A DNA stretch of 64,000 nt from a virus. The position numbers were made by a program, and so were the translations under genes. Where the stretch lies: the UHGV virus genome UHGV-0018639; one strand, 5' to 3'. The notes beneath the pieces were generated by a model, which was given only the letters and a program-made list of their open reading frames with translations, made no database searches and had not been told where the DNA came from. Each line of letters starts with the position of its first letter. The stretch's first letter is position 1. This document shows, one piece after another, positions 1 through 64,000 of this stretch.

Positions 1-1644
1 GCAGCTGTAACTGGCACTTTCAAAGAAGGCTACATTCAGAAGGCTATAATTGGTAATGAAAATAGTAATTATATTTTATTAAGTGATACAGATGGAATCA
101 TTCATCACGATGCAGGAAATGAAAACATTAGCAATTTTTCAATTTCTCTTGATGGTTCTGTAATTGCAAAACGTATAACTCTCGATGAAGGTCGCATAGG
201 TGATTTGACGTTCAATAACTCCACAATTCGTGGTGGTGATTCTTGGTATATTAATTCAACTGATGCTGTATTTAATAATATAACAGCCGCTGGTAAAATT
301 ACAACAGCGATTTTTGAGCAACAAAAACTTCAGTTGTGTGGTGGTACTTTCTTATTTAAAGATGCCTACCGAATTAATGATATTGAGGTTCAAATAGGAG
401 CAACTTCATTTATTCCTGTTTTCCGCGATTCAATTCAACCTAGCTCTACTAATCTATACATGGTTACAAATGAGAATCGATCTGCGCAATTTTATGCTAG
501 CCCAGCTGAGAATGGAGTTTGGACTATTTATGGCAGTGCTCAATATGGTATTTATAATTTAGTTCTTAATTTAGGAGCTATAAATAATGGGAAAACTGAT
601 GACTGGCTTATTGCAATAAATTCAACGGCTACTGACTTAACGGCATCAGGATTACCACAGAATAGTGTGAGTTTGTCTTGTCTTGAGGCTGATAATGAAT
701 CTTATAAAATTGTTCCTAAAATAATCTTAGGCAAGATTCCTGCACGAACAATTTCTACAACAATTCAACAAGATACTTATGGACTTTATGCTGAAAGCGC
801 CTATCTTACTGGCACACTTACTACACAATATTCAGCAGATGGTGGAGTCGGTTATGCTGGTGTTAATACACTAAATGGCGCACGCTTCAATAAAAAAGTT
901 TCTGGACTGAAAGATGATAATAGTCGTATTGTATTTTGGGCTGGATCAAATGGTTTGACAGACGCGGCGATTCAAAATTCAGTTTTTCAAGTTTCTGAAA
1001 ATGGTACGCTCTATGCAAGTCAGGGCTACTTTGAAGGTTCTATTCTGAGTAAAGCAACAATTGAAGCTTCAACGCTTCGCACAGTTAAAATTGAAGGCGC
1101 AGGAACAGGTCCCGCGCTATCAATTAGTGATTGCCAGACGGGTATTGTTTTTACAGGAACAAAAAATGGTATCGGACAAAATATTTTTTCTTTAACAAAT
1201 AATGGAATTGAGTCATCTGTTCCTTTAACTTTTACAGGAACAACAGGCTTCAATATTATAAATGCTCGTGCGTCGATGGATAGACTGATAATTGTAGATA
1301 ATCAAAATCAGTCTGGTACGATTGTCATAAATCCACTTTCACTTGACTTTTATAATCAATATAAGAGTGATAGTGCGCTGGCTAATGATTATACTCACGG
1401 AGATTATCATTTACAAGTTAGCTCTGATGGTCTTGCAATTTATGATACTGAAAAGCGAGTAAATTTTGATAAGGATAAAACGAGCATCTATTCTGGATTG
1501 GATATACAAGATAATCTTTCTTTTGGCAATATTGATAAAGAAGAATACACTGCACAGTATCGTAAAGTTGCTGAAGCAGATTCTAATGGGAAGAATTATC
1601 TAATTGGATTAGACCTTTATATTTCTAAAATAGAGGTTGGGTAA
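1..1644 (+). CDS. tail fibre / receptor-binding-like structural protein, 5' partial
   Basis: Reading frame 1 is open from nt 1 to the stop at 1642-1644, so the ORF-track Met at 205 is internal. Composition is Asn/Gly/Thr/Ser-rich and beta-type, typical of phage fibres. A second large structural gene follows 11 nt downstream. Confidence 0.45.
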   Translation, partial: AAVTGTFKEGYIQKAIIGNENSNYILLSDTDGIIHHDAGNENISNFSISLDGSVIAKRITLDEGRIGDLTFNNSTIRGGDSWYINSTDAVFNNITAAGKITTAIFEQQKLQLCGGTFLFKDAYRINDIEVQIGATSFIPVFRDSIQPSSTNLYMVTNENRSAQFYASPAENGVWTIYGSAQYGIYNLVLNLGAINNGKTDDWLIAINSTATDLTASGLPQNSVSLSCLEADNESYKIVPKIILGKIPARTISTTIQQDTYGLYAESAYLTGTLTTQYSADGGVGYAGVNTLNGARFNKKVSGLKDDNSRIVFWAGSNGLTDAAIQNSVFQVSENGTLYASQGYFEGSILSKATIEASTLRTVKIEGAGTGPALSISDCQTGIVFTGTKNGIGQNIFSLTNNGIESSVPLTFTGTTGFNIINARASMDRLIIVDNQNQSGTIVINPLSLDFYNQYKSDSALANDYTHGDYHLQVSSDGLAIYDTEKRVNFDKDKTSIYSGLDIQDNLSFGNIDKEEYTAQYRKVAEADSNGKNYLIGLDLYISKIEVG

Positions 1645-1655
1645 AGGAGGCAAAT

Positions 1656-4600
1656 ATGGCGCAAATACATTATAATTGTCTCGTTCCGGGCTGGACAGCA
1701 GATCAATGGAATGGGCAAGTAAATATAGGTTTTGAGCTTTCTTATAATAAAAACACAAATGAAACCACTGTAATTTTTACCGCTAATGAATGTTATCACA
1801 AGTATTTTGGTATTAATGGATGGGGTACTGAAGCCACCACTAATATCACAATTTATGCAACTGATAACACAGGTGATAAAAAAACTGGCTGGTTTTATAC
1901 TTACGGATATACTGATGGTGGAACAAAACAATTCAATGCAACACCAAGTAATATTGTTGTAAAGCACTCAAATGCAATCGGTGCAAAAAGTATCATTATT
2001 GAAACTTCGACTACAATAAAGGTGTATTTGAAAAAAGGTGTCCAATCAACTGGCACTGGTACTTATTCTGAAGCAGTTGCTTTACCAGCATCTCCAGTCA
2101 GCGTGCCGACTAGTTTTATGACCTCTGCGCAATCAATAATCATTCCGACTGGCTCAATTCCTTTGAGCTGGTCGGGTGCAACGGCTGGTATAAATAATGC
2201 AATAAAAGGTTATCACCTTTTCTGGAAAGTCGGCGGCGCACCAACAGCTAGTTCATATACAGATAAAATTGATGTTTCAAGTGCATCTTATACTATTAAA
2301 CTAAACTTGGGAGATAATCAACGAGGGCAAACGGTCTATACAGCAATTCAGACTTATGGTGAGATGGGGGTCAATTATGATTCTGACTTATTGGCTGGCC
2401 CTTCTGTTAAAATAAACTCACGACCAGCCGCGCCGGCCCTTTCGGCAACAAATGCAACATTGCCGTCAACAGTGGGTGCTTATAAGGTAAAAGTTGTGGC
2501 TGGTAAGGATAATGATCTATCACAAACTATTCAAGTAAGGCAAGGAGACGATGGCGAAGCGCAGGCAAGTGGAACGCAGTTCTCTTTTAATGGCGCTGGC
2601 ACTTTTACATTCTACTCTTTTGATGGATTAGAAAATTCAGCTACTGGAACCTCTATTACTATTATTCGTAATTCTAAGCCTGAAGTTGGCTCAATAAATA
2701 CGACTTTCTCAGCATCAATAAATACAAATGATAAGACTTTTTCAACAGCTCAACTCAAAAACGCAGATTCAAAAAAGCTAACTGCGGCGCAATGGTATAT
2801 ACGTTCAGCGGCAACTTCCGCTGAAATTTCAAGCGCAGCCGCGAGACAAATTACAACTGGCACAATTACAAACTCGTCAAGCGATGATAGCTCAAGTTGT
2901 ACTTTGATTATCAATCCATTAGCTTCTACTCCAATTGTTAATCCCGGCTACTACTATCAGATTGGCGTTCAACTCAAAGATGAGTATGAGTATAGTGATA
3001 TTGCTTGGTCAAGTAATATAAAGCAAATTTATGGCCAGCTTTCACTTACTTTGAATTCTATAACCGCTACTCATTTTGAAACAGGAATATCAGCGGCTTA
3101 TGCGTCTTATTATCGTATACCAAAAATAAATTTAAGCTGGAAATCGCCTGCTACTTTTCCAACTGGTCTTTCATCTTTATGGTATTCAATTTTCTATTCA
3201 ATAGATGCAGGTAATTCTTGGAAACAATGGAATAGTGGTATCCAATCACTTACTGCTAATACAACTTATACTCCAACAATTGATTTTTCAAGTGTAGGCC
3301 GTGGTGACTTTTTAGCAAAAATTGTTTTGTATGATAAGAAAGATGGCAGCAACCAGCAACTTGAGACTTCTATGTCAAACAAATTGTATTATTCACCAGA
3401 TCCGCAATGGATGGCTGGTTCAACCCCAACATTGGCCTATACAATAGAAGCGGACGACAACCGCACTTGTGTCCGTCCAAATTATAGTTCAAAAGGAACC
3501 AATGCGCTTACTTTATCTATTCCTTATCCGAGTACGATTAATACACTACTTCAAACTAATAAGGCTGACTTACAATATGCAATATATCTTTATCAAGATG
3601 GTAAAGATGTAAGTGCTGAAGTTCAAAGCAAGCAAAAAATTACGATAGGCGATAGTGCTGCAACAGAGACTGGCCCACTAAAACTTAATGTTGCTTACAG
3701 CAAGTTAACAAATCTTTATTCAACTTTTTTTGATAGCGATAAAACAAAATGGATTGGCCCTTATAATATGTCCATTATGGTGCGATTCTTTGATGCTTTT
3801 GAGGAATCAATTGATACGCCTAAAATGAGTTTTGTTTTAGACTTTCGTGAGAAACCAAAAAAAATTGAAACTTTAAAAATAGGTCGTGATGGCGTTCTGT
3901 CAAATAATTATGCCGCAGTAGCCGCAAAACGAAGCGCTAATACTGTAATTTTTCCGACTAGCTCTATTGACGCTGAAAAATCAATTTTAGTCGGTGAACA
4001 TTTAATAATTGCTTTTCAGAAGCCAGCCCTAAGCTATGAAGCACAAACAATTGGGCAATATATATTTACACTTTATAATAGTGAGCATAGTGCAATTTAT
4101 ACATATAGAACAGCCGATATTATTTCAGCTTCAATATATGGTGAGTCATCACTAAACTGCGTAGTAATTCCCGCGGCTGATTTTCTCAGTACAGCAACTA
4201 CTTTTTATGCAACAATTCGTCAGCAAGATAGTCAATCTTATAATGATAACATTAGTATCGAAAGCGATGGAAGTAATTCATTATGTGGTGGCTCATTAGA
4301 ACAACCAATAATCAATTTTGAAATGCCGGAACTATCTGTAAGTGGTGGTTCAATGAACATAACTGTCACTAAGAAGACGGCTTCTTTGAGTTGGAGCGGA
4401 ATTCAAGCAAAATATAATTCCTATTTGCGTACTATGGTATATGATGACATATCTTATAGCCCGCTTTGTAATTTATTTTTACAAATAAGTGAAAATAATG
4501 ATTTTAGTTCATCTTTTGAACTTCCATTGGCTAGTTACTCAAGCACTAATAAAACCTATAAGCTGGAAGCAAATGAATTTTCAAAAACTCTGAGTGATTT

Positions 4601-4967
4601 GACTGGCAACTGCTTTGTTCGTATTGGCGTTATTTATAATACTGGTTTAAAGCTCGATTCAAGTGGCAGTATTGTTGCTAATCAAATTACACTTTATTCA
4701 ACTCCTAAGATATTTTTTAGTGAAGCTCCAACTGTAAGTTATCGTCAAAATCAAATTGGTGTAAATGGTATCCCTGATGCTAATACCGCTTTCAAAGTAT
4801 CAATAACTCAAAACAATTATCTTGTAACGCTTGAAGGCTATAATGTAGCTGACCCTACAATAATCCATTCTATCACATTTGACCTATGTAATGGAAAAAT
4901 AATTTCTACTAATTTTATGGCGACACAAGATGAAATTGACCAGATTTGTAATGGCACTTATATTTAA
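1656..4967 (+). CDS. large structural protein (tail fibre/adhesin-like, 1103 aa)
   Basis: RBS taaaggagg 8 nt upstream of the ATG. Very Ser/Thr/Asn/Gly-rich with repeated beta-sandwich-like segments and no enzymatic motifs. Position and size fit a fibre or host-recognition protein. Confidence 0.45.
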   Translation: MAQIHYNCLVPGWTADQWNGQVNIGFELSYNKNTNETTVIFTANECYHKYFGINGWGTEATTNITIYATDNTGDKKTGWFYTYGYTDGGTKQFNATPSNIVVKHSNAIGAKSIIIETSTTIKVYLKKGVQSTGTGTYSEAVALPASPVSVPTSFMTSAQSIIIPTGSIPLSWSGATAGINNAIKGYHLFWKVGGAPTASSYTDKIDVSSASYTIKLNLGDNQRGQTVYTAIQTYGEMGVNYDSDLLAGPSVKINSRPAAPALSATNATLPSTVGAYKVKVVAGKDNDLSQTIQVRQGDDGEAQASGTQFSFNGAGTFTFYSFDGLENSATGTSITIIRNSKPEVGSINTTFSASINTNDKTFSTAQLKNADSKKLTAAQWYIRSAATSAEISSAAARQITTGTITNSSSDDSSSCTLIINPLASTPIVNPGYYYQIGVQLKDEYEYSDIAWSSNIKQIYGQLSLTLNSITATHFETGISAAYASYYRIPKINLSWKSPATFPTGLSSLWYSIFYSIDAGNSWKQWNSGIQSLTANTTYTPTIDFSSVGRGDFLAKIVLYDKKDGSNQQLETSMSNKLYYSPDPQWMAGSTPTLAYTIEADDNRTCVRPNYSSKGTNALTLSIPYPSTINTLLQTNKADLQYAIYLYQDGKDVSAEVQSKQKITIGDSAATETGPLKLNVAYSKLTNLYSTFFDSDKTKWIGPYNMSIMVRFFDAFEESIDTPKMSFVLDFREKPKKIETLKIGRDGVLSNNYAAVAAKRSANTVIFPTSSIDAEKSILVGEHLIIAFQKPALSYEAQTIGQYIFTLYNSEHSAIYTYRTADIISASIYGESSLNCVVIPAADFLSTATTFYATIRQQDSQSYNDNISIESDGSNSLCGGSLEQPIINFEMPELSVSGGSMNITVTKKTASLSWSGIQAKYNSYLRTMVYDDISYSPLCNLFLQISENNDFSSSFELPLASYSSTNKTYKLEANEFSKTLSDLTGNCFVRIGVIYNTGLKLDSSGSIVANQITLYSTPKIFFSEAPTVSYRQNQIGVNGIPDANTAFKVSITQNNYLVTLEGYNVADPTIIHSITFDLCNGKIISTNFMATQDEIDQICNGTYI

Positions 4968-5045
4968 TGCACGTGAACTACTAAAATTTGATTTTTCCTT
5001 CAATTTATGTTATACTATTTATATATAAAGTAAAGGAGGATTAGT

Positions 5046-5426
5046 ATGCAGCTAGCCGAAGTAATACAATTTCAAACTGTATATAACACACTTGCTGAAG
5101 CAAAGCTTCCATTCAAGGTGGCTTATAAACTGAACAAGTTATACGAAGAAGCTCAAAAAGAAGCTGAGTGGTACAATAAAGAATTTAATTCAATCTTGAA
5201 TGAATATGGAATGAGAGACGAGAGCGGCAATTTCATTCATACCACTGATGGCCTTGCAATAAAAATACAAGAGGGTCGTGAAAGTGAGTGCCAAGCAAAG
5301 GTTCAAGAACTCGCGCAAGTTGATATAGAACTGAAATCTCCAAAACTTACAATGGATGATCTTTCAGCAATAGATGCTGAACTAACTGTGCGTGAGGTTG
5401 CAATTTTGATGAATTTCATAGAATAA
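5046..5426 (+). CDS. hypothetical protein
   Basis: RBS aaaggagga upstream. Followed by a rho-independent terminator. Confidence 0.45.
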   Translation: MQLAEVIQFQTVYNTLAEAKLPFKVAYKLNKLYEEAQKEAEWYNKEFNSILNEYGMRDESGNFIHTTDGLAIKIQEGRESECQAKVQELAQVDIELKSPKLTMDDLSAIDAELTVREVAILMNFIE

Positions 5427-5427
5427 C

Positions 5428-5467
5428 AAAAAGTCCCGAAGAGGCATAATGCTTCTTCGGGATTTGT
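5428..5467 (+). terminator. rho-independent terminator
   Basis: Hairpin cccgaagaggcat/atgcttcttcggg followed by a T tract. Confidence 0.6.
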
Positions 5468-5592
5468 GCATTTTGTTCAATTTATTCTGAGATAATTAAG
5501 TAAATTGCTGAATTTCTTTTACGCTTACCAATAAAATGTCTAATAAGTCCACTAGTGCTACTTCCATATGAAGAAACAAAGGAGGTAGTAAA

Positions 5593-5940
5593 ATGAATCC
5601 TTTTCAAACCAATACCGTGCAGCCACAAAATAGATTTACGCCATCTATGTTTATGACGCCGCAAGGTAATGTTTATGTCATTGATAGTCCACTTGAAGTA
5701 GCCAATGTTCCTATGGGGACGGGTTTATCTGTCGCAATTTGTCCTAATGAAAGTCTTATGTATCTCAAGATGTATCAAAATGGTGCGCCATCAATTACGG
5801 CTTATAAACTCGCTCCCTATGAACAGCCAACTGGCAATAGTAATTTAGACAAAGTTCTACAAAACATAACTGATAGACTTGACAAAATTGAAAAATCTCT
5901 TTTACCTAAAAAGGAGGAAAAAATAAATGACCTTCTCTAA
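5593..5940 (+). CDS. hypothetical protein
   Basis: RBS aaaggaggtag upstream of the ATG. The ORF overlaps the next gene by 14 nt. Confidence 0.4.
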   Translation: MNPFQTNTVQPQNRFTPSMFMTPQGNVYVIDSPLEVANVPMGTGLSVAICPNESLMYLKMYQNGAPSITAYKLAPYEQPTGNSNLDKVLQNITDRLDKIEKSLLPKKEEKINDLL

Positions 5941-6166
5941 CCCTTTACAAGCACTTATGCAGATGGGAAGAGGCCCAATGATGAACGCTCTTCCCAATAT
6001 ATCAAAACCAGCTCAAAATCCACCGATAAATATACAACAATTGAAGCAAGCACTCCCGCAACTCACTAAAGAAAATTATGTGCAATTGGTTTCTCAGGCC
6101 CGCGCACAAGGAATTAGTGAGCAAGATATTGAATCAGGACTCAACTTTCTTTTACAACTAAATTGA
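5927..6166 (+). CDS. hypothetical protein
   Basis: RBS aaaaggaggaaaaa upstream. Small Gln/Pro-rich protein. Confidence 0.35.
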   Translation: MTFSNPLQALMQMGRGPMMNALPNISKPAQNPPINIQQLKQALPQLTKENYVQLVSQARAQGISEQDIESGLNFLLQLN

Positions 6167-6220
6167 TTTACGTCCGGGGTAAGTCAATTTATATTATAAA
6201 TTTTTAGGAGGTTTTTTGTA

Positions 6221-6919
6221 ATGAACGAAGGACTTAGCGCTGGCGATATTCTCGCTTTGACACGTGATAATGATGATGGTATGAATAATGCTTGGAATAA
6301 CCCTTTTATTTATCTTGTTTGGCTGGCATTGTTAGGTGGTAATGGCGGACTCTTTGGCCGTCGTGACGACTGTGCAACGCAAGGTGCAATAACTCGTTCC
6401 GACTTGTTCGAAGGTTTCAGCAATCAAGATGTAAATGGCCAACTTCGCGGTATTACTAATGGTATATGTGATGGCTTCTATGCTATTAATAGTGGAATGA
6501 AAGACGGCTTCTATGGTAATCAAGCCGTAATCAAAGATGGCTTTTATTCCACTCAAGGCGCACTTGCTGAGAATAGGTTTCAACAGCAACAGTGCTGCTG
6601 CGAACTCAAGGGTGAAATTAAAAACATCGCAACCGAAGGCTATCGCAATACCTGCGAAATCACTACCGCAATTCATAATGAAGGCGAAGCAACTCGCGCT
6701 CTCATAAATGCTAATACAATGCAAGAACTCCGTGATAAGCTTGCTGATAAAGATAGAGATTTGCTTTATGCAAACTTCCAGAACTCTCAGCAGCTCCAGA
6801 ACGCATATTTAGTTGATACTTTGCGTCCAGTTAGCAGACCTGCATATATCACTTGCAGTCCATATCAATCTGTCAACTCTTGTGGCACATCCAGCTGCGG
6901 CTGTGGCTATGGCATTTGA
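6221..6919 (+). CDS. hypothetical protein with Cys-rich C-terminus
   Basis: RBS taggagg upstream. N-terminal hydrophobic segment. C-terminus reads CSPYQSVNSCGTSSCGCGYGI. Confidence 0.4.
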   Translation: MNEGLSAGDILALTRDNDDGMNNAWNNPFIYLVWLALLGGNGGLFGRRDDCATQGAITRSDLFEGFSNQDVNGQLRGITNGICDGFYAINSGMKDGFYGNQAVIKDGFYSTQGALAENRFQQQQCCCELKGEIKNIATEGYRNTCEITTAIHNEGEATRALINANTMQELRDKLADKDRDLLYANFQNSQQLQNAYLVDTLRPVSRPAYITCSPYQSVNSCGTSSCGCGYGI

Positions 6920-6963
6920 GCCAACTCACCGTGAGTACATATCCGTATCAGGGGTGAAACTAA

Positions 6964-7380
6964 ATGGTAGATAGTTATAATATTCAATCTCAAACTGTTG
7001 ATGTAAATGGCTTACTTACATTTCCTATCAATTCCATATTGACAGGCTGTACTGTTAGCCATACAGCAGGTAGCACGACATTCTCACTCAATAAGCCCGG
7101 ACTTTATTTTGTCTCCTTTAATGCGGTTGGCACTATATCTGGTGCTACTGCTGGCGCAATAACCGTTCAACTCCAGAATAATGGCACAGCAGTTCCGGGC
7201 GCGCTTAGCTCAGATACATCTGCATCAACAACTGACGTTCGCAATCTTTCTTTCACAAAAGTAATTCGAGTCAATCCATCTTGCTGTGCGGTTAATAATC
7301 AAGCTAATCTGACATTTGTAAATATAGGACTTGGTGCGATTTATACCAATGCTAACGTGGTAATTACCAAATTGGCATAA
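6964..7380 (+). CDS. hypothetical beta-rich structural-type protein
   Basis: Gly/Thr/Ser/Asn/Val-rich 138 aa. Weak resemblance to C1q/BclA-C-terminal-like folds only. Confidence 0.35.
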   Translation: MVDSYNIQSQTVDVNGLLTFPINSILTGCTVSHTAGSTTFSLNKPGLYFVSFNAVGTISGATAGAITVQLQNNGTAVPGALSSDTSASTTDVRNLSFTKVIRVNPSCCAVNNQANLTFVNIGLGAIYTNANVVITKLA

Positions 7381-7389
7381 GGAGGCAAT

Positions 7390-7692
7390 ATGGTAAAATA
7401 TAAAGCGCTTTATAAAGCAATGTATGATGACTTGAAAGATAGTGAAATGATGATTTGTTATGCTAATGAAATTCGTGAAAATAAAGAAGATGCGGCTTTG
7501 GCCGATGTTATAGCCAAATATGCACAATATAGGCTAAATCACTTTATGGAGTTTCATAAGTTGTTTGAAAATGAAGCGTCAAAAGAGCCGCAAGTCAATG
7601 CTGAATCAGTAGCTTATTGTATGTGGGATATAACCCACGAAATGATGATGGACTGGTATGGTTCCATCAAACAAAAAATAGAAAAATTCTAA
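7390..7692 (+). CDS. hypothetical protein
   Basis: RBS aaggaggcaat upstream. Last gene of the plus-strand block. Confidence 0.4.
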   Translation: MVKYKALYKAMYDDLKDSEMMICYANEIRENKEDAALADVIAKYAQYRLNHFMEFHKLFENEASKEPQVNAESVAYCMWDITHEMMMDWYGSIKQKIEKF

Positions 7693-7696
7693 TTTT

Positions 7697-7735
7697 GAGG
7701 GAGGAGCATAATGCTCCTCTCTTTTTATTCCCAAG
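7697..7735. terminator. bidirectional terminator at the convergent strand switch
   Basis: Palindrome gaggagcat-a-atgctcctc flanked by T/A tracts, between convergent genes. Confidence 0.5.
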
Positions 7736-8468
7736 AAATCATTTTTCGGTTTGGTGCACACTGTCGGACGGCATAGGTGCCAATTCCTATTGCATCAGCT
7801 TCGTCTTCACTAACAGATACGTCGTACCATTGTTTTGCTAGCTGACGCATTGATCCTTTTTTGTCGCTTCTTGATCGCCCTTTAACCCCGCACTCTTGAC
7901 GCCAGACCCCTGTGTGACATAAAGTGTAGGCAATTCCTAACTCAAAGCAACACTCAATCAAAATTCCTTGAAGCCACGCAAGCTGTTGAAAAACATCAAC
8001 ACCCATCATACGTTTGCCTTCGCTTTCATTTTGAAGTTGAATATTTTCCAATGCCACTAAGTCAGGCTGCCAATTATGTAACATATTGACGAGCCAAACC
8101 TTTACAGCATTACTCCGCGCTATTGTATCAGGTAATTGAGTTTGGTAGGTTCCATATTTAATAAGTTCTTTGTCGTCAAAAATTGAGAATCCTGTGATGT
8201 GTGTTGCTTGATCGAGTGCAAGCACACGAAACACATTCTTCTTTTTTGGAACAATTTTAGATGTAGTTGCTTCTGTCTTATATACATTAGCCTCGCAGGT
8301 AGGGCATATTCGTTTTGCGCGAAGCTTTTTCCAAGGGGCGAATACGGAGTGCCCTTCTGGGCACTCGAATCGCATTTCTGTTTCAAGATTTGTGTATGTG
8401 TCGCTTATAACTTTCCAGCCGTCTTGCTCTAATTCCTCTTTAATTGAATCTAATGAAATTTTTGCCAT
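7725..8468 (-). CDS. RuvC-family Holliday junction resolvase with N-terminal zinc finger
   Basis: VLALDQATHITGFSIF matches the RuvC motif I acidic site. SEDEADAIGIG matches the C-terminal catalytic Asp motif. The N-terminus has a CPEGH...CPTC zinc ribbon. Confidence 0.65.
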   Translation of the reverse strand: MAKISLDSIKEELEQDGWKVISDTYTNLETEMRFECPEGHSVFAPWKKLRAKRICPTCEANVYKTEATTSKIVPKKKNVFRVLALDQATHITGFSIFDDKELIKYGTYQTQLPDTIARSNAVKVWLVNMLHNWQPDLVALENIQLQNESEGKRMMGVDVFQQLAWLQGILIECCFELGIAYTLCHTGVWRQECGVKGRSRSDKKGSMRQLAKQWYDVSVSEDEADAIGIGTYAVRQCAPNRKMISWE

Positions 8469-9409
8469 TAAAACTTTCCGGTAGAACCGAAACCGCCCTG
8501 ACGGTCTTCCGCTCCATAGAGAGTTATGTCATCAACTTCTTGCCAACTTATTTTGGGGACTTCGGCAAGAACTAACTGGGCGATTTTCTGACCTTTTGTT
8601 ATGTAGATAGGGGAGCCGTGAAGAATTGACGTGATGATAGGACGATGAGTTTCATCGTCAAACTCATAAGTTATATCTTTGATTGCAGGCTCATTGTTTT
8701 CAAGAATTATGCCAATCTCGTCGTGAAATCCTTCATCGACAGTGCCAATTGAATTGGCGATACGCATATGAGTGCGAGCTGATAGACCTGACTTAGCGCG
8801 CACCTGTATTTCATAACCTTTCGGCAAAGCCACTCTCAAACCAGTCGGGATTATCTTGATTTCGCCGGGGTCAATCGTATAATCATCGAGCGCAAACACA
8901 TCAAGGCCGCTGTCAGTTGTATGGGCATATTCAGGAAGCCTTATTTCACTAAACAGCCGCTGTACAGGCACACTCACAACACGACGTGCGATTCGCTCAT
9001 TTTCACCAAGCGCATTTGCAACTATACCAAGAATGGATTTGAAGAAATCTATTTTGACTTGAGAAATCTTACCATCCAGATTTGTTTGCAGTTTTTCCGC
9101 AATGTTGGCCAGCTCATCCATCATATCCTCAGCCGCGACGCCTTGAATTGAAAGGTTCTGCGCAATACCAAGCTGAATCTGCGGGTCTTTGAAGGCACTA
9201 TAAAAGTTCTCCAAAACGCCAGCCGCAACTACCATAAATTGCTCGTCATCAAGGCTCATCAAGCTAGAGAATGCCTTGACATACTCATCAGCCTCGTCTT
9301 CGTCTATTAAATTACCGAAGAAAAACGAAAAGGTGTCGCGCAATGTCTGTTCGATATCTTCTTCAGGCATTTCAATCGGCTTACCTGAAATATCTATTAT
9401 TTCACTCAT
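8468..9409 (-). CDS. dut: dUTP diphosphatase (dUTPase) with ~150-aa N-terminal extension
   Basis: All five trimeric dUTPase motifs are in the C-terminal half: AKSGLSARTH, GTVDEGFHDEIGIIL, GQKIAQLVL, RQGGFGSTG. Confidence 0.8.
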   Translation of the reverse strand: MSEIIDISGKPIEMPEEDIEQTLRDTFSFFFGNLIDEDEADEYVKAFSSLMSLDDEQFMVVAAGVLENFYSAFKDPQIQLGIAQNLSIQGVAAEDMMDELANIAEKLQTNLDGKISQVKIDFFKSILGIVANALGENERIARRVVSVPVQRLFSEIRLPEYAHTTDSGLDVFALDDYTIDPGEIKIIPTGLRVALPKGYEIQVRAKSGLSARTHMRIANSIGTVDEGFHDEIGIILENNEPAIKDITYEFDDETHRPIITSILHGSPIYITKGQKIAQLVLAEVPKISWQEVDDITLYGAEDRQGGFGSTGKF

Positions 9410-9648
9410 TCAAGCCCCTCCCATATTGTGCTATATACCATAGTGCAAGAAACGACTTCGCAACTGTCAATTATTTCACCCTTGGACTTCTTATCCTTAT
9501 GGGTGTAGCCGCACTTGGTTATCTGATAACCCTTTTCGTGGGCTTCAGTGCGAAATTTTTCCATTAAATCTTTTGCCTCATTTTCACTTTCAACTCTATA
9601 TTCTTTGGTTTCCTTGAGCAGTATCATTTTATTTCTCCTTTTATCCAA
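9406..9648 (-). CDS. hypothetical protein
   Basis: 80-aa ORF with a consensus promoter immediately upstream at 9665-9714. Confidence 0.35.
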   Translation of the reverse strand: MDKRRNKMILLKETKEYRVESENEAKDLMEKFRTEAHEKGYQITKCGYTHKDKKSKGEIIDSCEVVSCTMVYSTIWEGLE

Positions 9649-9720
9649 TACATATAGAAAGGACTTCCTTTCCTTTTTATAATATAATTATATCACAAAA
9701 AGATAAGGAAGTCAAATTTT

Positions 9721-10983
9721 TCAATCTTTATTTTTCAAAATCAGATTGAGAATAATACCAGCTATAAGAGCAAGTGCAGTAGCGGAAATTGAAAAATCAG
9801 CGCCACCAATCGCAAGGCCGCTTATGCCGAGAGAAAGAACCGCAGAGACAATTATCAAGTTCTTTTGCTCATTCAAATCAACTTGCTGCAGCATTTTTAC
9901 GCCACTACAAGCAATAAATCCATAGAGAACAATTGCCGCGCCAGCAAAAACGCAAGCCGGGATTGAACTAATAAAAGCTTGGACCGGCACAAAGAAGCCC
10001 ATAAGTATCAATATAAATGCGGCGGTTCCGCTCACTTTCGCAGAAGCAACTTTGCTAAATCCAACACAAGCAACGCCTTCACCATAAGAGCAAGCGCCGA
10101 GTCCGCCAAGTAAACCACTAACAGCATTTGCAAGTCCTTCACCAGCAAAGATACGGTTAAGGCCGGGCTTTTTGTAAAGATCAATACCAATTATATTACT
10201 GAGCGCGGCGTGATCGCTAAGAGCTTCCATCATTGCACTTATAGTGTAAGCAATAAACAAAATTATAAGAGGAATAAGCTGCGGCAGTTCAATAAATTTG
10301 CCCCAATCAACGTGAGAAACCGCGAGGTCAGGCAATGCGAAAAGGGCCATATTTTCAAAGACGTTAAAATCGACAACAGGAAAAATCTTCGTGATTGTCA
10401 GAATAATTGCATAAATATAACCAACTAAAGTGCCAAGCAGGAACGGGAGAATCTTTATAATTCCTTTCGCATAATGTGAAAAGAGTGCAATTGCTATCAT
10501 TGTGATGATAGCTACACTAACGCCCCACATATTAGTTTCGCCATTTATCTGAACATAAGTCAAGATAAAAGGCATAAGGTTAATACCTATAACAACCGTG
10601 ACTGCGCCGATCAATGACTTAGGAAAAATTTTATATATATTTTCAACAGGAACACGACTAAAGATAAGACCAAAAATTGTATAAACAACCCAAATTACAA
10701 AACAGCCAATAATTGCGCCTTCATAACCACAAGAAGTAAGTGCAATTATGATAGGAGCGACAAAAGCGCCAGAGTTTGAAATGAACATTGGGGATTGTCC
10801 TTTTGTTATAAGAATATAAGCCAGAGTACCACAGCCCGCGCCAACGAGTGCACCAGATACGGCGACACCACAAATATTAGCAATGAGCGTTGTGGCAACT
10901 ATAATTGACAGCATCATTTGTATTGAGAATAATAAAAGCTGCCCGAATGGAATTTTATCATCTAAAGAATATTTCATTACCAA
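9721..10983 (-). CDS. nucleobase:cation symporter-2 (NCS2) family permease, uracil/xanthine permease-like
   Basis: About 12 TM segments. Spacing and motifs parallel UraA/PyrP: LGYIYA, EALSDH, and GLLGGLGACSYGEGVACVGFSKV matching GFFGSTPNTTYGENIGVMAITRV. Confidence 0.7.
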   Translation of the reverse strand: MVMKYSLDDKIPFGQLLLFSIQMMLSIIVATTLIANICGVAVSGALVGAGCGTLAYILITKGQSPMFISNSGAFVAPIIIALTSCGYEGAIIGCFVIWVVYTIFGLIFSRVPVENIYKIFPKSLIGAVTVVIGINLMPFILTYVQINGETNMWGVSVAIITMIAIALFSHYAKGIIKILPFLLGTLVGYIYAIILTITKIFPVVDFNVFENMALFALPDLAVSHVDWGKFIELPQLIPLIILFIAYTISAMMEALSDHAALSNIIGIDLYKKPGLNRIFAGEGLANAVSGLLGGLGACSYGEGVACVGFSKVASAKVSGTAAFILILMGFFVPVQAFISSIPACVFAGAAIVLYGFIACSGVKMLQQVDLNEQKNLIIVSAVLSLGISGLAIGGADFSISATALALIAGIILNLILKNKD

Positions 10984-11825
10984 ATCACCTTATATTTTAT
11001 TTTATTTGTTTTAGCTATTTGCCTTTTTAGAGGGTCTTTTTCCGTCCAATTTTTTATAGCGTATTGGAAATATTTAGATGACTTGGCTTTTTCTTTCCAT
11101 TTTTTTAGTTGTTTTATATCTTCTGGATTCGATTCCTCAAAAAAATGGCCTCCATGAGTCCAATGCCTATTTAGTTCAATAAATAAATCTTCCGATACGA
11201 TATAAAAATCACAAAAGAAAGGATACCGTTTTTCATCTTTATAATTTCTCAAAACATTTTCTTTTCCATATTGTTGACAAAGTTGTAAATATAAATCTTC
11301 CTCTGGTTTGGAAATTCTAAAACTATTATTTTTTCTTTTTGTCTCAGCTTGTTTTTTTAGGGTTTTTGGCCAATCCATATTTTTTGTACGCCATTTATAA
11401 AAATTTTCTAAAGATCCATATTTTTGTATCATGGTTTTATTTCTTTGGGCTATATTATGATAATTATGAGGATCTGGCCATAAGATTTGATTTGTGGCTT
11501 TAGTTTTTTCTTTTATTTTCTCGGCTTTTGCTGGATTAGAAACCCCATATTTTTGATAACAAGTTTTTTCAGCTTTCTTTTTTACGGAATCTAATTGATG
11601 GACATTATCTACTCCGTATTTTTTTTGGCAAGTGGCTCTTCGTCTTTGGTTAGAAACTTTAATTTGAGTTGGATCACGGGGTTTCATTCCTCGCTGCCAT
11701 CCTTGCTCTAAGTATTTTTCTAGCTCTGATGATAGGACTCTTTTATTTATTTGCCCATTGTTGATAAAAAGCCCTGACGAATGAGATTGGCTCATTCGTG
11801 AGTCGCCTCCCAGTCCTGAAGCCAT
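10977..11825 (-). CDS. homing-endonuclease-like protein: N-terminal KYGV-repeat basic region plus C-terminal PD-(D/E)xK-like motif
   Basis: Repeated QKKYGVDNV / QKYGVSNP / IQKYGSLENF motifs in a Lys-rich region. The C-terminal FFCDFYIVSEDLFIELNRHWTHGGH resembles the FDFAIF..EYNGEQHY nuclease core of the paralogues at 32037, 35326, 36184 and 43476. Confidence 0.35.
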   Translation of the reverse strand: MASGLGGDSRMSQSHSSGLFINNGQINKRVLSSELEKYLEQGWQRGMKPRDPTQIKVSNQRRRATCQKKYGVDNVHQLDSVKKKAEKTCYQKYGVSNPAKAEKIKEKTKATNQILWPDPHNYHNIAQRNKTMIQKYGSLENFYKWRTKNMDWPKTLKKQAETKRKNNSFRISKPEEDLYLQLCQQYGKENVLRNYKDEKRYPFFCDFYIVSEDLFIELNRHWTHGGHFFEESNPEDIKQLKKWKEKAKSSKYFQYAIKNWTEKDPLKRQIAKTNKIKYKVIW

Positions 11826-12298
11826 TTTATTACGTCTTCAATATTATCTACTAAAACGCCGCCTTGCTTAATAAGACCAACAGTATAAAGATTCTGATAA
11901 CAGAACTGACTCTCACCAATATCAAAACGCATTATTTCGGCTTTAGCATCATTGTATGTGCGACTTGCCATACGACTATCAGTACAAATACCGATAATCA
12001 TTTTCTTGTCTCCGCGCGCAATTTTTTCGTGAAATTTGCCAATTTCTGCACTTGTTCCAGAAGGAATCACATCGCCATCAATGCAAGCAACAAGAACATC
12101 AGTTTCATCCAAGCGTGCATTATCTCCATCCGCAATCTGCCAAGAGCTTGCACATTTTGTTTTATCATTTATTTCTTTATTTTCCAGAGGATTATAGAGG
12201 TTGATTCCGGGAATAGCATCACGAATTTGTGCGCTCCATTTCTCATTTCTCATTCTATCTCCTTCACAAAAGATTGGCCCCGCCAAATAAACATTCAT
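11792..12298 (-). CDS. nucleoside 2-deoxyribosyltransferase family protein
   Basis: MNVYLAGPIF, the N-terminal NDT motif. Acidic catalytic region DVLVACIDGDVIPSGTSAEIG. The likely start is the internal Met, which overlaps the upstream gene in an ATGA arrangement. Confidence 0.65.
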   Translation of the reverse strand: MNVYLAGPIFCEGDRMRNEKWSAQIRDAIPGINLYNPLENKEINDKTKCASSWQIADGDNARLDETDVLVACIDGDVIPSGTSAEIGKFHEKIARGDKKMIIGICTDSRMASRTYNDAKAEIMRFDIGESQFCYQNLYTVGLIKQGGVLVDNIEDVIKWLQDWEATHE

Positions 12299-12696
12299 TC
12301 GTCTATATCCTCCAAATAAATTATTTTTTTCTCTAATTGCTTTGCCCATTCAATTTCACGTTTTGTGGATTCACCAATATAGCCATTCTTGTTTATTACA
12401 AAAATCATATCAGACATTGAAATTTTAGCTAGATGCATACGGTCGAGCTGTTGTTTTTCTTTCTCTGTCATTGTATCACCGTAATGCCCATAAATCTCAG
12501 GACTTAGGACAATATAGCCTGCAATTGTAAATTCTTTGCGATATTGCTGAAACAAAGGAAGAAACTTAGTACTGCCACACAATGTAATAATGGGAAACTC
12601 ATTTTGGTAGTTCCGCACTAAAATTTTATTAGTTATTTGTTGTCCCACATTCATCCTCGATTCCCATTGCTGCACTAGCTGCTTTATAGCCCTCAA
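12295..12696 (-). CDS. NDT-superfamily / DUF4406-like protein
   Basis: IITLCGSTKF parallels the hhhhaGP nucleotide-binding start. The C-terminus MIFVINKNGYIGESTKREIEWA parallels the DUF4406 W-E-S-G-E-A motif. Confidence 0.4.
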   Translation of the reverse strand: MRAIKQLVQQWESRMNVGQQITNKILVRNYQNEFPIITLCGSTKFLPLFQQYRKEFTIAGYIVLSPEIYGHYGDTMTEKEKQQLDRMHLAKISMSDMIFVINKNGYIGESTKREIEWAKQLEKKIIYLEDIDE

Positions 12697-12883
12697 TATA
12701 GCCCATTGTATGTTCTTTATTCAGCCTTTCTTGAATATTCTTATAAACTTGCGGGAATAAACTTGCTATCACAAACTCAAAAGAAAGTTCAAGCTCATCT
12801 GTGTTTCCATTATACGTTTTTTCTACTTGCTCAATTACTCGTTTTATGTGCATGAATCGAACCTTATCTAAATTTTCGTCCAT
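12629..12883 (-). CDS. hypothetical protein
   Basis: 84-aa ORF overlapping neighbours; start uncertain. Confidence 0.25.
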   Translation of the reverse strand: MDENLDKVRFMHIKRVIEQVEKTYNGNTDELELSFEFVIASLFPQVYKNIQERLNKEHTMGYIEGYKAASAAMGIEDECGTTNN

Positions 12884-13461
12884 AATTTCTCCTTTCCATA
12901 ATGTAGGGTTAAAGCGCCAAATGAATTACCTAATGCAGCAACTAAAATTTTTCGGAAGGAAATTGGTATAGAGCTTGCTGCTGAATAAAACATATTAGCA
13001 ATGCAGTGATCAAAACCACAATAAACAAATAAAAATACAGGGAGCATTATAGCAAGAAGAGACTTTGTTCGTTTGAATCCTTCAACTGCGCAATAGACAC
13101 ATACTCCGCACAAGTAGGAGCTAAAGAGTAAATTGGCATATGACATTTCTGCTTTTGAAGAAGCAACTAAATCGGCCAAAAATGGATTTACCCACCACAC
13201 CAATAAACCCAATAGTGCGGCGCCAGCGAAATTTGCAATAAGCATTATACTTAAATCAATAAGATCTGCGCCATCACCTACATAAGCAATGCGGCCAGTG
13301 TAAAGCGGAAGGCCAAGTTCTAAAATTGAGACAAGCCCAAAGCTAAATAACAATGCACCCAATATCTTATTTTGGCTAATGAGGTTGGCATATCCGCCAA
13401 CCCCAATTAGCATACCTGCAAAGAAAGCAGGAATTATATTATAGCTATCTTTTTTTATCAT
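12868..13461 (-). CDS. formate/nitrite transporter (FNT) family channel, short form
   Basis: FNT signature GFDHCIANMF matches FocA GFEHSIANMF. ELGLPLYTG matches GAELFTG. C-terminal LGNSFGAL matches LGNIVGG. Consensus promoter just upstream. Confidence 0.6.
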   Translation of the reverse strand: MIKKDSYNIIPAFFAGMLIGVGGYANLISQNKILGALLFSFGLVSILELGLPLYTGRIAYVGDGADLIDLSIMLIANFAGAALLGLLVWWVNPFLADLVASSKAEMSYANLLFSSYLCGVCVYCAVEGFKRTKSLLAIMLPVFLFVYCGFDHCIANMFYSAASSIPISFRKILVAALGNSFGALTLHYGKEKLWTKI

Positions 13462-13492
13462 ATTTATATTATACTAAAATTTTGATGAAAAA

Positions 13493-14002
13493 TCAAATTT
13501 TGAGTTCACAAATGTGCGCTTTTTCCAAAGTTTGGTGAACATCTATAAGGCGCTGATTACGAGAGCCACGGAATGGCAAAGTTAAATCACGCTGCTCAAG
13601 AATAAAAGGGCCATCTACCACAACATCGCAAAGTTGGAGTGTTGTTGAAATGCGGCGAGGGGGATTGAAATCCTCCCAGTCCAAGTGGTAGCCAGTATAG
13701 AGCCAAATGTCTTTATTAGGAAATTTTTCTTTGATTTCTCTTAACAACTTATAGATAGTATTGTTGTTTTGTGGCTCAAGTGGATGACCGCCAGAAAGAG
13801 TGATTCCTTTTATCCAAGGCTTTGAAAGAGCGTCAAATAGTTCTTCTTTCGCGGTGTCATCAAAAAGTTTACCTGCGCAGAAATCCCAAGTTTCAGGATT
13901 ATGACATTCTTTGCAATGGAGAGAACATCCTGAAACCCAAAGAACGACACGCACGCCAAGACCATTTGCGATGTCGCATTTTGTTATTTTGATATAATTC
14001 AT
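13493..14002 (-). CDS. nrdG: anaerobic ribonucleoside-triphosphate reductase activating protein (radical SAM)
   Basis: CSLHCKEC (Cx3Cx2C) cluster in VVLWVSGCSLHCKECHNPETW. Start taken as the internal Met MNYIKITKCDIANG, overlapping the nrdD stop. Confidence 0.8.
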   Translation of the reverse strand: MNYIKITKCDIANGLGVRVVLWVSGCSLHCKECHNPETWDFCAGKLFDDTAKEELFDALSKPWIKGITLSGGHPLEPQNNNTIYKLLREIKEKFPNKDIWLYTGYHLDWEDFNPPRRISTTLQLCDVVVDGPFILEQRDLTLPFRGSRNQRLIDVHQTLEKAHICELKI

Positions 14003-14982
14003 TATGATTCTCCCAAATGTAAGACACGCTCTTTTATTTCTTGGGTACGGCCAAAATTCCAAAAATTAGAGCCAATATAGCCGCAAGTACGACGTGCAAC
14101 GTTCAAGGTAGAATGATCACGGTTGCCGCAATTTGGACAATACCACTCCATATTATCATCAATGAGAATTTCGCCATCGAAGCCACATTTCTGACAGTAG
14201 TCGCTCTTTGTATTAAGTTCAGCATACATTATGTTATCATAAATAAACCTATAAAGCTCTAAGACGGCAGGAATATTGTTTTGTAAATTAGGAACCTCTA
14301 CATAGCTTATTGCACCGCCCGGACTAAGTTTTTGAAACTCAGCCTCGAAAGCAAGTTTATCAAAAGCATTGATTTCTTCAAAAACAGGAACATGATAACT
14401 ATTTGTAATATAATTACGGTCATGCCCATCGAGTTTAATAAATATATCATTGCCAAATCGCTGTTTTAGGCAACGCGCAAACTTATATGTTGTACTTTCA
14501 ATAGGAGCACCATAGAGAGAATAATCAATTTTTTCAGCAGCTTTCCATTCAGCACACTTCTCATTTAAACGTGCCATTACTTCAAGAGCAAAAGGTTTCC
14601 CATCAGTCTGTGTATGGCTATGCCTTGTCATATATTTTACGCACTCATAAAGACCAGCATATCCAAGTGAAATTGTTGAATAGCCATTATGAAGCAATTT
14701 ATCAAGCCTCTCACCTTTTTCAAGACGAGCGAGTGCGCCATTTTGCCAAAGAATAGGGGCAACATCACTAAGGGTTCCCTCAAGACGCTTATGTCTAAGT
14801 TGAAGTGCTTTGTGGCATAATTCAGTACGCTCTTCAAATAGCTGCCAAAACTTATCAATATTACCGCCTGAACTAAAAGCTAAATCTGGTAAACTAATTG
14901 TAACAACACCTTGGTTAAAACGACCATAGTATTTTGGGTTATTATTTTCATCAACATAAGGAGTTAGGAAGCTCCTGCACAT
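14002..14982 (-). CDS. nrdD: anaerobic ribonucleoside-triphosphate reductase, exon 2 (C-terminal half with glycyl-radical domain)
   Basis: Glycyl radical motif RRTCGYIGS near the C-terminus. Zn ribbon CQKCG...CPNCG. The exon boundary lies upstream of the listed Met. Confidence 0.8.
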   Translation of the reverse strand: MCRSFLTPYVDENNNPKYYGRFNQGVVTISLPDLAFSSGGNIDKFWQLFEERTELCHKALQLRHKRLEGTLSDVAPILWQNGALARLEKGERLDKLLHNGYSTISLGYAGLYECVKYMTRHSHTQTDGKPFALEVMARLNEKCAEWKAAEKIDYSLYGAPIESTTYKFARCLKQRFGNDIFIKLDGHDRNYITNSYHVPVFEEINAFDKLAFEAEFQKLSPGGAISYVEVPNLQNNIPAVLELYRFIYDNIMYAELNTKSDYCQKCGFDGEILIDDNMEWYCPNCGNRDHSTLNVARRTCGYIGSNFWNFGRTQEIKERVLHLGES

Positions 14983-15742
14983 ATTATCCCATATCCCTAT
15001 GGGTACTGACTATATCTTCATTCCACTAAAAAGTGGAGTTGTCTTCCGCTTCGAGTGAGTGCCTATCTCTCACCCTACTCCCTTACATTCATCAGGGATA
15101 GTCGATACACTTCATTCATCATAATAAAAATTATAAGGAGTATTATTTGTCCGTTGCTGTAAAAGAAAGGTCCTGATACGATGTCTATCAATACCAGTTT
15201 TACGTTCGCATTCTCTCATTGACTTATAGTGAAAACGTTCTTTTGTCTCTTTATTTTCAGCAATTATCCAAATTCCACGCCCTTTATGCGGATTTATATA
15301 ATTGTTTTCCTGATAAGCCTTTCTAATATTTTCGCTGTGAGATACGGCCCGCAAATTAGAAAGTTCATTATGTGATTTATTTCCATCAATATGGTCTACA
15401 ACTGTACAATTATCAAGAAAAACTTCCGCCATAAGGCGATGAACGCGAGTTCGTATTCGATTGCCACCAAGACAAAGAACTACGTGTTGATACATATCAA
15501 TGCCAATATATGGACTAATTATTCTTCCCGTTTTAAAATTGATTATTTGAGCATCTTCATTTATACCAAATTGATTATTCAAACTTGGAATGGGCATAAA
15601 TTCTTTCATTATCTCACCTCCTTTTCATATTTATGATATATGATGAATTTTAGCACGGCCTCATCTGTTCTAGACCTAGCCGTTAGCCGCATTTGCGACA
15701 CCCGCGGGCGCGGTTCAAAAGATTTTATATGAGCTGCAGTTT
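14983..15742 (-). mobile_element. group I intron in nrdD carrying an HNH homing endonuclease ORF (boundaries approximate)
   Basis: About 760 nt separating the two nrdD halves. Non-coding flanks are structured; the flank motif ...gggatagtcgatac... recurs in the ORF-less insertion at 23919-24132. T4 nrdD (sunY) also has a group I intron. Confidence 0.6.
15112..15609 (-). CDS. HNH homing endonuclease (intron-encoded)
   Basis: HIDGNKSHNELSNLRAVSHSEN HNH motif. N-terminal IINFKTGRIISPY is AP2/NUMOD-like. Confidence 0.75.
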   Translation of the reverse strand: MKEFMPIPSLNNQFGINEDAQIINFKTGRIISPYIGIDMYQHVVLCLGGNRIRTRVHRLMAEVFLDNCTVVDHIDGNKSHNELSNLRAVSHSENIRKAYQENNYINPHKGRGIWIIAENKETKERFHYKSMRECERKTGIDRHRIRTFLLQQRTNNTPYNFYYDE

Positions 15743-16927
15743 TCACTTACCCATACAAGGATAACAACGACCCTTACCAGTTTTGTCTTTTTTTAATTCT
15801 AACATCATTTTTTCAGAAATAATATCAGGGACAAGACGCTTTGCTGTACATTTTGCTGCAAGTTCTGTTAAGTAAAAATACTTATCGCCCGGCTGTAAAT
15901 TATCAGGTTCAAGGACATAAAGTAACTTAGGAAATGCAGGCGTAATATAAACGCCTTTTTCATTCTTGAAACCTAAAATACGTTGTTTAATAAACTCCTC
16001 TATCAGCATTGCTAATTCATTCTTATATTCTTCTGTCTCGTTTAAATACATAAATACAGAAAGAAATGGTGCTTGACCATTTGTTGTTGTCATTGAATTG
16101 ACTTGATAGTTGAAAGTCTGAACAGCATCAACAACTTCTTTTTTTGTATCAAGTTGCGCATACTTATGCGCATTCTCATCGTCAAATCCCCAATCTTTAT
16201 ACTTCTTGAGATAAGCTTCATAAGAGCTTCTAACAAAAGGTGCAAGATGTGTAAGAGTAATAGTAGCACCACCATATGAAGAAGAAGCGACGCCAAGAAT
16301 TACTTGCGTTGCAATCGTAGAAGCTGTCAGAATTCTATGCGGCTTTTCAATTTTAACGTTATTAATTACAGTACCATTTTGAAGGACATCCTCTAAGTTA
16401 ATAAGATCGCAATTATGGAGGGTCTTCTGGCCGAAATAATCAATATCGTGGAAATGTATAATACCTTTCTCATGCGCGTCCACAATCTCAGGGGGAAGAA
16501 GAAATCGTTTAGAGATGTCTTCGCTAACAATACCGGCCATATAATCACGCTGTGTCGTTACAAGGTCGGCATTTTTATTTGAATTTTCAGCGTTCCAATA
16601 ATCACTTGTACCACTGATTAGTTCAAGTAAATCTTTGTCTGTTGTATTGCCTTCGCGCGCGAGTCTATGTTTATACCTGTATTCAACATAGCGCTCAGCC
16701 ACGTCTTTTCTTGAACTAGCCATAAGCCGCTCAACTACTAAGTCTTGAATTTCTTCAACGCTCAAATCTCTATTAAGCTTTTCTATTTGAGTAGCCACCA
16801 TTCGTGCCTTATTTTTGGCATAAGATGTTTCACGTCCATCTACTTCCAAAAAGGCTTTGAGAATGGCGACTCTAATTTTCTCTTTATCAAATGGAACCGT
16901 AGTTCCATCACGTTTTATGACGTACAA
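15743..16927 (-). CDS. nrdD: anaerobic ribonucleoside-triphosphate reductase, exon 1 (ATP-cone plus N-terminal catalytic half)
   Basis: ATP-cone VIKRDGTTVPFDKEKIRVAILKAF. Conserved NrdD core GIIHFHDIDYF. Last codons before the stop are probably intron-derived. Confidence 0.8.
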   Translation of the reverse strand: MYVIKRDGTTVPFDKEKIRVAILKAFLEVDGRETSYAKNKARMVATQIEKLNRDLSVEEIQDLVVERLMASSRKDVAERYVEYRYKHRLAREGNTTDKDLLELISGTSDYWNAENSNKNADLVTTQRDYMAGIVSEDISKRFLLPPEIVDAHEKGIIHFHDIDYFGQKTLHNCDLINLEDVLQNGTVINNVKIEKPHRILTASTIATQVILGVASSSYGGATITLTHLAPFVRSSYEAYLKKYKDWGFDDENAHKYAQLDTKKEVVDAVQTFNYQVNSMTTTNGQAPFLSVFMYLNETEEYKNELAMLIEEFIKQRILGFKNEKGVYITPAFPKLLYVLEPDNLQPGDKYFYLTELAAKCTAKRLVPDIISEKMMLELKKDKTGKGRCYPCMGK

Positions 16928-16928
16928 A

Positions 16929-17129
16929 TCAATCCCTCCCCGGTTCCTCTAAATAACAAAAACGACAGTAGCCATCAATAAATTCATGAGTACATTGCTT
17001 CTGTAATTCACGATTTTCTTTTATCAGCGCAGCTACTGTATTATTTAGAGTATAAACATTCGGGGACATAATGGATTGAATTATATCATTGTTTGCTTCA
17101 ATTTTTTCGTGTATTTCTTGATTAGACAT
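16929..17129 (-). CDS. hypothetical protein (C-terminal CxxC)
   Basis: 66-aa ORF tightly packed between nrdD and the next gene. Confidence 0.3.
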   Translation of the reverse strand: MSNQEIHEKIEANNDIIQSIMSPNVYTLNNTVAALIKENRELQKQCTHEFIDGYCRFCYLEEPGRD

Positions 17130-18267
17130 ATTCTAGTTTTCCTCCTTTTAGTTCTACATTACGGGCCTCATAGAAGGCCTTGAATAGGTCATAGTTTTTT
17201 ACACGGGTTTTAGTCAAAGACAACCGCGCGTCAATCTTAGTTGGAACGTGCGGTCTTTTTGTTGTTTCATCAGGCAACGACCGGCAAAAAGCATAAACGC
17301 TATCACTATCAAGATATTCCTCAAAGATATCTCGATGGCGTGGAGACATTAGTGATACTGCATAGCAATTCATTAGGTCAATTGTTTTGTCCCATCCCAT
17401 TTTCTCAAAGTATTCTTGATCATAGCGAAATTTGATTCGAGAAAATGTGTGGCGAAAATATATAATTTGCTTGTGAATTAGCGGCAAAACGCGTTCATAA
17501 AAATCATCTTGTGAATTACATTCACGTGTAATGTCACATTCAAGTTTACTTTTCTTTTTATCCCCTGTTATATAGACATTTTCCAACATATCATTTGGAA
17601 TAAGCCCATCATAAAGAAAAGTAAAATAGTGCGCGGAAGTTGGTAAACTCATCCATTGGAGAAGAGATTCTGTGTTCTCCGCATAAACAGGAAATTTGCT
17701 TGAAACGTAGGGGTGAAAGATACCCCAATTTTTCATTTGCCTCAACAAATCTTGAACAGTTTCATATGCCCCGTTTATCTGACCGGGCGTAAAATCGTGT
17801 AGAAATAGATTTGTTTTCCCTTTGATGGAGGATGTTAGTTGTTTAGCAAATTGTGGATTTATTGTCGAGCCATTGAGCGAAAGCCGCAGATGTTGTGCTT
17901 TTGACAAGGACTCAAAAGTTCGTCCCATTTCTGTGCTTGTCTCAAATAACCGCCGCTGTGTCTGATAGATAGACGTATCAGGCGGCAAATTTTCAATTTC
18001 TGGTGGTAATTGCAGATATTGATTGTCTGAAAAAGCAAGCCCACCAGTTTCAACATTCTTATAAGCGCGGAAATCGGGGATAAATTCTCCATCATTGTAA
18101 TCTTTACGGTAATATAGCTTGGTGTAATATTCCGGCGCGAAAGAAGGCGTCAAAGAAATGATATCCCTCTTTTTGCGATAGTAAGTTGCCATCTTCATTA
18201 TTTCAAGGTTGAAGGCCGTGTGAGTAAAGTGCTTCATATCTTCATCATAAAATCCAATTGCCGCCAT
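17122..18267 (-). CDS. hypothetical protein
   Basis: 381 aa with no recognisable motif. Operon position is between nrdD and the polymerase. Confidence 0.35.
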   Translation of the reverse strand: MAAIGFYDEDMKHFTHTAFNLEIMKMATYYRKKRDIISLTPSFAPEYYTKLYYRKDYNDGEFIPDFRAYKNVETGGLAFSDNQYLQLPPEIENLPPDTSIYQTQRRLFETSTEMGRTFESLSKAQHLRLSLNGSTINPQFAKQLTSSIKGKTNLFLHDFTPGQINGAYETVQDLLRQMKNWGIFHPYVSSKFPVYAENTESLLQWMSLPTSAHYFTFLYDGLIPNDMLENVYITGDKKKSKLECDITRECNSQDDFYERVLPLIHKQIIYFRHTFSRIKFRYDQEYFEKMGWDKTIDLMNCYAVSLMSPRHRDIFEEYLDSDSVYAFCRSLPDETTKRPHVPTKIDARLSLTKTRVKNYDLFKAFYEARNVELKGGKLEYV

Positions 18268-19728
18268 TTACTCACCCCTTACATGAGTTGTTATACGGCC
18301 ATATTCATCAATATCTGTTATTTCTTCAACCAGATGGTATGGGGTTCGGGAATATTTCTTCGCCAGAAATCCATCATCCTTTCTAATGCCACATACGATT
18401 ATCTTGTTGCCACGTGAGAAAGTGCTGCGACTGATAACGTGTTTCTTCCCATCAGGCCCTCTCTCCGAAATTTGCTTATCATAATTAGCAAATGCTTCGC
18501 CAAAAATTTTGACCTGAACAACGCCATCTTTTGTCAATAACGAAACAATTTTCTTTGCCTTATCCCTATCCAATACAGTTCCGCAAATACGATGTATTCT
18601 ATAAATCGGAACCGGCGCGCTATCACTATCCTTGCCGCGCGGTTTGAAGTAAGTCTCAACATCAGGCTGCTCTTTCAGTTTGAAGAAGTTTGAAAAGCCT
18701 TGCGCACGTTCATCAACATTTTGAAGTTCATGTTCGTGGAAATAACATGAAACGCTATCCATCTCCCACTTGCTTATTGAACCAAGACAATATTTATTCC
18801 AGATATCTCGCGTTAATCGCTCATTCACGGTATCTAGCAACTCATCATGATTTTCTTTTATCCACTTGCGGACATTATCCATATATTTCTTATAAATTTT
18901 GTCCCAAGCCGTGATGTTAATTTTGAAGCCACTTTCAGTTTCATTGCTTGCGCTCAAACAGTCAAGTGAAAAATTCTTATCAAGGAAATTCAATGCGATA
19001 TTATCTATGCCATAGAATGATGTGTCTAACTTCATTTTCTTGAGATACTTTGTGAAGTTATAAACACGACGCTCAAAATCAAGATTTTCGGGAATCAACC
19101 CAAAGTTTATCAACATTGCCATATTCTGAAGAGTGATACGTTTCTTTGTGTCGCTAATCAGGCTGACATATTCGCGCATTAAATCTACTCTATCACCAAA
19201 TGCATCAAAAGCTCCGCATTTTATGAGGTTTATCATTTGTGGCTTGTTGATTTTTACTTTGGAAAGAAAATCGGAGATTGAGTTATAGGGTCGATTTGCG
19301 ATTATGGATTTAACGATGTCTTCGCCGACTTTGACGATACCGCTCATACCATAACGAATTGTTGAATTTTCAACATCAGGAGAGAAAGTAAAAGTAGATT
19401 TGTTGATATCTGGAGGAGAAACCGAAATACCGGCCATTCGCATTTTACCGATTGCTGATGCAATTTTGCCATAGTTAGTCGTTTTGACTTTTTTCTTTTT
19501 CTTTTTTACATCAATTTTTTCTTCTTCGTCTTCATCTTCGTCGTCATCTTCGGTATCATCAACAAATTCTTCAATACAGTTGTTATAACTATATTCAATA
19601 ATATCTTCTGGCGTTTCGTCATCGTTCTCATCATTTGATTCATTGCCGCCGCTATCGCTAATCAAACACGCGCAATTCCAAAAAATTGTTGGAAAACGAT
19701 ATGCAAGATTCATTTCCTGCAAAGCCAC
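18268..19728 (-). CDS. DNA polymerase III alpha (DnaE-like), C-terminal portion (fingers/HhH/OB)
   Basis: GISVSPPDINKSTFTF matches the DnaE (V/I)LPPDIN.S..F motif. Long acidic linker. C-terminal OB-like region. Confidence 0.6.
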   Translation of the reverse strand: MALQEMNLAYRFPTIFWNCACLISDSGGNESNDENDDETPEDIIEYSYNNCIEEFVDDTEDDDEDEDEEEKIDVKKKKKKVKTTNYGKIASAIGKMRMAGISVSPPDINKSTFTFSPDVENSTIRYGMSGIVKVGEDIVKSIIANRPYNSISDFLSKVKINKPQMINLIKCGAFDAFGDRVDLMREYVSLISDTKKRITLQNMAMLINFGLIPENLDFERRVYNFTKYLKKMKLDTSFYGIDNIALNFLDKNFSLDCLSASNETESGFKINITAWDKIYKKYMDNVRKWIKENHDELLDTVNERLTRDIWNKYCLGSISKWEMDSVSCYFHEHELQNVDERAQGFSNFFKLKEQPDVETYFKPRGKDSDSAPVPIYRIHRICGTVLDRDKAKKIVSLLTKDGVVQVKIFGEAFANYDKQISERGPDGKKHVISRSTFSRGNKIIVCGIRKDDGFLAKKYSRTPYHLVEEITDIDEYGRITTHVRGE

Positions 19729-20855
19729 AAGCGAGTAGGAAAGAGTATGTGCTCGACAACTTACCGCACATAGTTTCTTATGCCAGATTTACTCTGTTGC
19801 GGTCTGGACTATACCATCAATTTCATTGTTTCCAATGAAAAAGTCCTTATTATAGTCTCTGAACGTTTTTCTTATCTCAATATATTTTCTATTCATACCA
19901 AAAGGCTTATTATAAACTAGAGCGATTAGTTTTAGGATATTGAACTGATTAGCGGTTTCAACTCTATATAAGCTATCTTCAGTTTTTCTTATATGTAAAT
20001 CTTCCATAAAGAAATTTTCTACTAAGATTTTTTCAATCCATTTGATAAATTCTTCAGATGCTGATACTATATAAAATTGAGCACCGCCATAAGAAGTTTT
20101 ACTGACACACCCATCACCGTCTATTATACCACGAATAATGTAAGGCAAATATCGCTTTTCTTGCTCATACAATTGCGGCGCCGGTATAATATATGTTTTA
20201 TTCTTTATTATACCATAACGGGCAGCCTCAGCTTGAAGACCCGGCCTATTTATCAATACCCTATATCGAGTTTGCTTTCCAGCTTGAGGATAGGCCTTAT
20301 AAGTTATTCCAATTCCTTTAGCTATAAAAGCAATAACATCTTCGTCCACCATATCCAACCCTAAGCCATCTCGATCGCTCAATAGATATCCATCCGTAAG
20401 CAGTAGCCCGATTAGATATGCATCGAACGGACTTTTGATTTCAGATAACGAATAGGTATATCCTCGACGATTATCTTGCGCTTGCCGTATAATTTCTTGA
20501 TATTCATCTGGATAATACTTTTTTACCTTGTCGGTTATAGACTTCTTTGTTTTATAACCATATCGACCCATTAGCTCTGAAACCGATGCCCCATTCTTAT
20601 ATTCTTCAACTAATTTTAGTTCATCTTCTTTTGATATTTTCTGATAACCCATAGTATATCCCTCCTAAGAATAAGTAGCCCTATTCAAATAGAAATACAC
20701 TAAAATAAGAAACTTCGCTGCGGATTATCCAATTCTAAATGATTTTACTATACCCTCTCTCTTTCTGAGAGGCCGCGATATTATTGCTAATATCGTTTAG
20801 TTATTTAGACTCTAAGGAAGTCCCCGCAATTTCAAGGATTTATACTCGTCTTGTA
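19729..20855 (-). mobile_element. intervening sequence in DnaE-like gene carrying a LAGLIDADG endonuclease (probable group I intron; boundaries approximate)
   Basis: Polymerase N- and C-terminal parts are contiguous ORFs on the same strand separated by ~1.1 kb. About 200 nt of structured non-coding flank lies at 20653-20855. Confidence 0.45.
19789..20652 (-). CDS. LAGLIDADG homing endonuclease (double-motif)
   Basis: Two LAGLIDADG motifs: LIGLLLTDGYL and IIRGIIDGDGCV. N-terminal HTH-like region. Confidence 0.8.
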   Translation of the reverse strand: MGYQKISKEDELKLVEEYKNGASVSELMGRYGYKTKKSITDKVKKYYPDEYQEIIRQAQDNRRGYTYSLSEIKSPFDAYLIGLLLTDGYLLSDRDGLGLDMVDEDVIAFIAKGIGITYKAYPQAGKQTRYRVLINRPGLQAEAARYGIIKNKTYIIPAPQLYEQEKRYLPYIIRGIIDGDGCVSKTSYGGAQFYIVSASEEFIKWIEKILVENFFMEDLHIRKTEDSLYRVETANQFNILKLIALVYNKPFGMNRKYIEIRKTFRDYNKDFFIGNNEIDGIVQTATE

Positions 20856-23360
20856 TTAGTCAAACGAGTACCCGCGCTGAACTCTGAACAAAACGTCCCA
20901 TACATAATGGGCAAAAGTCATATCACAACCTTTTTCTTTTGCATTTTCAAAATAGGCTTTTTCACATTCATCAAAGAGTTTGCCTTGTTTTTTTGCAATT
21001 GCCTTTCGACATTTATCTGCAAAAGTCAGATTATTCCCTCCGAGTCTTTCTTCCTGCAGAAGCTGCATCATTCCTTCTTGACTCTCACATATGCCACTCG
21101 TTATCGCATTATGTCCAATTAACCATTTTATATCTTCATTTTTTAATCCATATTGAATCATTTCGTCTCGCCATTCATTGATATTCAAACGATATCTTGC
21201 CCACATATCAAGTGGCTGCTCAGCTCCTTTTTCAGGAGCCATTAGACGAATTACTGAATTCAAAACAGCTAATTCACTAACGTTTTTAGGATGAGTTAGC
21301 GCTATGCCAGAAATGCCGCTCGGTTGTTCCATTTGAAACAAACTGGATATCTTATGATTCCAAACCATTTCCCACATTTCTGGTGCAGTTCGTTCAAGAT
21401 TATATATGCCAATTACACTTTCATAAGTTTCACGTAATGTTGGCTTTCGCTCTATATAACCATAATCACATAACAAATCTAGCTCATTGTGTATTTTATC
21501 AAGAGCTTCAATTGACAACATATCAATTTTGATCAGCGATGCGTCCTCCGCATCATGGAGTTCAAAAGCCGTAATGACCGTGCCATCAGGCGCGCGTGTT
21601 AGCGCTGTCGATTCCGTAAAAGGCTCGTCAACGAAGATCACTCCACCGGCGTGGACGCCAATGCCACAAATTAACCCCTCAATTTTTGAAGCAACTTCCC
21701 AAACATCACTGTAGGTTTTCATTGCTTCAACAAATTGCTTTACTGGCTTAAAACCTTTATCTTCATCACCCTCTATACATTGGGTAAGTGAGCGAAGTTG
21801 CCCGCGATCAGCTGGAATCAGAGATGCCAAATAGGATGCTACATCAACATCAATTCCCAAGCCACGGCAGGCCGTTAGAATTGCTGATTTAGATTTTTCT
21901 GTTTTGAATGTAATAACATTCGCAACTCTGTCTTCCCCATAAAACTCACGGAATTTCTGTAAAACTTGTGCACGACGTCCGCCTTCAATATCAGTATCAA
22001 CGTCCAATACCGACGCACGTTCGGGATTAAGAAAACGCCAATGAAATACTTGAGTTTCTTCTTGAATTGGATTTATCTGTGTTATATCTAATGCATATAA
22101 CAAAATAAATCCTGCACCTGAACCACGCCCCGGCCCAACAAGAGAACCAGCTTCCCAACATAAATCAATATTTTTCTGCAGATTCAGAAAATAAGTCGAC
22201 CAATGCGTGTGATTTGTTATCGACGAACGCCATGTATCATCAAGACAAATATTTATCTCATCATACGCTCGTTTGTTCTGCAAACCCGGCTTCCGTTGGA
22301 TGCCGTCAATAATCGCCCAAACCAGTTTTCTATCACCCCAATAATCAGAGTTATAGAAAGTTTCTAAATAAGGAATTTCATGTTTGAGAATATCATATGC
22401 TGCCTCATCTTCAGGAAATGTTTTCCAATAAAGTTCTGGAATTTTTAAGGGGCGCATTAGTGAAAAATCTTCACACATTTCACCTATCTTGAGAATATTA
22501 TAATATGCAACTTGAAGTTGTTCTTCGGTGAAATAATCGAAATACTCTTCTATTTCTTTCGTATTCATAAGATACGTAGTAGCATAGAAATCATCTACTT
22601 CTCGTTCACCATTCTGTGCATTGAGATATGCCTTATGAATCGCGCGATCTTCTTTTTTGAGATAATGGCTATCAGTTGTTATAACATAAGAAATGTCGTA
22701 TTTAGCTGATAATTCAAGCAACTTTTTATTTACATAAATTTGTTCTTTGTTATGACTTGGTTGCATTTCAAAAAAGAAATTACCGTGCCCAAAAAGTTTA
22801 TCCAAAGATAAAATCCAATTTTCAATTTTGCTATTGAGCGAGCTATCATTTCGTGCTTTGAGAAGCTGAGTAGGAAGACAGCCACCGAGGCAAGCTGTCA
22901 TTCCCACAATGTGTCCCGGATTAGCCCCTACGATTTCAAACAAATCACTATAATAAGTTGGCATACGACGCATACCACGCGCCATATAACTACGTAATCC
23001 TGCACGAGTAGATAATTCTCTAATTTGTTTATGCCCAATCGCGTCTTTTGCTAACAAAATAAAGTGATAATATTTATCTTGTCCTGTAATAAAATTCGAT
23101 GCATTTAACCCATTTCGACAAAGATAAATTTCATTTCCTTGAATAAATTTGAAATCAGGGTATTTTTCTTTTACTTTTTTATAATACTTTTCTGCCTTAA
23201 TCGCGCCAGATATTGACTCATGGTCTGTAAGAGCGACGACTTTATGACCCAACTCGATGGCGCGATCAATTAGGTCTGAGACTTTTATTATACAGTCTCG
23301 AAGCCTTTCATTAGAATAATCCGAGTGGTTATGTAATGACCCCGGATACGGAATATTCAA
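20856..23360 (-). CDS. DNA polymerase III alpha (DnaE-like), N-terminal portion (PHP and polymerase core)
   Basis: PHP domain start NIPYPGSLHNHSDYSNERL...ALTDHESISG. 834 aa. Consensus promoter upstream at 23393-23421. Confidence 0.8.
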   Translation of the reverse strand: MNIPYPGSLHNHSDYSNERLRDCIIKVSDLIDRAIELGHKVVALTDHESISGAIKAEKYYKKVKEKYPDFKFIQGNEIYLCRNGLNASNFITGQDKYYHFILLAKDAIGHKQIRELSTRAGLRSYMARGMRRMPTYYSDLFEIVGANPGHIVGMTACLGGCLPTQLLKARNDSSLNSKIENWILSLDKLFGHGNFFFEMQPSHNKEQIYVNKKLLELSAKYDISYVITTDSHYLKKEDRAIHKAYLNAQNGEREVDDFYATTYLMNTKEIEEYFDYFTEEQLQVAYYNILKIGEMCEDFSLMRPLKIPELYWKTFPEDEAAYDILKHEIPYLETFYNSDYWGDRKLVWAIIDGIQRKPGLQNKRAYDEINICLDDTWRSSITNHTHWSTYFLNLQKNIDLCWEAGSLVGPGRGSGAGFILLYALDITQINPIQEETQVFHWRFLNPERASVLDVDTDIEGGRRAQVLQKFREFYGEDRVANVITFKTEKSKSAILTACRGLGIDVDVASYLASLIPADRGQLRSLTQCIEGDEDKGFKPVKQFVEAMKTYSDVWEVASKIEGLICGIGVHAGGVIFVDEPFTESTALTRAPDGTVITAFELHDAEDASLIKIDMLSIEALDKIHNELDLLCDYGYIERKPTLRETYESVIGIYNLERTAPEMWEMVWNHKISSLFQMEQPSGISGIALTHPKNVSELAVLNSVIRLMAPEKGAEQPLDMWARYRLNINEWRDEMIQYGLKNEDIKWLIGHNAITSGICESQEGMMQLLQEERLGGNNLTFADKCRKAIAKKQGKLFDECEKAYFENAKEKGCDMTFAHYVWDVLFRVQRGYSFD

Positions 23361-23423
23361 CTTATCACCCCTTTCCTTTATTTTCTAATATAATTATACC
23401 AAAAAATTCCCCAAAAGTCAAAC

Positions 23424-23918
23424 TCAAAAACTCCACTCCGCGTTTTCAACTTCAACGTCTACGATTTGCAATTGTGGGGTATAATTTCCAAGCCATTCGT
23501 TGACATTCGGCTTGCCCACAATCGTTAAACACATTTCAGGCCATTTGTGAAGTTTTTCAATCAAATCTTTCGCACGGAACTTTATGTAAGTAATTCCATT
23601 CTTTTCAATTCGTATCGTGTCTTGACTCTTACCAATTATCTTTACATCCGCAGGTCTTATGTAAAGGTTTGTTATCGCCATAAGACTTTGAGGATTGTTC
23701 TGACCCCAAACTCTCTCATATCGCGCGAGGTCGAATATGATGTTGGATATATCATTGTCGCTTGCTTTGCGGACAAAATCGACGTCGTAATTATTATCGC
23801 CAAAATCGTAAGCCACGAGTTGAGTGTTAGATAAGGCAAGAAGTTCATTATAGCTATTAGCTGGAATGGCAAACCCAGCTGCATTAGCGTGCGTGTAATC
23901 CCTTGTTTCCAAGGGCAC
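23424..23918 (-). CDS. RecJ-like DHH nuclease, exon 2 (DHHA1 C-terminal part)
   Basis: THANAAGF matches the DHHA1 GGGHxxAAG motif. The listed start is GTG inside the probable intron 3' end. Confidence 0.5.
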   Translation of the reverse strand: MPLETRDYTHANAAGFAIPANSYNELLALSNTQLVAYDFGDNNYDVDFVRKASDNDISNIIFDLARYERVWGQNNPQSLMAITNLYIRPADVKIIGKSQDTIRIEKNGITYIKFRAKDLIEKLHKWPEMCLTIVGKPNVNEWLGNYTPQLQIVDVEVENAEWSF

Positions 23919-24132
23919 TGACTATTTCTTACATATGTAAAACATATGAATACCCATTTCGGGCGGCGTACCAATAGCCGTCCTACTTCTCCGATTCGAG
24001 AATAGTCGATACAGGTTCCTTGTCGTATGACAAGTCTTCCCACGAGATTAGCATATCTTTCGACTTAGCTTTCCTCGTTAGCCGCGAATGCGACCCCACT
24101 GGTAAGTGGAAAAGGTATAACGGGCCAATTCC
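23919..24132 (-). mobile_element. ORF-less group I intron-like insertion in RecJ-like gene
   Basis: 214-nt non-coding insert. It shares sequence blocks with the nrdD intron flanks: gcactgactatttctt, cgattcgagaatagtcgatac, cgttagccgcgaatgcgacc. Confidence 0.55.
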
Positions 24133-25383
24133 TCAACCCTGTACGTAATCAAATAAACTAGTATCTAACAAATAATCCTTGAACGACGTAAGCGCGCTCT
24201 GTGAAAGACCTCTAATACTTCCCTTTATCATTCCATCGGGGCCTTCGCGGCCTATCATTGTAGGCTTATGATACCGCGCGCTAAGCTGTGTTGCAATCAA
24301 ACCATTCAACTCAGGCGGGAAGTTATCATCGTCATCAAGTTTTACAAATAAAATTTTGTTTTCAAGTAAATCATACTTATGTATCTTATACTCAAGTTGC
24401 TCAGTTGCTTTTTCTTTTGCTTTATCTTGGTGCGACTTCGCGTTCGTACATTCGCGTGCACTTTCGATTGCAAGCTTTTCAAGAGTCCCCTTCGCACCAC
24501 GCTTGCCGCTAGGCACAAGTTCCTCACCAGCAACAACTGCACGATAGAGACGTTTTTTCTCATCTTGTGAACCTACACGTATCATTGCGTTGATAAGCGG
24601 CGTTATGTAAAATGCGACAGTTGTTGGATTGACCTCGCCGCCCATTGAGTAGGACTGCTTTTCAACAAGAGTTTTGAGGAAAAAGTTTCGTATGTTGGCA
24701 CAACCTTGCTGGACAATGAACTGATTTTCGTATGATAGCATACTTACCATATCACTTATAATACCCAACGCCGCTAAGTCAATATATTCCCAAGCCCAAT
24801 TATGGCCAAACGCATCATCAAGCGCACGGCAGAACTGCCACACGACACCAGCGCCGCACAGGTCTTTGTTCTGATAAGCGGGGCTTGTCTGATTGTTTAT
24901 TAGAATCATATTAGGCGGAATTTCGCTTGTGGGTTCTAATTCGTGGTGGTCGATGCAGAGCACGGGACAGTCTAACTGTTTGATATACTCACCATCGTTA
25001 GTTCCCGCGTCCGGGACTATGACACCGCTCCAACTATGTTCAAGCAACTTATCCATCACATCACTACAACCGTGCTGTTTGCCGCTGTGTATTATCTGTA
25101 TAATATGCTTTACGGGATTGAGTCGCTTTATGTATTGATAAATAATGCCGCTTGACGTCAAGCCGTCCGCATCACAATCACAAATTAGCCCCAGTGGATT
25201 TTCATCATTCAAGTTTTGTCTGATAAAATCAATACCTTCATCTATATTATCCAGCGCGCGGTAACTCTGTAAGCACGACTCATCAGGATTCAAGAACAGA
25301 TCAACGTCTTCAATTCCTCTCAATCGTAAAATTTGTTCTCCATAGTTTTCATATATTCCATCGTTTGTCAATTTATATTTCAC
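24133..25383 (-). CDS. RecJ-like DHH-family phosphoesterase/exonuclease, exon 1
   Basis: DHH motifs LICDCDADGLTS and VLCIDHHE. Confidence 0.7.
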   Translation of the reverse strand: MKYKLTNDGIYENYGEQILRLRGIEDVDLFLNPDESCLQSYRALDNIDEGIDFIRQNLNDENPLGLICDCDADGLTSSGIIYQYIKRLNPVKHIIQIIHSGKQHGCSDVMDKLLEHSWSGVIVPDAGTNDGEYIKQLDCPVLCIDHHELEPTSEIPPNMILINNQTSPAYQNKDLCGAGVVWQFCRALDDAFGHNWAWEYIDLAALGIISDMVSMLSYENQFIVQQGCANIRNFFLKTLVEKQSYSMGGEVNPTTVAFYITPLINAMIRVGSQDEKKRLYRAVVAGEELVPSGKRGAKGTLEKLAIESARECTNAKSHQDKAKEKATEQLEYKIHKYDLLENKILFVKLDDDDNFPPELNGLIATQLSARYHKPTMIGREGPDGMIKGSIRGLSQSALTSFKDYLLDTSLFDYVQG

Positions 25384-26426
25384 TGCACTTTTACCCTCCT
25401 GCGTAGCAGTTCTCGGAAAATTTCTTCGCCCCTATCGGTAGGGCTGTCTTTTGGCTCTGTCAATCTATCTCTATCATAAATAAAGGAAAAATTGGTTAGT
25501 TTACTATATTTTTTACACATTGCATAGAGTTTATTAAAGTAAACATCTTCGCCGGGTTTTTCTTCGTTGTCAAAGCAAAGAACAACTTCATCAGGACGCC
25601 CAACTTTGATAATTTCGCGCATGGCCCACTTGTTTAGATGAGAGCCGCACACAGCAACAGAGCAGTTATTCATATTAAACCCCTCTTGCTGAAGCACTGA
25701 CTTCTCTCCCTCAAAAATATAGCAGATATGACTCCGCTTTATCTTTTGTTTATTTTGATAAAGTCCATATGGGTTCAGCGAAAGTGGATGACTATACCAA
25801 ATTCCTTCAACTTGAACTGGCATATACTTACCTACATTCTCAACTTCCCATTGATTGAGCGCACGTCCTCTTATTCCAACGAGTTCGCCCTTTATATTAT
25901 AATGAGGAATTATAATTTTGTTTTGGCTTATTGAATAGCGAATGTCAAACTTATCCATTGCCTCTTTTGTAATTCCATCGTTCAACCATTCAGGTGAATA
26001 AAACTTTGTGAATACATCAAGGACGTGCTTATCATAGACTTTCAATTCTTTCGGCTTTTGCGGCTTGTATTTATCTCGTTCACTGACATATGGTTCTACC
26101 AAAGACGAACGCTCAGCTATTGAGTAAGTAGAACAATTTATTGCAGGAAGTAAAATATCATTATGCCAATCATACAAAATGTTTCTTGTATCATAGTAAT
26201 GCTTCAAAAAACTAAAAATTGACATATTGCCGCACTCACTATAACAAACAAATAGATGAGTGTCAAAGTAATAATACAATTTTGGGCTTCCTTCGTGCGC
26301 ATTATGACAAATTGTTGTGCAGACTAAACAATTGTCCTTTCTTTGAACATCGCCGCTAAGTTGTCGGAGTAGATTTTCTACTCCATCTGGCGTTAGTCCT
26401 TTTACAATACCTTCATAGTCAATCAA
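25380..26426 (-). CDS. DNA primase (zinc-finger plus TOPRIM, DnaG-like)
   Basis: Zn finger CLVCTTICH...CYSECG. TOPRIM acidic motifs YIFEGEKSVL and LCFDNEE. Confidence 0.7.
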   Translation of the reverse strand: MIDYEGIVKGLTPDGVENLLRQLSGDVQRKDNCLVCTTICHNAHEGSPKLYYYFDTHLFVCYSECGNMSIFSFLKHYYDTRNILYDWHNDILLPAINCSTYSIAERSSLVEPYVSERDKYKPQKPKELKVYDKHVLDVFTKFYSPEWLNDGITKEAMDKFDIRYSISQNKIIIPHYNIKGELVGIRGRALNQWEVENVGKYMPVQVEGIWYSHPLSLNPYGLYQNKQKIKRSHICYIFEGEKSVLQQEGFNMNNCSVAVCGSHLNKWAMREIIKVGRPDEVVLCFDNEEKPGEDVYFNKLYAMCKKYSKLTNFSFIYDRDRLTEPKDSPTDRGEEIFRELLRRRVKVQ

Positions 26427-27978
26427 TCTTATTCAACCTTTCTATCAATTCACTTATTTCGTTCGATTCACTATCATCCCAATTATAGACTTCAATATCA
26501 TTTACGACAAAATCATCAAGCGGTTCCAGCAAAGAATTTGTGATAAACAAATCTTTCTTTTTCAAACGCCCCAAATCAACATATGACCAAATACGTGTTT
26601 GCGTCCATCGGCCACTTCTTAACTTATATACGTCCGCAACTTGGTTTGGCGTTCCATACATACTAATGAAATTGTCTTTTAGAATTAGTAGCTCATCATT
26701 TGTTGGACGCGACATAATCAAACCATTATCTGCTTTATTGATAATCGCACGGCTGCCCGCGAGAGAAGATTCGTTTCTTATATCTTTATTATCATCAGCT
26801 TTCGCATTTACTTGTGTCGAAGTAAAAACCGCAACATTCAATTCAACAGCTAAATTTTTTAGTGCGGTTGTCATAAATAAAAGTAATTCATCATTTCGAA
26901 GTGCTGTCCCTTTGAATTCATTTACCAACGAAGGACTTATAAAGATATAGTCATAAAACACAACATCGACTTCGTTTATAATACACTGGTCGCGCACAAC
27001 TGCATTTATGAGTTCAATCGTCGGCTCAGGCATACGTATGACAATGAAATTCTTTTCGTATTGTTTCATTACTTCAAGAGCTTGCTTGATAATGCGCCGT
27101 TCTGCCTCATCAAAGTTTGCATATCGGAACCTGTCTTCGTTAATATCGGTAAGATAGGCTAAAACCATTTTCTGAATTTCTTTTTTCTGCTGCTCAGTTA
27201 TGATGAACAAAATTCTTTGCGTATTTCCGCACTGAATCCATTTGCCATTTTCTGTGTTATAACGAACAGGATAGGCAAGATAACAAGCATCCATTACTGC
27301 AGTACGCGTCTTGCCAAGGCCGCTACCCGCAGAACGGACTGTCAAAGTCCCTTTTAACGCGCCATTCATTATTTCATTACAAATCGCCCCCTGTATCGGA
27401 TAGCCAATTTCTTCTGTTGAGCCAAAACTTTCGACCAGTTCTTCAATACCATCAGCGAGACTTTCAATTTCAACTTCTTCACCAGCCGCATATTCACTTT
27501 CCAAATGAATAAGTTGTTTTTTCAACCCCTTAATAATATCTTGCGGCGTCAGTTCCTTGAACCGCTCATTTATCTCAGTCGCGCGTGGAGCCGTTAAATC
27601 TTTTTCATAGAATGATTTGACACTATACCCTTGCTTTTCAAGGTCAGTCATTAGATTGAACTTTTTGAGCTGATTATAATAAAACCCAAAGTTCTCTACG
27701 TCGGCCAGCTCAATCAAGTCCTGAACTCGTTCGAGTCCATTCGCCTGTTCAAACAAAGACTTTGACATTGGATCTTGCCCAAAAACACCTTCAATATCTA
27801 TTGGCCTTATCTTAGGAGCACCGCCTGTGTATAACATATAAATGGCTTTGAAGACACGCCTATCAAACTTATCCTCAAAGTCGAGTGGCGTCAGTGAATA
27901 TTTGTCCGTTTCATTCAACAGTTTGGGCTGAAGTATCAAACCGCCAAGAACTTGATTTATAGAAGTGCGGTCAGTCAA
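26419..27978 (-). CDS. replicative DNA helicase (DnaB-like, SF4)
   Basis: DnaB N-terminal domain. Walker A SAGSGLGKT. RecA-like core. Confidence 0.7.
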   Translation of the reverse strand: MTDRTSINQVLGGLILQPKLLNETDKYSLTPLDFEDKFDRRVFKAIYMLYTGGAPKIRPIDIEGVFGQDPMSKSLFEQANGLERVQDLIELADVENFGFYYNQLKKFNLMTDLEKQGYSVKSFYEKDLTAPRATEINERFKELTPQDIIKGLKKQLIHLESEYAAGEEVEIESLADGIEELVESFGSTEEIGYPIQGAICNEIMNGALKGTLTVRSAGSGLGKTRTAVMDACYLAYPVRYNTENGKWIQCGNTQRILFIITEQQKKEIQKMVLAYLTDINEDRFRYANFDEAERRIIKQALEVMKQYEKNFIVIRMPEPTIELINAVVRDQCIINEVDVVFYDYIFISPSLVNEFKGTALRNDELLLFMTTALKNLAVELNVAVFTSTQVNAKADDNKDIRNESSLAGSRAIINKADNGLIMSRPTNDELLILKDNFISMYGTPNQVADVYKLRSGRWTQTRIWSYVDLGRLKKKDLFITNSLLEPLDDFVVNDIEVYNWDDSESNEISELIERLNKID

Positions 27979-28550
27979 TCTTCATCATCCTCCATTGAAT
28001 AAGTCTTGCGGTTGTTCTTCTTTTTCGGAGCGGACTGCCGCACAATCTGTTTCTGCATTTCAGCTTGCTTCTTTGCCTGCTCTTCAATTCGCTTTATGAT
28101 ATCACTATCGCGCTGGTTCTGTTGCTTCCAATATTCGCGTGAATCATCATAAACATAATCTACGATTCCAATCGCACCATTAGAACGTTCAATTGAGTTT
28201 TTCTTTACGTCGTAAAAATAAACCAGCGCAAAATAAATACCTTTTGGAGTGCGTTTCTTTTTGAGATTCGATTGCCACTGCTTGTCAAACAACGGATAAT
28301 TGACAGCTATCTTCAAATGATTTTTCAAAAAGTAATATGTGCTATTCTTCCATTCTTCATCTGAAGCTGTATCTGTAATTTTCTTGCCTTTTCTCAGCTC
28401 CATTGCTTTTGGATAACATTCGGTGTGATAAAACCACTTTGTCGGACTTTCAATCCACGTGTCTTCTGGCACGACATTTCTGTCAAACTTTTCGTGGCAA
28501 TAGCGGCACTCGACTTCTCTCTTTGGATATTTTAACTGTGTTTTTGCCAC
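27975..28550 (-). CDS. hypothetical zinc-binding protein (possible helicase accessory/loader)
   Basis: CRYCH...HTECYP. Translationally coupled to the helicase gene. Consensus promoter at 28576-28604. Confidence 0.35.
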   Translation of the reverse strand: MAKTQLKYPKREVECRYCHEKFDRNVVPEDTWIESPTKWFYHTECYPKAMELRKGKKITDTASDEEWKNSTYYFLKNHLKIAVNYPLFDKQWQSNLKKKRTPKGIYFALVYFYDVKKNSIERSNGAIGIVDYVYDDSREYWKQQNQRDSDIIKRIEEQAKKQAEMQKQIVRQSAPKKKNNRKTYSMEDDED

Positions 28551-28575
28551 TTTCTCACTCCTTTCATATATAAAT

Positions 28576-28604
28576 ATTATATCACAATTTTTTTAAAAAG
28601 TCAA
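28576..28604 (-). promoter_or_regulatory. sigma70-like promoter (conserved phage motif)
   Basis: On the minus strand: TTGACT-17 nt-TATAAT preceded by AAATT. Confidence 0.55.
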
Positions 28605-28660
28605 ATTAGAAAAAGGCGACTACAATATAAAGTAGTCGCCCGTGAGCAGTTATACAATAT

Positions 28661-29059
28661 TTAGTTGCTCTTCTCCTTGAGAAGGTCTTCCATTTCAAGA
28701 TTGACAAGATTGAGCAAATCAACTTGATCTTCAGTGGCTTCGCTGAGCTTCATCGGATGACCAAAAACCATTTCGATCTTTTTGGAAATACGACGAGCCA
28801 TATCAGCATCGGCATTTTCGCCTGTGCCGACAAGCTTGACCCAAAGGTCTTGCGCGTGGTTGCGAACAGTTATGTAGTTAAGAGCTTCCTCACTCTTGAT
28901 TATAACATTATCCACCGCAGAACCGCCGCTCACTTCAATCTCCTTATCTATTGCGCGACCTACCGCGTCTTCAAGATAAGAATAACCAAAAGGAAGGACA
29001 GGGTCAAGGAAACGATATCGACTACCCGCGGTAATAGTGGGAGTAGCGCGAGTTATCAA
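28661..29059 (-). CDS. hypothetical protein; possibly the 3' exon of the Sak4-like ATPase
   Basis: Lies directly downstream of the LAGLIDADG ORF that follows the truncated-looking AAA_24 gene. No clear own promoter or RBS was assessed. Confidence 0.3.
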   Translation of the reverse strand: MITRATPTITAGSRYRFLDPVLPFGYSYLEDAVGRAIDKEIEVSGGSAVDNVIIKSEEALNYITVRNHAQDLWVKLVGTGENADADMARRISKKIEMVFGHPMKLSEATEDQVDLLNLVNLEMEDLLKEKSN

Positions 29060-29155
29060 GTGTCTTTCCCAGCCTGTTTTGTCATTCCACTCTTTAGTAA
29101 TGACGCCTATAATATCAACACATTTTGTTATCGTAAAGCTTTTTATCTTTACTTC

Positions 29156-30058
29156 TTACTCTTGATTTTGAGCAAGTTCAGCATATCTTTTTTCCTCTTC
29201 TCCAGAGGAATAGAGTCTCGTGGATTTTATATCATAAAAGTTTTTCATTGCTTGATATTTTCTTTCCATATAAATAGAATTGGGCACATACAGAATCTCA
29301 AAAAGTCTTAAGATAGTGTCTTTTTTATAAACTTGTATTGTATAAAAATGGTCGCCTTGACTGAGCGTCGCTGTGCTGGTCGAAAGAGAGGTAATAATAC
29401 CATATTTATTCAGAAGAACTTGCCGCATCCATTCAATAACTTCTTTTCTTGCTCCACAAATATACCAATTATAATGATATTTTTTATAATCAGTCCAAAT
29501 ACATCCATCTCCATCAAAATATCCTCGAATATAAGAGATAAAATATTGTTCATCAAGAAAAGTCGGCGGTGTTAGAGTAAAAGTTTTACGAGGTATTATT
29601 CCATAATGGGCTAAATCTTGTTTGATAGTATGACTACAAACTCTTAGCCGGCTATACTCACAACCTGAATTATTTGTATAATGCTGAATAGGTCCCTCAT
29701 ATTTTAGTTCTTCTTTTATCTTATACAATATTTCTTCATCGGATCTTTGAATATCTATTGTAAAATGATTCGTATCTTTTGATACTCCGCCATCGGAAGC
29801 TAAAAATCCAAGAATATAAGCCATATTATGAGATTGTATCTTGAAATAATCGTCATTAACATTATAAGCTCGACATTCTTTTGCAGCTTCTTGCCGATTA
29901 CGAACCTTTACTCCCCATTTTTTCAAGTATCTTTGAATTGTCGCTCCTGAAGCTCCTCCAACATCTCGGCCAATAGCATTTACGCCTCTTTTTAGAACTG
30001 TATAATTATAAATTATAAATTCTTTTTGTTCATCTGTAAATGAAATAGATTTACCCAC
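29156..30058 (-). CDS. LAGLIDADG homing endonuclease (double-motif)
   Basis: ILGFLASDGGV and IRGYFDGDGCI. Confidence 0.8.
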   Translation of the reverse strand: MGKSISFTDEQKEFIIYNYTVLKRGVNAIGRDVGGASGATIQRYLKKWGVKVRNRQEAAKECRAYNVNDDYFKIQSHNMAYILGFLASDGGVSKDTNHFTIDIQRSDEEILYKIKEELKYEGPIQHYTNNSGCEYSRLRVCSHTIKQDLAHYGIIPRKTFTLTPPTFLDEQYFISYIRGYFDGDGCIWTDYKKYHYNWYICGARKEVIEWMRQVLLNKYGIITSLSTSTATLSQGDHFYTIQVYKKDTILRLFEILYVPNSIYMERKYQAMKNFYDIKSTRLYSSGEEEKRYAELAQNQE

Positions 30059-30159
30059 TCTGGGTTCCTCCTTTTATGTTTATCAATCTATGCGTTGCGC
30101 GTGTCGGAACTTTTACACTCCGACTTCCGCTCTGATTCCCATCTCAGGGTTCCAGATTT

Positions 30160-30729
30160 TTACTCTAATTTAGATATTTGTTTCCAAATAAATGTCCCAT
30201 TGAGACTATTGACAACTTTTAGGCATCTAGGATTGAGGTCAGGTTTATACCCAACTATAGTTCCCTTATCATCAACTTCCTCTTTCAAATGAGAAGTCAA
30301 AATAAGACCATAACCAAGCATTGTAATTCTGCGAAGAGTGCGCTCAAATTCTTGAGACAGAGACTTATAACCTGCGCCATAAGGAATGTCACCAATCTTC
30401 TGAACGCCAGCCTGTGCACAAATATACTGTTCGCACAAATCCCAAGCAATGGCAACTGTATCAAAACATATCGTCTTATACATTTGCTTTGCTTCAGGTT
30501 TTTCAAGCTGGCGGCAGATGATTTTACAATCACTCCATTTTTCAATGGGCTGAATCATTGCTCCCGGACGAGCATTAGTGCCCATCTCAAAAGCAAGAAT
30601 TAAAGAATCCTTCGCAGTTGTGCAAAATTCCGTTTTTCCGATCTTAGGCTCTCCAGCAAGAAGCACATACTTGCCAGACAAATTTCTCGGAACAACGCTC
30701 GGTTGAATAGATAATATATCAATAGCCAT
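30160..30729 (-). CDS. Sak4-like / AAA_24 RecA-fold ATPase (ssDNA annealing helper), possibly 5' exon
   Basis: Walker A VLLAGEPKIGKTEF. Walker B-like CFDTVAIAWD. 189 aa, shorter than typical AAA_24. Confidence 0.6.
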   Translation of the reverse strand: MAIDILSIQPSVVPRNLSGKYVLLAGEPKIGKTEFCTTAKDSLILAFEMGTNARPGAMIQPIEKWSDCKIICRQLEKPEAKQMYKTICFDTVAIAWDLCEQYICAQAGVQKIGDIPYGAGYKSLSQEFERTLRRITMLGYGLILTSHLKEEVDDKGTIVGYKPDLNPRCLKVVNSLNGTFIWKQISKLE

Positions 30730-30743
30730 AGGTCAAGGCCTCC

Positions 30744-31646
30744 TTAGAAACCGAGGTCAAGACCCATAGACGCAGTGGAAGAAGCTTGAGCGGGCGCCTT
30801 ACGCTGTGCAGCACGAGCACGGCCATTGGCTTTCTGCTGCTCCTGACGTTCCTTTCTCTTATTGAGGCCTGCGCTTATCTCTTCAAGAGTCCAAGCTTTA
30901 TCACCGTCAAGTGGAGTCGGACAGCCACCAGTGATAACAAGCTCACTCAAATTCAGAGTGCGAGTTTCCTCGTGCGGCTCACCGAAGCCCGGATTGACTA
31001 TCTCAGTGCGAACAGTGGAGGTAAAGTTCAGGCGACCTTCAGCTGCAACACAATCATTCTCCTGCCAATATTCGCTTATTGCCGCGCGAACATTCTCGCT
31101 CTTAACAATAAACGGAATGACATCAACAGTATCGCCCCAGCCGGGGACTACGCCACGAATTATCATATTACCAGTCTCAATGCCTTCCTTATCAAGCTCA
31201 GGAGACATATTAGCCAACATCATCTCAATAGAGAAATCAGCTTTAGGCTTCATTTCATCCTTACGCACAACATTAACAAAAGATGCTTGAATCTGAGGAT
31301 AAGAAATCATAGAAGAGCCATCCTGAGACGGATATTCATTCATAGAAATCTTGCCAGTCAGACGGACACGAGTTGCGTCAGCCTCACCAACCTGCGCAAT
31401 ACTATGCATTTCATCAAGAATACGCTGAACAGATGCATATGCAGGATTAGCATTACCATCACGCTTGGTCTTATTTGCAAACAGCTTTACAGGGATTTCA
31501 AGAAGTCCCTCTTTGCTATTGACTCTTATCTTTATAGAACCACCAAGATACTCAGTGGTGCGGCCGTCCTTTTCAAAAGAGCCATTCTTCAGGTCAGTTT
31601 CACTCAATATTCCTTCAATATATACTTTATTAGTTGCTTCTCTCAT
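30744..31646 (-). CDS. single-stranded DNA-binding protein-like
   Basis: OB-like N-terminus NKVYIEGILSE.. Basic linker. C-terminal tail MGLDLGF reminiscent of SSB acidic tips. Adjacent to the Sak4-like gene, as in many phages. Confidence 0.4.
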   Translation of the reverse strand: MREATNKVYIEGILSETDLKNGSFEKDGRTTEYLGGSIKIRVNSKEGLLEIPVKLFANKTKRDGNANPAYASVQRILDEMHSIAQVGEADATRVRLTGKISMNEYPSQDGSSMISYPQIQASFVNVVRKDEMKPKADFSIEMMLANMSPELDKEGIETGNMIIRGVVPGWGDTVDVIPFIVKSENVRAAISEYWQENDCVAAEGRLNFTSTVRTEIVNPGFGEPHEETRTLNLSELVITGGCPTPLDGDKAWTLEEISAGLNKRKERQEQQKANGRARAAQRKAPAQASSTASMGLDLGF

Positions 31647-31726
31647 TTTCTTACTCCTTATTTTTTATTTTGACTCTTTTGAACATAAGGAGCCTGACTA
31701 TTCATCAGGCTCCGATATATTCAAAA

Positions 31727-32005
31727 TTACTCTTCGTCAGCGGACGGAACAAAAACCTTGCCTTCATCAGTCAGATTGACATAAGTGATCTCCTTGGCAT
31801 CTTCGCCTTCACCAGCAACCTTCTCACGAACAACAAGACCCTTCTTCTGAAGGTCAGTTACATTTGCACCGATAGAACGAGCAGCGCGGCCAAGAGCGGA
31901 AACCAGCTCATCAATGGAAATGTGACCACCATTGTCACGAACGTAATTAAAGACTTCACTAGACTTACTTGTCAATTTCACTTTGTTTTTCTCCTTTTGT
32001 TTCAT
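31727..32005 (-). CDS. small winged-helix-like DNA-binding protein (hypothetical)
   Basis: 92 aa. SIDELVSALGRAARSIGANVTDLQKKGLV is an HTH-like segment. Confidence 0.3.
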   Translation of the reverse strand: MKQKEKNKVKLTSKSSEVFNYVRDNGGHISIDELVSALGRAARSIGANVTDLQKKGLVVREKVAGEGEDAKEITYVNLTDEGKVFVPSADEE

Positions 32006-32036
32006 AAATTTTTTATTTTATATAAAATAGATGAGA

Positions 32037-32801
32037 TTATATCTCATTTATTTCTACAAGTATATTATACACAATTTCTTCTAAAAAGTCAAATTTTTGA
32101 TAAGAAATTTCATAAAGAGGAATTTCAAATTGCTTACAAATCTCTCTTTTTTCTCTGTCTCTTTTTTGAACTTTTCGAAGATTTTCTGGTGTATTCCAAG
32201 TATTTATACGATTATATGCTCGATAATGTTGTTCACCATTATATTCTATCAAGCATTTGAGGTTATTTTTTTTATCAAAAATGGCAAAATCGAAATAAGG
32301 ATGCTTACCAGTATCTTGAAAAACAAAATTTGAACGATAATATTGAGTTTGAAAATTGATATTTTTAGATTGCAAAATTGAAGTAATTTTTGCTTCACCT
32401 TTAGAGGCCAAGCAACCGCACGAGGCAACCGCTCCTTTCTTCAAGTTTGCGGCCTCGGCTATATGATAATTACCACACTTACATTGGCATTTCCAATAAG
32501 TCCCATTCTTTACATTCTCTGGACGTGGAACTCTTTCTATTGCCGTTAGCAATCCAAAGGTTTGACCTGCCAAATCTATAAGATTTGATTTACCAACTCG
32601 CCTCATTCGTTCTTGGGCATGAATTCTATCGCCACAAGTAGAAGTCATTCCCTTCCGCAAAGCATCTCCAGCCACAACAGTAGTTTTACCACATTCACAT
32701 TGACAAAGCCAAGTTGCCTTACCACAAGAATTGCTACCAGCACGTTCTAAAACAGTCAATTTCCCATAAATATTACCTGTTTCATCTTTTACTTTTGACA
32801 C
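32037..32801 (-). CDS. free-standing homing-endonuclease-like protein (tandem zinc ribbons plus PD-(D/E)xK/Vsr-like nuclease domain)
   Basis: Repeats GKLTVL..W.CQCECGK...L.KG.TSTCG and W.CQCKCGN...L.KG..ASCGC. C-terminal FDFAIFDKKNNLKCLIEYNGEQHY. Confidence 0.5.
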   Translation of the reverse strand: MSKVKDETGNIYGKLTVLERAGSNSCGKATWLCQCECGKTTVVAGDALRKGMTSTCGDRIHAQERMRRVGKSNLIDLAGQTFGLLTAIERVPRPENVKNGTYWKCQCKCGNYHIAEAANLKKGAVASCGCLASKGEAKITSILQSKNINFQTQYYRSNFVFQDTGKHPYFDFAIFDKKNNLKCLIEYNGEQHYRAYNRINTWNTPENLRKVQKRDREKREICKQFEIPLYEISYQKFDFLEEIVYNILVEINEI

Positions 32802-33005
32802 TTCTAATTCCTCCCGAAAAGAATTTTTATGATAGCTTATGTTCGGGCATATTACTCAATGGGTAATTACTCCATTGCTACCTATCATAAATATTATATC
32901 AAAAATTTCACTCAAAGTCAAATTTTCAATATTAAATTTTGGAAAAGAATAATTTCTTTCTTTCCTTATCTTATATATATATTATACCGCAGATTTTGAA
33001 AAAAG

Positions 33006-35324
33006 TCAAATTTTGACCAAGCCAATTACTTCATTTTTACCAGACAACTTCAATGTTTTGACACCTTGTGCCGCTCGACTTTGAAGCGGCAGATCATCTA
33101 CCTTTATACGGAGCCGCGCGCTTGTAGATATGACAACAAGTTCACGCTCATTCTGTAAGGCAACAAAATCTACAATTCCTTCGGGCATTGCTTTGATACC
33201 TTTCGTATAACGCCCCTGAATGGGTAACTCATCAACAGAAAGCCGCTTAGCAAGTCCTTCTTTTGACACAACAACCACTTCTTTCTCAGACGTAATAGCG
33301 CGGGCACTCGATACTTCATCTCCAAGCCCTAATTTGATGCCGCGAACACCTTTTGTGGCACGTCCAATTGCATTTATTGTATCGGTTTCAATTATAAGGA
33401 ACTGGCCTTTCTTTGTTGCAAGTGCAAGATTTTCTTCATTCATCAGCAATACATTGACCAACTCATCGCCAGCTGCGAATTCAATTGCTTTTATGCCACC
33501 AGAGCGATTGGTATTATACTCCTTGAGTTCAGTTTTCTTGACAAACCCTTGCTTCGTGATGAATATAACATAGCGCGCACTTGTGGTTTTGTTGTAAGAT
33601 GTAAGTGTAAGAACTTTATCATCACCCGCGAAGTCAAGATAAGTTTTCTTTTCATTTTCAAATGAAGACAAAGGCCGTGCGTACATCTGCCCTTTCTGGG
33701 TAAAGAATAGAAGCACGTCGCCTGTCATACAAGATGTCGAATAAGTAATATACTCGCCATCCGCGAGTTTCATTTTACTACCAATCGTATTGCGGCTTTG
33801 TGAGTAGAGCGAAGAAATCTCATTGACATAAATCTCATTCTGATTTGTCAGACTTACCTGATATTTTTTTACTTCAATAGGTTCATCGTCTTCATCTGCT
33901 GACAAATTCAAAATCTGTGTGCGGCGGTCATCTCCAAATTTCTCGGCAACTTCACGCCATCCCTTTTTGATCTCTTCTTTGAACAGCTCCTCATTATTGA
34001 GAATTTTTTCAATAGACTCCGCTTTAGAAACCAAATCAGTCCTTTCATTTTCCAGTTTTTGGACTTCTAAGTGCGCCAAACGGCTTAATTTCATATCCAA
34101 TACTGCTTTGGCTTGTGCTTCATCGAGCAAAAAATTCTGTCGCAATGCAACAGAGGCTGCACTAGCTGATGTGGAACTGCGAATTGTTTGAACAATCTCC
34201 TCAATATGTGCCATACAAATCAGCAGACCATCAATAATGTGAATACGGGATTTGATTTTATTAAGATCAAATTCAAAAGCACGACGATAGACAACACGCT
34301 CATGGTCAATATGAGATTGAAGCATCTCCTTCCAACCAAATACACGAGGAAAACGGCCATTATCTAGCATTGTGAAGTTGATACCATAATGGTACTGAAG
34401 AAATGTATTTTTGAACAGGTACTTTAATACTTTATCAGGATTTGCTTTCTTTGTTAAGTAAATTTTAATTAGCGGAGTAGAACCGGTAAGGTCATTAAAT
34501 CTTTCGATGCCGGGGTTATCCTCTCCATTTACAATTTCCTCAAGTTGACCGCAAATTGTATTGGTGTAAACTCCATATGGAATTTCAGTTATAGTAAAAC
34601 ATTTTTCCTTAGAGTCATACTTGGCCACACTGCGCAACTTACAAGCAAATCCCTGACCATTCTCCATAGATTTTTTTACATCATCTTCGTTATAAAGAAT
34701 GGCGCCAGTAGCAAAATCGGGGGCGCAATAGATTTCATCAAAATCGCAATCTGGATTGTCAATAAGATAAATAAGCGCATTGTTCAATTCGCGCAGGTTA
34801 TATTGAGGAATAGAGCAGGCCATACCCGTTGCAATACCGCTACTACCATTTACGATGTTGTAATACCCCTTAGTAGGAAGTACAGATGGATACAACTCAT
34901 TATCGGCATAATTATCACGCCAATCATCAATAGTATCTTTATCAATGTCAGTAAATAGATATGCAGCAAGCTTAGAGAGCCTTGTCTCTGTATAACGAGG
35001 AGCAGCCCAGTTACCAGATGATAACAAAGTTCCACCATTGCCTTTTACTTCTACAAGTGGATATCTCATAGCAAAAGCTTGACCAGCACGCATTATAATA
35101 CCTTCACAAGAACTGTCACCATGAATATAAAAATGTTTCATAGCATCACCAATCGCTGCCATCGTTTTTTGAAAGGGCTTGGCTGCCACATATTTATATT
35201 TATCCATACAGTAAAAGATTTGACGCGCAGACGGTTTAAGTCCATCACGCACATCAACTAATGCTCGCGATTGAATAACTGCAGCCGCATATTGCGCGAA
35301 ACTTTGCTTTATTATGTCGGTCAT
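33006..35324 (-). CDS. type II DNA topoisomerase, A (GyrA/ParC/gp52-like) subunit
   Basis: QSFAQYAAAVIQSRALVDVRDGLKPSARQIFY matches the GyrA N-terminal signature. Start taken at MTDIIKQ, overlapping the upstream HE-like gene. Confidence 0.8.
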   Translation of the reverse strand: MTDIIKQSFAQYAAAVIQSRALVDVRDGLKPSARQIFYCMDKYKYVAAKPFQKTMAAIGDAMKHFYIHGDSSCEGIIMRAGQAFAMRYPLVEVKGNGGTLLSSGNWAAPRYTETRLSKLAAYLFTDIDKDTIDDWRDNYADNELYPSVLPTKGYYNIVNGSSGIATGMACSIPQYNLRELNNALIYLIDNPDCDFDEIYCAPDFATGAILYNEDDVKKSMENGQGFACKLRSVAKYDSKEKCFTITEIPYGVYTNTICGQLEEIVNGEDNPGIERFNDLTGSTPLIKIYLTKKANPDKVLKYLFKNTFLQYHYGINFTMLDNGRFPRVFGWKEMLQSHIDHERVVYRRAFEFDLNKIKSRIHIIDGLLICMAHIEEIVQTIRSSTSASAASVALRQNFLLDEAQAKAVLDMKLSRLAHLEVQKLENERTDLVSKAESIEKILNNEELFKEEIKKGWREVAEKFGDDRRTQILNLSADEDDEPIEVKKYQVSLTNQNEIYVNEISSLYSQSRNTIGSKMKLADGEYITYSTSCMTGDVLLFFTQKGQMYARPLSSFENEKKTYLDFAGDDKVLTLTSYNKTTSARYVIFITKQGFVKKTELKEYNTNRSGGIKAIEFAAGDELVNVLLMNEENLALATKKGQFLIIETDTINAIGRATKGVRGIKLGLGDEVSSARAITSEKEVVVVSKEGLAKRLSVDELPIQGRYTKGIKAMPEGIVDFVALQNERELVVISTSARLRIKVDDLPLQSRAAQGVKTLKLSGKNEVIGLVKI

Positions 35325-35325
35325 A

Positions 35326-36087
35326 TTATTGCTGTTCACTAAATATTTCCTCCAATCTATCTTCAATAATTTCTTCATAAGTAATATAATATAACTTTAT
35401 ATTGTGTTCTTGGCAATAATTATATTTAATTTTATCTCGCTTTTGGCAATCTTTTAGAGCTTCTTCTGTATTCCAACCAGTTCCAATTTTAAAATGAATA
35501 TTACCTTGAAATTCAATTAAAAAATCAAGCTCTCCACTATCTTTAAATATTGCAAAATCAAATTTATAATAATTGCCTAAAGTTGTGTAAAAATCCTTAA
35601 AGAAATATTCAGCTTGATAATTCTTATGATTAGCATTTAACCAACGCGCTATACTTGCATTGCCTTTTGACTTAGTACATCCACAAGATTCCGTATCACC
35701 AAAGCGCAGATACCTATGATTGACAATACATTCATTACCACAATCGCATTTACATAGCCACATTCTATCTCTATGCCCATTATTATGGTCTAGCCAATGA
35801 CTAAATTTTATTACAGTTAACTTACCAAACCGTTGTCCGGACAGGTCGCCACCACCACGCTCCATATTGCGTGCTATTAGTTTTTCTACACCAAGACAGC
35901 CGCAAGATTGCGTATGCCCATTTCGCAAAAATTTTCCAGCAACTTCAACCTTCTTACCACATTTACAATGGCATAACCACATTGCGCGGTTGTTTTTTGA
36001 TCCGGCCCGCTCAAGGACAGTAAGATAACCATATATCTTTCCAGTTTCATCAATTACTTTTCCCACTGTTTCAAACCTCCATTCCAT
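35326..36087 (-). CDS. free-standing homing-endonuclease-like protein (zinc ribbons plus PD-(D/E)xK-like domain)
   Basis: GKLTVI..W.CKCDCGN...L.FG.TESCGC repeats. C-terminal FDFAIFKDSGELDFLIEFQGNIH. Confidence 0.5.
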   Translation of the reverse strand: MEWRFETVGKVIDETGKIYGYLTVLERAGSKNNRAMWLCHCKCGKKVEVAGKFLRNGHTQSCGCLGVEKLIARNMERGGGDLSGQRFGKLTVIKFSHWLDHNNGHRDRMWLCKCDCGNECIVNHRYLRFGDTESCGCTKSKGNASIARWLNANHKNYQAEYFFKDFYTTLGNYYKFDFAIFKDSGELDFLIEFQGNIHFKIGTGWNTEEALKDCQKRDKIKYNYCQEHNIKLYYITYEEIIEDRLEEIFSEQQ

Positions 36088-36183
36088 TTATATATAAGCA
36101 AAATGGAACTTATGGAATATAGAAAGTTCAATCTATTTGTTCTTTTTATTATATTATATTAAAAATTTAAAGAAAAATCAAAT

Positions 36184-37338
36184 TTATACAACTCTAAATT
36201 GAGTTGTTTCGAGCATTAAATCTTCAATACAAAGAGTGTCTAACTTTGTGTAGGGAATGCGAATTAACGGAATATTATTATCTTTACACCATTGATTTTT
36301 ATAAATATCATGCTCTCGAATTTTTTCAAAATGCTCTTTTATATCCCATCCACTATTTTTATATTCAAAATGCTGAATACCATCAAATTCAATTAAGTAT
36401 TTTTCATCAGCATAAAAATCAAATCTTGCTAATGCTTTTGTGTCATCAAAACGACAGGATTCAAAAGTTTTTTGACTTTTGTAAATAATATCAGCATTCT
36501 CTAAAAGATTGCCGATTACTTCTTCACCCTTTGAAAGTAAACATCCACAAGATAATACTTTTCCATAGTTAAGATTTCCGGGAGTGGCATAATGAGTTCT
36601 ACCGCAATCACATTTACATTCCCACAAAATCCCACCATTTTTATCGCGCTGGTCTGTAGGCTTTATCGCAACTAATCTGCCAAATCTTTTGCCAGTAATG
36701 TCTACAGTGATTTTACACCCGCAAGATTTTGTTGTGCCATTTCTGAGACTAGCCCCCATTACTACACAAGTATTACCACATTCACATTTACAATTCCAAT
36801 AAGTATGATTTGAATAAGAATTTTTAAAATTAGATTTAGATATAACTGTTAATTTTCCAAAAACCATTCCCGTCATATCTTTTTCTGATCCACGACAAGA
36901 AGCACTGCCACAACTAGACACTTCACCATATCTTAACGATGTGCCCCTCACATTAACAACTTTCCCACAATCACATTGACACTCCCAAATTACTTGACGA
37001 TTTGGACCTCGTTCAGATAAAGGCCTTTTTGCTATTAGAGTTCCAAATCTTTGATTGGTAATGTCTTTAAAATTGCATCTTATAATACCATTTTCCCGAT
37101 TTTCTTCATACGCCTGTAAAGTTAATTCTTGATGTTTACACCCGCAAGAGCGAGTTTTTCCAGACTTTAAATTATCTCCATAAACTTCTCTTCGTGTCCC
37201 ACACTCACACTCACAAAGCCAAACCACTTTACCACTACGATTTTTAACTCTGTATAAAACAGTCCAAGCTCCAAACTTTTGCCCTCTTAAATCCTGAGCT
37301 TTTCCAACAGGAATCTCATCTTCATGCATTTTATTCAA
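36184..37338 (-). CDS. free-standing homing-endonuclease-like protein (four zinc-ribbon repeats plus PD-(D/E)xK-like domain)
   Basis: Four W.C.C.CG...L..G...SCGC repeats. C-terminal FDFYADEKYLIEFDGIQHF. Confidence 0.5.
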   Translation of the reverse strand: MNKMHEDEIPVGKAQDLRGQKFGAWTVLYRVKNRSGKVVWLCECECGTRREVYGDNLKSGKTRSCGCKHQELTLQAYEENRENGIIRCNFKDITNQRFGTLIAKRPLSERGPNRQVIWECQCDCGKVVNVRGTSLRYGEVSSCGSASCRGSEKDMTGMVFGKLTVISKSNFKNSYSNHTYWNCKCECGNTCVVMGASLRNGTTKSCGCKITVDITGKRFGRLVAIKPTDQRDKNGGILWECKCDCGRTHYATPGNLNYGKVLSCGCLLSKGEEVIGNLLENADIIYKSQKTFESCRFDDTKALARFDFYADEKYLIEFDGIQHFEYKNSGWDIKEHFEKIREHDIYKNQWCKDNNIPLIRIPYTKLDTLCIEDLMLETTQFRVV

Positions 37339-37552
37339 CCTCTACTAAAATTATTATATTGTTATTTTCATTATTGAAACTAACATTTTTAACAATTTTA
37401 TTATAATAAGGCTCTAATTTATCTAGGAGTCTTCCAATTTTAGGGTTATTATCCATAATAATACGCCAGCAATATTCTCTTTCCTCAATTGAGGTAAAGA
37501 AATATATGCCATCTAAATTACAGAGAGAAATAAATTGCTCTAAATTAATCAT
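37331..37552 (-). CDS. hypothetical protein
   Basis: 73-aa ORF overlapping the upstream gene by 8 nt. Confidence 0.25.
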   Translation of the reverse strand: MINLEQFISLCNLDGIYFFTSIEEREYCWRIIMDNNPKIGRLLDKLEPYYNKIVKNVSFNNENNNIIILVEVE

Positions 37553-37700
37553 GTATCTAGATTATCCTTTTCTTTATTTTCCTCAATTAACTCTTTAAAA
37601 TATTTATACCAATAGCAGGACTTATCTGGTAGACAAGTCCTACACATAGCAGTTTTGCAATTACAGAATTCAAACAAAGGGCATTTATTCCATTTATTAG

Positions 37701-39563
37701 TCATTCTCTGATCTCCGAAAAGTCTACATTCTGTATAATAAAGTCACGTCTTGGACTTACTTCACTTCCCATTAGGGAATAAAGTAAATCCATTGCTTCT
37801 TCATCATACTCTATCACGTCCATACGCTGATATTCAGGATCAAACATAGATTTACGTGCCTGATTGGGTTCAAGAGAACCGAGGCCCTTATTACGCTGAA
37901 CTTCGCCCTTCACCTTGGTTTTATTTGCTTCATATTCTGCATCAGTAAAGAAATAAGACTCAGTTTTTCCATTATTAACAATCCACAAAGGAGAGCGCAG
38001 CCAACACAGTCTGCCCTCACGAATAAACTGAGGAGCAATATGCGCTAAAGCCGCCATAATAAGCAGGCCAATATGATAGCCGTCACTATCAGCATCGGTA
38101 CAGATAGCAAGCTTGCCATACCGAAGTTTTTTTGCATCATACTTTTCGGGTACAATATTCATAGCACTTAATAGCAATTTAATTTCTTCATTCTCATAAA
38201 CCTTCTCATCAGGATTAGATAAAGCATTGATAATTTTACCTCGAATGGCCATAATACCATACTTAGTATAATCACGGCCCTGCGCCAAGCCTCCTAGTGC
38301 AGAATCACCCTCAGCAATCAACAGAGTGGAGTCTTCTCCCAAAAATTCCGCGTCTTTTAATTTATCGCTCGAAAAAACTTTTCGTTTTTGATTTTTTTCA
38401 ACTTCTTTAGAAGCATTTAAAACTTGCTGACGAGTGCGCTCAGCCGCTTGATCGGCCTTAGCCTCTTTTGTTAAAAGCTCCATAACCTTATCAAACTCGT
38501 CACGGTGCTTTCGCTCAAACTCCTCAAGCATTTGGCCGGTCGCACGTTGACACAAGCCACGGAGAACAGGATTGTTTACTTTTGTCTTTGTTTGATCACT
38601 GAAACTAGGCTGAGGAACTTTGCAGCTTACTGCATAAAACAAACCTTTTCGAAGAATATCAGGTGGAACTTCACCCTTTATTTTCTTTTTGAAAAAGTTT
38701 GTAAGTGCTGTCTTTACGCCTGTAAGACTAGTACCACCTGCGGTATTTTCAAGTCCATTAGTAAAAACGTGCCATTCTTCATTGCGTCCATTTGTCCAAC
38801 ACATCACAATTTCAGCTTCTACGTTATCTTCTTTCATTATAACGTGGAGAGGGGTTTTGTTTAGCGATTTACCCGCGCAAGTTTTCATAAAGTCAAGCAA
38901 TCCATTCTTTGCGTGGTACTGAACTGTTTCCTCTTCCCCTTTTATATGATTATTCAAAATAAAAGTAAGAAATGGATAAAGATAAGACCAGTTGCGACAC
39001 ATTTCTTTTATATCAGAAAATTTGATGTTTATTGGCTCAAGATTATACACTTCTTGAGAGGGAATGAAATCAACAAACATCCCATGTGCTTTAGGATTAT
39101 TAGGTTCACCGACTGTAAGTGAAACTTTATTTCCTTTTTCAAGTATCAATTCACATTCTTTTCCATCTCTCATTGATACCGCGCGAAACTTATCACTCGA
39201 CAAAGCAGTGCCCTTTGCGCCAATGCCATTGAGGCCACCAACATTTTGATAAATTTTATCATTGAATTTGCCACCACTATGAGGTAGTGTATAAATTGCT
39301 TCAAGAGCATCAATACTATCATCTCTCAAACCAAATGGACAGCCTCTTCCATTATCAAGCACGGTAATTCGATTTCCTTCATATAAATCAACAACAATGC
39401 GATCACAGTATCCCATAGTTGCTTCATCTATTGAATTTGTGACGATTTCGCGCACGCACTGTAAAACACCTTGATTATCTGCACTGCCCATATACATGGC
39501 TACGCGAGTTCTTACCGCATCTCGAAAGTTTAATGTTTCAATTGAATTGGCATCATAACTCAT
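37701..39563 (-). CDS. type II DNA topoisomerase, B (GyrB/gp39-like) ATPase-TOPRIM subunit
   Basis: GHKL ATPase region GLNGIGAKGTALSS. TOPRIM LIAEGDSALGGL. Consensus promoter at 39596-39624. Confidence 0.8.
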   Translation of the reverse strand: MSYDANSIETLNFRDAVRTRVAMYMGSADNQGVLQCVREIVTNSIDEATMGYCDRIVVDLYEGNRITVLDNGRGCPFGLRDDSIDALEAIYTLPHSGGKFNDKIYQNVGGLNGIGAKGTALSSDKFRAVSMRDGKECELILEKGNKVSLTVGEPNNPKAHGMFVDFIPSQEVYNLEPINIKFSDIKEMCRNWSYLYPFLTFILNNHIKGEEETVQYHAKNGLLDFMKTCAGKSLNKTPLHVIMKEDNVEAEIVMCWTNGRNEEWHVFTNGLENTAGGTSLTGVKTALTNFFKKKIKGEVPPDILRKGLFYAVSCKVPQPSFSDQTKTKVNNPVLRGLCQRATGQMLEEFERKHRDEFDKVMELLTKEAKADQAAERTRQQVLNASKEVEKNQKRKVFSSDKLKDAEFLGEDSTLLIAEGDSALGGLAQGRDYTKYGIMAIRGKIINALSNPDEKVYENEEIKLLLSAMNIVPEKYDAKKLRYGKLAICTDADSDGYHIGLLIMAALAHIAPQFIREGRLCWLRSPLWIVNNGKTESYFFTDAEYEANKTKVKGEVQRNKGLGSLEPNQARKSMFDPEYQRMDVIEYDEEAMDLLYSLMGSEVSPRRDFIIQNVDFSEIRE

Positions 39564-39595
39564 TTTTTCATCTCCAATCTTATTTTTCTTTTTTA

Positions 39596-39624
39596 ATTAT
39601 AACAAAAATTGAGGAAGAAATCAA
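39596..39624 (-). promoter_or_regulatory. sigma70-like promoter (conserved phage motif)
   Basis: Minus strand TTGATT-17 nt-TATAAT upstream of the gyrB-like gene. Confidence 0.5.
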
Positions 39625-39911
39625 ATTTCTTCCTCTAAATTCATTCTGTCGATTTGTCTTTTATCTCTTGGCGAATGATCAACTGCCGCGCCATAGGTTC
39701 CTTTATGTCGATATGACGCATGACCATTTTTGGTTTTAGTTTTCTTCGATTTTCCCGCCGTTATGTATTTACTTATTTCGCCACTATTGGCAAAATAACC
39801 ATCCTCCGCCCCGGCAGAGCGCCCCGCATGGTCAAGATGGGATAGTAAATGGCGGCGGTGTTTGATTTTTCTTTGGCGAGCTTCGCGCATTTCTTCTTTA
39901 GTTCGACTCAT
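39621..39911 (-). CDS. hypothetical basic protein
   Basis: Arg/Lys/His-rich 96 aa. Confidence 0.3.
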   Translation of the reverse strand: MSRTKEEMREARQRKIKHRRHLLSHLDHAGRSAGAEDGYFANSGEISKYITAGKSKKTKTKNGHASYRHKGTYGAAVDHSPRDKRQIDRMNLEEEI

Positions 39912-40314
39912 TTTTTACTTCAATCCTCATTAGCTCATTTTCACCGAAAGGAAGACTACTAAAAGAAACATTTGTTGTCAATCTTGTTTCAGTGCTCATT
40001 CTTGCTATTGCTGAATTTCCAATTCCTCCGGTGATTGAATTTGTTGAATAAAACTGTTCAATTGTTGTCAGTTTTGGTTTTACAAATTGTGTAATATAAC
40101 AATCAATACCATTCCATTTTGTCTTTATCTTTAAATAAAAAGGCTTTTCATTTTCAAAATCAATACAACTCATATCAAAATAAGTAGTCCCGCAATATGG
40201 GCACTTATTTAGTTCGGGTTCGATTGGAGCCGCGCAATTAGGACAATTTATCTTCAAGGCTTTTCTTCCTCCCAATTTGGTGGAACAAAATTTGTCGCAA
40301 AATCCCAAACCCAT
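39898..40314 (-). CDS. hypothetical zinc-ribbon protein
   Basis: CPNCAAPIEPELNKCPYCG. Confidence 0.3.
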   Translation of the reverse strand: MGLGFCDKFCSTKLGGRKALKINCPNCAAPIEPELNKCPYCGTTYFDMSCIDFENEKPFYLKIKTKWNGIDCYITQFVKPKLTTIEQFYSTNSITGGIGNSAIARMSTETRLTTNVSFSSLPFGENELMRIEVKNESN

Positions 40315-40534
40315 TTACCACGCCACACAAGAAAAAAGGTAGTGCCGCACGTGTTGTCAACATAAGTATCCAAAATGGGTTCAATTTTTTGTGTCTTTAC
40401 ATTTTTTGCTTTGAACATTTATTCCACCACCTTTTACTTTTATTATATTATATCAAAATTTCTTTTCAAAATCAAATTTGTAGAGTTTCAGTTATATTGG
40501 CCTACTTATATAAGTCAAAGGAGGGATGATATCT

Positions 40535-40711
40535 ATGGCTGATACCAAAAAAGCCCCTGAGTGCCGTAATAGAATTATGGCATATGTTATGAATAAACGC
40601 ATTAACTATCGTGTATTAGAAACTCTGTTGGACAATCTTGAAGCAGCTATTATTGCTGATAATAAAACCGAAGAAACACCGATTCAACCAGAAGGCCCCT
40701 CAGAGGGATAA
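40535..40711 (+). CDS. small hypothetical protein (lone plus-strand gene in minus-strand block)
   Basis: RBS aaaggaggga upstream of the MADTKK start. Followed by a terminator hairpin. Confidence 0.3.
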   Translation: MADTKKAPECRNRIMAYVMNKRINYRVLETLLDNLEAAIIADNKTEETPIQPEGPSEG

Positions 40712-40717
40712 ATTATG

Positions 40718-40750
40718 CGCCAGTCTTTTAAATAAGACTGGCGTTTTTTA
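40718..40750. terminator. rho-independent terminator (bidirectional hairpin)
   Basis: cgccagtctt-ttaaat-aagactggcg followed by TTTTTT. Confidence 0.5.
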
Positions 40751-40993
40751 TTTATCTTCAGAACTCCATTTGTTAAGAGTTTTTTGATCGACTCGCAGAA
40801 TATATAAATCATCGTCCTCCCCATTTTTCTGAATGAGAAGTGTATTGATACCAAATCTATTCAAATGCGGCATAAACAAATATAGCCCTTCCAAAGTAGT
40901 GCCGCAGAAGTTCATATTACGCAGATTATGATAAATAAACTGGCGTGTTGCTTCGTTTTCTCTTTCCCAATCTATTCTTTCTATCATTCCCAA
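40748..40993 (-). CDS. hypothetical protein
   Basis: 81-aa ORF translationally coupled to the helicase gene. Confidence 0.3.
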   Translation of the reverse strand: MGMIERIDWERENEATRQFIYHNLRNMNFCGTTLEGLYLFMPHLNRFGINTLLIQKNGEDDDLYILRVDQKTLNKWSSEDK

Positions 40994-42093
40994 CTCCTAA
41001 ATTTTTGTTCTTGTTCTTTTTTGACGCGACGGCGTTTTACCCATAAAAGAAAGTCCTGAGCACGTGTAATAGCGACATAAGCAAGGCGTCCTTCCTCAAC
41101 CATATCAAGCGGCACTCTGTGGGTATAATAATTCGGCTCAGGAATTGTTGCGCCAATTACTACAACCTTCTTTTGTTGAAGTCCCTTTGATGAATGTATT
41201 GTGAGGACTTTGACAGTATTCTGCTTCATTTTTTCTTGAAGTTGACCAAGATTTACTTCTTTTTGCTTGAAAGTATCGCAAAAAATGCCGCGACTTTCAA
41301 GATAAGATTTGACAGTTTCAAGCTGCGCATTAGTGCGAGTCAATACAAACCATTCACCAAATTTGCCATCTTGAAGTATATAATTTGCAACTGTTTCCAA
41401 ATTGTAAAGAATTGTAATCTTTTTTCCCATTTCATCGCGCATTAGAGTAGAATTGTCATAATAACCACAATTCATCCGCTCAATGGCCCATTTTGCGAAT
41501 TCGTGAATAACACGCGAATTACGGAAATTTTCAGATAGTTTATAAGTTGCTACTCCATCAGTCTGGCTCAAATTTACAATAAGGTCAGGATTACTACCCG
41601 CAAATGCATAGATTGTTTGCTTTTCATCTCCTAATATTGTAAATCGTTTTGGGTTTACCATTTCCAGAATAAACTCAAACTGATGATTATTACTATCTTG
41701 TGCTTCATCAAGCAGCAAATGATCGACAGGAAAGTTATTTACACAACGTGGGTTCTGTTTTACTAAATTAAATAGTTCATCAAAGTCTTCGCTTTCAATT
41801 GTTTCTCTAGTTGCAATTTGTTCAGTGTGAAGTAAAAAGTTTGCAAATGAATGAACAGTGCCACAAAATCCAATCTGTAAAGGCTCAAGACGATTTATAA
41901 TTTCTTGCGCCGCATTATTTGTAAATGTAATAGCCACAATATGTGAGGGCAATGTTCCTTGAGATACAAGCCACTTTATGCGTTCAATAAGGCAAAAAGT
42001 CTTTGAAGTGCCTGCACTAGACATTACGACAACCTTGTCTTCTGGCGCAGTTATTATTCTATGTTGCTGTTCTGTTATTTTTATTTCGTCCAT
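40984..42093 (-). CDS. SF1 DNA helicase (compact UvrD/PcrA-like)
   Basis: Motif I SAGTSKT. Motif II LLLDEAQD. C-terminal motif TIHSSKGLQQKKVVVIG. Confidence 0.65.
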   Translation of the reverse strand: MDEIKITEQQHRIITAPEDKVVVMSSAGTSKTFCLIERIKWLVSQGTLPSHIVAITFTNNAAQEIINRLEPLQIGFCGTVHSFANFLLHTEQIATRETIESEDFDELFNLVKQNPRCVNNFPVDHLLLDEAQDSNNHQFEFILEMVNPKRFTILGDEKQTIYAFAGSNPDLIVNLSQTDGVATYKLSENFRNSRVIHEFAKWAIERMNCGYYDNSTLMRDEMGKKITILYNLETVANYILQDGKFGEWFVLTRTNAQLETVKSYLESRGIFCDTFKQKEVNLGQLQEKMKQNTVKVLTIHSSKGLQQKKVVVIGATIPEPNYYTHRVPLDMVEEGRLAYVAITRAQDFLLWVKRRRVKKEQEQKFRSWE

Positions 42094-42905
42094 TATCCTA
42101 CTCTCTCATTTAATCCAAATTTTTTTGTGTCATAAAATTCAGTCCAATATTTTTCGCGTTCAGTCAGCTTATCTTTTGAAACTTTTTCCAATAATTCAAA
42201 AGTAAAATTTTCAATCCCATCTTCCTCCATTATAGTATGAAGGCGCGAATGACTGATGGTGCCACAATGATAGGCAGACTTAGCGTGTTGAATCCAACGG
42301 TCGCGCACATTTGTGGATTTGCCTATATAAATTTCGCCTGTTTTTTCGCGTGTGATTTTATAGATGCCACTTGGTTGTTCTCCGTTTAAGACACGGCGTG
42401 TCATTTCAAGGACAGGTTTAGCACAATAAGTATCATATATCATTTTATCTATATCAATGCGGCGATTAAGTTTAGGGGCTATTTCGCGCAAGACTTGTAT
42501 GTCATTTAATGCCTCAGGAGACAAATTGACTTTGAAGAAGGTCTGTTCTTCAATCTTTTTCTTTTCACGGCGTATATCTTCATTTAAAACTTCGCGGCGT
42601 TCGCGCAAAGCATCAAGAGCTTTTTGGACAATATCACATTGATATTGCGCATCTTGTGTTTCTTGGTTTATTTGTTCTATTCGAGCGTTATATTGAAGTT
42701 CAACTTCATCAAGCTCTTGTCGATATTTCTCCCTTGCTTCTAAAACATTGCGCGCCGCTTCGTCTATAATTTCTTTTTCTTTTTGTAAAACTAAATTTTT
42801 TTTATAATAGTGAATGTATATAAAATTAGCAATTATCAGTGCAACTATTATGAATATGGCCATTACAATTCCTCCTATATTTCTTACTATATATAAGTAT
42901 ATCAT
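42093..42905 (-). CDS. GIY-YIG nuclease-domain protein with N-terminal TM helix and coiled coil
   Basis: C-terminal GIYKITREKTGEIYIGKS...R...H...E GIY-YIG fold. Hydrophobic helix at residues ~15-35. Long coiled coil. Confidence 0.55.
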   Translation of the reverse strand: MIYLYIVRNIGGIVMAIFIIVALIIANFIYIHYYKKNLVLQKEKEIIDEAARNVLEAREKYRQELDEVELQYNARIEQINQETQDAQYQCDIVQKALDALRERREVLNEDIRREKKKIEEQTFFKVNLSPEALNDIQVLREIAPKLNRRIDIDKMIYDTYCAKPVLEMTRRVLNGEQPSGIYKITREKTGEIYIGKSTNVRDRWIQHAKSAYHCGTISHSRLHTIMEEDGIENFTFELLEKVSKDKLTEREKYWTEFYDTKKFGLNERVG

Positions 42906-42948
42906 AAAAAATGCTGGAAGTCAAATTTTCTGACTTCCAGCTTATATA

Positions 42949-43434
42949 TTATGGGTTGGGTTCATCTTCTAATACTTGCCAACATGACATTCGTGTATAA
43001 TATTTGTCTATATAACTATTACCTTTAAGCTCTTTATAATCTTTATAAAGAGTATCTAGCTGTTCTTTCACAGACATAGGAAAGGTTCGTGCATCTCGGT
43101 ATGTATGATATATATCCATTATATTTGCACGTAATATATTTTTTTGGCTTACGGCTAGTAAATCTATTTGTTCACTTTGGTAGATGTTTGTCTCTTCAAT
43201 TCTATCCAAGCGCTCATCTATCCCGTCAAGCCGCGTATCAATATTACCCAACTGCTCTTGTATAGGGGCGAGTTTCTTTTCAATTTCTTCTCCGACTTCT
43301 CCTGCTCGTCTCTGTTTTATTTTACTCCAAAGACCTTGGAAAAAGCCAAATTTTTTACAAATTTTTTCAAACCCATCAGCGACAAGATAAATAGTTATAA
43401 TCATGCCACCAATAAGTTCTGGTGAAAGTTCCAT
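42949..43434 (-). CDS. hypothetical membrane-anchored coiled-coil protein
   Basis: N-terminal hydrophobic segment, then a heptad-rich region. Confidence 0.3.
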   Translation of the reverse strand: MELSPELIGGMIITIYLVADGFEKICKKFGFFQGLWSKIKQRRAGEVGEEIEKKLAPIQEQLGNIDTRLDGIDERLDRIEETNIYQSEQIDLLAVSQKNILRANIMDIYHTYRDARTFPMSVKEQLDTLYKDYKELKGNSYIDKYYTRMSCWQVLEDEPNP

Positions 43435-43475
43435 TCGCTCACCTCCTCGTCCTATAAAAGTAGCCGTTAGTCAAC

Positions 43476-43886
43476 TTACTCTACAGAACTTTGGTGCGCC
43501 CGCCAAACTTCATCATTATGCCAGCGAGATTTTGCAAGATATTTATCTTTGAATAGTTCGTGTGCGTCAGTAAGCGAATAAATATCCCAAAATGGGATAA
43601 TGTATAAGGGAATATGATTAGCTAGCGCATAACTGATTTTGCGGCGGTCGTGCTCTTGTTGCTTCAACAGGCCGCTACGCCCCCCGAAAACTTCATAATA
43701 ATGCTGCTGGCCATTTACTTCAATAAGGCCAAATGGTGTTTTGAAGTCATAGCGGAAGCGTCCGCCGCGCAAGTCTGTGTAAGATACTTCCTTCTGGTAG
43801 TAAATGTGCGCCTTTTGAAGTAAATCGCCAATATAGTTCTCATAATGGCTAGGCATTACATTTCCTCTATCTGACGCCACAGGCAC
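43476..43886 (-). CDS. stand-alone PD-(D/E)xK/Vsr-like nuclease domain protein (paralogue of HE-like C-terminal domains)
   Basis: FRYDFKTPFGLIEVNGQQHY matches the FDFAIF..LIEYNGEQHY core at 32037, 35326 and 36184. Confidence 0.4.
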   Translation of the reverse strand: MPVASDRGNVMPSHYENYIGDLLQKAHIYYQKEVSYTDLRGGRFRYDFKTPFGLIEVNGQQHYYEVFGGRSGLLKQQEHDRRKISYALANHIPLYIIPFWDIYSLTDAHELFKDKYLAKSRWHNDEVWRAHQSSVE

Positions 43887-44965
43887 TCAGATTTATCCTT
43901 ATCATCACGGAAACGCACAAATTTGGGGTGTCTGAGCATCTTATCATCTGTAAGTTGCATAGCACTTACTTCAATAACCCGCCCTGCATAGGTATCAGGA
44001 TGGGATTTTATCTCTTCAGTAAGACCGCTAAGGAAGCCAATGGGATGAATCTTGTCATCATTATACACAGCAATTTCAAGACTACCAGCCATTCCATAGA
44101 AGAAAGATTTTGTAACTGGTTCATATTGCGCGCCCTTTGTAAATTCTTTATAGAAATTGCCTTTCTTGAACTCGTTTGTCTTAGTATCAAGCCAATATTC
44201 CCAAGTTTCAATTTCCTTACCAGTATAAGTCCGTGTAGGCTTTGTGTAACGTCCAGTAAAGAAACAATCTATTGTGTCTTCCAGCTCTTTCTTTATTTTG
44301 AGAGAAATCTTAGTGGAACGCTTGCCCGGTTGATAAAGCCCATTTTCATTTAGAATGACACCGCCTTCACCGCCAGCCGCGAGAGTATCAGCTATCATAT
44401 TCCATAATTCCTGTCCCCAAAAATATTTGGCAGTTGAAACATAAAGGTGTCTATTATCTTGAATTATATTGTCTATGTAATACATATACGACATACGAAC
44501 TTTTGCGGGACTGCCCATAAGGGACTTGCCATTCCAAGCTAGCACATCAAAAATATAGAAGTGGAGCTTGTCATCTTTCTGGCGTGCAATTGCTTTATCA
44601 GTAAGAGCGCCCATTACTTTAGTAACTTCACTAGATCCTTCGTGTGTCGGAAAATAAATTTCGCCAAGAGCACAAGTTCCAATCGGCAAGGCATCAAAAA
44701 ATGATTGAAGTTGCGGAACGTGGTCGAGCTTATCAGCAAAATCACCACTTACACCACGAGAGCGGCTAAGTAGCATTATATTGTTATCTTCGTCTTTTAC
44801 AAATTTAGAGAAGTAACCATCCATTTTTCGAGCGCCCATCCATTCACCAGAAAATACACGCTTACGTGCCTCTTCTTTTGGATCGCCTTTATAGGACTTT
44901 GGATGAGCATAATAACGCATCGGCTCCATCTCTTTGAAATTAAATCCATCTATATAGCCAAGCAT
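43856..44965 (-). CDS. ATP-dependent DNA ligase
   Basis: Adenylation motif I ARKMDGY (KxDG). Motif IV/V EGGVILNENGLYQPGKRS. Confidence 0.75.
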   Translation of the reverse strand: MLGYIDGFNFKEMEPMRYYAHPKSYKGDPKEEARKRVFSGEWMGARKMDGYFSKFVKDEDNNIMLLSRSRGVSGDFADKLDHVPQLQSFFDALPIGTCALGEIYFPTHEGSSEVTKVMGALTDKAIARQKDDKLHFYIFDVLAWNGKSLMGSPAKVRMSYMYYIDNIIQDNRHLYVSTAKYFWGQELWNMIADTLAAGGEGGVILNENGLYQPGKRSTKISLKIKKELEDTIDCFFTGRYTKPTRTYTGKEIETWEYWLDTKTNEFKKGNFYKEFTKGAQYEPVTKSFFYGMAGSLEIAVYNDDKIHPIGFLSGLTEEIKSHPDTYAGRVIEVSAMQLTDDKMLRHPKFVRFRDDKDKSECLWRQIEEM

Positions 44966-45135
44966 TTTGTAGCCTCCTATCTTTTCTTTTTTAGAAAGAT
45001 TCTTTTTGTTTATTTTTCTTGAAGTAATTTTTTCTTTTCTTGACTTATAAGTATTACTTATAAGTAAGACACATACATATCTTACCTATAAGTATAACTT
45101 ACATTTTATATTATATTTTTATAATACGCTTTGGC

Positions 45136-45711
45136 TTACGTGTTTACTATACCAGAATTTTGGAAAGAAGTCAAATTTTTAATGAATCGCTTTGCTTCAA
45201 CTTCCAAGTCCTCAAAAGTTTGATTGTTGTCTATTACATAATCATATTTGTAGTTAAGGACATTTGCATCAGCATGATTTGATGCCTTTGAAGCTTCTGC
45301 TGAATCGCGCCGTATAAGTAAGGTCGTACCATTTGTGGCCTTCTTGAGCTTGTCAATTTCGGCAGGTTCGCGCACATCTACAAAAATGAAGCCTTTTCGC
45401 GGATCGATTTGATAGGACAGCAATTCATCTTCAAACTCGCGCACGTATTTCATTATATCACGGAAAGGCGCATTGTTGTATGCACTCATTAGATCTTTTA
45501 AGTCTGACAGGAATTTACGATCACGTGGCTCTTTTACACCTTGCCAACCAACTTTCGCGGCAACCTCCTTTACCAAATCTACACTACTGCGCGCCCTATA
45601 ATATGGACCAAGAATAAAGCTACACATTTGTTCAAATGTAGTTTTACCACTACTGGGCGCGCCATTTACTATAACCACATTTACGTGGTTCTCAACTATG
45701 TTTGTGTCCAT
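45136..45711 (-). CDS. P-loop kinase (dNMP kinase-like)
   Basis: Walker A NGAPSSGKTTF. About 190 aa with lid-like region. Located among nucleotide-metabolism genes. Confidence 0.45.
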   Translation of the reverse strand: MDTNIVENHVNVVIVNGAPSSGKTTFEQMCSFILGPYYRARSSVDLVKEVAAKVGWQGVKEPRDRKFLSDLKDLMSAYNNAPFRDIMKYVREFEDELLSYQIDPRKGFIFVDVREPAEIDKLKKATNGTTLLIRRDSAEASKASNHADANVLNYKYDYVIDNNQTFEDLEVEAKRFIKNLTSFQNSGIVNT

Positions 45712-46189
45712 TTTCTATTTCTCCTTGAATTTTCTTGCGGGCTTGCACTGCCATTTTATCAACTTCTTCATTATAAGCAATGCCAACGTGCCCACGCACT
45801 TTTTCCCATTTGAAGCGTTCATTCTCAAAATAAGGGATAAGTTCTTGCCAAAGTCTTTTGTTTGCGACAGGCTTTTTCTGTGAATTCAACCAGTTGTATT
45901 TCTGCCACGAGCAATACCATTTCTGGTCATAGCAGTTATGAATGTAGGCGCTGTCTGTAAATACCACACATTCATCAAAGCCAGTGAAGGGAGTTTGTTC
46001 GGTAAGATATTTCAGCCCCTCAATAATGCTGCGCATTTCCATCTGATTGTTAGTTGCACCAACCTCACCGCCGCTCTGTCGAGTGATTATTCCTTTTCCT
46101 TTTTGAATAATCATGAAGGCCCAACCGCCAACAGCGCCTTCTTTTCCATTTTTACTGCAGGCGCCATCAGCCCATAGCTCATATGTCAT
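45692..46189 (-). CDS. rnhA: ribonuclease H (type I)
   Basis: YELWADGACSKN, TNNQMEMRSIIEGL, VVFTDSAYI, WEKVRGHVGIAYNEEVDKMA. Start taken at the internal MTYELWADG. Confidence 0.8.
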   Translation of the reverse strand: MTYELWADGACSKNGKEGAVGGWAFMIIQKGKGIITRQSGGEVGATNNQMEMRSIIEGLKYLTEQTPFTGFDECVVFTDSAYIHNCYDQKWYCSWQKYNWLNSQKKPVANKRLWQELIPYFENERFKWEKVRGHVGIAYNEEVDKMAVQARKKIQGEIENGHKHS

Positions 46190-46646
46190 AGATGGTTGCC
46201 CCTTTCGCAAAGTAGGCATCATAAATGTCAGAAAAAATATTGACATTTTCGACGCGATTGGCGTGAAGCTCGAAAGCAATCAAGTCAAGCGGATCGACTT
46301 TAACATCACCGCGTGGCTTAGCAAATGCACCCGCATAGCGGAAGTAATGAAACGCTTTTGGCCCAAACTCGCGCCAGACGAATTTGATATACGCGAACCA
46401 ATTTTTTGCGGAAAGATAAATTTTTGCATCCTTTGTAAAGATAACGGTCTTGAGAGCTAAATGTAGTATTGCTTTATAGTTACGGTCAGCCGTATCTACA
46501 TTAATTGTAAATTGCAGGTCGCCACCCTGTATGTAATGCGCGAAATTGAGGTAAGTTATTTGGCAGAGATAATCATAGTAGCCGAACTTATCATTTACAT
46601 CGACGAATTCATCAGAGCGCTCTTCTCCCGTTTTGAAATCATACAT
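46179..46646 (-). CDS. hypothetical protein
   Basis: First gene of the minus-strand block. Start taken at MYDFKTGEE with RBS aggagg. Confidence 0.3.
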   Translation of the reverse strand: MYDFKTGEERSDEFVDVNDKFGYYDYLCQITYLNFAHYIQGGDLQFTINVDTADRNYKAILHLALKTVIFTKDAKIYLSAKNWFAYIKFVWREFGPKAFHYFRYAGAFAKPRGDVKVDPLDLIAFELHANRVENVNIFSDIYDAYFAKGATIYDI

Positions 46647-46796
46647 AATAGAAAACCTCCTTTTCCATTTTACTATATATAGTATAACATAAAACGCCCA
46701 AAATTTCAAGTTTTCTCTCTTTTTTAGAGGATAGCTCGCACAAATTTACTTTATAATGGATAGAAATATTCAAATAATTTTAGGAGGTTTAACATA

Positions 46797-47081
46797 ATGG
46801 ATATGTTAGCTCTTTTGCTTGCCGTTTCTATGATTGAGTGGTATATTATCGACAGAGCCAAGTCTGCGATTTGGGACCAGTTTTCTTTCGGTAAATACAT
46901 CACTATGGCGGTCAGCCTGATTGCGTCCTTCTGTCTCGCCTTTGCTTTCAAGCTCGATGTGCTTGTTGCTGTTGGCCTTGTTGAGGAAGTTTCCAATGCG
47001 GGCATTATCCTGACTGGTTTTGCACTGTCCAGCGGCAGTTCTGCTATCGCTGAGATTGTTGGTGGAATTAGCGGTAAGTGA
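46797..47081 (+). CDS. small two-TM membrane protein, holin-like
   Basis: 94 aa with two hydrophobic helices and a charged C-terminus. RBS taggagg. Terminator follows. Confidence 0.4.
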   Translation: MDMLALLLAVSMIEWYIIDRAKSAIWDQFSFGKYITMAVSLIASFCLAFAFKLDVLVAVGLVEEVSNAGIILTGFALSSGSSAIAEIVGGISGK

Positions 47082-47085
47082 TATG

Positions 47086-47118
47086 ATAAATGGGAGTAGA
47101 ATTTTTCTACTCCCAATT
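47086..47118 (+). terminator. rho-independent terminator
   Basis: gggagtagaa-ttttt-ctactccc followed by a T tract. Confidence 0.55.
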
Positions 47119-47245
47119 TTTTCTATCCACACCTTTTATTATAATTATATAAAATATTTTGGGTTACGCTTTTAGCATAATCCATTTTTTTTATTTTTTC
47201 AAGTTTTTGAAAATTGCTTATCCATTGGATTTTATGAAAAAAAAT

Positions 47246-47274
47246 TTGATTTTTCAAAAAAATGATGATATAAT
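47246..47274 (+). promoter_or_regulatory. sigma70-like promoter (conserved phage motif)
   Basis: aaaaTTTGATTtttcaaaaaaatgatgaTATAAT. 17-nt spacer. Confidence 0.55.
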
Positions 47275-47299
47275 AAATGTATAAAATGAGAAAGGAGAT

Positions 47300-48652
47300 A
47301 TGTCAATGGTTAAAGTAGGATTGCGTTTTCTTGATAAAAATAATGACATTGGTAATAAAACATATTGGTATATTGTAAAAGATAAAAAGGTTTGGGCGGA
47401 TTTAAATAAGGCCGCAATGATAAGCATTTCGACTCAAAATTCAACGGCATTTAAAATTACAAATGAGACTGGATACGGATATAGAGATGCTTGGGTTGTT
47501 TGGGTTGATATTGATACAATAAAAGAGGGCGATGAAAAAGAACTCGTTGCTATAAGTGAAATTAGAGGATATGATGAAACAAGACCCAGAAAGAAGGTTT
47601 CTTTTCCTGTTTGGGGGATTTGTAGAACAAATAGACCTGAGTGTTATGATAATTGTTTTTCCGAGCCTGTGTCGTATAACTTTGATGCCTCTTTAAATGA
47701 TTCTGCTATAAGTAATGGTACATTTTATCTTAATACTCCTGACAGTTATAAACCGCTCAAGGTTTCATTTGATGGTTCAATGTCTAATACGACAAACACT
47801 TGCGAGTCAGAGAATTCCAAACTTCAATCTGTTTTTGCCAGCTCTAATACTACTTGTACACTAACTAATACTCTCACGACGTCTAATCTTGAAGACTTGA
47901 AAAATTTGATTTATAAAGAAAATTCATCTATAATAAATATACAAAATAAAAAGGAGAAAAATGAAATGAATATGAAAATTTTTGATACCCAGTTTGGTAA
48001 AGTTGATGATGTAGCAATGTCCATTTATGGCGCAACCTTCAAGACCGTTGGCACTGATGGTCTTGCGCGTTCTATCGCATATGATCCAAATACTCAGGAG
48101 TATATTGACGTCCCCAATGAGATGATTATCGCAAAAGGCTCTTATTGCTATGCTATGCCTTGCACTGCTGATAATCTTCATATTGGCGAGTATATTCGTC
48201 ATAATGGCGCATGGGCACGTGTAATTGATGTTGATGATGCCGCGCGCATCGTTGTTGAAAAGATTGCTACTCGTGAGGTTGCAACCATTCTTCCCGTGCG
48301 TTCTATTTTTGGCTATTCGTTTTACACTAAGCTTATTACGCCGTTTCAGAGTGGCTTTATGACGGCTGACGCAGAACATCCTTTCGGCAATATTCTTCCA
48401 CTTCTTATGATGGGTGATGGTAAGATGGATGAAATGCTTCCGCTAATGTTTATGATGGGTCAGGGTAGTACCGCTCAGTTTGATATGTCAAACCCTATGA
48501 TGCTTATGATGTTTATGGGTGATAAGACTGATAAGGACTCTGATATGTTCAAGATGATGATGATGGCTTCTCTGTTTAATCAGGTGAAGTCCAAGTCTGA
48601 CGCACATTTTTGTGAGTGTGATTGCTGTGATACAGAAAGGAAGTCTTACTAA
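47300..48652 (+). CDS. hypothetical protein with Met-rich C-terminal tail (possibly two fused modules)
   Basis: Continuous 450-aa ORF. N-terminal ~215 aa is AT-rich and Asn/Ser/Thr-rich. An internal strong RBS aaaaggagaaaaatgaaatgaatatg at ~47948 precedes a compositionally different second half. The second half ends in MMGDGKMDEMLPLMFMMGQ...MMLMMFMGD...FKMMMMASLF. Confidence 0.4.
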   Translation: MSMVKVGLRFLDKNNDIGNKTYWYIVKDKKVWADLNKAAMISISTQNSTAFKITNETGYGYRDAWVVWVDIDTIKEGDEKELVAISEIRGYDETRPRKKVSFPVWGICRTNRPECYDNCFSEPVSYNFDASLNDSAISNGTFYLNTPDSYKPLKVSFDGSMSNTTNTCESENSKLQSVFASSNTTCTLTNTLTTSNLEDLKNLIYKENSSIINIQNKKEKNEMNMKIFDTQFGKVDDVAMSIYGATFKTVGTDGLARSIAYDPNTQEYIDVPNEMIIAKGSYCYAMPCTADNLHIGEYIRHNGAWARVIDVDDAARIVVEKIATREVATILPVRSIFGYSFYTKLITPFQSGFMTADAEHPFGNILPLLMMGDGKMDEMLPLMFMMGQGSTAQFDMSNPMMLMMFMGDKTDKDSDMFKMMMMASLFNQVKSKSDAHFCECDCCDTERKSY

Positions 48653-49122
48653 TGGATAGCCGTATTCAGTATTCAGTTGACTATGAAAATGGGGTTGTAC
48701 TTGCTCGGTTCAATCCCGATGAAATAATGGACGATCTTCTCAAGGAAACAATGTATCTTTCAAATAAGATGAATAATATAAATTTCCGCTGGAATAAGAT
48801 TTTTGAATTATTTGAAAAGTTTCGCAAGGATAATAAGACGTCTCTTGATAATCTATGTAGCAAGGCTAAGTGCAATATGGATGCCGGTGATAAGTTTGAC
48901 CTTGAGGTCGGTAAAGGGCTTGCGAGGCGTAGGCTTCTCGTCAAGGTAGCATCACTGCGCGCACGTTGGTTTTGGACACTTGAAATGGCAATGATGGATA
49001 ACCTGTTCCGTCTGATGGATAGATATTGTCATCATCAGCAAATTGCTTGCGACTATGATGAGGAACTTGTCAATTATACTCTGTCCGGTGAGTTTTGCTC
49101 TGACCACGAACCGAAGTTCTGA
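48652..49122 (+). CDS. hypothetical protein
   Basis: Start overlaps the previous stop (TAATGG). Confidence 0.35.
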   Translation: MDSRIQYSVDYENGVVLARFNPDEIMDDLLKETMYLSNKMNNINFRWNKIFELFEKFRKDNKTSLDNLCSKAKCNMDAGDKFDLEVGKGLARRRLLVKVASLRARWFWTLEMAMMDNLFRLMDRYCHHQQIACDYDEELVNYTLSGEFCSDHEPKF

Positions 49123-49136
49123 AAGGAGTGAGTGCT

Positions 49137-49676
49137 ATGCGAATTGCAAAGAACTTAGATAATTATGACTATACGAATCGACTGAAAATCCGTAACCTTG
49201 ATAATACTGATATGCTTGATTTCAATTGCGGCGGAGCTGCTTTGATGACGTTCGATGGATTCGTTCCTGACCATGAGCGTGATTCGTATGAAGAAGGCAT
49301 TGACGACGATATTGAAATGGGGCTTGAGTCTTGGGAAGTCATTGACAGACTTCTTTGGCGCGATGTTGATGAAATGCTGCATCTTTTTGCAGGTCGTCTT
49401 CGACTGGCTGACGCGGGAGAACAGCCGCAAGAAAATGAACGTCTTATCGCATATCGCGTAGCACTCTCTTATGAAGAAGATGATGGTTGTGGCACGCTGA
49501 TTGATACTGACTTTCACTTTAAGTATATGGATAGTGATGGGCAGTGGTATCAAAAAAGAGGTTTCTTCAACCCGATTGAGAAGTGTGATTTGTCTGCTGA
49601 TTCAATTTGGGAATGTGGGCCTTTGTGCCCGCCTTATACATCAGATATTGTGTTTATGATGCTTACGAAAATTTGA
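49137..49676 (+). CDS. hypothetical protein
   Basis: RBS gaaaggagtg upstream of MRIAKNL. Confidence 0.35.
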   Translation: MRIAKNLDNYDYTNRLKIRNLDNTDMLDFNCGGAALMTFDGFVPDHERDSYEEGIDDDIEMGLESWEVIDRLLWRDVDEMLHLFAGRLRLADAGEQPQENERLIAYRVALSYEEDDGCGTLIDTDFHFKYMDSDGQWYQKRGFFNPIEKCDLSADSIWECGPLCPPYTSDIVFMMLTKI

Positions 49677-49701
49677 TTTTCTTTCAGATTTTTTATATAA
49701 T
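49673..49701 (+). promoter_or_regulatory. sigma70-like promoter (conserved phage motif)
   Basis: aaaaTTTGATTttctttcagatttttTATATAATatatata followed by gaaagttgaga. Confidence 0.55.
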
Positions 49702-49726
49702 ATATATAGAAAGTTGAGAGAGGAGC

Positions 49727-50026
49727 TTGAAAATGGCTAATCGTATAACCCCTGAACAAATAAAACAAATCAATTTAGCTTATCTTTCGTGCCATACATA
49801 TAATGGCGCGGCAAAAGCAGCGGGTGTTAGCCCGTCAACAGCAAAGAAATATATCGATCCAAATTTTCAAGCTCCGGATACGAATATTGTAGCTAAAGTA
49901 GTAGAGCCGCTACCTATGAATACAATCAATCCGTTTGTGTGCGCGAGTGAAATTTTTGAAGCAACTCAGTTATCTGACGCAGAAAAATCTGAAATGCCAT
50001 TGTTTTGGAAGGAGATTTTGATATGA
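49727..50026 (+). CDS. hypothetical protein
   Basis: RBS gagagaggagc upstream. Confidence 0.35.
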   Translation: MKMANRITPEQIKQINLAYLSCHTYNGAAKAAGVSPSTAKKYIDPNFQAPDTNIVAKVVEPLPMNTINPFVCASEIFEATQLSDAEKSEMPLFWKEILI

Positions 50027-50304
50027 AAACTTGGTTTATGTATCGAGAGAATCCAGATGGGAAATTTACAATAGTTCCTATTTATAAAAACTTTGGTGAA
50101 GATTGGAAAATAATGGGATCTTGGGCGGTGCTTCCCGCACGGCTGTTTGGATTGAGTTGGGCCGATTATCTGCGTTATTGCAGACAGTGCGGCGCCGATG
50201 TGCGAGGTAAGGCGCACCAGTATCCTATTATTGCGTGGGATAAGAAGAATGATGAGTTCTTGAATGAGTTGAATAAGCGCGCGAATGAGTTGATTAAAAT
50301 TTGA
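50023..50304 (+). CDS. hypothetical protein
   Basis: RBS ggaaggag upstream of MKTWFMY. Confidence 0.35.
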   Translation: MKTWFMYRENPDGKFTIVPIYKNFGEDWKIMGSWAVLPARLFGLSWADYLRYCRQCGADVRGKAHQYPIIAWDKKNDEFLNELNKRANELIKI

Positions 50305-50329
50305 TTTTGGCTGAAATTTTTTGTATAAT
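50301..50329 (+). promoter_or_regulatory. sigma70-like promoter driving tRNA-Leu
   Basis: TTGATTttggctgaaattttttgTATAAT. The tRNA starts ~20 nt downstream. Confidence 0.55.
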
Positions 50330-50348
50330 ATATACAGAAAGTTGAAAT

Positions 50349-50434
50349 GCGGGACTGGTGTAATTGGTAGCCACATTTGATTTAAGCTCAAATGGCCTTT
50401 GGTCGTAAGGGTTCGAGTCCCTTGTCCCGCACCA
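50349..50434 (+). tRNA. tRNA-Leu(UAA), type II
   Basis: Acceptor gcgggac/gtcccgc. Anticodon arm tttga-tttaagc-tcaaa. Long variable arm. 3' CCA encoded. Confidence 0.7.
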
Positions 50435-50501
50435 ATTGCCGTTTTCAGTGGCGGCTTAGAAACAGTTCTCAAAGAAGTATCAAAAAGAAAGGAGAAAATG
50501 A

Positions 50502-51404
50502 ATGTCATTTTTCGTAAGAACAGTAACTGATCGGTATGGGGATACAAATACTTATCCTCGTTGGGGCAGAATAGTGGGGTGCGCTATAGGGGCACTACTT
50601 GTTCTAATTATAATTCTCTCTTGTTTTACTAAAGTTCCTACTGGCAATACTGGTATTGTCACTACATTTGGTAAGGTTGAGAATTATACATTGGATTCAG
50701 GCTTTCATCTAAAAGCTCCGTGGCAGAAGATAGTTAAGATGGATAATCGAGTACAGAAGCAGAGTATTGATTTGATGTGTTTCTCTTCTGATATTCAGGA
50801 AGTCTCTATGACTTATACAATTAACTTCCAGATTAGTAAGAGCGATGCAATGACGATTTATTCTACCATCGGCACTCATTATTATGAAACCGTTATTATG
50901 CCTTGTATTACCGAGTCAGTTAAGACAGTTTGTGCACGATATACCGCAGAAGAGCTAGTGGGCATGAGAAGTGAACTTGCTTCAGCAATAGAGGAAGATC
51001 TTTCTGAGAAATTAATTAATTACAACATAGAGCTTGTTTCTACTTCTGTTGAGAACATGGATTTCACTGATGTCTTTACTGATGCTGTTGAAGCAAAGCA
51101 GGTTGCAGCACAGAATAAGCTCACCGCACAGACTCGTGCTGAGCAGGAAGTTATTGAAGCCGAAGCAGCGGCTAAGGTTCAGGTAATTCAGGCACAGGCT
51201 GATGCAGATGCAATGGTGGCTAAGGCTCAGGCCGAAGCAGAAGCGACTCGAATTCGTGCAGAAGCCGAAGCAGAAGCCAACGCGAAGGTTGCCGCGTCTC
51301 TAACAAATGCGCTAATTGATTATACTTATGCACAGCATTGGGATGGTAAGTATCCTACCTATTATGGTGGTAATGGTACGACTCCTGTTATCGATCTTAG
51401 ATAA
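50502..51404 (+). CDS. SPFH/band-7 (prohibitin/HflC-like) membrane protein
   Basis: N-terminal TM. VPTGNTGIVTTFGKV..GFHLKAPWQKIVKMDNRVQ SPFH core. Ala/Glu-rich coiled-coil tail. Confidence 0.65.
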   Translation: MSFFVRTVTDRYGDTNTYPRWGRIVGCAIGALLVLIIILSCFTKVPTGNTGIVTTFGKVENYTLDSGFHLKAPWQKIVKMDNRVQKQSIDLMCFSSDIQEVSMTYTINFQISKSDAMTIYSTIGTHYYETVIMPCITESVKTVCARYTAEELVGMRSELASAIEEDLSEKLINYNIELVSTSVENMDFTDVFTDAVEAKQVAAQNKLTAQTRAEQEVIEAEAAAKVQVIQAQADADAMVAKAQAEAEATRIRAEAEAEANAKVAASLTNALIDYTYAQHWDGKYPTYYGGNGTTPVIDLR

Positions 51405-51643
51405 ATAAATGAGCTGGCATCTCAATAAACTGCCATTAATATGGGTCAGTAGCGAATCGGCAAACGCAACGGGCTGTAAACCCGTCTCCTTCGGGAATAA
51501 TTGGATCGACACCAATCTGACTCACCAAGACGCAGCGGGTGTTAGATTTTCTACTGGGGAATACTGTGTCTAATATAGAGAAAATCATTTTTGTGAAATT
51601 CAAGTATATTCTAGCTAAATATACCGTAAAAGCCGGATTATAT

Positions 51644-51719
51644 GCCCAGATAGCTCAGTTGGTAGAGCAGGGGACTGAAAATTCCCGTGTCGCTGGTCCA
51701 ATTCCAGCTCTGGGCACCA
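51644..51719 (+). tRNA. tRNA-Phe(GAA)
   Basis: gcccaga acceptor. D-arm gctcagttggtagagc. Anticodon loop ctGAAaa. T-arm gctggtccaattccagc. CCA encoded. Confidence 0.8.
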
Positions 51720-51891
51720 TTTTGGGATTGTTTACTGCTTCTTGTTCCCTTGATCGTGAAAATGCATGAGTAGCGATTAAAAAACATCTAAGCGGCGTGC
51801 ATCGTTGGCCATCTGAGGGCTGCGTTAAGGCTTAAAAGGCCACAATCGATTGGGGTTGGTAAACCTCCTGCGGGGAAGCTTCCATTATTAT

Positions 51892-51974
51892 GGGCAAGTG
51901 GTGGAACTGGTAGACACAACAGTCTTAGACGCTGTCGCTTCGGTATAGGGGTTCGAGTCCCCTCCTGCCCACCA
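51892..51974 (+). tRNA. tRNA-Leu(UAG), type II
   Basis: Anticodon arm acagt-ctTAGac-gctgt. Long variable arm. T-arm ggggttcgagtcccc. One A-C mismatch in the acceptor stem. Confidence 0.6.
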
Positions 51975-52094
51975 TAAGTCTCCAAGAGGATGGATTTCGG
52001 CTAAACTACCACCGGCGCACAATGTGTGATATGTGGCTTTGTCATTTGTGGAGACTATAATAAATAAAAACGAAAGTAAGCCGACTTTTGAAAT

Positions 52095-52178
52095 GCAGGA
52101 TTGGTGGAATTGGCAGACACGGTGGATTCAAGTCCCACTGCTTTTAGCATAAGAGTTCAAGTCTCTTATCCTGCACCA
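52095..52178 (+). tRNA. type II tRNA, probably tRNA-Leu(CAA)
   Basis: Acceptor gcaggat/atcctgc. Leu-like D-arm tggtggaattggcagacac. Anticodon loop ttCAAgt with one mismatch closing the stem. Long variable arm. Confidence 0.55.
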
Positions 52179-52307
52179 TTGGTGGTCACTAGGGTTGTAT
52201 TCTTCTCAAGCCAAGTGAGTAGTGTTGATGAAACGAAATAGATGGTAAACAAATAATTGAGATTAAGTATGCAACCCGTTGTATTATTTTAATGAAAGGA
52301 GATAAAA

Positions 52308-52892
52308 ATGTCAGCAAATTTTTATATTAGCGATATCCATTTTGGGCATAAAAATATAATAAAATTTGATCATCGTCCTTTTAGTAGTGTTGATGAAATG
52401 AACAGCATACTTATTGCAAATTGGAATGATATAGTTGGTCACAATGATAATATCTACGTTCTTGGTGATTTTTGCTGGGGTAAATCTGATGAGTGGATTG
52501 ATATTCTGTCTCAACTCAAAGGTAATAAGTATCTCATTGCTGGTAATCACGACTTGCGTAATCCTCCTTCAGATGTGCGGCGTTTCTTTCAGGATTGGCG
52601 CGACTACAAAGAAATTTTTGACAATGGCCGCAAGGTTATAATGTGCCATTATCCAATTCCGTTCTATAAGTCAGACTATAATTCAGATACTTATATGTTG
52701 TTTGGTCATTTGCACACAACATTTGAGAATGGGTATATTGAGGATTTGCGCGAACGGATAGAGCACGATCCATATGAGCGTTCAGCAAAAAATCTTTGCC
52801 AGTTTTATAACGTTGGTTGTATGATGCCTTGGATGGAATACAAGCCGCACACGTTGGATGAGATTGTTGAGGGGTTTGGTAAATATCACTAA
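52308..52892 (+). CDS. calcineurin-like metallophosphoesterase
   Basis: DIHFGH, LGDFCWG, GNHDL, CHYP..GHLH motifs. RBS aaaggagat. Confidence 0.7.
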   Translation: MSANFYISDIHFGHKNIIKFDHRPFSSVDEMNSILIANWNDIVGHNDNIYVLGDFCWGKSDEWIDILSQLKGNKYLIAGNHDLRNPPSDVRRFFQDWRDYKEIFDNGRKVIMCHYPIPFYKSDYNSDTYMLFGHLHTTFENGYIEDLRERIEHDPYERSAKNLCQFYNVGCMMPWMEYKPHTLDEIVEGFGKYH

Positions 52893-52902
52893 ACCCACAT
52901 AT

Positions 52903-52991
52903 GCGGGATGAACTCAGACGGCTCTGAGACCGGTCTTGAAAACCGTGGGCAGGTGAAAGCTTGTGGGGATCGACACCTCCGTCCCGCGCCA
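52903..52991 (+). tRNA. atypical type II tRNA-Ser(UGA) with 8/4-like acceptor/T-stem and 6-bp D-stem (allo-tRNA/tRNA-Sec-like architecture)
   Basis: Anticodon arm ccggt-cttgaaa-accg is nearly identical to E. coli tRNA-Ser(UGA). The 5' gcgggatg pairs with cgtcccgc (8 bp). D-arm ctcaga-cggc-tctgag is a 6-bp stem with a 4-nt loop. The variable arm is 20 nt. T-stem gggg/cctc is 4 bp with T-loop atcgaca. Ends gCCA. Confidence 0.6.
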
Positions 52992-53087
52992 GTATGCGGA
53001 GTCAACCAGTAAGGTGCTGGACTCGCCTGCTAAGCGATGTGTAGCTATTCGGCTATTTGGTTCGTGTCCAAGGCTCCGCGCCAATAT

Positions 53088-53163
53088 GTGTCCTTAGTCC
53101 AATCGGTAGAACAACAGACTGTTAATCTGTAGGGTATAGGTTCAAATCCTATAGGACACGCCA
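53088..53163 (+). tRNA. tRNA-Asn(GUU)
   Basis: Acceptor gtgtcct/aggacac. Anticodon arm acaga-ctGTTaa-tctgt. T-arm ataggttcaaatcctat. CCA encoded. Confidence 0.75.
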
Positions 53164-53166
53164 TAT

Positions 53167-53243
53167 GCGCCATTAGCTCAGTTGGTAGTAGCACTTGATT
53201 TTTAATCAAGGAGTCCGCGGTTCAAGTCCGCGATGGCGCACCA
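53167..53243 (+). tRNA. tRNA-Lys(UUU)
   Basis: Acceptor gcgccat/atggcgc. Anticodon arm cttga-ttTTTaa-tcaag. T-arm cgcggttcaagtccgcg. CCA encoded. Confidence 0.75.
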
Positions 53244-53264
53244 TAATTTTTGGAGGAAGTAAAA

Positions 53265-54385
53265 TGAAATTAACAGAAAAGGGGGTTGCCGCGTTTGCCG
53301 CAGCGTTAGAGCACTGCCCCAATGAATCTTTTTCAGCGGCCAGCCTTTCAGCAAAGTGCGGCGCCTCTATTTCTGCAGCTACACTCAATGGTATTGTCAA
53401 TCAGGGACTTATGACTCGACTTGGTGGTTCGCCTGTCAAGTTTGAATTAGTGCCTAACGCGAAAGACTTGTATAGCAAGGCGCGCGAAGATAAGCCAGCC
53501 AACGAAAATCTTCGTAAAGCACAGGCCGCGAAAAATGATGAGTTTTATACTCGGTATCAGGATATCGAAAAAGAAGTCTTACAGTATGACTTGCGTGGCA
53601 AAAAGATTCTGTGCAATTGCAATGATGGGTTAGATAGTGAATTTACAAATTTCTTTATGGCAAATTTTGAAGCACTTGGACTCGCCGAAGTCGTTTGTCT
53701 GAGTTATGAGAAAGAAAAGCTTGCTTTCAAAACGGTTAGGCGCACACCCACAAAGCCCGATATAAAAGTTGAAGTAGCACGGATTCCCCTTAAAGGAAAC
53801 GGGGCTTTTGATTCATGCGAAGGTCGAGAAGCTTTAGCGGCCTGTGATGTTGTTATCACTAATCCGCCGTTCAGTCGGTTTCGTGAATTTGTCAATTTGA
53901 TTTTGTCTTACAAGAAAGACTTTTTGATAATTGGCAGTAAAAACGCTATTACTTATAAAGAGTTCTTTCCTCTTCTAATGAATGGCAAAGTTCATATTGG
54001 CAATTATAATGTTTCTACTTTTAAACAGCCCGATGATACTGAGAAGAGATTTGGAAACATTGGTTGGTTTACGACCCTTCCTGTCGCAAAGGCCACACAG
54101 CCAATTCCTTTAACAGCAACCTACGATTCCGTCAATTATCCTGCCTATGATAATTTTCATGCAATCGAGGTAAGCCGCACAGCTAACATTCCAAAAGATT
54201 ATGATGGTGTGATGGGCGTTCCTATTTCATTCCTTGATAAGTTTTGTCCTACTCAATTTAAAATTGTTGGATGGAGCAGACATAATGATGAAGGAATGGA
54301 CGGCGGATATTGGACGGGCGGTTGTGCAGATGCTACTATAAATGGTAAACGAGTTTATCGTAGAATTTTGATTCAGAAAATTTGA
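53265..54385 (+). CDS. N6-adenine DNA methyltransferase
   Basis: Catalytic motif IV DVVITNPPFS. AdoMet-binding-like ILCNCNDG. RBS ggaggaag upstream of MKLTEKG. The ORF-track start at 53195 lies inside tRNA-Lys and was rejected. Confidence 0.6.
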
Positions 54386-54410
54386 TTTTTATCAAAATTT
54401 TCGATATAAT
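54382..54410 (+). promoter_or_regulatory. sigma70-like promoter (conserved phage motif)
   Basis: aaaaTTTGATTtttatcaaaattttcgaTATAATatatatagaaagttgagag. Confidence 0.55.
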
Positions 54411-54553
54411 ATATATAGAAAGTTGAGAGAAATGGTTCTAACAAGCCAGCGTGCGCGCGAGTAAAAGTTGTTAGTAAGCGGTTGGCATACGTGATAAGCC
54501 ATTGCCCCAGCGAGAAGATTTAATAAATCTTCTTTGTTGGCGGTGTTCAATTT

Positions 54554-54627
54554 CGGGGATGTGGTGTAATGGTAGCACACTTGATTTGGGGTCAAGAAGA
54601 GTGGTTCAAATCCAACATTTCCGGCCA
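54554..54627 (+). tRNA. tRNA-Pro(UGG)
   Basis: Anticodon arm cttga-ttTGGgg-tcaag. Acceptor cggggat/atttccg with two G-U pairs. Imperfect T-stem. CCA encoded. Confidence 0.55.
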
Positions 54628-54634
54628 TAAAAAT

Positions 54635-54721
54635 GCTGAGTTCCCATAGTGGTCGATTGGAGCGGTTTTGTAAGCCGCAGACTTCGTGTCCGCATCAGTT
54701 CGAATCTGATACTCAGCTCCA
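54635..54721 (+). tRNA. 87-nt tRNA with long variable arm and UGU (Thr-type) anticodon in the 7-nt loop register
   Basis: Perfect acceptor gctgagt/actcagc. Perfect T-arm atcag-ttcgaat-ctgat. Anticodon arm gcggt-ttTGTaa-gccgc, which needs a U-G closing pair; GUA lies one nt 3'. 15-nt variable region agacttcgtgtccgc. CCA encoded. Confidence 0.55.
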
Positions 54722-54725
54722 CTAT

Positions 54726-54801
54726 AAGAGAGTAGCCCAATAGGTAAGGCAGCAGTCTCCAAAACTGAAGATTAAAGGTTCAATTCCTTTCTCTCTTGCC
54801 A
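54726..54801 (+). tRNA. tRNA-Trp(CCA)
   Basis: Acceptor aagagag/ctctctt. Anticodon loop ctCCAaa. T-arm aaaggttcaattccttt. CCA encoded. Confidence 0.65.
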
Positions 54802-54843
54802 ACAATTTCATTTTTTCATTTTTCAAATTTCCTTTCTTAAAAT

Positions 54844-54872
54844 TTGACTTTTTCAAAAAATCTTGATATAAT
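54844..54872 (+). promoter_or_regulatory. sigma70-like promoter driving the large noncoding region and tRNA-Met
   Basis: aaaaTTTGACTttttcaaaaaatcttgaTATAATatatac. Perfect -35 and -10 boxes with a 17-nt spacer. Confidence 0.6.
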
Positions 54873-54896
54873 ATATACATAAGATAAAGAAAAGAA

Positions 54897-55616
54897 AAAG
54901 TCAAAAGGAGGACGATGCTAGTGCCACCTACACGTGGTATCCTCTGTTTTCGCTAAGAGCGCTGGCATATATTCAATTAAATAATACTAACTCAGTGAAG
55001 ACGGAATTCGATGTTCCGGCTGAGAAATTCTAGCTAGCACAGCAGAAACGAAACAAGGATACTTGTGGATACTGGACTGGGAGGCCATCGAGAGATGAGC
55101 CGAAGTAGAGCGGTTGCTCAAGTGGGAAGAAGAGCAGGAATTGTGCTGAGTGAATCGCAAGTAAACGCAGCCGTGGAGTGGCGGGCGCAATAGATAGCTT
55201 GGTGAATAGCCAAGCCGAATCCAAGTTAGGTTTTAGTTGGTGACTGTGACAATCCTTGGAAAAGCCAATAAGCTCGTTCCGTTGAGACGACAGGGAATGT
55301 GAAATCTGTCTTTGACACTCTACAGTATCCGAGTAGCGGAACACAACGGGGACTTTAGATTAAAAAGATGTTGACAGTAATAGAAATTACTACTTTCTGA
55401 ACATCCCGTGAAAGGTAGAGGTAATCAATCCTCTGGCGGATTAGGCGACATTAGACACTTGGGGTTATCCAAGACTAACAAGTCAATGTTGTTGCTGGGG
55501 TAAGAAGTGTATGGGCGACGGCCTGTATGCTCAGACTTATCTCCCGCGTGGCAGAATATGCTTGAAGGTTTATCGAGGTAGGGCGAAGGCCCAGTAATAT
55601 TTAGTTGGATTTATAT
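54897..55616 (+). ncRNA. candidate large structured noncoding RNA (about 720 nt) co-transcribed with tRNA-Met
   Basis: No credible ORF. GC content is locally elevated with many local hairpins. Strong consensus promoter upstream. tRNA and terminator immediately downstream. Context matches that reported for GOLLD/ROOL-class large phage ncRNAs. Confidence 0.35.
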
Positions 55617-55689
55617 GGCAGGAAGAGAAGGTTCTCCGTTTGGCCTCATAAGCCAGACTTCGTAGGTTCGATTCCTACTCCTGCAACCA
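55617..55689 (+). tRNA. tRNA-Met(CAU) (possibly initiator-like; alternatively a lysidine tRNA-Ile2)
   Basis: Anticodon arm tttggc-ctCATaa-gccaga. T-arm gtaggttcgattcctac. Acceptor ggcagga/tcctgca with a 1:72 G-A mismatch. CCA encoded. Confidence 0.6.
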
Positions 55690-55714
55690 AGGAAGATGCT
55701 TCTTCCTCCGTTTT
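55690..55714 (+). terminator. rho-independent terminator
   Basis: ggaaga-tgc-ttcttcc followed by tccgtttt. Confidence 0.55.
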
Positions 55715-55857
55715 AAAAAATGTCTTGAACGACAGGAGGTTTTGCTTATGGACATAACAAAATCTAATGAGGACTTTAGTCCAACGAACAAGGCAAAGAG
55801 TTGGGCTTCTCTATAAAAAAGCCCTCGTTTAAAAAAAATGAAAGGAAGTAAGAAAAA

Positions 55858-56286
55858 ATGAAGTATTATAGTGATGTTCTTCATAGTTTATTTGATACTC
55901 AGGATGCGCTCGAAAAAGCCGAAGCTGAGAAGAAAGAAAAAGATGACGAAAAAGTTCGTCAGAAGGAAAATGCTGATAAGCTCAAGGCCGAGGATAAGAA
56001 GCGTTTTCTTGAGCTAAGAGAGAGGTATTTTAAAGCAAGTGTTGAGTATGAAGCATATTTTGATAAATTGCTGAATAACTACTCATTTAACACCATAATG
56101 GGCTGGGTGTCTGAAGCGGCTACTAAAAAGACCCAGACCCAGACCCAGATTAAGACGATAGATCAGACGGCTGAAAGTATTTTTGATGCTTGCAAGTCAG
56201 CTAAAACTGTCAAAACCGCAAAAACGGCGCGTGAGCCTGAAAATTTGGGAGAAATTCTTATTCGTATTTTTGAGGATATGCAGTAA
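55858..56286 (+). CDS. hypothetical protein (charged coiled-coil N-terminus)
   Basis: RBS gaaaggaag upstream. 142 aa. Confidence 0.35.
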   Translation: MKYYSDVLHSLFDTQDALEKAEAEKKEKDDEKVRQKENADKLKAEDKKRFLELRERYFKASVEYEAYFDKLLNNYSFNTIMGWVSEAATKKTQTQTQIKTIDQTAESIFDACKSAKTVKTAKTAREPENLGEILIRIFEDMQ

Positions 56287-56289
56287 GAA

Positions 56290-56847
56290 TTTTAAATAAA
56301 TCAGGTTACTTGATCATCGGGTTTCCTGCGGAGTTAAAGCTAAAACGTTAGCGGTGAATATGGCCATTCCCGCAAGCTCGGCGACTTGTTAGGCAATCGC
56401 GCTGATGTAAATTATTGATAAGGGAGCTTTGGTATAATTTATTCACTGGGGCTTTCCAAAAGTCGGACTCAAGCCTAAACTGAGTTCGCAGTGCTGAGGT
56501 CGGTATTCGCTCGGAGAGGATGCGTTATTGAGCTAATTAGATTAGCATCAATGTGAGGCAACGGTGGCCAACTCTTAGAGAGCCACGCGATAGAGTTATG
56601 TTAAAAGGCAATACTCAGTATCGGTGCTACTAGGGTTGATAGACAAGTAGTAAAAGTCAGGTGAAGATAATACCGGCTGACATAATTGGGACGTAGCTAT
56701 AGGCGTAGGCCGTGCCAGAACTAAAGTGTGCGGCACACGAAACCCAAGTCAGATGCGGGCGATTGAAACGGCGCCCTCAACCCATATAAGGTTTTACAAG
56801 AGATTTTCCTTGCGTTAGGCTAAAAAATCTCTTTTCTATATAAATTT
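56290..56847 (+). ncRNA. candidate large structured noncoding RNA (about 560 nt) immediately 5' of tRNA-Gln
   Basis: No ORF. Noticeably higher GC than the flanking sequence. Numerous hairpins. Ends in tRNA-Gln plus terminator. Second such region within 2 kb. Confidence 0.35.
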
Positions 56848-56922
56848 AGAGGTATAGTGTAATTGGCAACACATCGGCCTTTGACGCCGTATTTATAGGT
56901 TCAAGTCCTGTTACCTCTGCCA
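56848..56922 (+). tRNA. tRNA-Gln(UUG)
   Basis: Acceptor agaggta/tacctct. D-arm gtgtaattggcaacac. Anticodon loop ctTTGac. T-arm ataggttcaagtcctgt. CCA encoded. Confidence 0.7.
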
Positions 56923-56926
56923 ACAG

Positions 56927-56962
56927 CTCCACATTAGAAAAGCCTAATGTGGACTTTTTTAT
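56927..56962 (+). terminator. rho-independent terminator
   Basis: ccacattag-aaaagc-ctaatgtgg followed by acttttttat. Confidence 0.6.
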
Positions 56963-57029
56963 ATATATCAGCTACAAAAAATCTACTTAGAAATGCGGGC
57001 AACCGCAAAACGTATCAAAGGAGGAGCCT

Positions 57030-57653
57030 ATGGAAGAATTAGGTCTGTTATTGGGTTTGGGAGATGATGCTAACTATCAGCTTGCTAATCCAAGCCTGTT
57101 AGCGTATTATAAAGAACTCAATGAGCGTCGTCTCTGGCTCGATTGCGAGGTAGATGATGAAGCGATAGGTGATATGTGCCGCCAGATTATTCATTGGAAT
57201 AAGGAGGATGACACAATAGAGCCTTCGAAGAGGAAAAAGATTATTATCTATTTTGTCAGCCCCGGTGGTAGTTTAGACAGCTATCTATGGCTCAAAGACG
57301 TAATAAATCTGAGTATTACTCCAATAGTTGGCATTATGATGAGCCGCACAGCTAGCGCGGCTGCTCTTATTTACCTTCATTGTCACGAGCGTTATGCTCT
57401 TGAAAGCGCAAAGATTTTGTTCCACTACGGTTCAATTTCTCTTGCACAGGACGCCGCGAATGCGATTGAATCGATGAAGAAGTATGAGCAAGAAGTTGGG
57501 AAGTTTGTTGATGTAATTCGTGAGCACTCTGACTTTTCAGGCGAATATATTCGTGATAAGTTGGTAAAGGATTGGGAGCTTACGGCTGATGAAGCTCTTG
57601 AGCACGGCATTGTTCAAAAGATTGTAAGTGATATCAGCGAACTTTGGAACTAA
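57030..57653 (+). CDS. ClpP-family serine protease-like protein
   Basis: ClpP signature IYFVSPGGS. Ser region MMSRTASAAALIY matching GxAAS(M)G. His region ILFHYG matching IHQP. RBS aaaggagga. Confidence 0.6.
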   Translation: MEELGLLLGLGDDANYQLANPSLLAYYKELNERRLWLDCEVDDEAIGDMCRQIIHWNKEDDTIEPSKRKKIIIYFVSPGGSLDSYLWLKDVINLSITPIVGIMMSRTASAAALIYLHCHERYALESAKILFHYGSISLAQDAANAIESMKKYEQEVGKFVDVIREHSDFSGEYIRDKLVKDWELTADEALEHGIVQKIVSDISELWN

Positions 57654-57665
57654 AGGAGGACTCCT

Positions 57666-57986
57666 ATGGATAAATATACTGGCTATTACGAATGGCGCCC
57701 ATCAGAGCAAGGGCTTGAGGACTTTTATTCTGGCTTTTTTACTCCTGCGGGGATGGGTCTGGTAGAAAACCAGTATTTGATTATCTATGACGCTGATGGC
57801 AAAGTTATAGATAAATATTTTTGTAAGAACAACGAGTTTGAGAAAGTTCATTATATGACACTCCAAAGCGATTACTGCGGCGTTATCAAACCGCGCAATG
57901 TGTATCAGGAACTAGCAATTCACGCACTGTTAGATAGGCGTGTTCCTGTAAAGGCGCTGGGTGGTGTTTTTGGTTCGGGTAAATAA
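57666..57986 (+). CDS. phoH: PhoH-like ATPase, exon 1 (ends in Walker A GSGK)
   Basis: IKPRNVYQELAIHALLDRRVPVKALGGVFGSGK parallels PhoH I.P.t.gQ..yi.a......vfgiGpAGtGKT. Stop immediately after the K. Confidence 0.6.
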   Translation: MDKYTGYYEWRPSEQGLEDFYSGFFTPAGMGLVENQYLIIYDADGKVIDKYFCKNNEFEKVHYMTLQSDYCGVIKPRNVYQELAIHALLDRRVPVKALGGVFGSGK

Positions 57987-58212
57987 CTTGCCCCTTCTTA
58001 GGGCGACCTAAGAATGAAAATCGCGTGAATTGCTGGAAACCTAAGCCGCGAGGTATGGTAATCAGCAGCCAAGCCGTTTAACAACGGAAGGTTCAACGAC
58101 TATCCCGACAGGGAGTAGGGAGCAATCCCGAAGTGCGCGACAACTTTCAAAGTTGATGATATAGTCTAATCCCCTTTTGAAATATCGGGAAACCGAGGGT
58201 ATAAATGAAGGA
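57987..58212 (+). mobile_element. ORF-less group I intron in phoH (boundaries approximate)
   Basis: About 225-nt non-coding insert exactly at the P-loop. Contains ggtatggtaatcagcagccaagcc, resembling the Tetrahymena intron segment GGUAUGGUAAUAAGCUGACGG...CAGCCAAGUCC (P5/P6-J6/7). Also contains gatgatatagtct. Confidence 0.55.
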
Positions 58213-58738
58213 CTTCCTAATGAGCGGTGCCTGTTTCAGTCTTATCGAAAAAGGCATCTTTGAAAAACTCGTATATATACGCCCTAACATTACACTTGAA
58301 GGTGTGCCTGACATCGGCTATCTCAAGGGTGGAATGGATGAAAAACTTGAATGGACTTTAGCTCCATTATGGGATAAGTTCGGTGGCCGCGAAGCTACTC
58401 AAAATCTTGTTGCTTCTGGCAAGATTGAACTTGTGGCTTTGCCTTTTATTAAAGGTCGTAGCTTTGAGAACAGTATTATCTATGTAAGTGAAGGTCAAAA
58501 TATAACCCGCAAAGTAGCTGGTAATATTATAAGCCGCGCTGGTGAAAACACTGAGATTTGGATAAATGGCGACTATCACAGTCAAACTGACCGTAGAATG
58601 TTTGAGATTGATAATGGTATGCGCGCAATGGAAGAGACTCTGAAGGGTAATTCATTATATGAAACCCTTTATCTCCCAATCACGGAACGTTCGGCTGTTG
58701 CACAGCTTGCTGGAATTGTTTGCAATACTGAAAATTGA
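58213..58738 (+). CDS. phoH: PhoH-like ATPase, exon 2
   Basis: (K)DFLMSGACFSLIEKGIFEKLVYIRPNITLEGVPDIGYLKGGMDEKLEWTLAPLWD; ELVALPFIKGRSFENSIIYVSEGQNIT; GENTEIWINGDYHSQTD. All three match the PhoH core. Confidence 0.65.
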
Positions 58739-58844
58739 ACACTCTTTTTTAGAATGAAATTTCACTAAATCTACTTACTATTGCCACAGGCCAGTTAGTT
58801 CCGTAGTGGCAGCGGCGTTGAAAGGCTAACTGTTTATATATCGT

Positions 58845-58868
58845 GAGGGGCAATTGCCCCTCTTTTTT
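58845..58868 (+). terminator. rho-independent terminator
   Basis: gaggggcaattgcccctc followed by ttttttt. Confidence 0.6.
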
Positions 58869-58892
58869 TATATCTAAAAGGAGGGCTTGTAG

Positions 58893-60584
58893 ATGGGATC
58901 GGTTTATAATGATGTATTACATACTTATTCGCCTTACGGCCCAAACAATTATATGCCGCGCACAGGCCGCTACAAATTCAAACAGCGACACAATTATGAG
59001 AGTAATATAAGAGCTTTGCGAGAAAAAGAGAATACTTTTTATAGCGCCATATTAGGGACAACAGTTTCCTCTTTTGGAGAATTTGTGCGGCAAGTCAAAG
59101 AAAAACTATCAAAATTTCAACAAGATACAAATGCTTTGCGGCAATTGGATAATGACAGGCTTACTCAAGCACTTTATCGTAAATATGGTTTTTCTACAAA
59201 AGGGCAATGGGATCAAGATGCCACTTTTTCTCGTCTTGTCGTTAAATTGGATGCTTCTGTTGCTGAGAACACCTTAGATACTTACATTAAAAAGATAGAA
59301 AAAACTGTTATTGCTGAACTTCAAAAAATAGGTCAAGTTGGAAAAACTGATTTAAAGCTATCAGTTAGTGGCAATTTGAAGACTGGCACACTTACTATAG
59401 ACTTTGGTCTTGAAAAGGGTGCGATTGAGAAAAAACTAGACGAAACTGGCTTGTTAAAAGGTGTTGTCAATGCCACAATGGGGCGTAAGTTAAAAGTTGA
59501 AGCGCAAAGTCTTGAATGGTTTAAAAACCAAATTTTGAATGATCCAAATTTGATAAGCTTGACAACTAATAAAAAAGAATTTGTTTGGGAGGCTAATTCA
59601 AAACTTAGGACGAAAGATAGAGAAGGCAATGCAAATCCTTTTGCGATAAGTAAAAAAGGTTTAGCAAAAAAGAATATTAGTCAACAACAGCAAATAGAGG
59701 AAGAAATCAAATCTTTTATAATGACTACGATTGGTTATAGTCAAACATCGCAAGATTTTCAAAACGTTTTTCAAGAAGCTTGGCGCACGCAAATTTCTAG
59801 TCGGAAATTAGGTATTGCAGGATATACTTGGAACGGCGCGATAGCTAATATAGTTGGTGCTTTTGGCGAGTTTCAAACTTATGTTTTATTCCAATACATT
59901 TCGCATTTGTTTGGGAAAAAAGCACAAGGTAAAATAGCTGATGCTTTTGCTAGTGGCGAGCAAATGAAAGCTGATATTCAGTTTTTCCAAGGGTTTGGCA
60001 TCCAAGTAAAAAATTATTCTGGCTATGGCTCTGAACTAAAGGAGCTCAAATTTAATATTCATCCAAATAAGCTTATTCAATATCCACAAATCAGTGAATG
60101 GATTGGCTCAAGTTTTTCAGAATATATTGCGAATTATTATTTCAATAAAGATATCAATCGCGCGCCATTTGCAAGCATTATTGATGGACTAAAGCGAGCT
60201 TTCGCTGAAATAGCTTCAATGGGGACAGCAGATGATGTGCCCGACACCGTCTGTCTTTATAATTTAGGTGGTGGTTATCTAATCCCAGCATCAGATTTAC
60301 TTGAGCAAGTTTATTTACAGTCTTATCGCTTAGACGATACTCAAGTTGCGATTACATCCGCTTTTGAAGGCTCTACAAATAAGGAGTTTCATAAAAAGAA
60401 AAAAGGAAAAGATGGAAAACAACAAGAGCCAACTTTTCTGAAATACTGGGAAAAGGATGGAGAAAGTTGGAAGCCAAAGGATGAGAACAGAAACCTCTAC
60501 GCACAAATGCTCAATTCAAAAATTTCAATCCGCGCGGTTGTCCCTTATGAACAATTTCTCCGCGAGGGTTATAAATTATGGTGA
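58893..60584 (+). CDS. hypothetical protein (563 aa)
   Basis: RBS aaaggaggg upstream. No recognisable catalytic motif. Possibly a virion or scaffold-associated protein by position. Confidence 0.4.
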   Translation: MGSVYNDVLHTYSPYGPNNYMPRTGRYKFKQRHNYESNIRALREKENTFYSAILGTTVSSFGEFVRQVKEKLSKFQQDTNALRQLDNDRLTQALYRKYGFSTKGQWDQDATFSRLVVKLDASVAENTLDTYIKKIEKTVIAELQKIGQVGKTDLKLSVSGNLKTGTLTIDFGLEKGAIEKKLDETGLLKGVVNATMGRKLKVEAQSLEWFKNQILNDPNLISLTTNKKEFVWEANSKLRTKDREGNANPFAISKKGLAKKNISQQQQIEEEIKSFIMTTIGYSQTSQDFQNVFQEAWRTQISSRKLGIAGYTWNGAIANIVGAFGEFQTYVLFQYISHLFGKKAQGKIADAFASGEQMKADIQFFQGFGIQVKNYSGYGSELKELKFNIHPNKLIQYPQISEWIGSSFSEYIANYYFNKDINRAPFASIIDGLKRAFAEIASMGTADDVPDTVCLYNLGGGYLIPASDLLEQVYLQSYRLDDTQVAITSAFEGSTNKEFHKKKKGKDGKQQEPTFLKYWEKDGESWKPKDENRNLYAQMLNSKISIRAVVPYEQFLREGYKLW

Positions 60585-60590
60585 TTCAAA

Positions 60591-60845
60591 ATGCTTTATT
60601 TCGCACAATGCGGCAGCCCTGTCAACTATGAATCCTTTATTGTTGATGCCGAAAGCCTTTCGGATGTTGTGGAATGGATAAAGGACTTCTCTTCAATTGA
60701 TGAGGAGCCGCAGGACGAAGACCAAACATATGCTTCTGCTATATCTGGACATTTGTGGTATAACATTGAACAGTTTGATTCTCGTAATGAGGAACATTCT
60801 GATGTTTTATCACAAATGAATGGAATCCCACTCTGTATAGAGTAA
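60591..60845 (+). CDS. hypothetical acidic protein
   Basis: 84-aa ORF directly after the previous stop. Confidence 0.3.
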   Translation: MLYFAQCGSPVNYESFIVDAESLSDVVEWIKDFSSIDEEPQDEDQTYASAISGHLWYNIEQFDSRNEEHSDVLSQMNGIPLCIE

Positions 60846-60849
60846 AAAC

Positions 60850-60878
60850 TTGATTTTCGACGAAATTTTCGTTATAAT
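60850..60878 (+). promoter_or_regulatory. sigma70-like promoter (conserved phage motif)
   Basis: aaaacTTGATTttcgacgaaattttcgtTATAATaaattg. Confidence 0.5.
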
Positions 60879-60911
60879 AAATTGTAAAAAGTTTTATTGG
60901 GAGAGATACAT

Positions 60912-61238
60912 ATGGAAACTAAAAAAGACATAAACGTTTCAATATCCAAAGAAGATTTTATTGGCTTGTTGATTTCAGCCGTTGAATATGATGATTGGAT
61001 AGATATGCTGGACAAAAATGGAATTTCTCTCAACGCTCCTGCACTCGATGGCGTAACTCGTAAGATAATAGACTTCTTCGAGAGAGTGCTGGATGACGAT
61101 GAGGGAGCAATAAAATACTACCTTTGGGGTATTGCTGGTGGGCATTATAAATCTGAAAAGAGAATGATAACCCACACAGGAAAACCCATACTTATTGAAA
61201 GCGCGGAAGATGTTTGGAATTATCTTACAAATAAATAA
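60912..61238 (+). CDS. hypothetical protein
   Basis: RBS gggagag upstream of METKKDIN. Confidence 0.35.
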   Translation: METKKDINVSISKEDFIGLLISAVEYDDWIDMLDKNGISLNAPALDGVTRKIIDFFERVLDDDEGAIKYYLWGIAGGHYKSEKRMITHTGKPILIESAEDVWNYLTNK

Positions 61239-61247
61239 GACACTTAC

Positions 61248-61277
61248 AGGTCGTGAGAAATCACGGCCTGTTTTTAT
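61248..61277 (+). terminator. rho-independent terminator
   Basis: caggtcgtga-gaaa-tcacggcctg followed by ttttt. Confidence 0.55.
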
Positions 61278-61336
61278 TGGACTAAAGAACAGTTTTAGCT
61301 ACTTTACAGAAGAGAAAATCTGTGAGGTGAGAAACA

Positions 61337-61666
61337 ATGGTTCGTGGTGGTACACACCGTCATAATTTCTATATTCCATTCGACGCGGCACAAATTGAAA
61401 AAGTATTTGTGTCTTACTCTCAGAATGGAGAAATAATTTTGGAAAAATCAACAGATGATTGCGTATTCAACTCTACCAAAAATTGCCTTCAAGTTGATTT
61501 ATCCCAAGAAGATACTTTGTCTTTTGCCGCGCCCGGAATTATTACGACACCAGAACGGAGCCTCGTGATTATTCAACTCAGAGTCTTATTGGCAAATGGA
61601 CACAGTTATGTATCCGCACCAATCAAAGAAAGATTGTTTGATGTTCTGAAAGGAGGACAAATCTAA
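61337..61666 (+). CDS. hypothetical protein
   Basis: RBS tgaggtgagaaac upstream. 109 aa. Confidence 0.35.
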   Translation: MVRGGTHRHNFYIPFDAAQIEKVFVSYSQNGEIILEKSTDDCVFNSTKNCLQVDLSQEDTLSFAAPGIITTPERSLVIIQLRVLLANGHSYVSAPIKERLFDVLKGGQI

Positions 61667-61829
61667 TGCTTAGAACTATTGATGAAATAGAGCACATTAG
61701 TGAGGACTATCAAGTCAAGTTCTATGATTATGAGAAGACTTTCTATGGCTCAACCTCCAATCCTGATGAATCCGATGATAATGTCATTATATATGATGGC
61801 GGTGGCGTCTCTGGCTGGACGAAGGAGAA

Positions 61830-62213
61830 ATGATGGCAAGAGTAATAAAAATCACATTTCAACTACGTCGCGGTCTGCACGATAAATGGATTGAAGAGAA
61901 CCCAATACTCAGTGAAGGAGAGCCAGCCTTTGAGACAGATACCTTCCGTCTGAAAATTGGCGATGGCAAAACCGCGTATCAGGCTTTACCTTATATTGGT
62001 GGAGATGGGAGTGAGGATGACGCCCGCGTGGTAAATGCGGATACTCACTATGATTTTCCATCTATAGGCAAGGCCAATACGATATATAAGGCAGATAAAG
62101 AAAGAACTCTCTATCAATGGGATGAAGAAACATTGACTTATGTTTCACTAAATTCTTTTGAAAATGTAAAAATTATCCACGGAGGGAACGCTGATGGCTA
62201 CAACTACATTTAA
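61830..62213 (+). CDS. structural-type protein sharing an N-terminal domain with the next gene
   Basis: N-terminus KWIEENPILSEGEPAFETDTFRLKIGDGKTAYQALPYIGG parallels KWLENKDQVLLKGELGVEFEADGGVKIKIGDGAKTWEQLEYFGG in the following ORF. Confidence 0.4.
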   Translation: MMARVIKITFQLRRGLHDKWIEENPILSEGEPAFETDTFRLKIGDGKTAYQALPYIGGDGSEDDARVVNADTHYDFPSIGKANTIYKADKERTLYQWDEETLTYVSLNSFENVKIIHGGNADGYNYI

Positions 62214-63447
62214 TACCCGCATAGTCCTGCGCAATGATAGTACAGCAAAGTGGCTTGAGAATAAAGATCAAGTCTTGCTCAAGGGCGAACTTGGTGTCGA
62301 ATTCGAAGCTGATGGCGGCGTCAAGATAAAAATTGGCGACGGCGCGAAAACTTGGGAGCAACTTGAATATTTCGGTGGAGCAAGCGCCGCACAAGTCTTT
62401 CAAGCCGAGTCCGCTGATGCAGCAGGCGATATTGCAGCAATTACTACCGCAGTAGGTGATGCGAAACTTCAATCTGGCGATTTCGCTATTGTAAGCCACG
62501 ATATTGATGGCACGCATAAATCTTATACAGCTTATGTTTATGATGGTAAAAACTGGAAAGCAATGGACGGCAACTATGATGCGTCCAATGTTTATTTCGG
62601 CGATAACATTACAATGGCTGGCTCTTACAGCCAAATCGGGAATTTGACCAAAACTCAAAATGGTACAGCAACTTTTGCTGTCAAAGGTAAGTCTGTTGCT
62701 GAAGCTTTTACTCAAATTTTCTCTAAAAGACTTCAGCCCGGTGCTCCTACTCAGCCGTCTGTTAGCTTGACCTTTAGCCAAGCAAAAGCTTATGAAGTCG
62801 GTACTACTGTTACTCCGACTTGGAGCGCGACTTTGAGCACTGGTTCTTATACTTATGGCCCTGCTACTGGTATTACCGCTACGGCTTGGGAAATTAGTGA
62901 TACGGCTGGCAATACTGCTACTACAGCAAGCGGCTCTTTTGATGCTATTACTGTTGCTGATGGTACTAACTACAAAATAACCGCTAAAGCAACTCATGGA
63001 GCTGGCGCAGTTGCAAATGATAATCTTGGTAGTCCGTCTAGCCCAGAAGTCAAAATTGCGGCTGGTTCTAAGAGTAAAACTTCTGATGCAATCACTGGCT
63101 ACCGCAATACTTTCTATGGCACTAAAACTACAAAGGATGCACTTGATAGTGCGGCGATTCGTAGCTTGTCTAACAAATCCAATACTGCTTGGGCCAATGG
63201 TAAGTCTTTCACCGTGCAAATTCCCGTTGGCGCTGTTCGTGTTGTTTTTGCTTATCCTGCGACGCTGCGTGATGTCAACTCCGTAAAGGATGTTAATGGC
63301 TTGAACGCGGAAATCAAGAGTGCATTTGCTAAATCCACTATTGCTGTTGAAGGCGCAAATGGTGCGACTGCAATTGACTATAAAGTTTATACGACTGATT
63401 TTGCTGAGCCTGTCGCAAAGGCAAACAGCTACACTATCACAATTTGA
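62194..63447 (+). CDS. structural protein (Ala/Thr/Gly-rich beta-type; fibre- or decoration-like)
   Basis: 417 aa. The N-terminal domain is shared with the preceding gene. The remainder is Ala/Thr/Ser/Gly-rich with no enzymatic motifs. Confidence 0.4.
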   Translation: MATTTFNTRIVLRNDSTAKWLENKDQVLLKGELGVEFEADGGVKIKIGDGAKTWEQLEYFGGASAAQVFQAESADAAGDIAAITTAVGDAKLQSGDFAIVSHDIDGTHKSYTAYVYDGKNWKAMDGNYDASNVYFGDNITMAGSYSQIGNLTKTQNGTATFAVKGKSVAEAFTQIFSKRLQPGAPTQPSVSLTFSQAKAYEVGTTVTPTWSATLSTGSYTYGPATGITATAWEISDTAGNTATTASGSFDAITVADGTNYKITAKATHGAGAVANDNLGSPSSPEVKIAAGSKSKTSDAITGYRNTFYGTKTTKDALDSAAIRSLSNKSNTAWANGKSFTVQIPVGAVRVVFAYPATLRDVNSVKDVNGLNAEIKSAFAKSTIAVEGANGATAIDYKVYTTDFAEPVAKANSYTITI

Positions 63448-63466
63448 TAAAGGAGGGAAAACATAA

Positions 63467-64000
63467 TGGCATTGACATTTGGTACTCTTGATTTTGCTGT
63501 TGCTTTTAGCCGTCAGACGGCATTCCCTCTGGACGCTAAAAGTTATTTTGAAAGTTTAGAACTTGCTCAAGCAGCCGCGGCAACCGCGCAAGAAGCAGGC
63601 AGTTCTGAAACCGTTTATTATTTTGGCCAAACTATTGCTGTTGTTGAAAATAGCAAGGCTACTCTTTATGTAATTCAGCCTGACAAAACTCTCAAAGAGG
63701 TTGGCGGCAATATTGCCATCAATGAGAACGTTTTTGTTAAAACTGATGATAAGCTTGACCTTCTTGGATTTGCTGGCGCTGTTGCTGGTGCGCAACTTGT
63801 TAAAAGCGCCGATGGTAAACTTAGCTGGGTAAAGCCAGACACTACTACAGTTGAGGGGCTTTCAACAAGCGTAACGGCTCTCGAACATACCGTTAATGGT
63901 TATACTGATGATGATGGTGTTGTTCACGAAGGTCTTGGCACTAAGGTTTCTACTTTGGAAACTAAAGTGGGTAATGTCTATACAAAGTCTGAAGTTGATG
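63467..64000 (+). CDS. structural protein, 3' partial (runs off window)
   Basis: RBS aaaggaggg upstream of MALTFGT. Open to the window end. Ala/Gly/Thr/Val-rich. Confidence 0.4.

Follow-up and report, generated by a model that had tools for sequence, protein, structure and literature searches.

A predicted mobile group I intron in the fingers motif of a phage DnaE-type replicative polymerase gene

What becomes of a replicative polymerase when its gene is broken in two by a homing endonuclease gene? The window that we analysed, a whole stretch of 64,000 nucleotides from the viral genome UHGV-0018639, raises this question. A sequence-only reading had placed an 834-aa ORF with a PHP domain and polymerase core and a 486-aa ORF with a PPDINKS motif on one strand, about 1.1 kb apart, and had taken an intron to be the simplest cause. 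Both ORFs are indeed present on the minus strand: the first (20856..23360) matches Pfam PHP, DNA_pol3_alpha and DNA_pol3_finger, and the second (18268..19728) matches HHH_6 and contains SPPDINKS. The gap between them (19729..20855) measures 1,127 nt and includes 263 non-coding nt, close to the 260 nt or so first estimated, but it is not the insertion itself, which runs from 20862 to 19760 and is 1,103 nt long. The best explanation, in which we have high confidence from the sequence evidence set out below, is a mobile group I intron in the fingers motif of a DnaE-type replicative polymerase gene resembling yorL of SPbeta. The coordinates are collected in Table 1.

The two ORFs are not unrelated neighbors. 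In fact, they match adjacent parts of the uninterrupted yorL gene of SPBc2, neither overlapping nor discontinuous, with exactly 10 codons between them, and these missing codons are present as in-frame sequence upstream of the second ORF. Exon 1, which matches SPBc2 YorL over residues 10-833 (tblastn), ends at the second base of codon F833, 7 nt inside the 834-aa ORF; the TTG at 23360 is the mechanical start of that ORF. Exon 2 opens with the third base of F833, followed by CRAHTLSYSL, and begins 31 nt upstream of the GTG of the 486-aa ORF. This GTG is the first in-frame start of exon 2 and lies 10 codons inside a conserved motif, and inspection of the true 5' end of the exon found neither a Shine-Dalgarno sequence nor a start codon. 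Excision of 20862..19760 yields a 1,329-aa protein that aligns with SPbeta YorL from end to end, gapless at the junction GYSF-CRAHTLSY (hyphens mark the junction throughout). The alignment with E. coli Pol III alpha is likewise gapless, at GYGF-NKSHSAAYALV, where the junction falls between F756 and N757. The insertion site is the strongly conserved fingers motif GY(S/G)F-xxxH; the residue right after the junction is a cysteine. At the nucleotide level, the predicted ligated-exon junction reads ...UACUCGUU-UUGUCGAGC... (in shorter form ...GGGUACUCGUU-UUGUCGAGCACAU...), and the intron-less site reads ...CGCGGGTACTCGTTTTGTCGAGCACATAC...

Intron-less alleles fix the boundaries of the insertion. 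In the IMG/VR contigs L044-L050 and L054, window positions 20863 and 19759 adjoin directly (blastn, with a 1-nt ambiguity at a T); over a 200-aa fragment spanning the junction, L049 is 99% identical to the window, L044 95% and the others 70-86%. L049, from an uncultured relative, encodes one continuous 1,329-aa polymerase that is 96.2% identical over residues 1-1329. Two forms of the empty site can be told apart, TACTCATT joined to TTGTCGTGC in the L045/L047 type and TATTCATT joined to CTGCCGCGC in the L049 type. In the window, the insertion starts with UGACUAA, which puts an in-frame TAA stop two codons beyond the 5' splice site. Its last six letters are GGUAAG, the final one being the terminal G.

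Table 1. Features of the interrupted polymerase locus (positions in the window)
Feature	Position	Strand	Basis or remark
Exon 1, DnaE-type (YorL-like) polymerase	20863..23360	-	PHP, palm, fingers; Pfam PHP, DNA_pol3_alpha, DNA_pol3_finger
P1 exon strand GUACUCGUU	20863..20871	-	Its final U pairs with G (U·G) at the 5' splice site; per-sequence pairing search
Predicted group I intron, 1,103 nt	19760..20862	-	Intron-less alleles, RF00028 partial matches, covariation
Internal guide sequence, ACAA then GACGAGUAU (P1 partner)	20842..20854	-	Pairing search
Ribozyme core, 5' half	20706..20838	-	RNAalifold consensus, pair counts, single-sequence fold
P3, 5' strand	20838..20834	-	RNAalifold consensus
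P4	20828..20823 with 20724..20719	-	RNAalifold consensus
P5, P5a		-	RNAalifold consensus
P5b (GCAA loop)	20795..20776	-	RNAalifold consensus
P5c	20772..20754	-	RNAalifold consensus
P6, 5' strand	20718..20716	-	RNAalifold consensus, pair counts
P6a, 5' strand	20712..20706	-	RNAalifold consensus, pair counts
Shine-Dalgarno AGGAGGG	20660..20666	-	Lies in the P6a loop, 7 nt before the endonuclease ATG
Homing endonuclease gene, 287 aa	19789..20652	-	Pfam LAGLIDADG_3, PHROG 4645 endonuclease, AlphaFold2, Foldseek
Dual-coding stretch, 86 nt	19789..19874	-	Last 28 endonuclease codons and stop, protein ending ..RKTFRDYNKDFFIGNNEIDGIVQTATE
Ribozyme core, 3' half	19760..19874	-	RF00028 partial match (model 107-253), covariation
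P6a, 3' strand	19874..19868	-	Covariation
P6, 3' strand, then J6/7	19865..19863	-	Covariation
P7, 5' strand (bulged A)	19859..19853	-	Covariation
P3, 3' strand	19848..19844	-	Covariation
P8, then J8/7	19843..19818	-	Covariation
P7, 3' strand	19811..19806	-	Covariation
P9, enclosing two hairpins	19803..19799 with 19767..19763	-	Covariation
Terminal G	19760	-	Covariation
Exon 2, polymerase	18268..19759	-	HhH and C-terminal domains; Pfam HHH_6; tblastn to YorL

Does the insertion carry what it needs to remove itself from RNA? Both exons find pairing partners in it. P1 consists of 9 bp (GUACUCGUU/GACGAGUAU) with a U·G at 20863, and P10 of 4 bp, formed by the ACAA directly 5' of the P1 guide with UUGU at the start of exon 2 (19759..19756). 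In relatives, guide and exon change together (UUCGUU/GACGAA, GGCUUU/GAAGCC, GGAUUU/GAAUCC, CUCCUU/GGGGAG). Our covariation alignment was built from constructs hand-cut around conserved motifs, and P1 was scored in each sequence separately because MAFFT had partly misaligned it, as it had P8; pairing with the own exon averages 6.4 bp against 4.7 bp with non-cognate exons, a modest margin.

The core was examined next. From 23 homologues with the ORF deleted, RNAalifold predicts P3, P4, P5, P5a-c, P6, P6a, P8 and P9 unaided; P2 is absent from this intron subfamily. With P7 added to this consensus, 97.8% of all cells are paired across the 23 homologues, against 36-42% in slid controls; P7 itself shows a compensatory change from G-C to A-U. 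Compensatory changes are found in 43 of 68 pairs overall, values reached by none of 500 shuffles, and the minimum free energy fold of the single sequence has a z of -5.07. The pseudoknotted P3/P7 core (P3-P4-P5-P6 with P7-P3'-P8) is present and supported by covariation.

A search with the Rfam model RF00028, as the sequence-only reading had proposed, succeeded in part. Nothing in the native, ORF-containing sequence attains the Rfam gathering score (50 bits), but small-window scans return two collinear partial matches on the correct strand, one on each side of the endonuclease ORF (model 60-139, 15.2 bits; model 107-253, 12.0 bits; E about 0.6 each, in small searches). The score stays below threshold because the ORF splits the core, an 831-nt P6a loop lying between the two matches; the shortfall comes from this inserted loop rather than from any lack of a core. 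Two earlier foldings were discarded. A first manual reading had P3' as AGGGAU and P7 as UUCUUA/UAAGAA near the start of the ORF, and was rejected because the 3' Rfam match and covariation locate P6', P7, P3' and P8 in the 3'-terminal part of the ORF. The 5' Rfam match closes P6 upstream of the ORF (GGGCU); a change of GCG/CGU to GCA/UGU, together with covariation of the P6a pairs, led us to close P6 and P6a across it instead.

The protein encoded in this loop is, as first proposed, a double-motif LAGLIDADG enzyme. Both motifs are found (LIGLLLTDGY and IIRGIIDGDGC), and their aspartates, D87 and D180, are invariant in 17 homologues. The Pfam LAGLIDADG_3 match (E 7e-10) covers only the second half, and AlphaFold2 (pLDDT 77.9) models the whole as a single-chain, pseudo-dimeric LAGLIDADG fold with an additional N-terminal four-helix segment of about 65 aa. 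Foldseek against the PDB ranks I-Tsp061I first (E 1.2e-7), then the bI3 maturase, I-AniI, PI-PfuI, I-DmoI and I-SceI, all at probability 1.00; a sequence search of the PDB gave only a chance match (E 0.8). In the model, the protein shares with I-Tsp061I, I-DmoI, I-AniI, I-SceI and bI3 the alpha-beta-beta-alpha-beta-beta-alpha pseudo-dimer and two LAGLIDADG helices with acidic ends, but identity is only 11-19%, the N-terminal helices are an extra, and those enzymes come from archaeal or organellar genomes whereas the host here is a phage. Almost every aligned relative has the GGAGG of its ribosome-binding site at the corresponding place, and a promoter scan ahead of the gene gave nothing above chance. 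Homologues number 586, all metagenomic, and one target site recurs in every context examined. An exact-sequence look-up of the endonuclease returned no record, and a comparison of the family with GTDB genomes no relative.

Is such an intron on the move? About 34 contigs, with DnaE proteins 31-80% identical to that of the window, carry the same intron and endonuclease gene at codon 833 (to within 1 nt). It is absent from L044-L050, L054 and L056, including a relative with a 96%-identical polymerase. Its presence and absence at one site among related phages thus argues that the intron is, or recently was, mobile. Compared with the intron-bearing contig L002, the window is 87.6% identical in the intron and 62-84% in the flanking exons. 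Exon 1 also carries a short mosaic signal: its last 21 nt match intron-bearing relatives at 90-95% but the otherwise closest relative, which is intron-less, at 67%, whereas further upstream exon 1 is 94-99% identical to that same relative. This 21-nt tract could be the trace of co-conversion, but selection on P1 pairing or escape of the target site in L049 could also have produced it.

An intron of this kind might have ceased to move, its LAGLIDADG protein being a splicing helper (maturase) or a gene in decay. The bI3 maturase and the bifunctional I-AniI are among the best folds; the endonuclease ORF is truncated in 5 of 25 related introns, as expected of the decay phase of the homing cycle; and the 87.6% identity to the nearest sampled relative speaks against a very recent transfer from a sampled donor. 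Even so, we consider this unlikely, since the ORF in the window is full length with both of the invariant motif aspartates, hundreds of intact homologues (66-91% identity) are in circulation, and the site is polymorphic among phages with 96%-identical polymerases. In addition, relatives that have a truncated ORF retain the ribozyme pairings, so that the fold of the RNA persists where the protein is no longer intact. Because of these truncations, activity of the endonuclease in the window is likely but not certain from its sequence.

Endonuclease and ribozyme share an 86-nt stretch, which also forms P6a', P6', J6/7, P7, P3', P8, J8/7, P7' and part of P9. This overlap is conserved and under dual constraint: RKTFRDYN and DGIVQT are nearly invariant among endonuclease homologues, and over codons 260-270 an identical codon is used in 0.91 of same-amino-acid pairs, against 0.50-0.62 elsewhere in the ORF. 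One may imagine a switch here, in which ribosomes on the endonuclease ORF would unfold the core and block splicing, so that endonuclease synthesis and polymerase maturation would exclude one another on any given RNA molecule, with the LAGLIDADG protein perhaps also helping the RNA to fold. We regard this idea as speculative and rather improbable. Its maturase component draws on the bI3 maturase and I-AniI being among the closest folds; if true, it would to our knowledge be the first LAGLIDADG maturase in a phage.

Could the gene instead have been split for good by a selfish endonuclease cassette, leaving a working two-subunit polymerase? The gp43 polymerase of some T4-like phages is also split. 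In phage Aeh1, nrdA was divided by mobE in a documented case of gene fission (PMC3045599). Such splits typically show up as two long ORFs on either side of a nuclease gene, and the native sequence does fall short of the RF00028 gathering score. However, exon 2 lacks a start codon and ribosome-binding site at its true 5' end, the insert is missing to the base in close relatives, and a free-standing cassette needs neither a covariation-supported group I core nor P1 and P10 pairings to both exons. We consider fission very improbable, and a genuine two-subunit polymerase does not agree with these data.

An assembly artefact is less probable still. The window apparently derives from a metagenome, from an uncultured phage, because a megablast of the whole locus against isolated phages gave no match; yet more than 30 contigs, which stem from various samples and assemblers (Logan, ENA, IMG/VR), show the same architecture. 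An intein or other excision at the protein level, though inteins often contain LAGLIDADG enzymes, DnaE is well known for hosting inteins and a cysteine follows the junction, is untenable, as the sequence-only reading had argued from stop codons, given the TAA two codons past the junction, a second TAA between the endonuclease ORF and exon 2, the frame change from exon 1 to an endonuclease ORF with its own Shine-Dalgarno and ATG, and the lack of any Hint or intein splicing domain in Pfam.

The favored reading, a mobile group I intron, rests on exon continuity, the 96%-identical intron-less relative, the covarying fold and the splice-site pairings, and suggests the following cycle. One pre-mRNA would be transcribed from the whole polymerase gene. 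Through its internal guide, the intron would pair with both the end of exon 1 (P1, where the U·G marks the point of cleavage) and the first bases of exon 2 (P10). The 5' splice site would be attacked by an external guanosine, the terminal G would dock in P7 and the exons would be ligated. The ligated mRNA would give a single 1,329-aa polymerase; unspliced RNA would give only the 834-aa truncated product, because the stop lies two codons into the intron. Made from its own ribosome-binding site, the endonuclease would cut the intron-less polymerase site of co-infecting relatives, and repair from the intron-bearing copy would, by analogy with known homing systems, copy the intron into the cut genome together with a short piece of adjoining exon. 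We infer splicing, the activity and target of the endonuclease, and present mobility from the features described above.

The type of element is well known. The td intron of T4 also lies in a DNA-metabolism gene, has an in-frame stop just inside the intron, houses its endonuclease ORF in the P6a loop and homes with co-conversion of flanking exon. Its enzyme, I-TevI, is of the GIY-YIG family and its ORF lies wholly inside the loop; the LAGLIDADG ORF described here, in contrast, runs 86 nt into the P6a'-P9 core. T4-type introns have P7.1 and P7.2, whereas here no helix separates P7 from P3' or P3' from P8. Nearer to the host gene, SPbeta shares the gene order of helicase, unknown, RecJ-like exonuclease and DnaE-type polymerase, but its yorL has no intron at this site, and the two polymerases are 37% identical. 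SPbeta does have introns and an intein in bnrdE and bnrdF, and phages of its group are known to harbor group I introns in genes of nucleotide metabolism. In the window, too, the polymerase is a third disrupted replication gene, a count that the sequence-only reading had right: group I introns also split two other genes of this module, one RecJ-like and one NrdD-like.

Among Bacillus phages, SPO1, SP82 and Bastille, as well as the Bastillevirinae, are known to have group I introns in their DNA polymerase genes, and some relatives have several introns per gene (PMC11878797 and references 28 and 29 therein). There, likewise, the homing endonuclease gene occupies a peripheral loop, the ORF breaks Rfam matches into partial ones and the nuclease gene overlaps conserved ribozyme elements (PMC11878797). 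Those polymerases, however, belong to family A (PolA-like) and this one to family C (DnaE/YorL-like). HNH nicking enzymes (I-HmuI, I-BasI) prevail among their endonucleases, with LAGLIDADG in one of about 45 Bastillevirinae introns (PMC11878797), and their splicing has been demonstrated experimentally, whereas here it is deduced from sequence. In the literature searched, we came across no phage DnaE-type polymerase already described as carrying a group I intron; the novelty is thus in the host gene, not in the element.

The phage lineage is uncultured, with relatives from ruminant gut samples; among GTDB genomes, the polymerase is matched only by two MAG contigs, from buffalo cecum and rumen. 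For annotation, the finding means that the polymerase should be read as one spliced gene for a 1,329-aa protein, not as two proteins and a hypothetical ORF. It leaves the present understanding of group I introns and of homing endonucleases as it is. It would, however, extend group I introns in phage replication genes from family A polymerases to family C (DnaE/YorL-type), and it reveals a large, previously unnamed LAGLIDADG family whose long recognition sites in a conserved gene may be raw material for meganuclease engineering. Together, the alleles with the intron, without it and with a decayed endonuclease would provide a natural sample of the homing cycle.

The DnaE-type polymerase gene of this phage lies on the minus strand as two ORFs separated by a third (see table), and on sequence comparison we consider the insert a well-supported group I intron that would be spliced out. 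As the sequence-only reading had it, the gap between the polymerase ORFs (19729..20855) measures 1,127 nt, 263 nt of it non-coding. In tblastn against phage records, residues 10-833 of ORF 1 map to SPBc2 106948-109473 and residues 1-486 of ORF 2 to 109504-110847, both inside one uninterrupted gene, yorL, with exactly 10 codons between them; ten residues, CRAHTLSYSL, are read in frame 5' of ORF 2's mechanical GTG start. Joining 20863 to 19759 yields a 1,329-aa protein that aligns end to end with YorL, GYSFCRAHTLSYSLVALQEM standing opposite GYSFSLLHTLAYSIIALQEL with no gap. The alignment to E. coli Pol III alpha is likewise gap-free across the junction (GYGF before it, NKSHSAAYALV after it), which puts the insertion point in the fingers domain, with F756 before it and N757 after it.

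The exact boundaries come from related phages. We used a 201-aa fragment across the spliced junction to search IMG/VR and found contigs that encode it continuously, L049 at 99%, L044 at 95%, and L045-L048, L050 and L054 at 70-86%. In blastn, window positions 20863 and 19759 adjoin in these intron-less contigs, with a single ambiguous T, which makes the insertion exactly 1,103 nt long; its limits become 20862..19760 once the 5' splice site must follow a U and the intron must end in G. The interruption first read between the ORFs thus stands, with its limits moved from 20855..19729. Because the L049 DnaE is continuous, a single alignment matching it to residues 1-1329 of the spliced product at 96.2% identity, the two halves are neither non-contiguous nor overlapping; either would have refuted the sequence-only reading by its own criterion.

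Features of the DnaE locus and of the other split genes
Feature	Coordinates	Strand	Remarks
834-aa ORF (ORF 1)	20856..23360	-	Pfam PHP, DNA_pol3_alpha, DNA_pol3_finger
287-aa ORF	19789..20652	-	LAGLIDADG_3, E 7e-10
486-aa ORF (ORF 2)	18268..19728	-	HHH_6; SPPDINKS present
5' ribozyme half	20862..20706	-	intron nt 1-157
P6a loop		-	831 nt; contains Shine-Dalgarno and endonuclease ATG
Shine-Dalgarno AGGAGGG	20666..20660	-	in P6a loop
Endonuclease ATG	20652	-	in P6a loop
3' ribozyme half	19874..19760	-	intron nt 989-1103
RecJ-like exonuclease gene, split	24133..25383 and 23424..23918	-	PHROG 2484 positions 1-409 and 410-560
NrdD-like anaerobic ribonucleotide reductase gene, split	14002..16927	-	
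NrdD first part	15743..16927	-	PHROG 487 profile positions 4-383 of 718
HNH endonuclease ORF in NrdD gene	15112..15609	-	
RF00028 partial match in NrdD gene	14987..15173	-	20.9 bits
NrdD last part	14002..14982	-	Pfam NRDD positions 264-562 and Gly_radical
RF00028 full-length match	57971..58189	+	88 bits, above gathering score
PhoH-like ORF	58205..58738	+	directly downstream of RF00028 match; Pfam match from profile position 34

At gathering level Rfam gives no match at the polymerase locus; small-window scans with the group I intron model RF00028 give two collinear minus-strand partial matches, 20677-20828 (model positions 60-139, P4-P6; 15.2 bits) and 19794-19900 (107-253, P6' to P9; 12.0 bits). 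Fragmented Rfam matches are described for ORF-bearing phage introns (PMC11878797). Homologous introns were gathered through homologues of the endonuclease, which in their genomic contexts again lie between DnaE halves, and 23 distinct introns were aligned with the ORF loop cut out. From these RNAalifold, unaided, recovered P3, P4, P5, P5a, P5b, P5c, P6, P6a, P8, P9 and two hairpins inside P9, with compensatory changes in 42 of 64 pairs. After the P7 pseudoknot was added, standard pairs filled 97.8% of cells, against 36-42% with partners slid 1-3 columns, and 43 of 68 pairs changed on both sides; none of 500 shuffles reached the observed values. In P7 itself a double change from G-C to A-U stands beside a bulged base. 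The window sequence alone, ORF deleted, reaches -90.4 kcal/mol (z -5.07) in a fold that contains P1, P4-P6a, P7 and P8.

P1 was scored sequence by sequence because MAFFT had misaligned it. The window's P1 has 9 bp between GUACUCGUU and GACGAGUAU, including the U·G that marks the splice site; the intron's last base is G, and the first bases of exon 2, UUGU, form P10 with the ACAA directly 5' of the guide sequence. In relatives the guide covaries with the exon (UUCGUU/GACGAA, GGCUUU/GAAGCC, GGAUUU/GAAUCC, CUCCUU/GGGGAG, GGGUU/GACCC). The covariation-backed core, the pairing to both exons and the exact absence in relatives bear out the intron first proposed. Two subfamilies with homologous endonucleases occupy the site at insertion points 1 nt apart: in the one without P2 the predicted splice site follows the second base of codon F833 (window, L002, L003, L008, L009, L016), and in the one with a P2 hairpin it follows the third (L006, L010, L012, L013, L015, L022, L023 and others).

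As a variant of the intron explanation, the intron may be immobile, or its protein a maturase only. That the polymerase is made as two subunits, its gene split by a free-standing nuclease cassette, has real precedents (PMC3045599) but is unlikely here, since exon 2 has neither Shine-Dalgarno nor start codon at its true 5' end and a conserved RNA structure that pairs with both exons through P1 and P10 would serve no purpose. An intein is excluded by stop codons and reading frames, as the first reading held, and an assembly artefact by recurrence of the arrangement in more than 30 independent contigs.

The intron ORF does encode a double-motif LAGLIDADG protein (LIGLLLTDGY and IIRGIIDGDGC, terminal Asp invariant in both), with 586 homologues, all metagenomic. 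A PDB sequence search gave no match; its AlphaFold2 model (pLDDT 77.9) matches single-chain LAGLIDADG structures, best I-Tsp061I (E 1.2e-7), then bI3 maturase, I-AniI, PI-PfuI, I-DmoI and I-SceI, and has a four-helix segment of ~65 aa N-terminal to the core. The final 86 nt of the ORF (19874..19789) double as P6a', P6', J6/7, P7, P3', P8, J8/7, P7' and part of P9, and encode the nearly invariant peptides RKTFRDYN and DGIVQT. Where two sequences share an amino acid at codons 260-270, they also share the codon in 91% of cases, compared with 50-62% over the rest of the ORF, as a dual RNA and protein constraint predicts. A promoter scan before the ORF found no signal above chance, so either the pre-mRNA or the excised intron probably serves as the endonuclease message. 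The ORF shares the frame of exon 2 (its start at 19728..19759), a single TAA (19789..19791, minus strand) and 29 nt of intron lying between; the shared frame probably arose by chance from the overlap with the core, and a single point mutation would fuse the two.

The insertion follows residue 833 in ~34 contigs whose DnaE is 31-80% identical to the window's, and phages with 96%-identical polymerases can differ in whether they carry the element. The intron is 87.6% identical to those of L002, L008 and L021, the flanking exons just 62-84%. L049, the closest intron-less relative, matches exon 1 at 94-99%, but at 67% over its last 21 nt, where the window is 90-95% identical to intron-bearing relatives; all differences are synonymous. 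The pattern resembles co-conversion, though over a short tract, and may instead reflect selection for P1 pairing or a target that has escaped in L049. Five of 25 relatives (L009, L013, L015, L016, L035) have endonuclease ORFs that look decayed, as expected of the decay phase of a homing cycle, premature stops leaving 11-118 codons; ribozyme pairings are retained and the introns probably still splice.

The surrounding genes run DnaB-like helicase, unknown gene, RecJ-like exonuclease, DnaE, unknown gene, NrdD, an order resembling SPbeta yorI-yorL; the samples that yielded related contigs are from ruminant guts. Further disrupted replication genes had been claimed, and RF00028 matches in the RecJ-like and NrdD-like genes agree. 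The RecJ gap (23899..24157, minus strand, ~260 nt) contains no ORF, and a group I intron without one is the probable explanation: a 291-nt search gave a whole-model match (30.9 bits, E 2.4e-6) that is below gathering score and was missed in the whole-window scan. The NrdD insert looks like the window's second ORF-bearing group I intron, and PhoH appears interrupted by an ORF-less one, near its 5' end because the RF00028 match adjoins an ORF whose Pfam match begins at profile position 34. ROOL, a large structured RNA (RF03087), lies at 54967..55612 (+; 268.9 bits, E 2e-60) within a tRNA array of 11 or more genes (50349..56919).

Group I introns with homing endonucleases have been known in phage polymerase genes since SPO1, and Bastillevirinae were surveyed recently (PMC11878797). 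Those interrupt family A polymerases and mostly carry HNH enzymes, whereas ours combines a DnaE-type polymerase with LAGLIDADG; the literature searched contained no report of a group I intron in a DnaE-type phage polymerase. The element is well supported, its kind is already known, and it would not surprise a specialist. Other DnaE insertions occur in L003, L004, L005, L016, L019, L020, L021, L025, L027 and L035, at window residues about 450 (with a GIY-YIG ORF in L003 and L004), 507, 568, 608, 790 and 925. With up to three interruptions per gene among relatives, the polymerase gene is thus an insertion hot spot in this lineage. The DnaE intron can help annotation and supply predicted LAGLIDADG enzymes.

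Follow-up and report, generated by a model that had tools for sequence, protein, structure and literature searches.

What is the stretch of DNA that interrupts the RecJ-like gene of the virus sequence UHGV-0018639, and how is it related to other introns? The original prediction had described it as a minimal group I intron without a reading frame of its own, akin to an intron in the nrdD gene of the same genome. [quoted passage not shown]

The window, i.e. the whole 64-kb stretch of DNA analysed here, resembles a portion of a large phage genome. Its minus strand carries genes for a DnaB helicase, a primase, the RecJ-like exonuclease, a DNA polymerase III alpha-type polymerase and NrdD/NrdG; a tRNA array, a ROOL RNA and a PhoH-like gene are found on the plus strand. 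Among cultured phages, the nearest relatives of the RecJ-like protein are those of Geobacillus virus E3 (37%) and SPbeta (yorK, 35%).

The joined gene and the limits of the insert

The first reading frame of the RecJ-like gene as called (24133-25383, minus strand, 416 aa) matches the Pfam DHH domain and ends with the codons GAT TAC GTA CAG GGT, i.e. ..DYVQG, followed by TGA, which agrees with the exon end that had been predicted. The second frame as called (23424-23918, minus strand, 164 aa) matches Pfam RecJ_OB and contains ..HANAAGF... When the two are joined without the insert, a protein of 571 aa results that has the DHH, DHHA1 and RecJ OB domains in one chain (Pfam DHH 9.2e-12, RecJ_OB 3.1e-10). 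The DHHA1 match spans residues 345-439 with an E value of 0.0027, which is below the Pfam gathering score, and is seen solely with the joined protein. RecJ structures in the PDB are also found with the joined protein (8y30, 1.4e-18; 2zxo, 2.5e-17), and the 8y30 alignment runs through the join without a gap, with vqGHanAAG opposite fgGHhmAAG.

A homologue search with the joined protein gave 4168 sequences; of the best 120, the majority are unbroken chains of 570-576 aa. Among these best 120 the position of the join reads, for example, ..DYVQG|HSQAAG.., ..EYVMG|HDNAAG.. or ..LAQG|HDQAFG... In an alignment of 11 RecJ-like proteins G416 and H417 are invariant. An intron-less allele, L005, whose protein is 92% identical, reads ..TAC GTG CAA GGG CAT TCG.., and at the equivalent position the window has ..TAC GTA CAG GGT-[244 nt]-CAC GCT... 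Since the joins of both the homologues and L005 read G|H, the insert comprises positions 23892-24135; T24136 is the last base of exon 1, and exon 2 starts at C23891 with CAC (His), the first of the codons CAC GCT AAT GCA GCT GGG that encode HANAAG of the DHHA1 motif. Removal of the insert restores exactly the reading frame of the uninterrupted homologues (DYVQG|HANAAG), and the predicted splice point lies in the DHHA1 GH..AAG motif, exactly between the codons of the invariant residues Gly416 and His417.

The DHH-family gene is thus split on the minus strand at the motif that had been named, while the limits have to be moved from 23919-24132 (214 nt) to 23892-24135 (244 nt). The earlier boundaries missed 3 nt at the 5' end (UGA) and 27 nt at the 3' end, i.e. 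P9 and the tail ..AUUACACG, the terminal G of which is at 23892. The UGA is in frame with exon 1 and closes its ORF. Of the predicted exon 2 sequence THANAAGF, the part HANAAGF is retained and the leading T is encoded by the intron tail. A 3' boundary at 23919 and three in-frame candidates ending in G, with which exon 2 would begin with DYT.., ETR.. or PLE.., were ruled out by the homologue junction; an exon 2 start at GTG 23918 was ruled out by the uninterrupted homologues and by L005. As predicted, the insert has no ORF able to encode a homing endonuclease: the mechanically listed ORFs that overlap it are 38-123 aa long and all of them cross exon-intron boundaries.

In every intron-bearing metagenome contig the gene callers list two ORFs, and the locus could be read in this way, as adjacent genes for a DHH protein and an OB-fold protein that are separated by a structured intergenic RNA. 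This is practically out of the question, as one continuous protein crosses the join in 71 of the 80 homologous loci, the split is inside an invariant catalytic motif and the insert has a group I core; the comparisons with the homologues and with the intron-less allele refute it. In other words, public metagenome records list as two ORFs (416 and 164 aa) a gene of which the true product is predicted to be a 571-aa enzyme.

Positions of the RecJ-like gene, the elements of its intron and the other split genes in the window
Feature	Position	Strand	Description and basis
Exon 1 of the RecJ-like gene	24136-25383	-	416 codons, DHH domain; ORF list, Pfam, homologue junction
Group I intron	23892-24135	-	244 nt; Rfam RF00028, family HMMs, covariation
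Exon 2 of the RecJ-like gene	23424-23891	-	155 codons and stop; contains RecJ_OB domain
P1	24122-24139	-	Exon GGGU and intron UGA with UUGGCCC (internal guide); read from sequence
P3 5' strand	24113-24118	-	AUACCU, directly 3' of the guide; pairs with GGGUAU 23950-23955; covariation
P2 hairpin	24096-24109	-	CCAC-UUACCA-GUGG; alignment
P2.1 hairpin	24081-24094	-	GUCGC-AUUC-GCGGC; immediately 5' of J3/4 (UA)
P4 enclosing P5 and P5a	24042-24078	-	P4 ACGAGG/UCUCGU, P5a with GAAA loop; P and Q core elements
P6 and P6a	24013-24041	-	P6 GGG/CCU, P6a CUUGUC-AUAC-GACAAG
P7 5' strand (R element)	24003-24007	-	GACUA; invariant in 11/11 aligned introns; Rfam alignment
P7.1 and P7.2	23961-24002	-	P7.1 UUCUC/GAGAA; P7.2 GGACGGC/GCCGCCC, loop UAUUGGUAC
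P3 3' strand	23950-23955	-	GGGUAU, directly before P8
P8, J8/7, P7 3' strand and P9	23900-23948	-	P8 CAUAUGU/ACAUAUG, J8/7 UAAGAAA, P9 CCCUUG-GAAA-CAAGGG
P7 3' strand (S element)	23920-23924	-	UAGUC; with GACUA forms the guanosine-binding helix
nrdD intron	14980-15748	-	769 nt; joins ..CYPCMG|CRSFL..
HNH_3 endonuclease ORF in the nrdD intron	15112-15609	-	Pfam
Polymerase exon 1 ORF	20856-23360	-	PHP, pol3_alpha NTPase and finger domains
Polymerase exon 2 ORF	18268-19728	-	HHH_6
LAGLIDADG_3 ORF	19789-20652	-	In the polymerase insert of about 1.13 kb

Fold, helix order and family of the intron

The elements of the proposed fold are listed in the table. At the 5' splice site U24136 forms the wobble pair with G24125; the base before the intron is the T of GGT in all intron-bearing alleles and the final G of GGG in the intron-less L005. 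The loop of P1 is GGAA in the window and GAAA in sister alleles. The loop of P2 (UACCA, 24100-24104) pairs with UGGUA in the loop of P7.2 (23969-23973), and P7.1 and P7.2 are located between P7 and the 3' strand of P3, as in the phage introns of subgroup IA2. P10 is about 2 bp long (CA/UG) in the window and 5 bp in the same-site relatives L115b and L206. With a P10 this weak, the choice of the 3' splice site would depend on the terminal G and on nearby contacts.

The fold was scored on 11 aligned ORF-less members of the intron family (alignment A2), with P1, P3, P2, P2.1, the L2-L7.2 kissing interaction, P4, P5, P5a, P6, P6a, P7, P7.1, P7.2, P8 and P9 included. In the proposed structure 87.3% of the cells are paired, as compared to 37-45% when the 3' partners are slid by 1-3 columns, and 44 pairs are changed on both sides; none of 500 shuffles matched the observed values. 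In these 11 sequences 89% of the P3 cells are paired, and four of the six P3 pairs have changes on both sides. When 40 family members were compared, P4 was paired in 99.6%, P7.1 in 100% and P7.2 in 92%, with many compensatory changes in P7.1 and P7.2. An A-U/G-C pair of P4 covaries in a ratio of 23:17, and the central pair of the L2-L7.2 interaction is C-G in 10 and U-A in 29 of the 40. In P2.1 the G-C and U·G pairs at the base do not vary, and the pairs above them covary (GUCAU/AUGGC, GUAUC/GAUGC, GUCAC/GUGGC). The minimum free energy of the 244-nt RNA has a z-score of -3.0, and folding of the single sequence recovers P2.1, P4, P5, P5a, P6, P6a, P8 and P9. The introns of four close metagenomic alleles (L001, L003, L051 and L250) are 93-95% identical and keep the fold via compensatory changes, e.g. 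CCAC/GUGG to CCGC/GCGG in P2 and GGACGGC/GCCGCCC to GGGUGGC/GCCAUCC in P7.2. All helices of the conserved group I core, i.e. of the P4-P6 and P3-P7-P8 domains including the P3/P7 pseudoknot, could be located in the intron.

A covariance-model search had been proposed as a check. In a local scan the Rfam model RF00028 (Intron_gpI) matched the insert at 35.3 bits (E value 2.8e-7) with the P, Q, R and S elements aligned; P4-P6, the R element (..GACUA) and the S element (..AAAUAGUC) were well matched. At the Rfam gathering threshold of 50 bits there was no match at the recJ insert, i.e. by this operational rule, which serves annotation and is no criterion of biology, it is not counted as a member. 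The 12 loci that were scanned contain 10 other ORF-less copies of the family, none of which reached the threshold, as well as three other introns that passed it. The P3 that the Rfam model imposes (GCGGC with GCCGC inside P7.2) was tried and rejected: it is paired in 72.7% of the cells, 90 of 500 shuffles are as good, and one pair is changed on both sides. RF00028 thus forces an unsupported P3 onto the P2/P3 region, hence the score of the recJ intron is below the threshold. The assignment of the insert to the group I introns is upheld by the RF00028 match, the core elements and the covariation-backed fold taken together.

The order of the helices is P1-P3(5')-P2-P2.1-J3/4-P4, which differs from the canonical IA2 order P1-P2-P3(5')-J3/4-P4; we therefore class the intron as IA-like rather than as canonical IA2. 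Variants of the P3 helix in the family include GAGUCC/GGGCUC, AAUUUCUU/AAGAAAUU and GGCACU/GGUGCC, and P3 of the nrdD intron in the window is UCUUUUG/CGGAAGA. P2.1 occupies the position that the 5' strand of P3 usually has, and it could stack on the shortened P3. The literature searched held nothing decisive on the P3/P2 order or on the L2-L7.2 pairing. It is a tentative suggestion, one that we would not favour at present, that the intron stands for a large subclass of phage group I introns with a distinct structure, which the current models fail to detect. If the P3-first arrangement is indeed undescribed, many phage genes that are listed as 'split' or 'truncated' in the databases are really intron-bearing and have been overlooked by Rfam-based annotation. 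The helix order and the systematic failure of the Rfam model are the sole parts of this analysis that may go beyond the known phage group I introns.

Two pattern scans of IMG/VR showed the family to be widespread in phages. A pattern with fixed spacing from P7 to P7.2 gave two loci only, and a version with a variable gap succeeded. Some of the members are ORF-less and about 215-345 nt long, and many are 0.8-2.4 kb long with an ORF in P6a. When the recJ region was compared to cultured phages by blastn, only 80-nt core matches were found, in Lactococcus AM1-like phages and in Bacillus phage S4-2; matches of the family consensus were confined to the Enterococcus phages EF1, EF5 and VRE9_3. In Lactococcus phage AM1 (L248, KY554768.1, about 53.3-54.3 kb) the core match is located between two CDSs that are both annotated as 'DNA gyrase'. 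This match, which adjoins a 'hypothetical protein', is an unannotated ORF-bearing family intron in a gyrase gene. Another locus (L008:6884-7135, minus strand) has an ORF-less family intron of about 220 nt that is inserted after the fifth codon of its host gene (ATG AAA TTT GGC GT|). The family is common in phage metagenomes, and with a covariance model made for it many introns that are now hidden would be recovered.

If the intron works as its fold suggests, the transcript would fold and an external guanosine would attack after U24136; the freed 3'-OH of exon 1 would then attack after G23892 and join GGU|CAC. The spliced RNA would be translated to the full 571-aa RecJ-like enzyme. In unspliced RNA translation would stop at the first codon of the intron, UGA, and give a truncated protein, so the translation of the 571-aa enzyme would depend on splicing.

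It can be asked whether the intron has decayed to a form that no longer splices, with the RecJ-like gene being a pseudogene or giving two separate polypeptides. The lack of an endonuclease gene, the weak P10, the Rfam score under the threshold and the apparent terminal A of the same-site relative L206 would agree with this. Yet in the window the helices of the core are all intact, and so are the guanosine-binding P7, the terminal G and the U·G wobble; five alleles that are 93-95% identical retain the fold by compensatory changes. Both exons are still open and conserved, and no plausible codon at which exon 2 could be started independently lies outside the intron. Moreover, protein clusters that contain exon 1 only have 101 and 9 member sequences, i.e. 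the split form is common in nature. We rate a decayed intron as very unlikely.

There is a somewhat better case, which we still find unlikely, for an intron that splices in vivo with the help of a host or phage protein cofactor, or of an endonuclease or maturase acting in trans, perhaps as a checkpoint for RecJ expression. The in-frame UGA, by which unspliced RNA gives a truncated protein, would suit such a role, and according to PMC11878797 four of eight spliced introns of Bastillevirinae phages were spliced in infected cells only. The sequence of the recJ intron, however, gives no sign of a missing core element, and the fold looks self-contained from its small size and peripheral contacts (the L2-L7.2 kissing interaction and the GNRA loops on P1, P5a and P9).

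Relation to the nrdD intron and homing at the recJ site

The sequence blocks that the recJ and nrdD introns were predicted to share are real, although shorter than the 12-20 nt that had been given: the exact runs are GCGGCTAACG (10 nt), TGTATCGACTAT (12 nt) and ATAGTCAGT (9 nt). In a 19-nt block, GTCGCnnnnGCGGCTAACG, the two introns differ at three of the four loop positions. This block corresponds to P2.1, J3/4 and P4, and two other shared motifs correspond to J6/7 and P7 (GTATCGACTAT) and to J8/7 and the 3' strand of P7 (AAGAnATAGTCAGT). Each of the shared motifs is confined to the recJ and nrdD loci within the 64-kb window (0.02-0.6 matches are expected by chance), i.e. they are not promoter or terminator motifs common to the intergenic regions. 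A global pairwise alignment with the ORF removed from the nrdD intron gave 168 matches (z = 7.5 over shuffles). The nrdD intron, with P1 AUGGGU/GCUCAU and P10 UGCAG/CUGCA, also has P3 before P2. The predicted kinship is therefore borne out, as the shared blocks are elements of the ribozyme core.

It was further suggested that related introns are spreading within this genome, i.e. that the recJ and nrdD introns are recent copies of one element that moves between genes. The motifs that are limited to the two loci and the unusual P3/P2/P2.1 arrangement common to both would fit this. The core of the nrdD intron, however, is about 70% identical to that of the recJ intron and ranks 31st of 41 comparisons; about 30 members from other phages are closer (70-78%), and L001, L003 and L051 reach 94-96%. 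Family HMMs (nhmmer, two modules) scored the recJ intron at 88.6 and 100 bits and the nrdD intron at 8 and 25.9 bits. When 50 core sequences (nrdD and 49 family copies) were placed in a neighbour-joining tree, the nrdD intron formed the longest branch; in 78% of the bootstrap replicates a recJ-site intron from a different phage was the closest sequence to the recJ intron beyond its own subclade. Moreover, the nrdD intron carries an HNH gene and the recJ-site relatives carry GIY-YIG genes. With closer kin in other phages and nrdD the most distant member compared, recent spreading within the genome is hardly credible. The likeness of the two introns appears to be at the level of the family, and the sequences give no indication of recent copying within the genome.

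Other split genes and RNAs were seen in the window. The DNA polymerase III alpha-type gene (18268-23360, minus strand) is also split; the intron-less relative L005 encodes a single 1318-aa polymerase. The 5' part of the polymerase insert contains P/Q-like sequences (AAAUUGCGGGGA and AAUCCGCAGC) and a weak match to P4-P6 of RF00028 (15.2 bits, E value 0.54), and the insert is probably a fourth group I intron of the window. At 57981-58207 (plus strand) a PhoH-like ATPase gene is interrupted within its Walker A motif (GSG|K) by an insert that ends with ..UAUAAAUG; once the two parts are joined, the protein is recognised by Pfam PhoH (8e-28). A full-length ROOL RNA (54967-55612, plus strand; RF03087, 268.9 bits) is found inside the phage tRNA array, where Rfam detects 11 tRNAs between 50349 and 56919.

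The distribution of introns at the recJ site was investigated in 80 RecJ-homologue loci of IMG/VR, 71 of which are uninterrupted. The remaining nine are interrupted exactly between G and H: two by an ORF-less intron of about 242 nt, both relatives of the window, and seven by an intron of the same family of about 955 nt that encodes a 242-aa GIY-YIG ORF. This ORF begins in the loop of P6a and extends into P7 and P7.1. The seven loci come from a clade whose RecJ-like protein is 58-60% identical, and the window intron is about 66-68% identical to such endonuclease-bearing recJ-site introns of a more distant phage clade. Pattern scans added same-site copies in L115 (ORF-less), L100 and L206 (GIY-YIG by Pfam) and L167 (decayed GIY-YIG); the same-site GIY-YIG proteins are 230-242 aa long and all are encoded in P6a. 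The forms with and without an endonuclease gene have the same P7.1 sequence, CUCCACUUCGGAG, and the same base of P6a (CUUG..CAAG). The G|H site of the DHHA1 motif is thus a recurrent homing target, occupied in 9/80 RecJ-homologue loci. No homing endonuclease is encoded within the recJ intron of the window, i.e. it lacks the feature by which a mobile intron is defined. As its same-site relatives bear GIY-YIG genes in P6a, the window copy looks like the endonuclease-less form of a homing element. Monophyly of the recJ-site introns had a bootstrap value of 21.5%, and L167 was placed elsewhere in the tree.

The exon sequences around the junction were also compared. Between the window and L005 the identity is 56-60% in about 90 nt around the junction versus 86% overall. 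The near-junction identity is lowered between intron-bearing alleles too (63-68% for L001). The dip, together with the absence in L005 of the U at position -1 (GGG, not GGT), fits a co-transfer of flanking exon sequence, for which the evidence is weak because the divergent stretch is in part variable among intron-bearing alleles as well.

We also note that L005 has a free-standing GIY-YIG gene (L005:4777-5493) between recJ and the polymerase gene. The gap between these two genes is 63 nt in the window and about 63 nt in the intron-bearing relatives, and the window has no free-standing endonuclease gene adjoining recJ. The recJ-site copy of L206 (minus strand, L206m2804) apparently ends in A, not G, before CAT (..AAUACA|CAUGCA), which may reflect a defective copy or a sequencing error. 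L115, an IMGVR_UViG contig, has at least three family introns at about 3.2-10.6 kb, one of them at the recJ G|H site, as well as one canonical intron that passes Rfam; its replication module is intron-rich like that of the window.

According to the proposed scheme, the recJ intron would belong to a site-specific homing lineage, in which the window copy most likely lost its GIY-YIG gene (or never gained one). It would now persist through vertical inheritance, through recombination of phages during co-infection or with the help of an endonuclease in trans. The GIY-YIG-bearing, ORF-less and intron-less recJ alleles offer a natural series for the cycle of endonuclease gene gain and loss.

Comparison with known introns

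The introns of the td, nrdB and nrdD (sunY) genes of phage T4 and those of Staphylococcus phage Twort are phage group I introns of subgroup IA2. Like the recJ intron, they have P7.1/P7.2 between P7 and the 3' strand of P3 and R/S elements of the type GACUA/AUAGUC, and their ORFs, when present, are in peripheral loops, as in the recJ intron family. Unlike in these introns, the 5' strand of P3 in the recJ intron directly follows the guide and precedes two hairpins, i.e. it is not located between P2 and J3/4. Foley et al. in 2000 are said to have found a lysin-gene intron of Streptococcus thermophilus phages that is present at one site either in a full ORF-bearing form or as shorter ORF-less derivatives. 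The recJ intron differs from it in the gene, the intron lineage and the endonuclease type, and its ORF-less form keeps just a 16-nt P6a hairpin.

Group I introns in phages have been reviewed (PMC3984707). This review and a further paper (PMC3984707; PMC11878797) list as intron-bearing DNA-metabolism genes td, nrdB and nrdD of T4, the polymerase genes of SPO1 and Bastille, genes of Twort, and bnrdE and bnrdF of SPbeta; an intron in a phage recJ-like gene was not reported in the literature searched. In cyanophage S-PM2 an ORF-less psbA intron is accompanied by the free-standing endonuclease F-CphI, which was termed 'collaborative homing' (PMC3984707). The window differs from S-PM2 in having no free-standing endonuclease gene next to recJ, where L005 has its GIY-YIG gene.

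Similar in its described features is the nrdF intron of the Bacillus cereus group, which belongs to subgroup IA and has P6a, P7.1 and P7.2 and a gene for the GIY-YIG endonuclease I-BthII (PMC2248736). The I-BthII gene begins in the loop of P6a and overlaps P7, and natural variants of the B. thuringiensis nrdF intron exist in which most of the gene is deleted (PMC2248736). This intron is bacterial and located in a different gene. The recJ intron leaves the understanding of the group I mechanism unchanged, and it adds a new example to the well-known phage group I introns and their ORF-less derivatives.

Follow-up and report, generated by a model that had tools for sequence, protein, structure and literature searches.

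A serine tRNA(UGA) gene with a rare 8/4 fold in the tRNA array of a human-gut bacteriophage

The tRNA array of the virus genome UHGV-0018639 includes a segment of 89 nt which raises the question of whether an RNA with a serine anticodon and stems of unusual length is a working tRNA and, if so, which fold it adopts and what purpose it could serve. The stretch of DNA analyzed here, referred to below as the window, is 64,000 nt long. A preliminary description, made from its letters alone, had proposed an 8-bp acceptor stem, a 6-bp D-stem with a 4-nt loop and a 4-bp T-stem with an A at position 54; all of these elements are present in the sequence at the positions collected in Table 1. The analysis reported here confirms that the segment is a real serine tRNA gene with the rare 8/4 fold (8 bp in the acceptor stem and 4 bp in the T-stem) and not a 7/5 tRNA.

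Read directly from the sequence, the gene specifies a tRNA-Ser(UGA) of 89 nt that folds as an 8/4 cloverleaf and carries an encoded CCA. The full RNA is GCGGGAUG-AA-CUCAGA-CGGC-UCUGAG-A-CCGGU-CUUGAAA-ACCGU-GG-GCAGGU-GAAA-GCUUGU-GGGG-AUCGACA-CCUC-CGUCCCGC-G-CCA. The acceptor stem is made up of seven Watson-Crick pairs and U7.G, and the coaxial helix that it forms with the T-stem has the usual sum of 12 bp, divided 8+4 instead of 7+5. A ninth acceptor pair, U52902.G52988, which would give a 9/4 fold, was considered and rejected; G52988 is the discriminator that precedes the encoded CCA. Four Watson-Crick pairs form the anticodon stem, the top pair (52930/52946) is a C.U mismatch, and the would-be sixth pair is A.G. 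The variable region of 18 nt contains a hairpin of 5-6 bp in the minimum free energy (MFE) fold. Serine identity elements are all in place: the RNA has a long variable arm and G73 and lacks G3:U70. The anticodon arm had been described as almost that of canonical bacterial tRNA-Ser(UGA), and this holds: the 17-nt motif ACCGGUCUUGAAAACCG (A-CCGGU-CUUGAAA-ACCG) is common to about 95 canonical 7/5 tRNA-Ser(UGA) genes on viral contigs. The C.U mismatch at the top of the stem had gone unmentioned.

Table 1. Coordinates of the (8/4) tRNA-Ser(UGA) gene, its parts and the adjacent tRNA-Ser(GCU) gene in the window.
Feature	Position	Strand	Basis or remarks
Complete (8/4) tRNA-Ser(UGA) gene	52903..52991	+	Sequence; ARAGORN at 80% threshold, same ends; Rfam tRNA-Sec over 52902-52988
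Acceptor stem, 5' strand GCGGGAUG, 8 nt	52903..52910	+	Pairs with 52980-52987, 8/8
AA linker between acceptor stem and D-stem	52911..52912	+	AA in 21/23 related 8/4 Ser tRNAs, AC in 2/23
D-arm, 6-bp CUCAGA/UCUGAG, tetraloop CGGC (52919-52922)	52913..52928	+	Covariation; in MFE fold
A26 and anticodon arm CCGGU/CUUGAAA/ACCGU	52929..52946	+	Loop 52935-52941; anticodon UGA 52937-52939
Long variable arm: GG, stem 52949-52954/52959-52964, GAAA loop	52947..52964	+	MFE fold; covariation
T-arm: 4-bp GGGG/CCUC (one G.U), 7-nt loop AUCGACA (A54, U55, C56)	52965..52979	+	ARAGORN drawing
Acceptor stem, 3' strand CGUCCCGC (52980-52987), discriminator G73 (52988), CCA (52989-52991)	52980..52991	+	Sequence
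tRNA-Ser(GCU), also 8/4: GCGGAGUC/GGCUCCGC, T-stem UUGG/CCAA	52996..53083	+	ARAGORN default call, drawn 8/4

Standard tRNA searches pass over this gene. With default settings ARAGORN reports 13 tRNAs between 50349 and 56922 on the plus strand, and the tRNA-Ser(UGA) is not among them. At gathering thresholds the Rfam models identify 11 tRNAs, a ROOL RNA and a group I intron in the window and make no call at this position; the scores of the 11 other array tRNAs against the Rfam tRNA model (RF00005) range between 44.8 and 71.3 bits, while the same model has no match with E<=10 anywhere within 52850-53100. The sole family that matches at relaxed thresholds is tRNA-Sec (RF01852), which aligns with the gene from end to end. 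Its score of 46.2 bits is 0.8 bits short of the gathering score of 47, with an expected value of 1.7e-8 when 251 nt are searched and 5.4e-7 when 8.2 kb are searched. The match to a tRNA model is thus beyond chance. ARAGORN had been put forward as a check in the preliminary description, and when its score threshold is lowered to 80% (-ps80) it returns a tRNA-Ser(tga) of 89 nt with exactly the ends given in Table 1, drawn with an 8-bp acceptor stem and a 4-bp T-stem. The D-stem in this drawing has only 4 bp, which we attribute to the limits of ARAGORN's own model; among the homologues described below, the two inner D-stem pairs covary (AU:6 GC:5 UA:1 and GC:5 AU:4 CG:2 UG:1).

Folding energies are in line with this geometry. 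The 8/4 cloverleaf is predicted at -34.1 kcal/mol, compared to an unconstrained MFE of -34.6 kcal/mol. Thermodynamics alone proves nothing here, because the MFE z-score against shuffled sequences is an unremarkable -1.49.

Relatives of the gene were sought in several collections. A megablast search of 50,697 GenBank phage records with the 8 kb around the tRNA gave no match. A distant blastn search with both serine tRNAs of the window found one weak match of 54 nt, to a Mycobacterium phage, and no cultured relative in that collection. The exact junction of the flank and the tRNA was not found in IMG/VR, so the window itself does not belong to that collection. An exact 33-mer spanning the D and anticodon arms is present in three IMG/VR contigs of 125-155 kb, all from one metagenome. 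A shorter probe, the 21-mer ACCGGTCTTGAAAACCGTGGG, has matches in 23 viral contigs; in a set of 185,579 bacterial and archaeal species, each represented by one genome, it was found in 5 contigs. Of the ACCGGTCTTGAAAACCGTGGG matches, two belong to ordinary 7/5 tRNAs and one is something other than a tRNA. A strict 8/4 parser did not accept five viral contigs (L129, L130, L138, L140 and L141); R1, a covariance model derived from the UGA family, whose 104.8 bits on the tRNA-Ser(UGA) itself are expected by construction, aligns full length with four of them at 62-63 bits and weakly with the fifth, at 32.5 bits. In the remaining matches the acceptor stem has 8 bp and the T-stem 4 bp. All three of the 8/4 genes among the five bacterial or archaeal matches are located on phage-like or tRNA-array contigs. 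One of these, a match in a 'Prevotella' genome (L124), might have been taken for a host chromosomal copy; this was rejected, since the 147-kb contig is a binned phage, which shares phage genes (an SPFH protein and a phage DNA polymerase) and tRNA order with an IMG/VR contig (L003).

Covariation was assessed in an alignment of 12 distinct homologues with a 6-bp D-stem, from uncultivated phage contigs. These had been collected by an anticodon-arm pattern together with a filter on acceptor and T pairing, with the D-stem and variable stem left unfiltered. Over the 12 homologues 98.1% of the cells in the cloverleaf are paired, although the acceptor and T pairing and the constancy of the anticodon stem result in part from the way in which the homologues were gathered, and double changes occur in 16 of the 27 pairs. 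The covariation score is 0.664, compared to 0.18 for column shuffles and at most 0.10 for slid partners. All six D-stem pairs have changed on both sides and four of the five variable-stem pairs covary; double changes are also present in 6 of the 8 acceptor pairs, the eighth of which appears as GC:8 UA:3 CG:1. The T-stem GGGG/CCUC, with its G.U, is invariant in the UGA set, but it covaries in relatives with a GCU anticodon (UUGG/CCAA, GUGG/CCAC, GGGA/UCUC and UGUC/GACA). In 10 of the 12 sequences in the alignment the D-loop ends in C.

A second count, which is free of alignment and anchored on the ends of the molecule, was made on 23 related serine tRNAs with four anticodons. The eighth acceptor pair is Watson-Crick in every one of them (GC 8, UA 7, AU 5, CG 3), and the discriminator is likewise G in 23 of 23. 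The T-loop positions 54/58 are more variable (A/A 12, G/G 4, U/A 3). The C27.U43 mismatch recurs in 8/4 serine tRNAs with GCU and CGA anticodons, which had not been selected for this mismatch. In these sequences, which come from many uncultivated phages, compensatory substitutions maintain the 8/4 architecture.

The data above bear most directly on the possibility that the gene is an ordinary 7/5 tRNA-Ser in which the first T-stem pair is mismatched and the eighth acceptor pair is coincidental. Such a molecule, with a 7-bp acceptor stem and a 4-bp T-stem, can be drawn at -31.5 kcal/mol, and the anticodon arm does fit the 17-nt motif of canonical 7/5 genes. The 8/4 fold is, however, 2.6 kcal/mol more stable than this version. 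The 7/5 fold also requires U.C at 49:65, a pair that is formed in only 10 of the 23 related tRNAs, as opposed to the eighth acceptor pair in all 23. The generic Rfam tRNA model fails to match even at E<=10, and the D-arm of a canonical tRNA-Ser cannot accommodate a covarying D-stem of 6 bp with a tetraloop. This reading is already largely refuted, and we give it next to no credence.

A second possibility is that the gene is a decayed pseudogene or a non-functional relic left within the array. The rejection of the gene by default tRNA finders might be taken in this sense, as might the C.U mismatch in the anticodon stem and the atypical T-loop with A54. On the other hand, all stems are intact, as are the anticodon loop, G73 and the CCA, and the same oddities recur in divergent phage contigs together with compensatory changes. 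Nor is the T-loop a mark of decay in this phage, where the canonical 7/5 tRNA-Tyr of the window has the identical loop AUCGACA. Variation between near-identical strains preserves pairing throughout. In strain variants that encode an identical upstream protein the tRNA differs at four positions, all of them in stems: two make up a single D-stem change from A-U to G-C, one converts the acceptor U.G to U-A and one converts an anticodon stem G-C to G.U. One variant (L143) has U7.G changed to U-A and the fourth D-stem pair changed from A-U to G-C, and in L003 U7.G is replaced by C-G. Pair-preserving changes of this kind are what purifying selection on a structure leaves behind, and not the mark of a pseudogene. 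Decay of the gene is accordingly regarded as very improbable. The preliminary description had named two outcomes that would speak against it, a canonical 7/5 fold and a pseudogene flag; what was found instead is an eighth pair kept in 23 of 23 relatives and strain variants in which pairing is preserved.

The tRNA-Ser(UGA) gene starts 10 nt past the stop codon of an ORF for a metallophosphoesterase (52308-52892) and has 13 other tRNAs around it, all on its own strand. The spacers to the next tRNAs are 3-4 nt in length, with 4 nt to the adjacent tRNA-Ser(GCU). The MFE fold of this neighbour is an 8/4 cloverleaf, and R1 aligns with it full length at 52.8 bits with no mispairs; the Rfam tRNA model, in contrast, has no match to it even at E<=10. 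The other 12 array tRNAs are 7/5, and a scan of the window with R1 found no 8/4 tRNA beyond the two serine tRNAs. In related contigs every serine isoacceptor (UGA, CGA, GGA and GCU) can be 8/4: one contig alone (L134) has 8/4 tRNAs with UGA, CGA, GGA (two copies) and GCU anticodons. A terminator-like hairpin is located at 56928-56953, after the last tRNA of the array. A sigma-70 promoter scan of the array was uninformative, with 20 sites compared to 17.1 expected. Of these signals only the hairpin seems meaningful.

The genes of the window identify it as phage DNA, and the phage is one of the human gut. Its replication genes include a split family-A DNA polymerase, a RecJ-like nuclease, a DnaB helicase and topoisomerase II subunits. 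A split anaerobic ribonucleotide reductase, a DNA ligase, a UvrD helicase, homing endonucleases, a PhoH interrupted by a group I intron, a Clp protease and tail proteins are encoded as well. Identical copies of the protein upstream of the tRNA are found in human-gut assemblies, including a Hadza sample.

Phage tRNAs of this kind have been described before. Mukai et al. reported tRNAs with 8/4 and 9/3 acceptor branches in 2017 (PMC5389517), and these include (8/4) tRNA-Ser from tRNA clusters of phages. The phage examples derive from a marine macroalgal-surface metagenome and from alpha-proteobacterial phages, where they occur alongside an (8/4) tRNA-His; other 8/4 allo-tRNAs were shown in the same paper to fold, to be processed and charged with serine, and to work in translation on the E. 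coli ribosome (PMC5389517). No subsequent paper on natural 8/4 tRNAs of phages came up in a full-text literature search. The gene presented here is a new example of the published phage (8/4) tRNA-Ser. Like the published examples, it has a 12-bp branch made up of an 8-bp acceptor stem and a 4-bp T-stem, a long variable arm and a tetraloop on a long D-stem, together with G73 and a serine anticodon, and it is located in the tRNA cluster of an uncultivated bacteriophage. The criterion given by Mukai et al. for regarding an (8/4) tRNA-Ser as an allo-tRNA is a pyrimidine at position 20 (PMC5389517); the D-loop CGGC ends in C, which we equate with this position from the numbering of tRNA-Sec.

There are also differences from the published examples, as far as these are set out in the main text of that paper. 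The phages considered here are from the human gut, with relatives binned with Prevotella, and no tRNA-His was found in the window. Allo-tRNAs in general have an anticodon stem longer than the canonical one (PMC5389517), whereas here it is not extended and consists of 4 Watson-Crick pairs and the recurrent C.U. The T-loop, which begins with A54, is a further difference of this kind. Relative to the same text, the C27.U43 mismatch, the invariant GGGG/CCUC with its G.U and the combinations at T-loop positions 54/58 may be new.

Canonical tRNA-Ser has a D-stem of 3-4 bp, a D-loop of 9-11 nt and the T-loop UUCGAAU. The tRNA described here has in common with canonical class II 7/5 tRNA-Ser(UGA) the 17-nt anticodon-arm motif, the long variable arm, G73 and the presumed identity elements for SerRS, but none of the 7-bp acceptor stem, the 5-bp T-stem, the 3-4-bp D-stem or the UUCGAAU T-loop. 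It is not a canonical tRNA-Ser. The 13-bp acceptor/T helix of tRNA-Sec is divided 8/5 in bacteria and 9/4 in archaea and eukaryotes. Bacterial tRNA-Sec (RF01852; selC) resembles the phage tRNA in that both have G73 and a long variable arm, the acceptor stem is 8 bp long in each, and a D-stem of 6 bp closes a loop of 4 nt. tRNA-Sec differs in its 13-bp helix (8/5), its UCA anticodon and its 6-bp anticodon stem, as opposed to 12 bp (8/4), UGA and 4 pairs with mismatches in the present case. With a score below the gathering threshold, a helix of 12 instead of 13 bp and the wrong anticodon, the gene is not a tRNA-Sec. Its assignment in the preliminary description to the allo-tRNA and tRNA-Sec-like class, and not to ordinary tRNA-Ser, is borne out by the end-to-end tRNA-Sec alignment, the lack of a generic tRNA match, the 8/4 drawing by ARAGORN and the covariation of the eighth pair.

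A relationship to tRNA-Sec leads to a third alternative, in which the tRNA recodes, either by conversion to selenocysteine or cysteine or by being charged with an amino acid other than serine and thus mistranslating UCA. That the best Rfam match is to tRNA-Sec, at 46.2 bits, with a D-arm of the Sec type and an 8-bp acceptor stem, is in keeping with this idea, and most published allo-tRNAs have non-serine anticodons and are missense or nonsense suppressors (PMC5389517). The anticodon of the phage tRNA is, however, UGA (serine) and not UCA, the acceptor/T helix has 12 bp and not the 13 bp of tRNA-Sec, and neither G3:U70 nor U73 is present. No SelA, SelB, SelD, SerRS or other aminoacyl-tRNA synthetase was found by Pfam and PHROG scans of 41 ORFs of the window, these being all ORFs of at least 200 aa and most of the shorter ones near the array. 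Allo-tRNAs with non-serine anticodons, from Acidobacteria and others, and selC* tRNA-Cys resemble the phage tRNA in their 8/4 geometry and tRNA-Sec-like D-arm. These have missense or nonsense anticodons, or U73 with GCA or UCA, and they are associated with toxin-antitoxin loci or with a CysRS of their own. The phage tRNA in contrast has the cognate serine anticodon and G73 and is part of a phage tRNA array, and no recoding is implied. Because serine identity elements are combined with a serine anticodon, we consider recoding by this tRNA to be highly improbable. Recoding of stop codons in the window was examined separately, since relatives carry tRNA(CUA) or tRNA(UUA) and TAG ends 0 of the 31 long ORFs, and was rejected: ORFs in code 11 already cover 88.7% of the window, and TAG and its reverse complement CTA are equally rare.

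In all probability the gene provides an 8/4 serine adaptor for UCA, UCG and possibly UCU, which would be charged by the SerRS of the host. It would be transcribed together with the surrounding plus-strand tRNA array. RNase P would be expected to cut at G52903, with a U just 5' of it as in most relatives, and at the 3' end the precursor would be shortened as far as the encoded CCA. SerRS recognises the long variable arm and G73 and not the anticodon, while G3:U70 is the alanine determinant (AlaRS) and U73 the cysteine determinant (CysRS). Diversion to AlaRS or CysRS is not expected, because the tRNA has neither G3:U70 nor U73, and serine charging by the host SerRS would follow if, as we assume, the tRNA is compatible with the host enzyme. 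SelB handles the 13-bp helix of tRNA-Sec; because the acceptor/T helix of the phage tRNA has 12 bp, delivery would probably be by EF-Tu and not by SelB. The C27.U43 mismatch and A54, which leaves no U54-A58 pair, could reduce function.

The codons read would be UCA and UCG and, given a modified U34, UCU as well. Among the serine codons of the 31 long ORFs of the window, UCU makes up 28%, UCA 22%, AGU 22%, AGC 14%, UCG 7% and UCC 6%, so that the two phage serine tRNAs could serve about 94% of serine codons. Their purpose would then be the usual one of phage tRNA arrays, that is, to help an AT-rich phage express its genes. Nothing in these results alters how translation is currently understood.

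There remains an explanation in which the tRNA is likewise a serine adaptor, but its 8/4 shape is itself adaptive and makes it insensitive to a factor of host or phage, such as a tRNA nuclease, a defence system or a regulator, that targets canonical tRNA-Ser. The distribution of the fold invites this suggestion: within the array only the serine tRNAs are 8/4 and the other 12 are 7/5, all serine isoacceptors share the 8/4 shape in other, unrelated phage contigs, and with this anticodon-arm signature the fold is almost absent from the 185,579 bacterial and archaeal species representatives (5 matches, three of them 8/4). The 8/4 shape would then be no frozen accident but a selected, serine-specific disguise, which the translation machinery accepts and a factor acting on canonical tRNA-Ser does not. 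Acceptance by the translation machinery would be expected because the helix is still 12 bp long and the variable arm and G73 are intact. If this were true, the 8/4 serine genes would be defence-proof spare tRNAs, kept by phage lineages from the gut and other environments. However, no linked nuclease, defence or counter-defence gene was found here, and shared ancestry and horizontal spread of a single tRNA-Ser lineage among phages explain the distribution equally well. Some bacteria have 8/4 tRNA-Ser too, according to Mukai et al. (PMC5389517). On balance the present data lend no support to a selected disguise, which seems unlikely, and so does the more general proposal that the shape is adaptive.

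A serine adaptor of 8/4 shape, our preferred reading, has some practical consequences. Default ARAGORN and the Rfam tRNA model both miss the tRNA-Ser(UGA), and the Rfam model also misses the tRNA-Ser(GCU). Because both serine tRNAs are non-canonical and missed in this way, standard phage tRNA inventories and codon-supply analyses under-count serine tRNAs. The known range of (8/4) tRNA-Ser is extended to human-gut phages of about 125-170 kb, from Hadza and other gut samples and with one relative binned with Prevotella. It now comprises at least a dozen sequence-distinct phage lineages in environments beyond those listed in 2017, with all four serine anticodons possible. Genetic-code expansion makes use of natural 8/4 scaffolds as a chassis, and natural constraints on the design of such scaffolds are seen here in the conserved AA linker, the CGGC D-loop, C27.U43, the GGGG/CCUC T-stem and T-loops with A54/A58 or G54/G58.

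The T-loop sequence AUCGACA, with its unusual A54, is common to tRNA-Ser(UGA), which has the 8/4 fold (8-bp acceptor stem, 4-bp T-stem), and to tRNA-Tyr(GUA) of the same array. Since the latter tRNA is a canonical 7/5 molecule, in this phage A54 is not peculiar to 8/4 tRNAs. We compared the T-loops of 23 related 8/4 serine tRNAs, a set drawn from window positions 52969-52975 and the related loci L001-L140. Among these tRNAs positions 54 and 58 tend to co-vary: 12 have A/A, four have G/G and three have U/A. The joint change of the two positions suggests that a homopurine 54-58 contact takes the place of the usual U54-A58 pair in 8/4 serine tRNAs. The coordinates of the other features discussed here are collected in the table below.

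Features in and around the tRNA array and elsewhere in the phage genome (window positions unless a related contig is named)
Feature	Location	Strand	Remarks
tRNA-Tyr(GUA)	51443-51527	+	canonical 7/5; T-loop AUCGACA (A54)
tRNA-Thr(UGU)	54635-54721	+	87 nt
ROOL RNA, full-length	54967-55612	+	Rfam, 268.9 bits
tRNA-Met(CAU), weak	55612-55689	+	Rfam, 28.4 bits; abuts ROOL RNA
Intervening-element regions	57666-58738	+	PhoH with group I intron
Intervening-element regions	14002-16927; 18268-23360; 29156-30058; 42093-42905	-	split genes, LAGLIDADG/GIY-YIG ORFs
Xanthine/uracil permease family membrane transporter	9721-10983	-	Pfam PF00860, 184 bits
DUF2828 + DUF7788 + VWA protein, 391 aa	L124 3454-4629	-	PHROG 850 'RNA-binding protein'

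Long variable arms are normally confined in bacteria to the tRNAs for Leu, Ser, Tyr and Sec. The tRNA-Thr(UGU) of this array has a class II-like variable arm, long and stem-forming, and a counterpart with a long variable arm is found at a related locus (L002, 545-631). Despite this arm, the Rfam tRNA model still matches tRNA-Thr(UGU), at 49.5 bits; the end elements of this tRNA are U73, G1-C72 and C2-G71. A ROOL RNA lies within the array, and upstream of it, at 54844-54872, is the region's top-scoring sigma-70-like promoter match (11/12 with extended TG). The adjacent tRNA-Met(CAU) has A.C and U.C mismatches in its acceptor stem, and its score falls below the Rfam gathering score of 29.

TAG ends none of the 31 long ORFs of the window (TAA 19, TGA 12). 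As a trinucleotide, TAG occurs at roughly half the frequency of TAA or TGA. Suppressor-type tRNAs are found on related phage contigs, with CUA in L009, L065 and L075 and UUA in L107. The window itself gives no sign of recoding, since standard-code ORFs already cover 88.7% of it; recoding may occur elsewhere in the phage genome or in its relatives.

Intervening elements are abundant in the phage genome. A group I intron at 57971-58189 (88 bits) interrupts PhoH, the anaerobic ribonucleotide reductase NrdD is divided into two ORFs with ~760 nt between them, and a LAGLIDADG ORF sits between the halves of the DNA polymerase. Additional LAGLIDADG and GIY-YIG ORFs are present in the window.

In L124, a contig from a relative of this phage, the gene for a DUF2828/DUF7788/VWA protein adjoins that relative's tRNA array; the window ORFs that were scanned showed no counterpart. 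The phage also encodes the xanthine/uracil permease family transporter, whose gene is unusual as an auxiliary one in the replication module of a phage.

Follow-up and report, generated by a model that had tools for sequence, protein, structure and literature searches.

Positions 54967-55612 (+ strand) of the window encode a full-length ROOL RNA. The phage is a large one that has not been cultivated, and the RNA lies in its tRNA island. (The window is the whole stretch of DNA that was analyzed, 64,000 nucleotides of the virus genome UHGV-0018639.) The RNA belongs to the ROOL family, it has a conserved secondary structure that covaries, it is non-coding, and it has a dedicated near-consensus promoter. 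We are highly confident in this reading as a whole, of which the maturation and the assembly into a cage that we propose below form a putative part. ROOL (Rumen-Originating, Ornate, Large) was described by Weinberg and colleagues in 2017 (PMC5737381). Structures were solved in 2025: cryo-EM shows ROOL cages that are octamers for env-120 and Enterococcus faecalis and a hexamer for Ligilactobacillus salivarius (PMC12286853, PMC12191101). The same two studies describe the abundance of ROOL and its presence in phages and tRNA islands. ROOL can equal 16S rRNA in abundance, yet it is non-essential in L. salivarius and is without known function; among the roles suggested for the cage is that it encloses tRNAs or ribosomes (PMC12286853), and proposals in the literature extend to the sequestration of these or of other factors. 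The locus that we describe clearly belongs to this family and sits in the usual setting for it; it is therefore of a kind that is already known and is not a new class.

To identify the RNA, we scanned the whole window with Rfam 15 at gathering thresholds. ROOL (RF03087) matched across all 574 positions of the model (1-574 of 574) with a score of 268.9 bits, as compared to a gathering score of 99.1 (E = 2.3e-60). An initial annotation, which used the letters of the DNA only, had proposed a candidate large ornate non-coding RNA of the GOLLD/ROOL/HEARO kind at 54897-55616, and this was borne out, with ROOL as the family. The proposed region does hold the RNA, but the core begins about 70 nt farther downstream, after an 88-nt leader. 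We repeated the search with permissive settings by using cmscan to compare 54790-55870 to all 4227 Rfam families, with a cut-off of E <= 1. This check with Rfam models, which the initial annotation had suggested, was again positive for ROOL (E = 3.8e-62), and GOLLD, HEARO, raiA, and OLE had zero matches at that cut-off. The upper-case consensus blocks of the ROOL model are matched in the cmscan alignment. The score is among the lowest for full-length phage copies (269 bits versus up to 406).

Large RNAs of other classes share general traits with this one: they are structured, phage-borne, and found beside tRNAs. There is also a group I intron just 2.4 kb downstream of ROOL. The RNA might then be a different or new class of large non-coding RNA (GOLLD, HEARO/OMEGA, raiA, OLE, or a group I/II intron) rather than ROOL. 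However, besides ROOL, the permissive search of 54790-55870 returned only one sub-threshold tRNA and one chance hit, and the ROOL match extends over the entire model. As ROOL was the only large-RNA model to be found, we rejected the other classes, which we consider to be extremely improbable.

To compare the locus to its relatives, we searched 50,697 phages from GenBank, using blastn with distant settings for 54800-55760 and megablast for 40000-64000, but found no relative. Because GenBank phages offered no close relative, we drew comparison loci from IMG/VR, where a degenerate motif from the 3' part of ROOL retrieved 43 loci. According to Rfam, 41 of the 43 contain ROOL; in every case it lies within a group of tRNAs, often with a tmRNA gene nearby. 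Over the whole cassette, four of these contigs (L039, L005, L043, and L033; 74-132 kb) share about 95% identity with the window, and we refer to them as the relatives. In a typical lineage, a tRNA ends 18-25 nt before ROOL, and another on the same strand begins 0-40 nt after it. The closest other lineage (L003, L010, and L035) has the same order as the window, which is promoter, ROOL, and tRNA-Met.

Some other features of these loci are worth recording. Many of the phage and prophage tRNA arrays that bear ROOL have a tmRNA gene about 0.1-1.3 kb from it: this is so in L002, L006-L009, L011, L014, L016, L019-L022, and L024-L026, and also in L028, L034, L036-L038, and L047-L049. The arrays of L024 and L025 include a match to tRNA-Sec (51.5 bits) as well. 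In L004, L007, L016, L019, L021, L022, L027, and L029, the sequence CCTTGAWAA is conserved about 14 nt upstream of the start of the Rfam match; it is absent from the window's lineage. This motif may be an extension of ROOL that is not in the model, or it may be a processing site.

When we searched contigs from bacterial genomes with the ROOL 3' motif, we found 11 loci, of which only four are ROOL. All four are from Clostridia, and none of them is close to the window's lineage. The phage probably infects Bacillota: its low GC content, its AGGAGG sites, and its extended -10 promoters point to such a host, and the restriction of the bacterial ROOLs to Clostridia agrees with this.

We then asked whether the structure of the RNA is conserved. 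We used MAFFT, without structural guidance, to align the window's ROOL with 22 other distinct full-length phage ROOLs from IMG/VR, and RNAalifold predicted 97 base pairs in 19 helices from this alignment. The covariation analysis that had been suggested at the outset came out positive, as 70 of the 97 pairs have at least one compensatory double change across the 23 ROOLs. Overall, 95.2% of the cells form standard pairs, as compared to 74.0% if columns are shuffled (none of 500 shuffles reached the observed value) and only 37-45% if the partners are slid by 1-3 columns. Similarly, the covariation score is 0.593 versus about 0.1 in controls. The window's sequence forms 92 of the 97 consensus pairs. 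In the closing helix (P1), which has 18 pairs, every pair has compensatory changes, and the paired fraction of the cells is 91%. The consensus blocks of the Rfam model are invariant in this alignment. The columns for CTCAGAC...GTAGGGNGAAGNCCC are invariant by construction (this was the retrieval motif), and the covarying helices lie elsewhere.

We had also tried projecting the consensus structure line from Rfam onto the window, but just 124 of 156 pairs were canonical, so we dropped it in favor of the unguided structure from RNAalifold. Some of the pairs aligned to the model are non-canonical because the alignment from Infernal is one nucleotide out of register, relative to the best pairing, in P1 and in one other long helix (marked with "{}"). 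(Infernal's NC line flags only the pairs that score negatively.) The tertiary and quaternary contacts of the ROOL family include pseudoknots and kissing loops (P10, P13, and B1-B6). To look for such contacts, or for further helices that covary, we scanned the 23-sequence alignment for antiparallel runs, and only ambiguous candidates of 4 bp emerged.

Two parts of the RNA vary (Table 1). The A/U-rich internal linker, which is followed by the conserved UUUCUGAA, falls in the model's long loop, where the posterior probability of the alignment is low, and it differs by insertions or deletions even among relatives that are 95% identical. By its position, this linker would correspond to the disordered linker that lies inside the cage (PMC12286853). 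The other part is a hairpin expansion of 46 nt, where the model has 5 nt and the alignment shows a local-end insertion; among the 23 aligned ROOLs, it is restricted to the window's lineage. The initial annotation reported dense local hairpins in the region. This holds for the 646-nt core, which folds more stably than shuffled sequences do (z = -2.5), but not for the leader, where a hairpin that would sequester the Shine-Dalgarno (SD) sequence has a folding energy of -16.4 kcal/mol, which is the same as for shuffles (z = 0.0).

Table 1. Features of the ROOL locus and of its surroundings. Positions are those of the window.
Feature	Position	Strand	Details
SPFH/Band 7 gene	50502-51404	+	tRNA island
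Metallophosphatase gene	52308-52892	+	tRNA island
EcoRI-type adenine methyltransferase gene	53195-54385	+	tRNA island
Sigma-70/sigma-A-type promoter	54844-54872	+	TTGACT at 54844-49, 17-nt spacer, TATAAT at 54867-72
Leader (about 88 nt)	54879-54966	+	Predicted start to ROOL core; AAGGAGG at 54905-11 and 13-codon ORF
13-codon ORF MLVPPTRGILCFR	ATG at 54915, stop at 54954-56	+	After AAGGAGG at 54905-54911
ROOL RNA (RF03087)	54967-55612	+	Full-length Rfam match; covariation over 23 phage ROOLs
Closing helix P1, 5' strand	54970-54988	+	Pairs with 55593-55611
Closing helix P1, 3' strand	55593-55611	+	Unguided RNAalifold structure
A/U-rich variable internal linker	55340-55393	+	Loop; closing pairs are 55336-39 with 55406-09
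46-nt hairpin expansion	55447-55492	+	Model has 5 nt; local-end insertion (46)
tRNA-Met(CAU)-like element	55617-55689	+	ARAGORN and sub-threshold Rfam tRNA; encoded CCA
Weak terminator-like hairpin	55690-55714	+	AGGAAGA-UGCU-UCUUCCU (7 bp, A/U-rich, 55690-55707), CCG, UUUU
22-codon ORF MDITKSNEDFSPTNKAKSWASL	55748-55816	+	GGAGG 8 nt upstream
ClpP-like protease gene	57030-57653	+	tRNA island

A different explanation for the region would be a decayed protein gene, or a small gene that has not been recognized, with the RNA structure being incidental. There are open reading frames to consider: the longest ones that overlap 54897-55616 would encode 104 and 67 amino acids on the minus strand and 42 amino acids on the plus strand, and the 13-codon ORF follows AAGGAGG. 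However, no ORF of at least 30 amino acids in the region has a match in Pfam at E <= 0.1, which is in line with the initial description of the region as lacking a plausible ORF. The 13-codon ORF has just 3 nt between its SD sequence and its ATG. Furthermore, the substitutions within helices are compensatory (in 70 of 97 pairs, across the 23 homologs), which is the signature of an RNA and not of codons, and the Rfam match is to full-length ROOL. Given the covariation and the lack of Pfam matches, we rejected the decayed gene, which is very improbable. The initial annotation had named three outcomes that would speak against an RNA: a lack of Rfam hits, a lack of conservation or covariation in related phages, or homology to a protein. 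We found none of these. The GC content of 54897-55616 is 0.456, as compared to 0.385 for the whole window. Neighboring intergenic regions range from 0.17 to 0.38, with one stretch at 0.44, so the claim of elevated GC also stands.

Downstream, the region was said to run directly into a tRNA, and it does: just 5 nt (UAUAU) separate the closing helix of ROOL from a tRNA-Met-like element. ARAGORN places a tRNA-Met(CAT) at 55612-55689, with an implausible acceptor stem. The Rfam tRNA model (RF00005) matches 55618-55685 with 28.4 bits (E = 0.0014) and with deletions in the D arm. The shortfall against the gathering score (29) is slight and comes from the truncated D arm, which has shrunk to roughly GAGA/AGGU/UCUC. 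There is also a mismatch between G1 and A72. The anticodon arm, the T arm, and the CCA are normal. Among the relatives, the T stem is maintained by a double change from A-U to G-C, the T loop is altered in L039, and the homologous element from L043 scores 29.1 bits.

A terminator had been noted after the tRNA as well. There is indeed a hairpin of 7 bp followed by CCG and UUUU, but it is weak, our scan for terminators had no call downstream of the tRNA-Met-like element, and two of the relatives have something else in place of the hairpin. Exactly at its position, L043 (2437-2508) and L033 (9620-9691) have an extra tRNA (53 bits). Farther downstream, before the next gene begins, is a 22-codon ORF (MDITKSNEDFSPTNKAKSWASL) that shows five amino acid changes in the relatives.

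Upstream of the RNA is a promoter that matches TTGACA/TATAAT at 11 of 12 positions and is the best promoter-like site within 53000-58000. The initial annotation described it as a perfect consensus promoter; TTGACT-17-TATAAT is present as described, but with 11 matches out of 12, it is near-consensus rather than perfect. A TG at 54864-65 gives it an extended -10 element (TTGACT-17-TGnTATAAT), and transcription is predicted to start near A54879. TTGACT-17-TATAAT occurs seven times in the window, and there are 13 promoter-like sites that match at 11 or more of 12 positions, as compared to 3.6 in shuffled sequences. Because of these seven copies and this enrichment, we conclude that the promoter is a genuine recurring type of the phage's own. 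The copies of the cassette (aaaatTTGACTtttt-N-TATAATat) are at 9715, 23421, 28604, 32092, 32921, 33009 (-), and 54844 (+), and those at 54844 and 33009 also share their first 25 or so transcribed bases (ATAAGATAARGAAAG...).

Between the predicted start and ROOL is a leader that is nearly invariant among the four relatives (95% identity). The leader does contain the 13-codon ORF and the AAGGAGG that were initially described as an ORF with a strong ribosome binding site, but the spacing from the SD sequence to the ATG is only 3 nt (ACG). Because such close spacing is unfavorable for initiation, the ORF is probably not an efficiently translated gene. Among relatives, it has a single change, from I to V. 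We looked for a leader with an SD sequence or a mini-ORF in the other ROOL lineages and found none, so this feature is specific to the window's lineage.

How might the mature RNA be made? We propose that the host's RNA polymerase starts near 54879 and makes one precursor that comprises the leader, ROOL, and the tRNA-Met-like element. That ROOL and tRNAs are transcribed together had been put forward in 2017 (PMC5737381). RNase P would cut at the 5' end of the tRNA-like element (at about 55616/55617, or 5 nt past the closing helix), which would set the 3' end of ROOL. For bacterial RNase P, the stack of the acceptor stem on the T arm, along with CCA, is sufficient for cleavage, as with minihelix substrates. 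The tRNA-like element retains its acceptor stem, its T arm, and its CCA, which makes its cleavage by RNase P plausible. In other lineages, where ROOL has one tRNA 18-25 nt upstream and another 19-40 nt downstream, cleavage at these tRNAs would set both of its ends. Once freed, the RNA of about 650 nt would be expected, by analogy with the ROOLs of known structure, to fold flat and to self-assemble into a hollow nanocage, as a hexamer or an octamer, with the linker (roughly 55340-55393) inside.

Alternatively, ROOL might be produced mainly from a long tRNA-array precursor that reads through from upstream. On this view, TTGACT-17-TATAAT is not its functional promoter, and the tRNA-Met-like element plays no part in maturation and is just a tRNA that works or is decaying. 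Genes for tRNA-Pro, tRNA-Thr, and tRNA-Trp on the same strand end 165 nt upstream, and no terminator was called in between; also, in many lineages ROOL follows a tRNA by 18-25 nt. Promoter-like sites within 53-58 kb are not above chance expectation either (9 versus 9.7). On the other hand, the site upstream of ROOL matches at 11 of 12 positions and has an extended -10 element, it is invariant in the four related contigs, and it belongs to the seven-copy cassette that is enriched over shuffles. Eight other ROOL lineages have comparably strong sigma-70-type promoters 72-170 nt upstream of ROOL, either directly before it or before a single preceding tRNA-Thr. We therefore consider it unlikely that read-through is the main source of ROOL or that the promoter and the tRNA-like element are idle. 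Both read-through and the dedicated promoter could operate at once. Cleavage by RNase P would follow either way, and the identity of the RNA would be unchanged.

Returning to transcription from the dedicated promoter, a more specific idea is that the locus is a purpose-built cassette for making ROOL, with a strong early-type promoter, an SD-containing leader that stabilizes the RNA rather than starting translation, and a degenerating tRNA-Met that is retained mainly as a cis-acting handle for RNase P, as with mascRNA, so that the 3' end of ROOL is trimmed 5 nt beyond the closing helix. This proposal is speculative, and we would not bet on it. If it is true, then the maturation of a nanocage RNA would have been defined for the first time.

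The tRNA island (50349-57653 on the + strand) is interleaved with accessory genes (Table 1), and it includes 13 tRNAs at 50349-56922. The window also contains genes for a phage DNA polymerase, a topoisomerase II, and a ClpP-like protein. An 87-nt tRNA (54635-54721, + strand) has the anticodon UGU (Thr) and a long variable arm that forms a stem; it is conserved in L039 and L043. The type II shape, with a long variable arm, is normally seen only for Leu, Ser, and Tyr tRNAs. This tRNA could be mis-decoding or be otherwise unusual among phage tRNAs. The group I intron downstream of ROOL (RF00028; 57971-58189; 88 bits) splits a phoH-like gene (57666-58738, + strand): the last residues of exon 1 are the Walker A motif GSGK, and the ORF at 58205-58738 matches PhoH in Pfam (8.5e-23). 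The intron in the phoH-like gene is also present in L005 and L033.

ROOL is among the few natural RNAs that are known to form a closed, RNA-only cage that is bigger than a ribosome. In this phage, whose genome would be about 74-132 kb judging from the related contigs, it is encoded in a compact and clearly bounded predicted transcription unit (promoter, leader, ROOL, and tRNA-like element). Such a unit is a convenient construct for studying the expression and trimming of ROOL, and it would allow the neighboring tRNAs to be probed as cargo, as processing signals, or as merely co-transcribed. The result also indicates that the cue behind the initial annotation is a reliable one for ornate RNAs: a strong promoter, several hundred GC-enriched bases that lack ORFs, and a tRNA as a neighbor. 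A single Rfam search then settles the matter.

Like other members of its family, the window's ROOL has a long closing helix that unites its 5' and 3' ends, a variable internal linker, a location in a phage tRNA island, and no coding potential. It contains the family's motifs CAGUGAAGA, CAAUAGA, UUCUGAA, GUGAAAG, GUAAUCAAUCC, GCUCAGACUUAUCUCC, and GUAGGGCGAAGGCCC. Its length of 646 nt places it toward the upper end of the family's range (the average is 581 nt). It differs modestly from other ROOLs in its lineage-specific 46-nt hairpin expansion (55447-55492), in its 88-nt leader, whose SD-like sequence and mini-ORF are missing elsewhere, and in being followed after 5 nt by a tRNA-Met-like element with a reduced D arm.

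Among other large RNAs, GOLLD (RF01998) also builds an RNA-only nanocage, which is a 14-mer, and one of the GOLLDs that has been studied adjoins a tRNA-Met (PMC12286853). GOLLD resembles the window's RNA in being large and ornate, in its association with phages or prophages, and in its proximity to tRNAs, but the sequences and the secondary structures are unrelated. The proposed formation of the 3' end has a parallel as well. In the eukaryotic MALAT1/mascRNA system, RNase P cleaves on the 5' side of a tRNA-like structure and thereby forms the 3' end of the non-coding RNA. As at the locus in the window, a long structured non-coding RNA has a tRNA-like fold immediately 3' of it; we intend this as an analogy only. 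In contrast to mascRNA, the phage element is still a nearly complete tRNA with an encoded CCA, and it may also be a functional tRNA.
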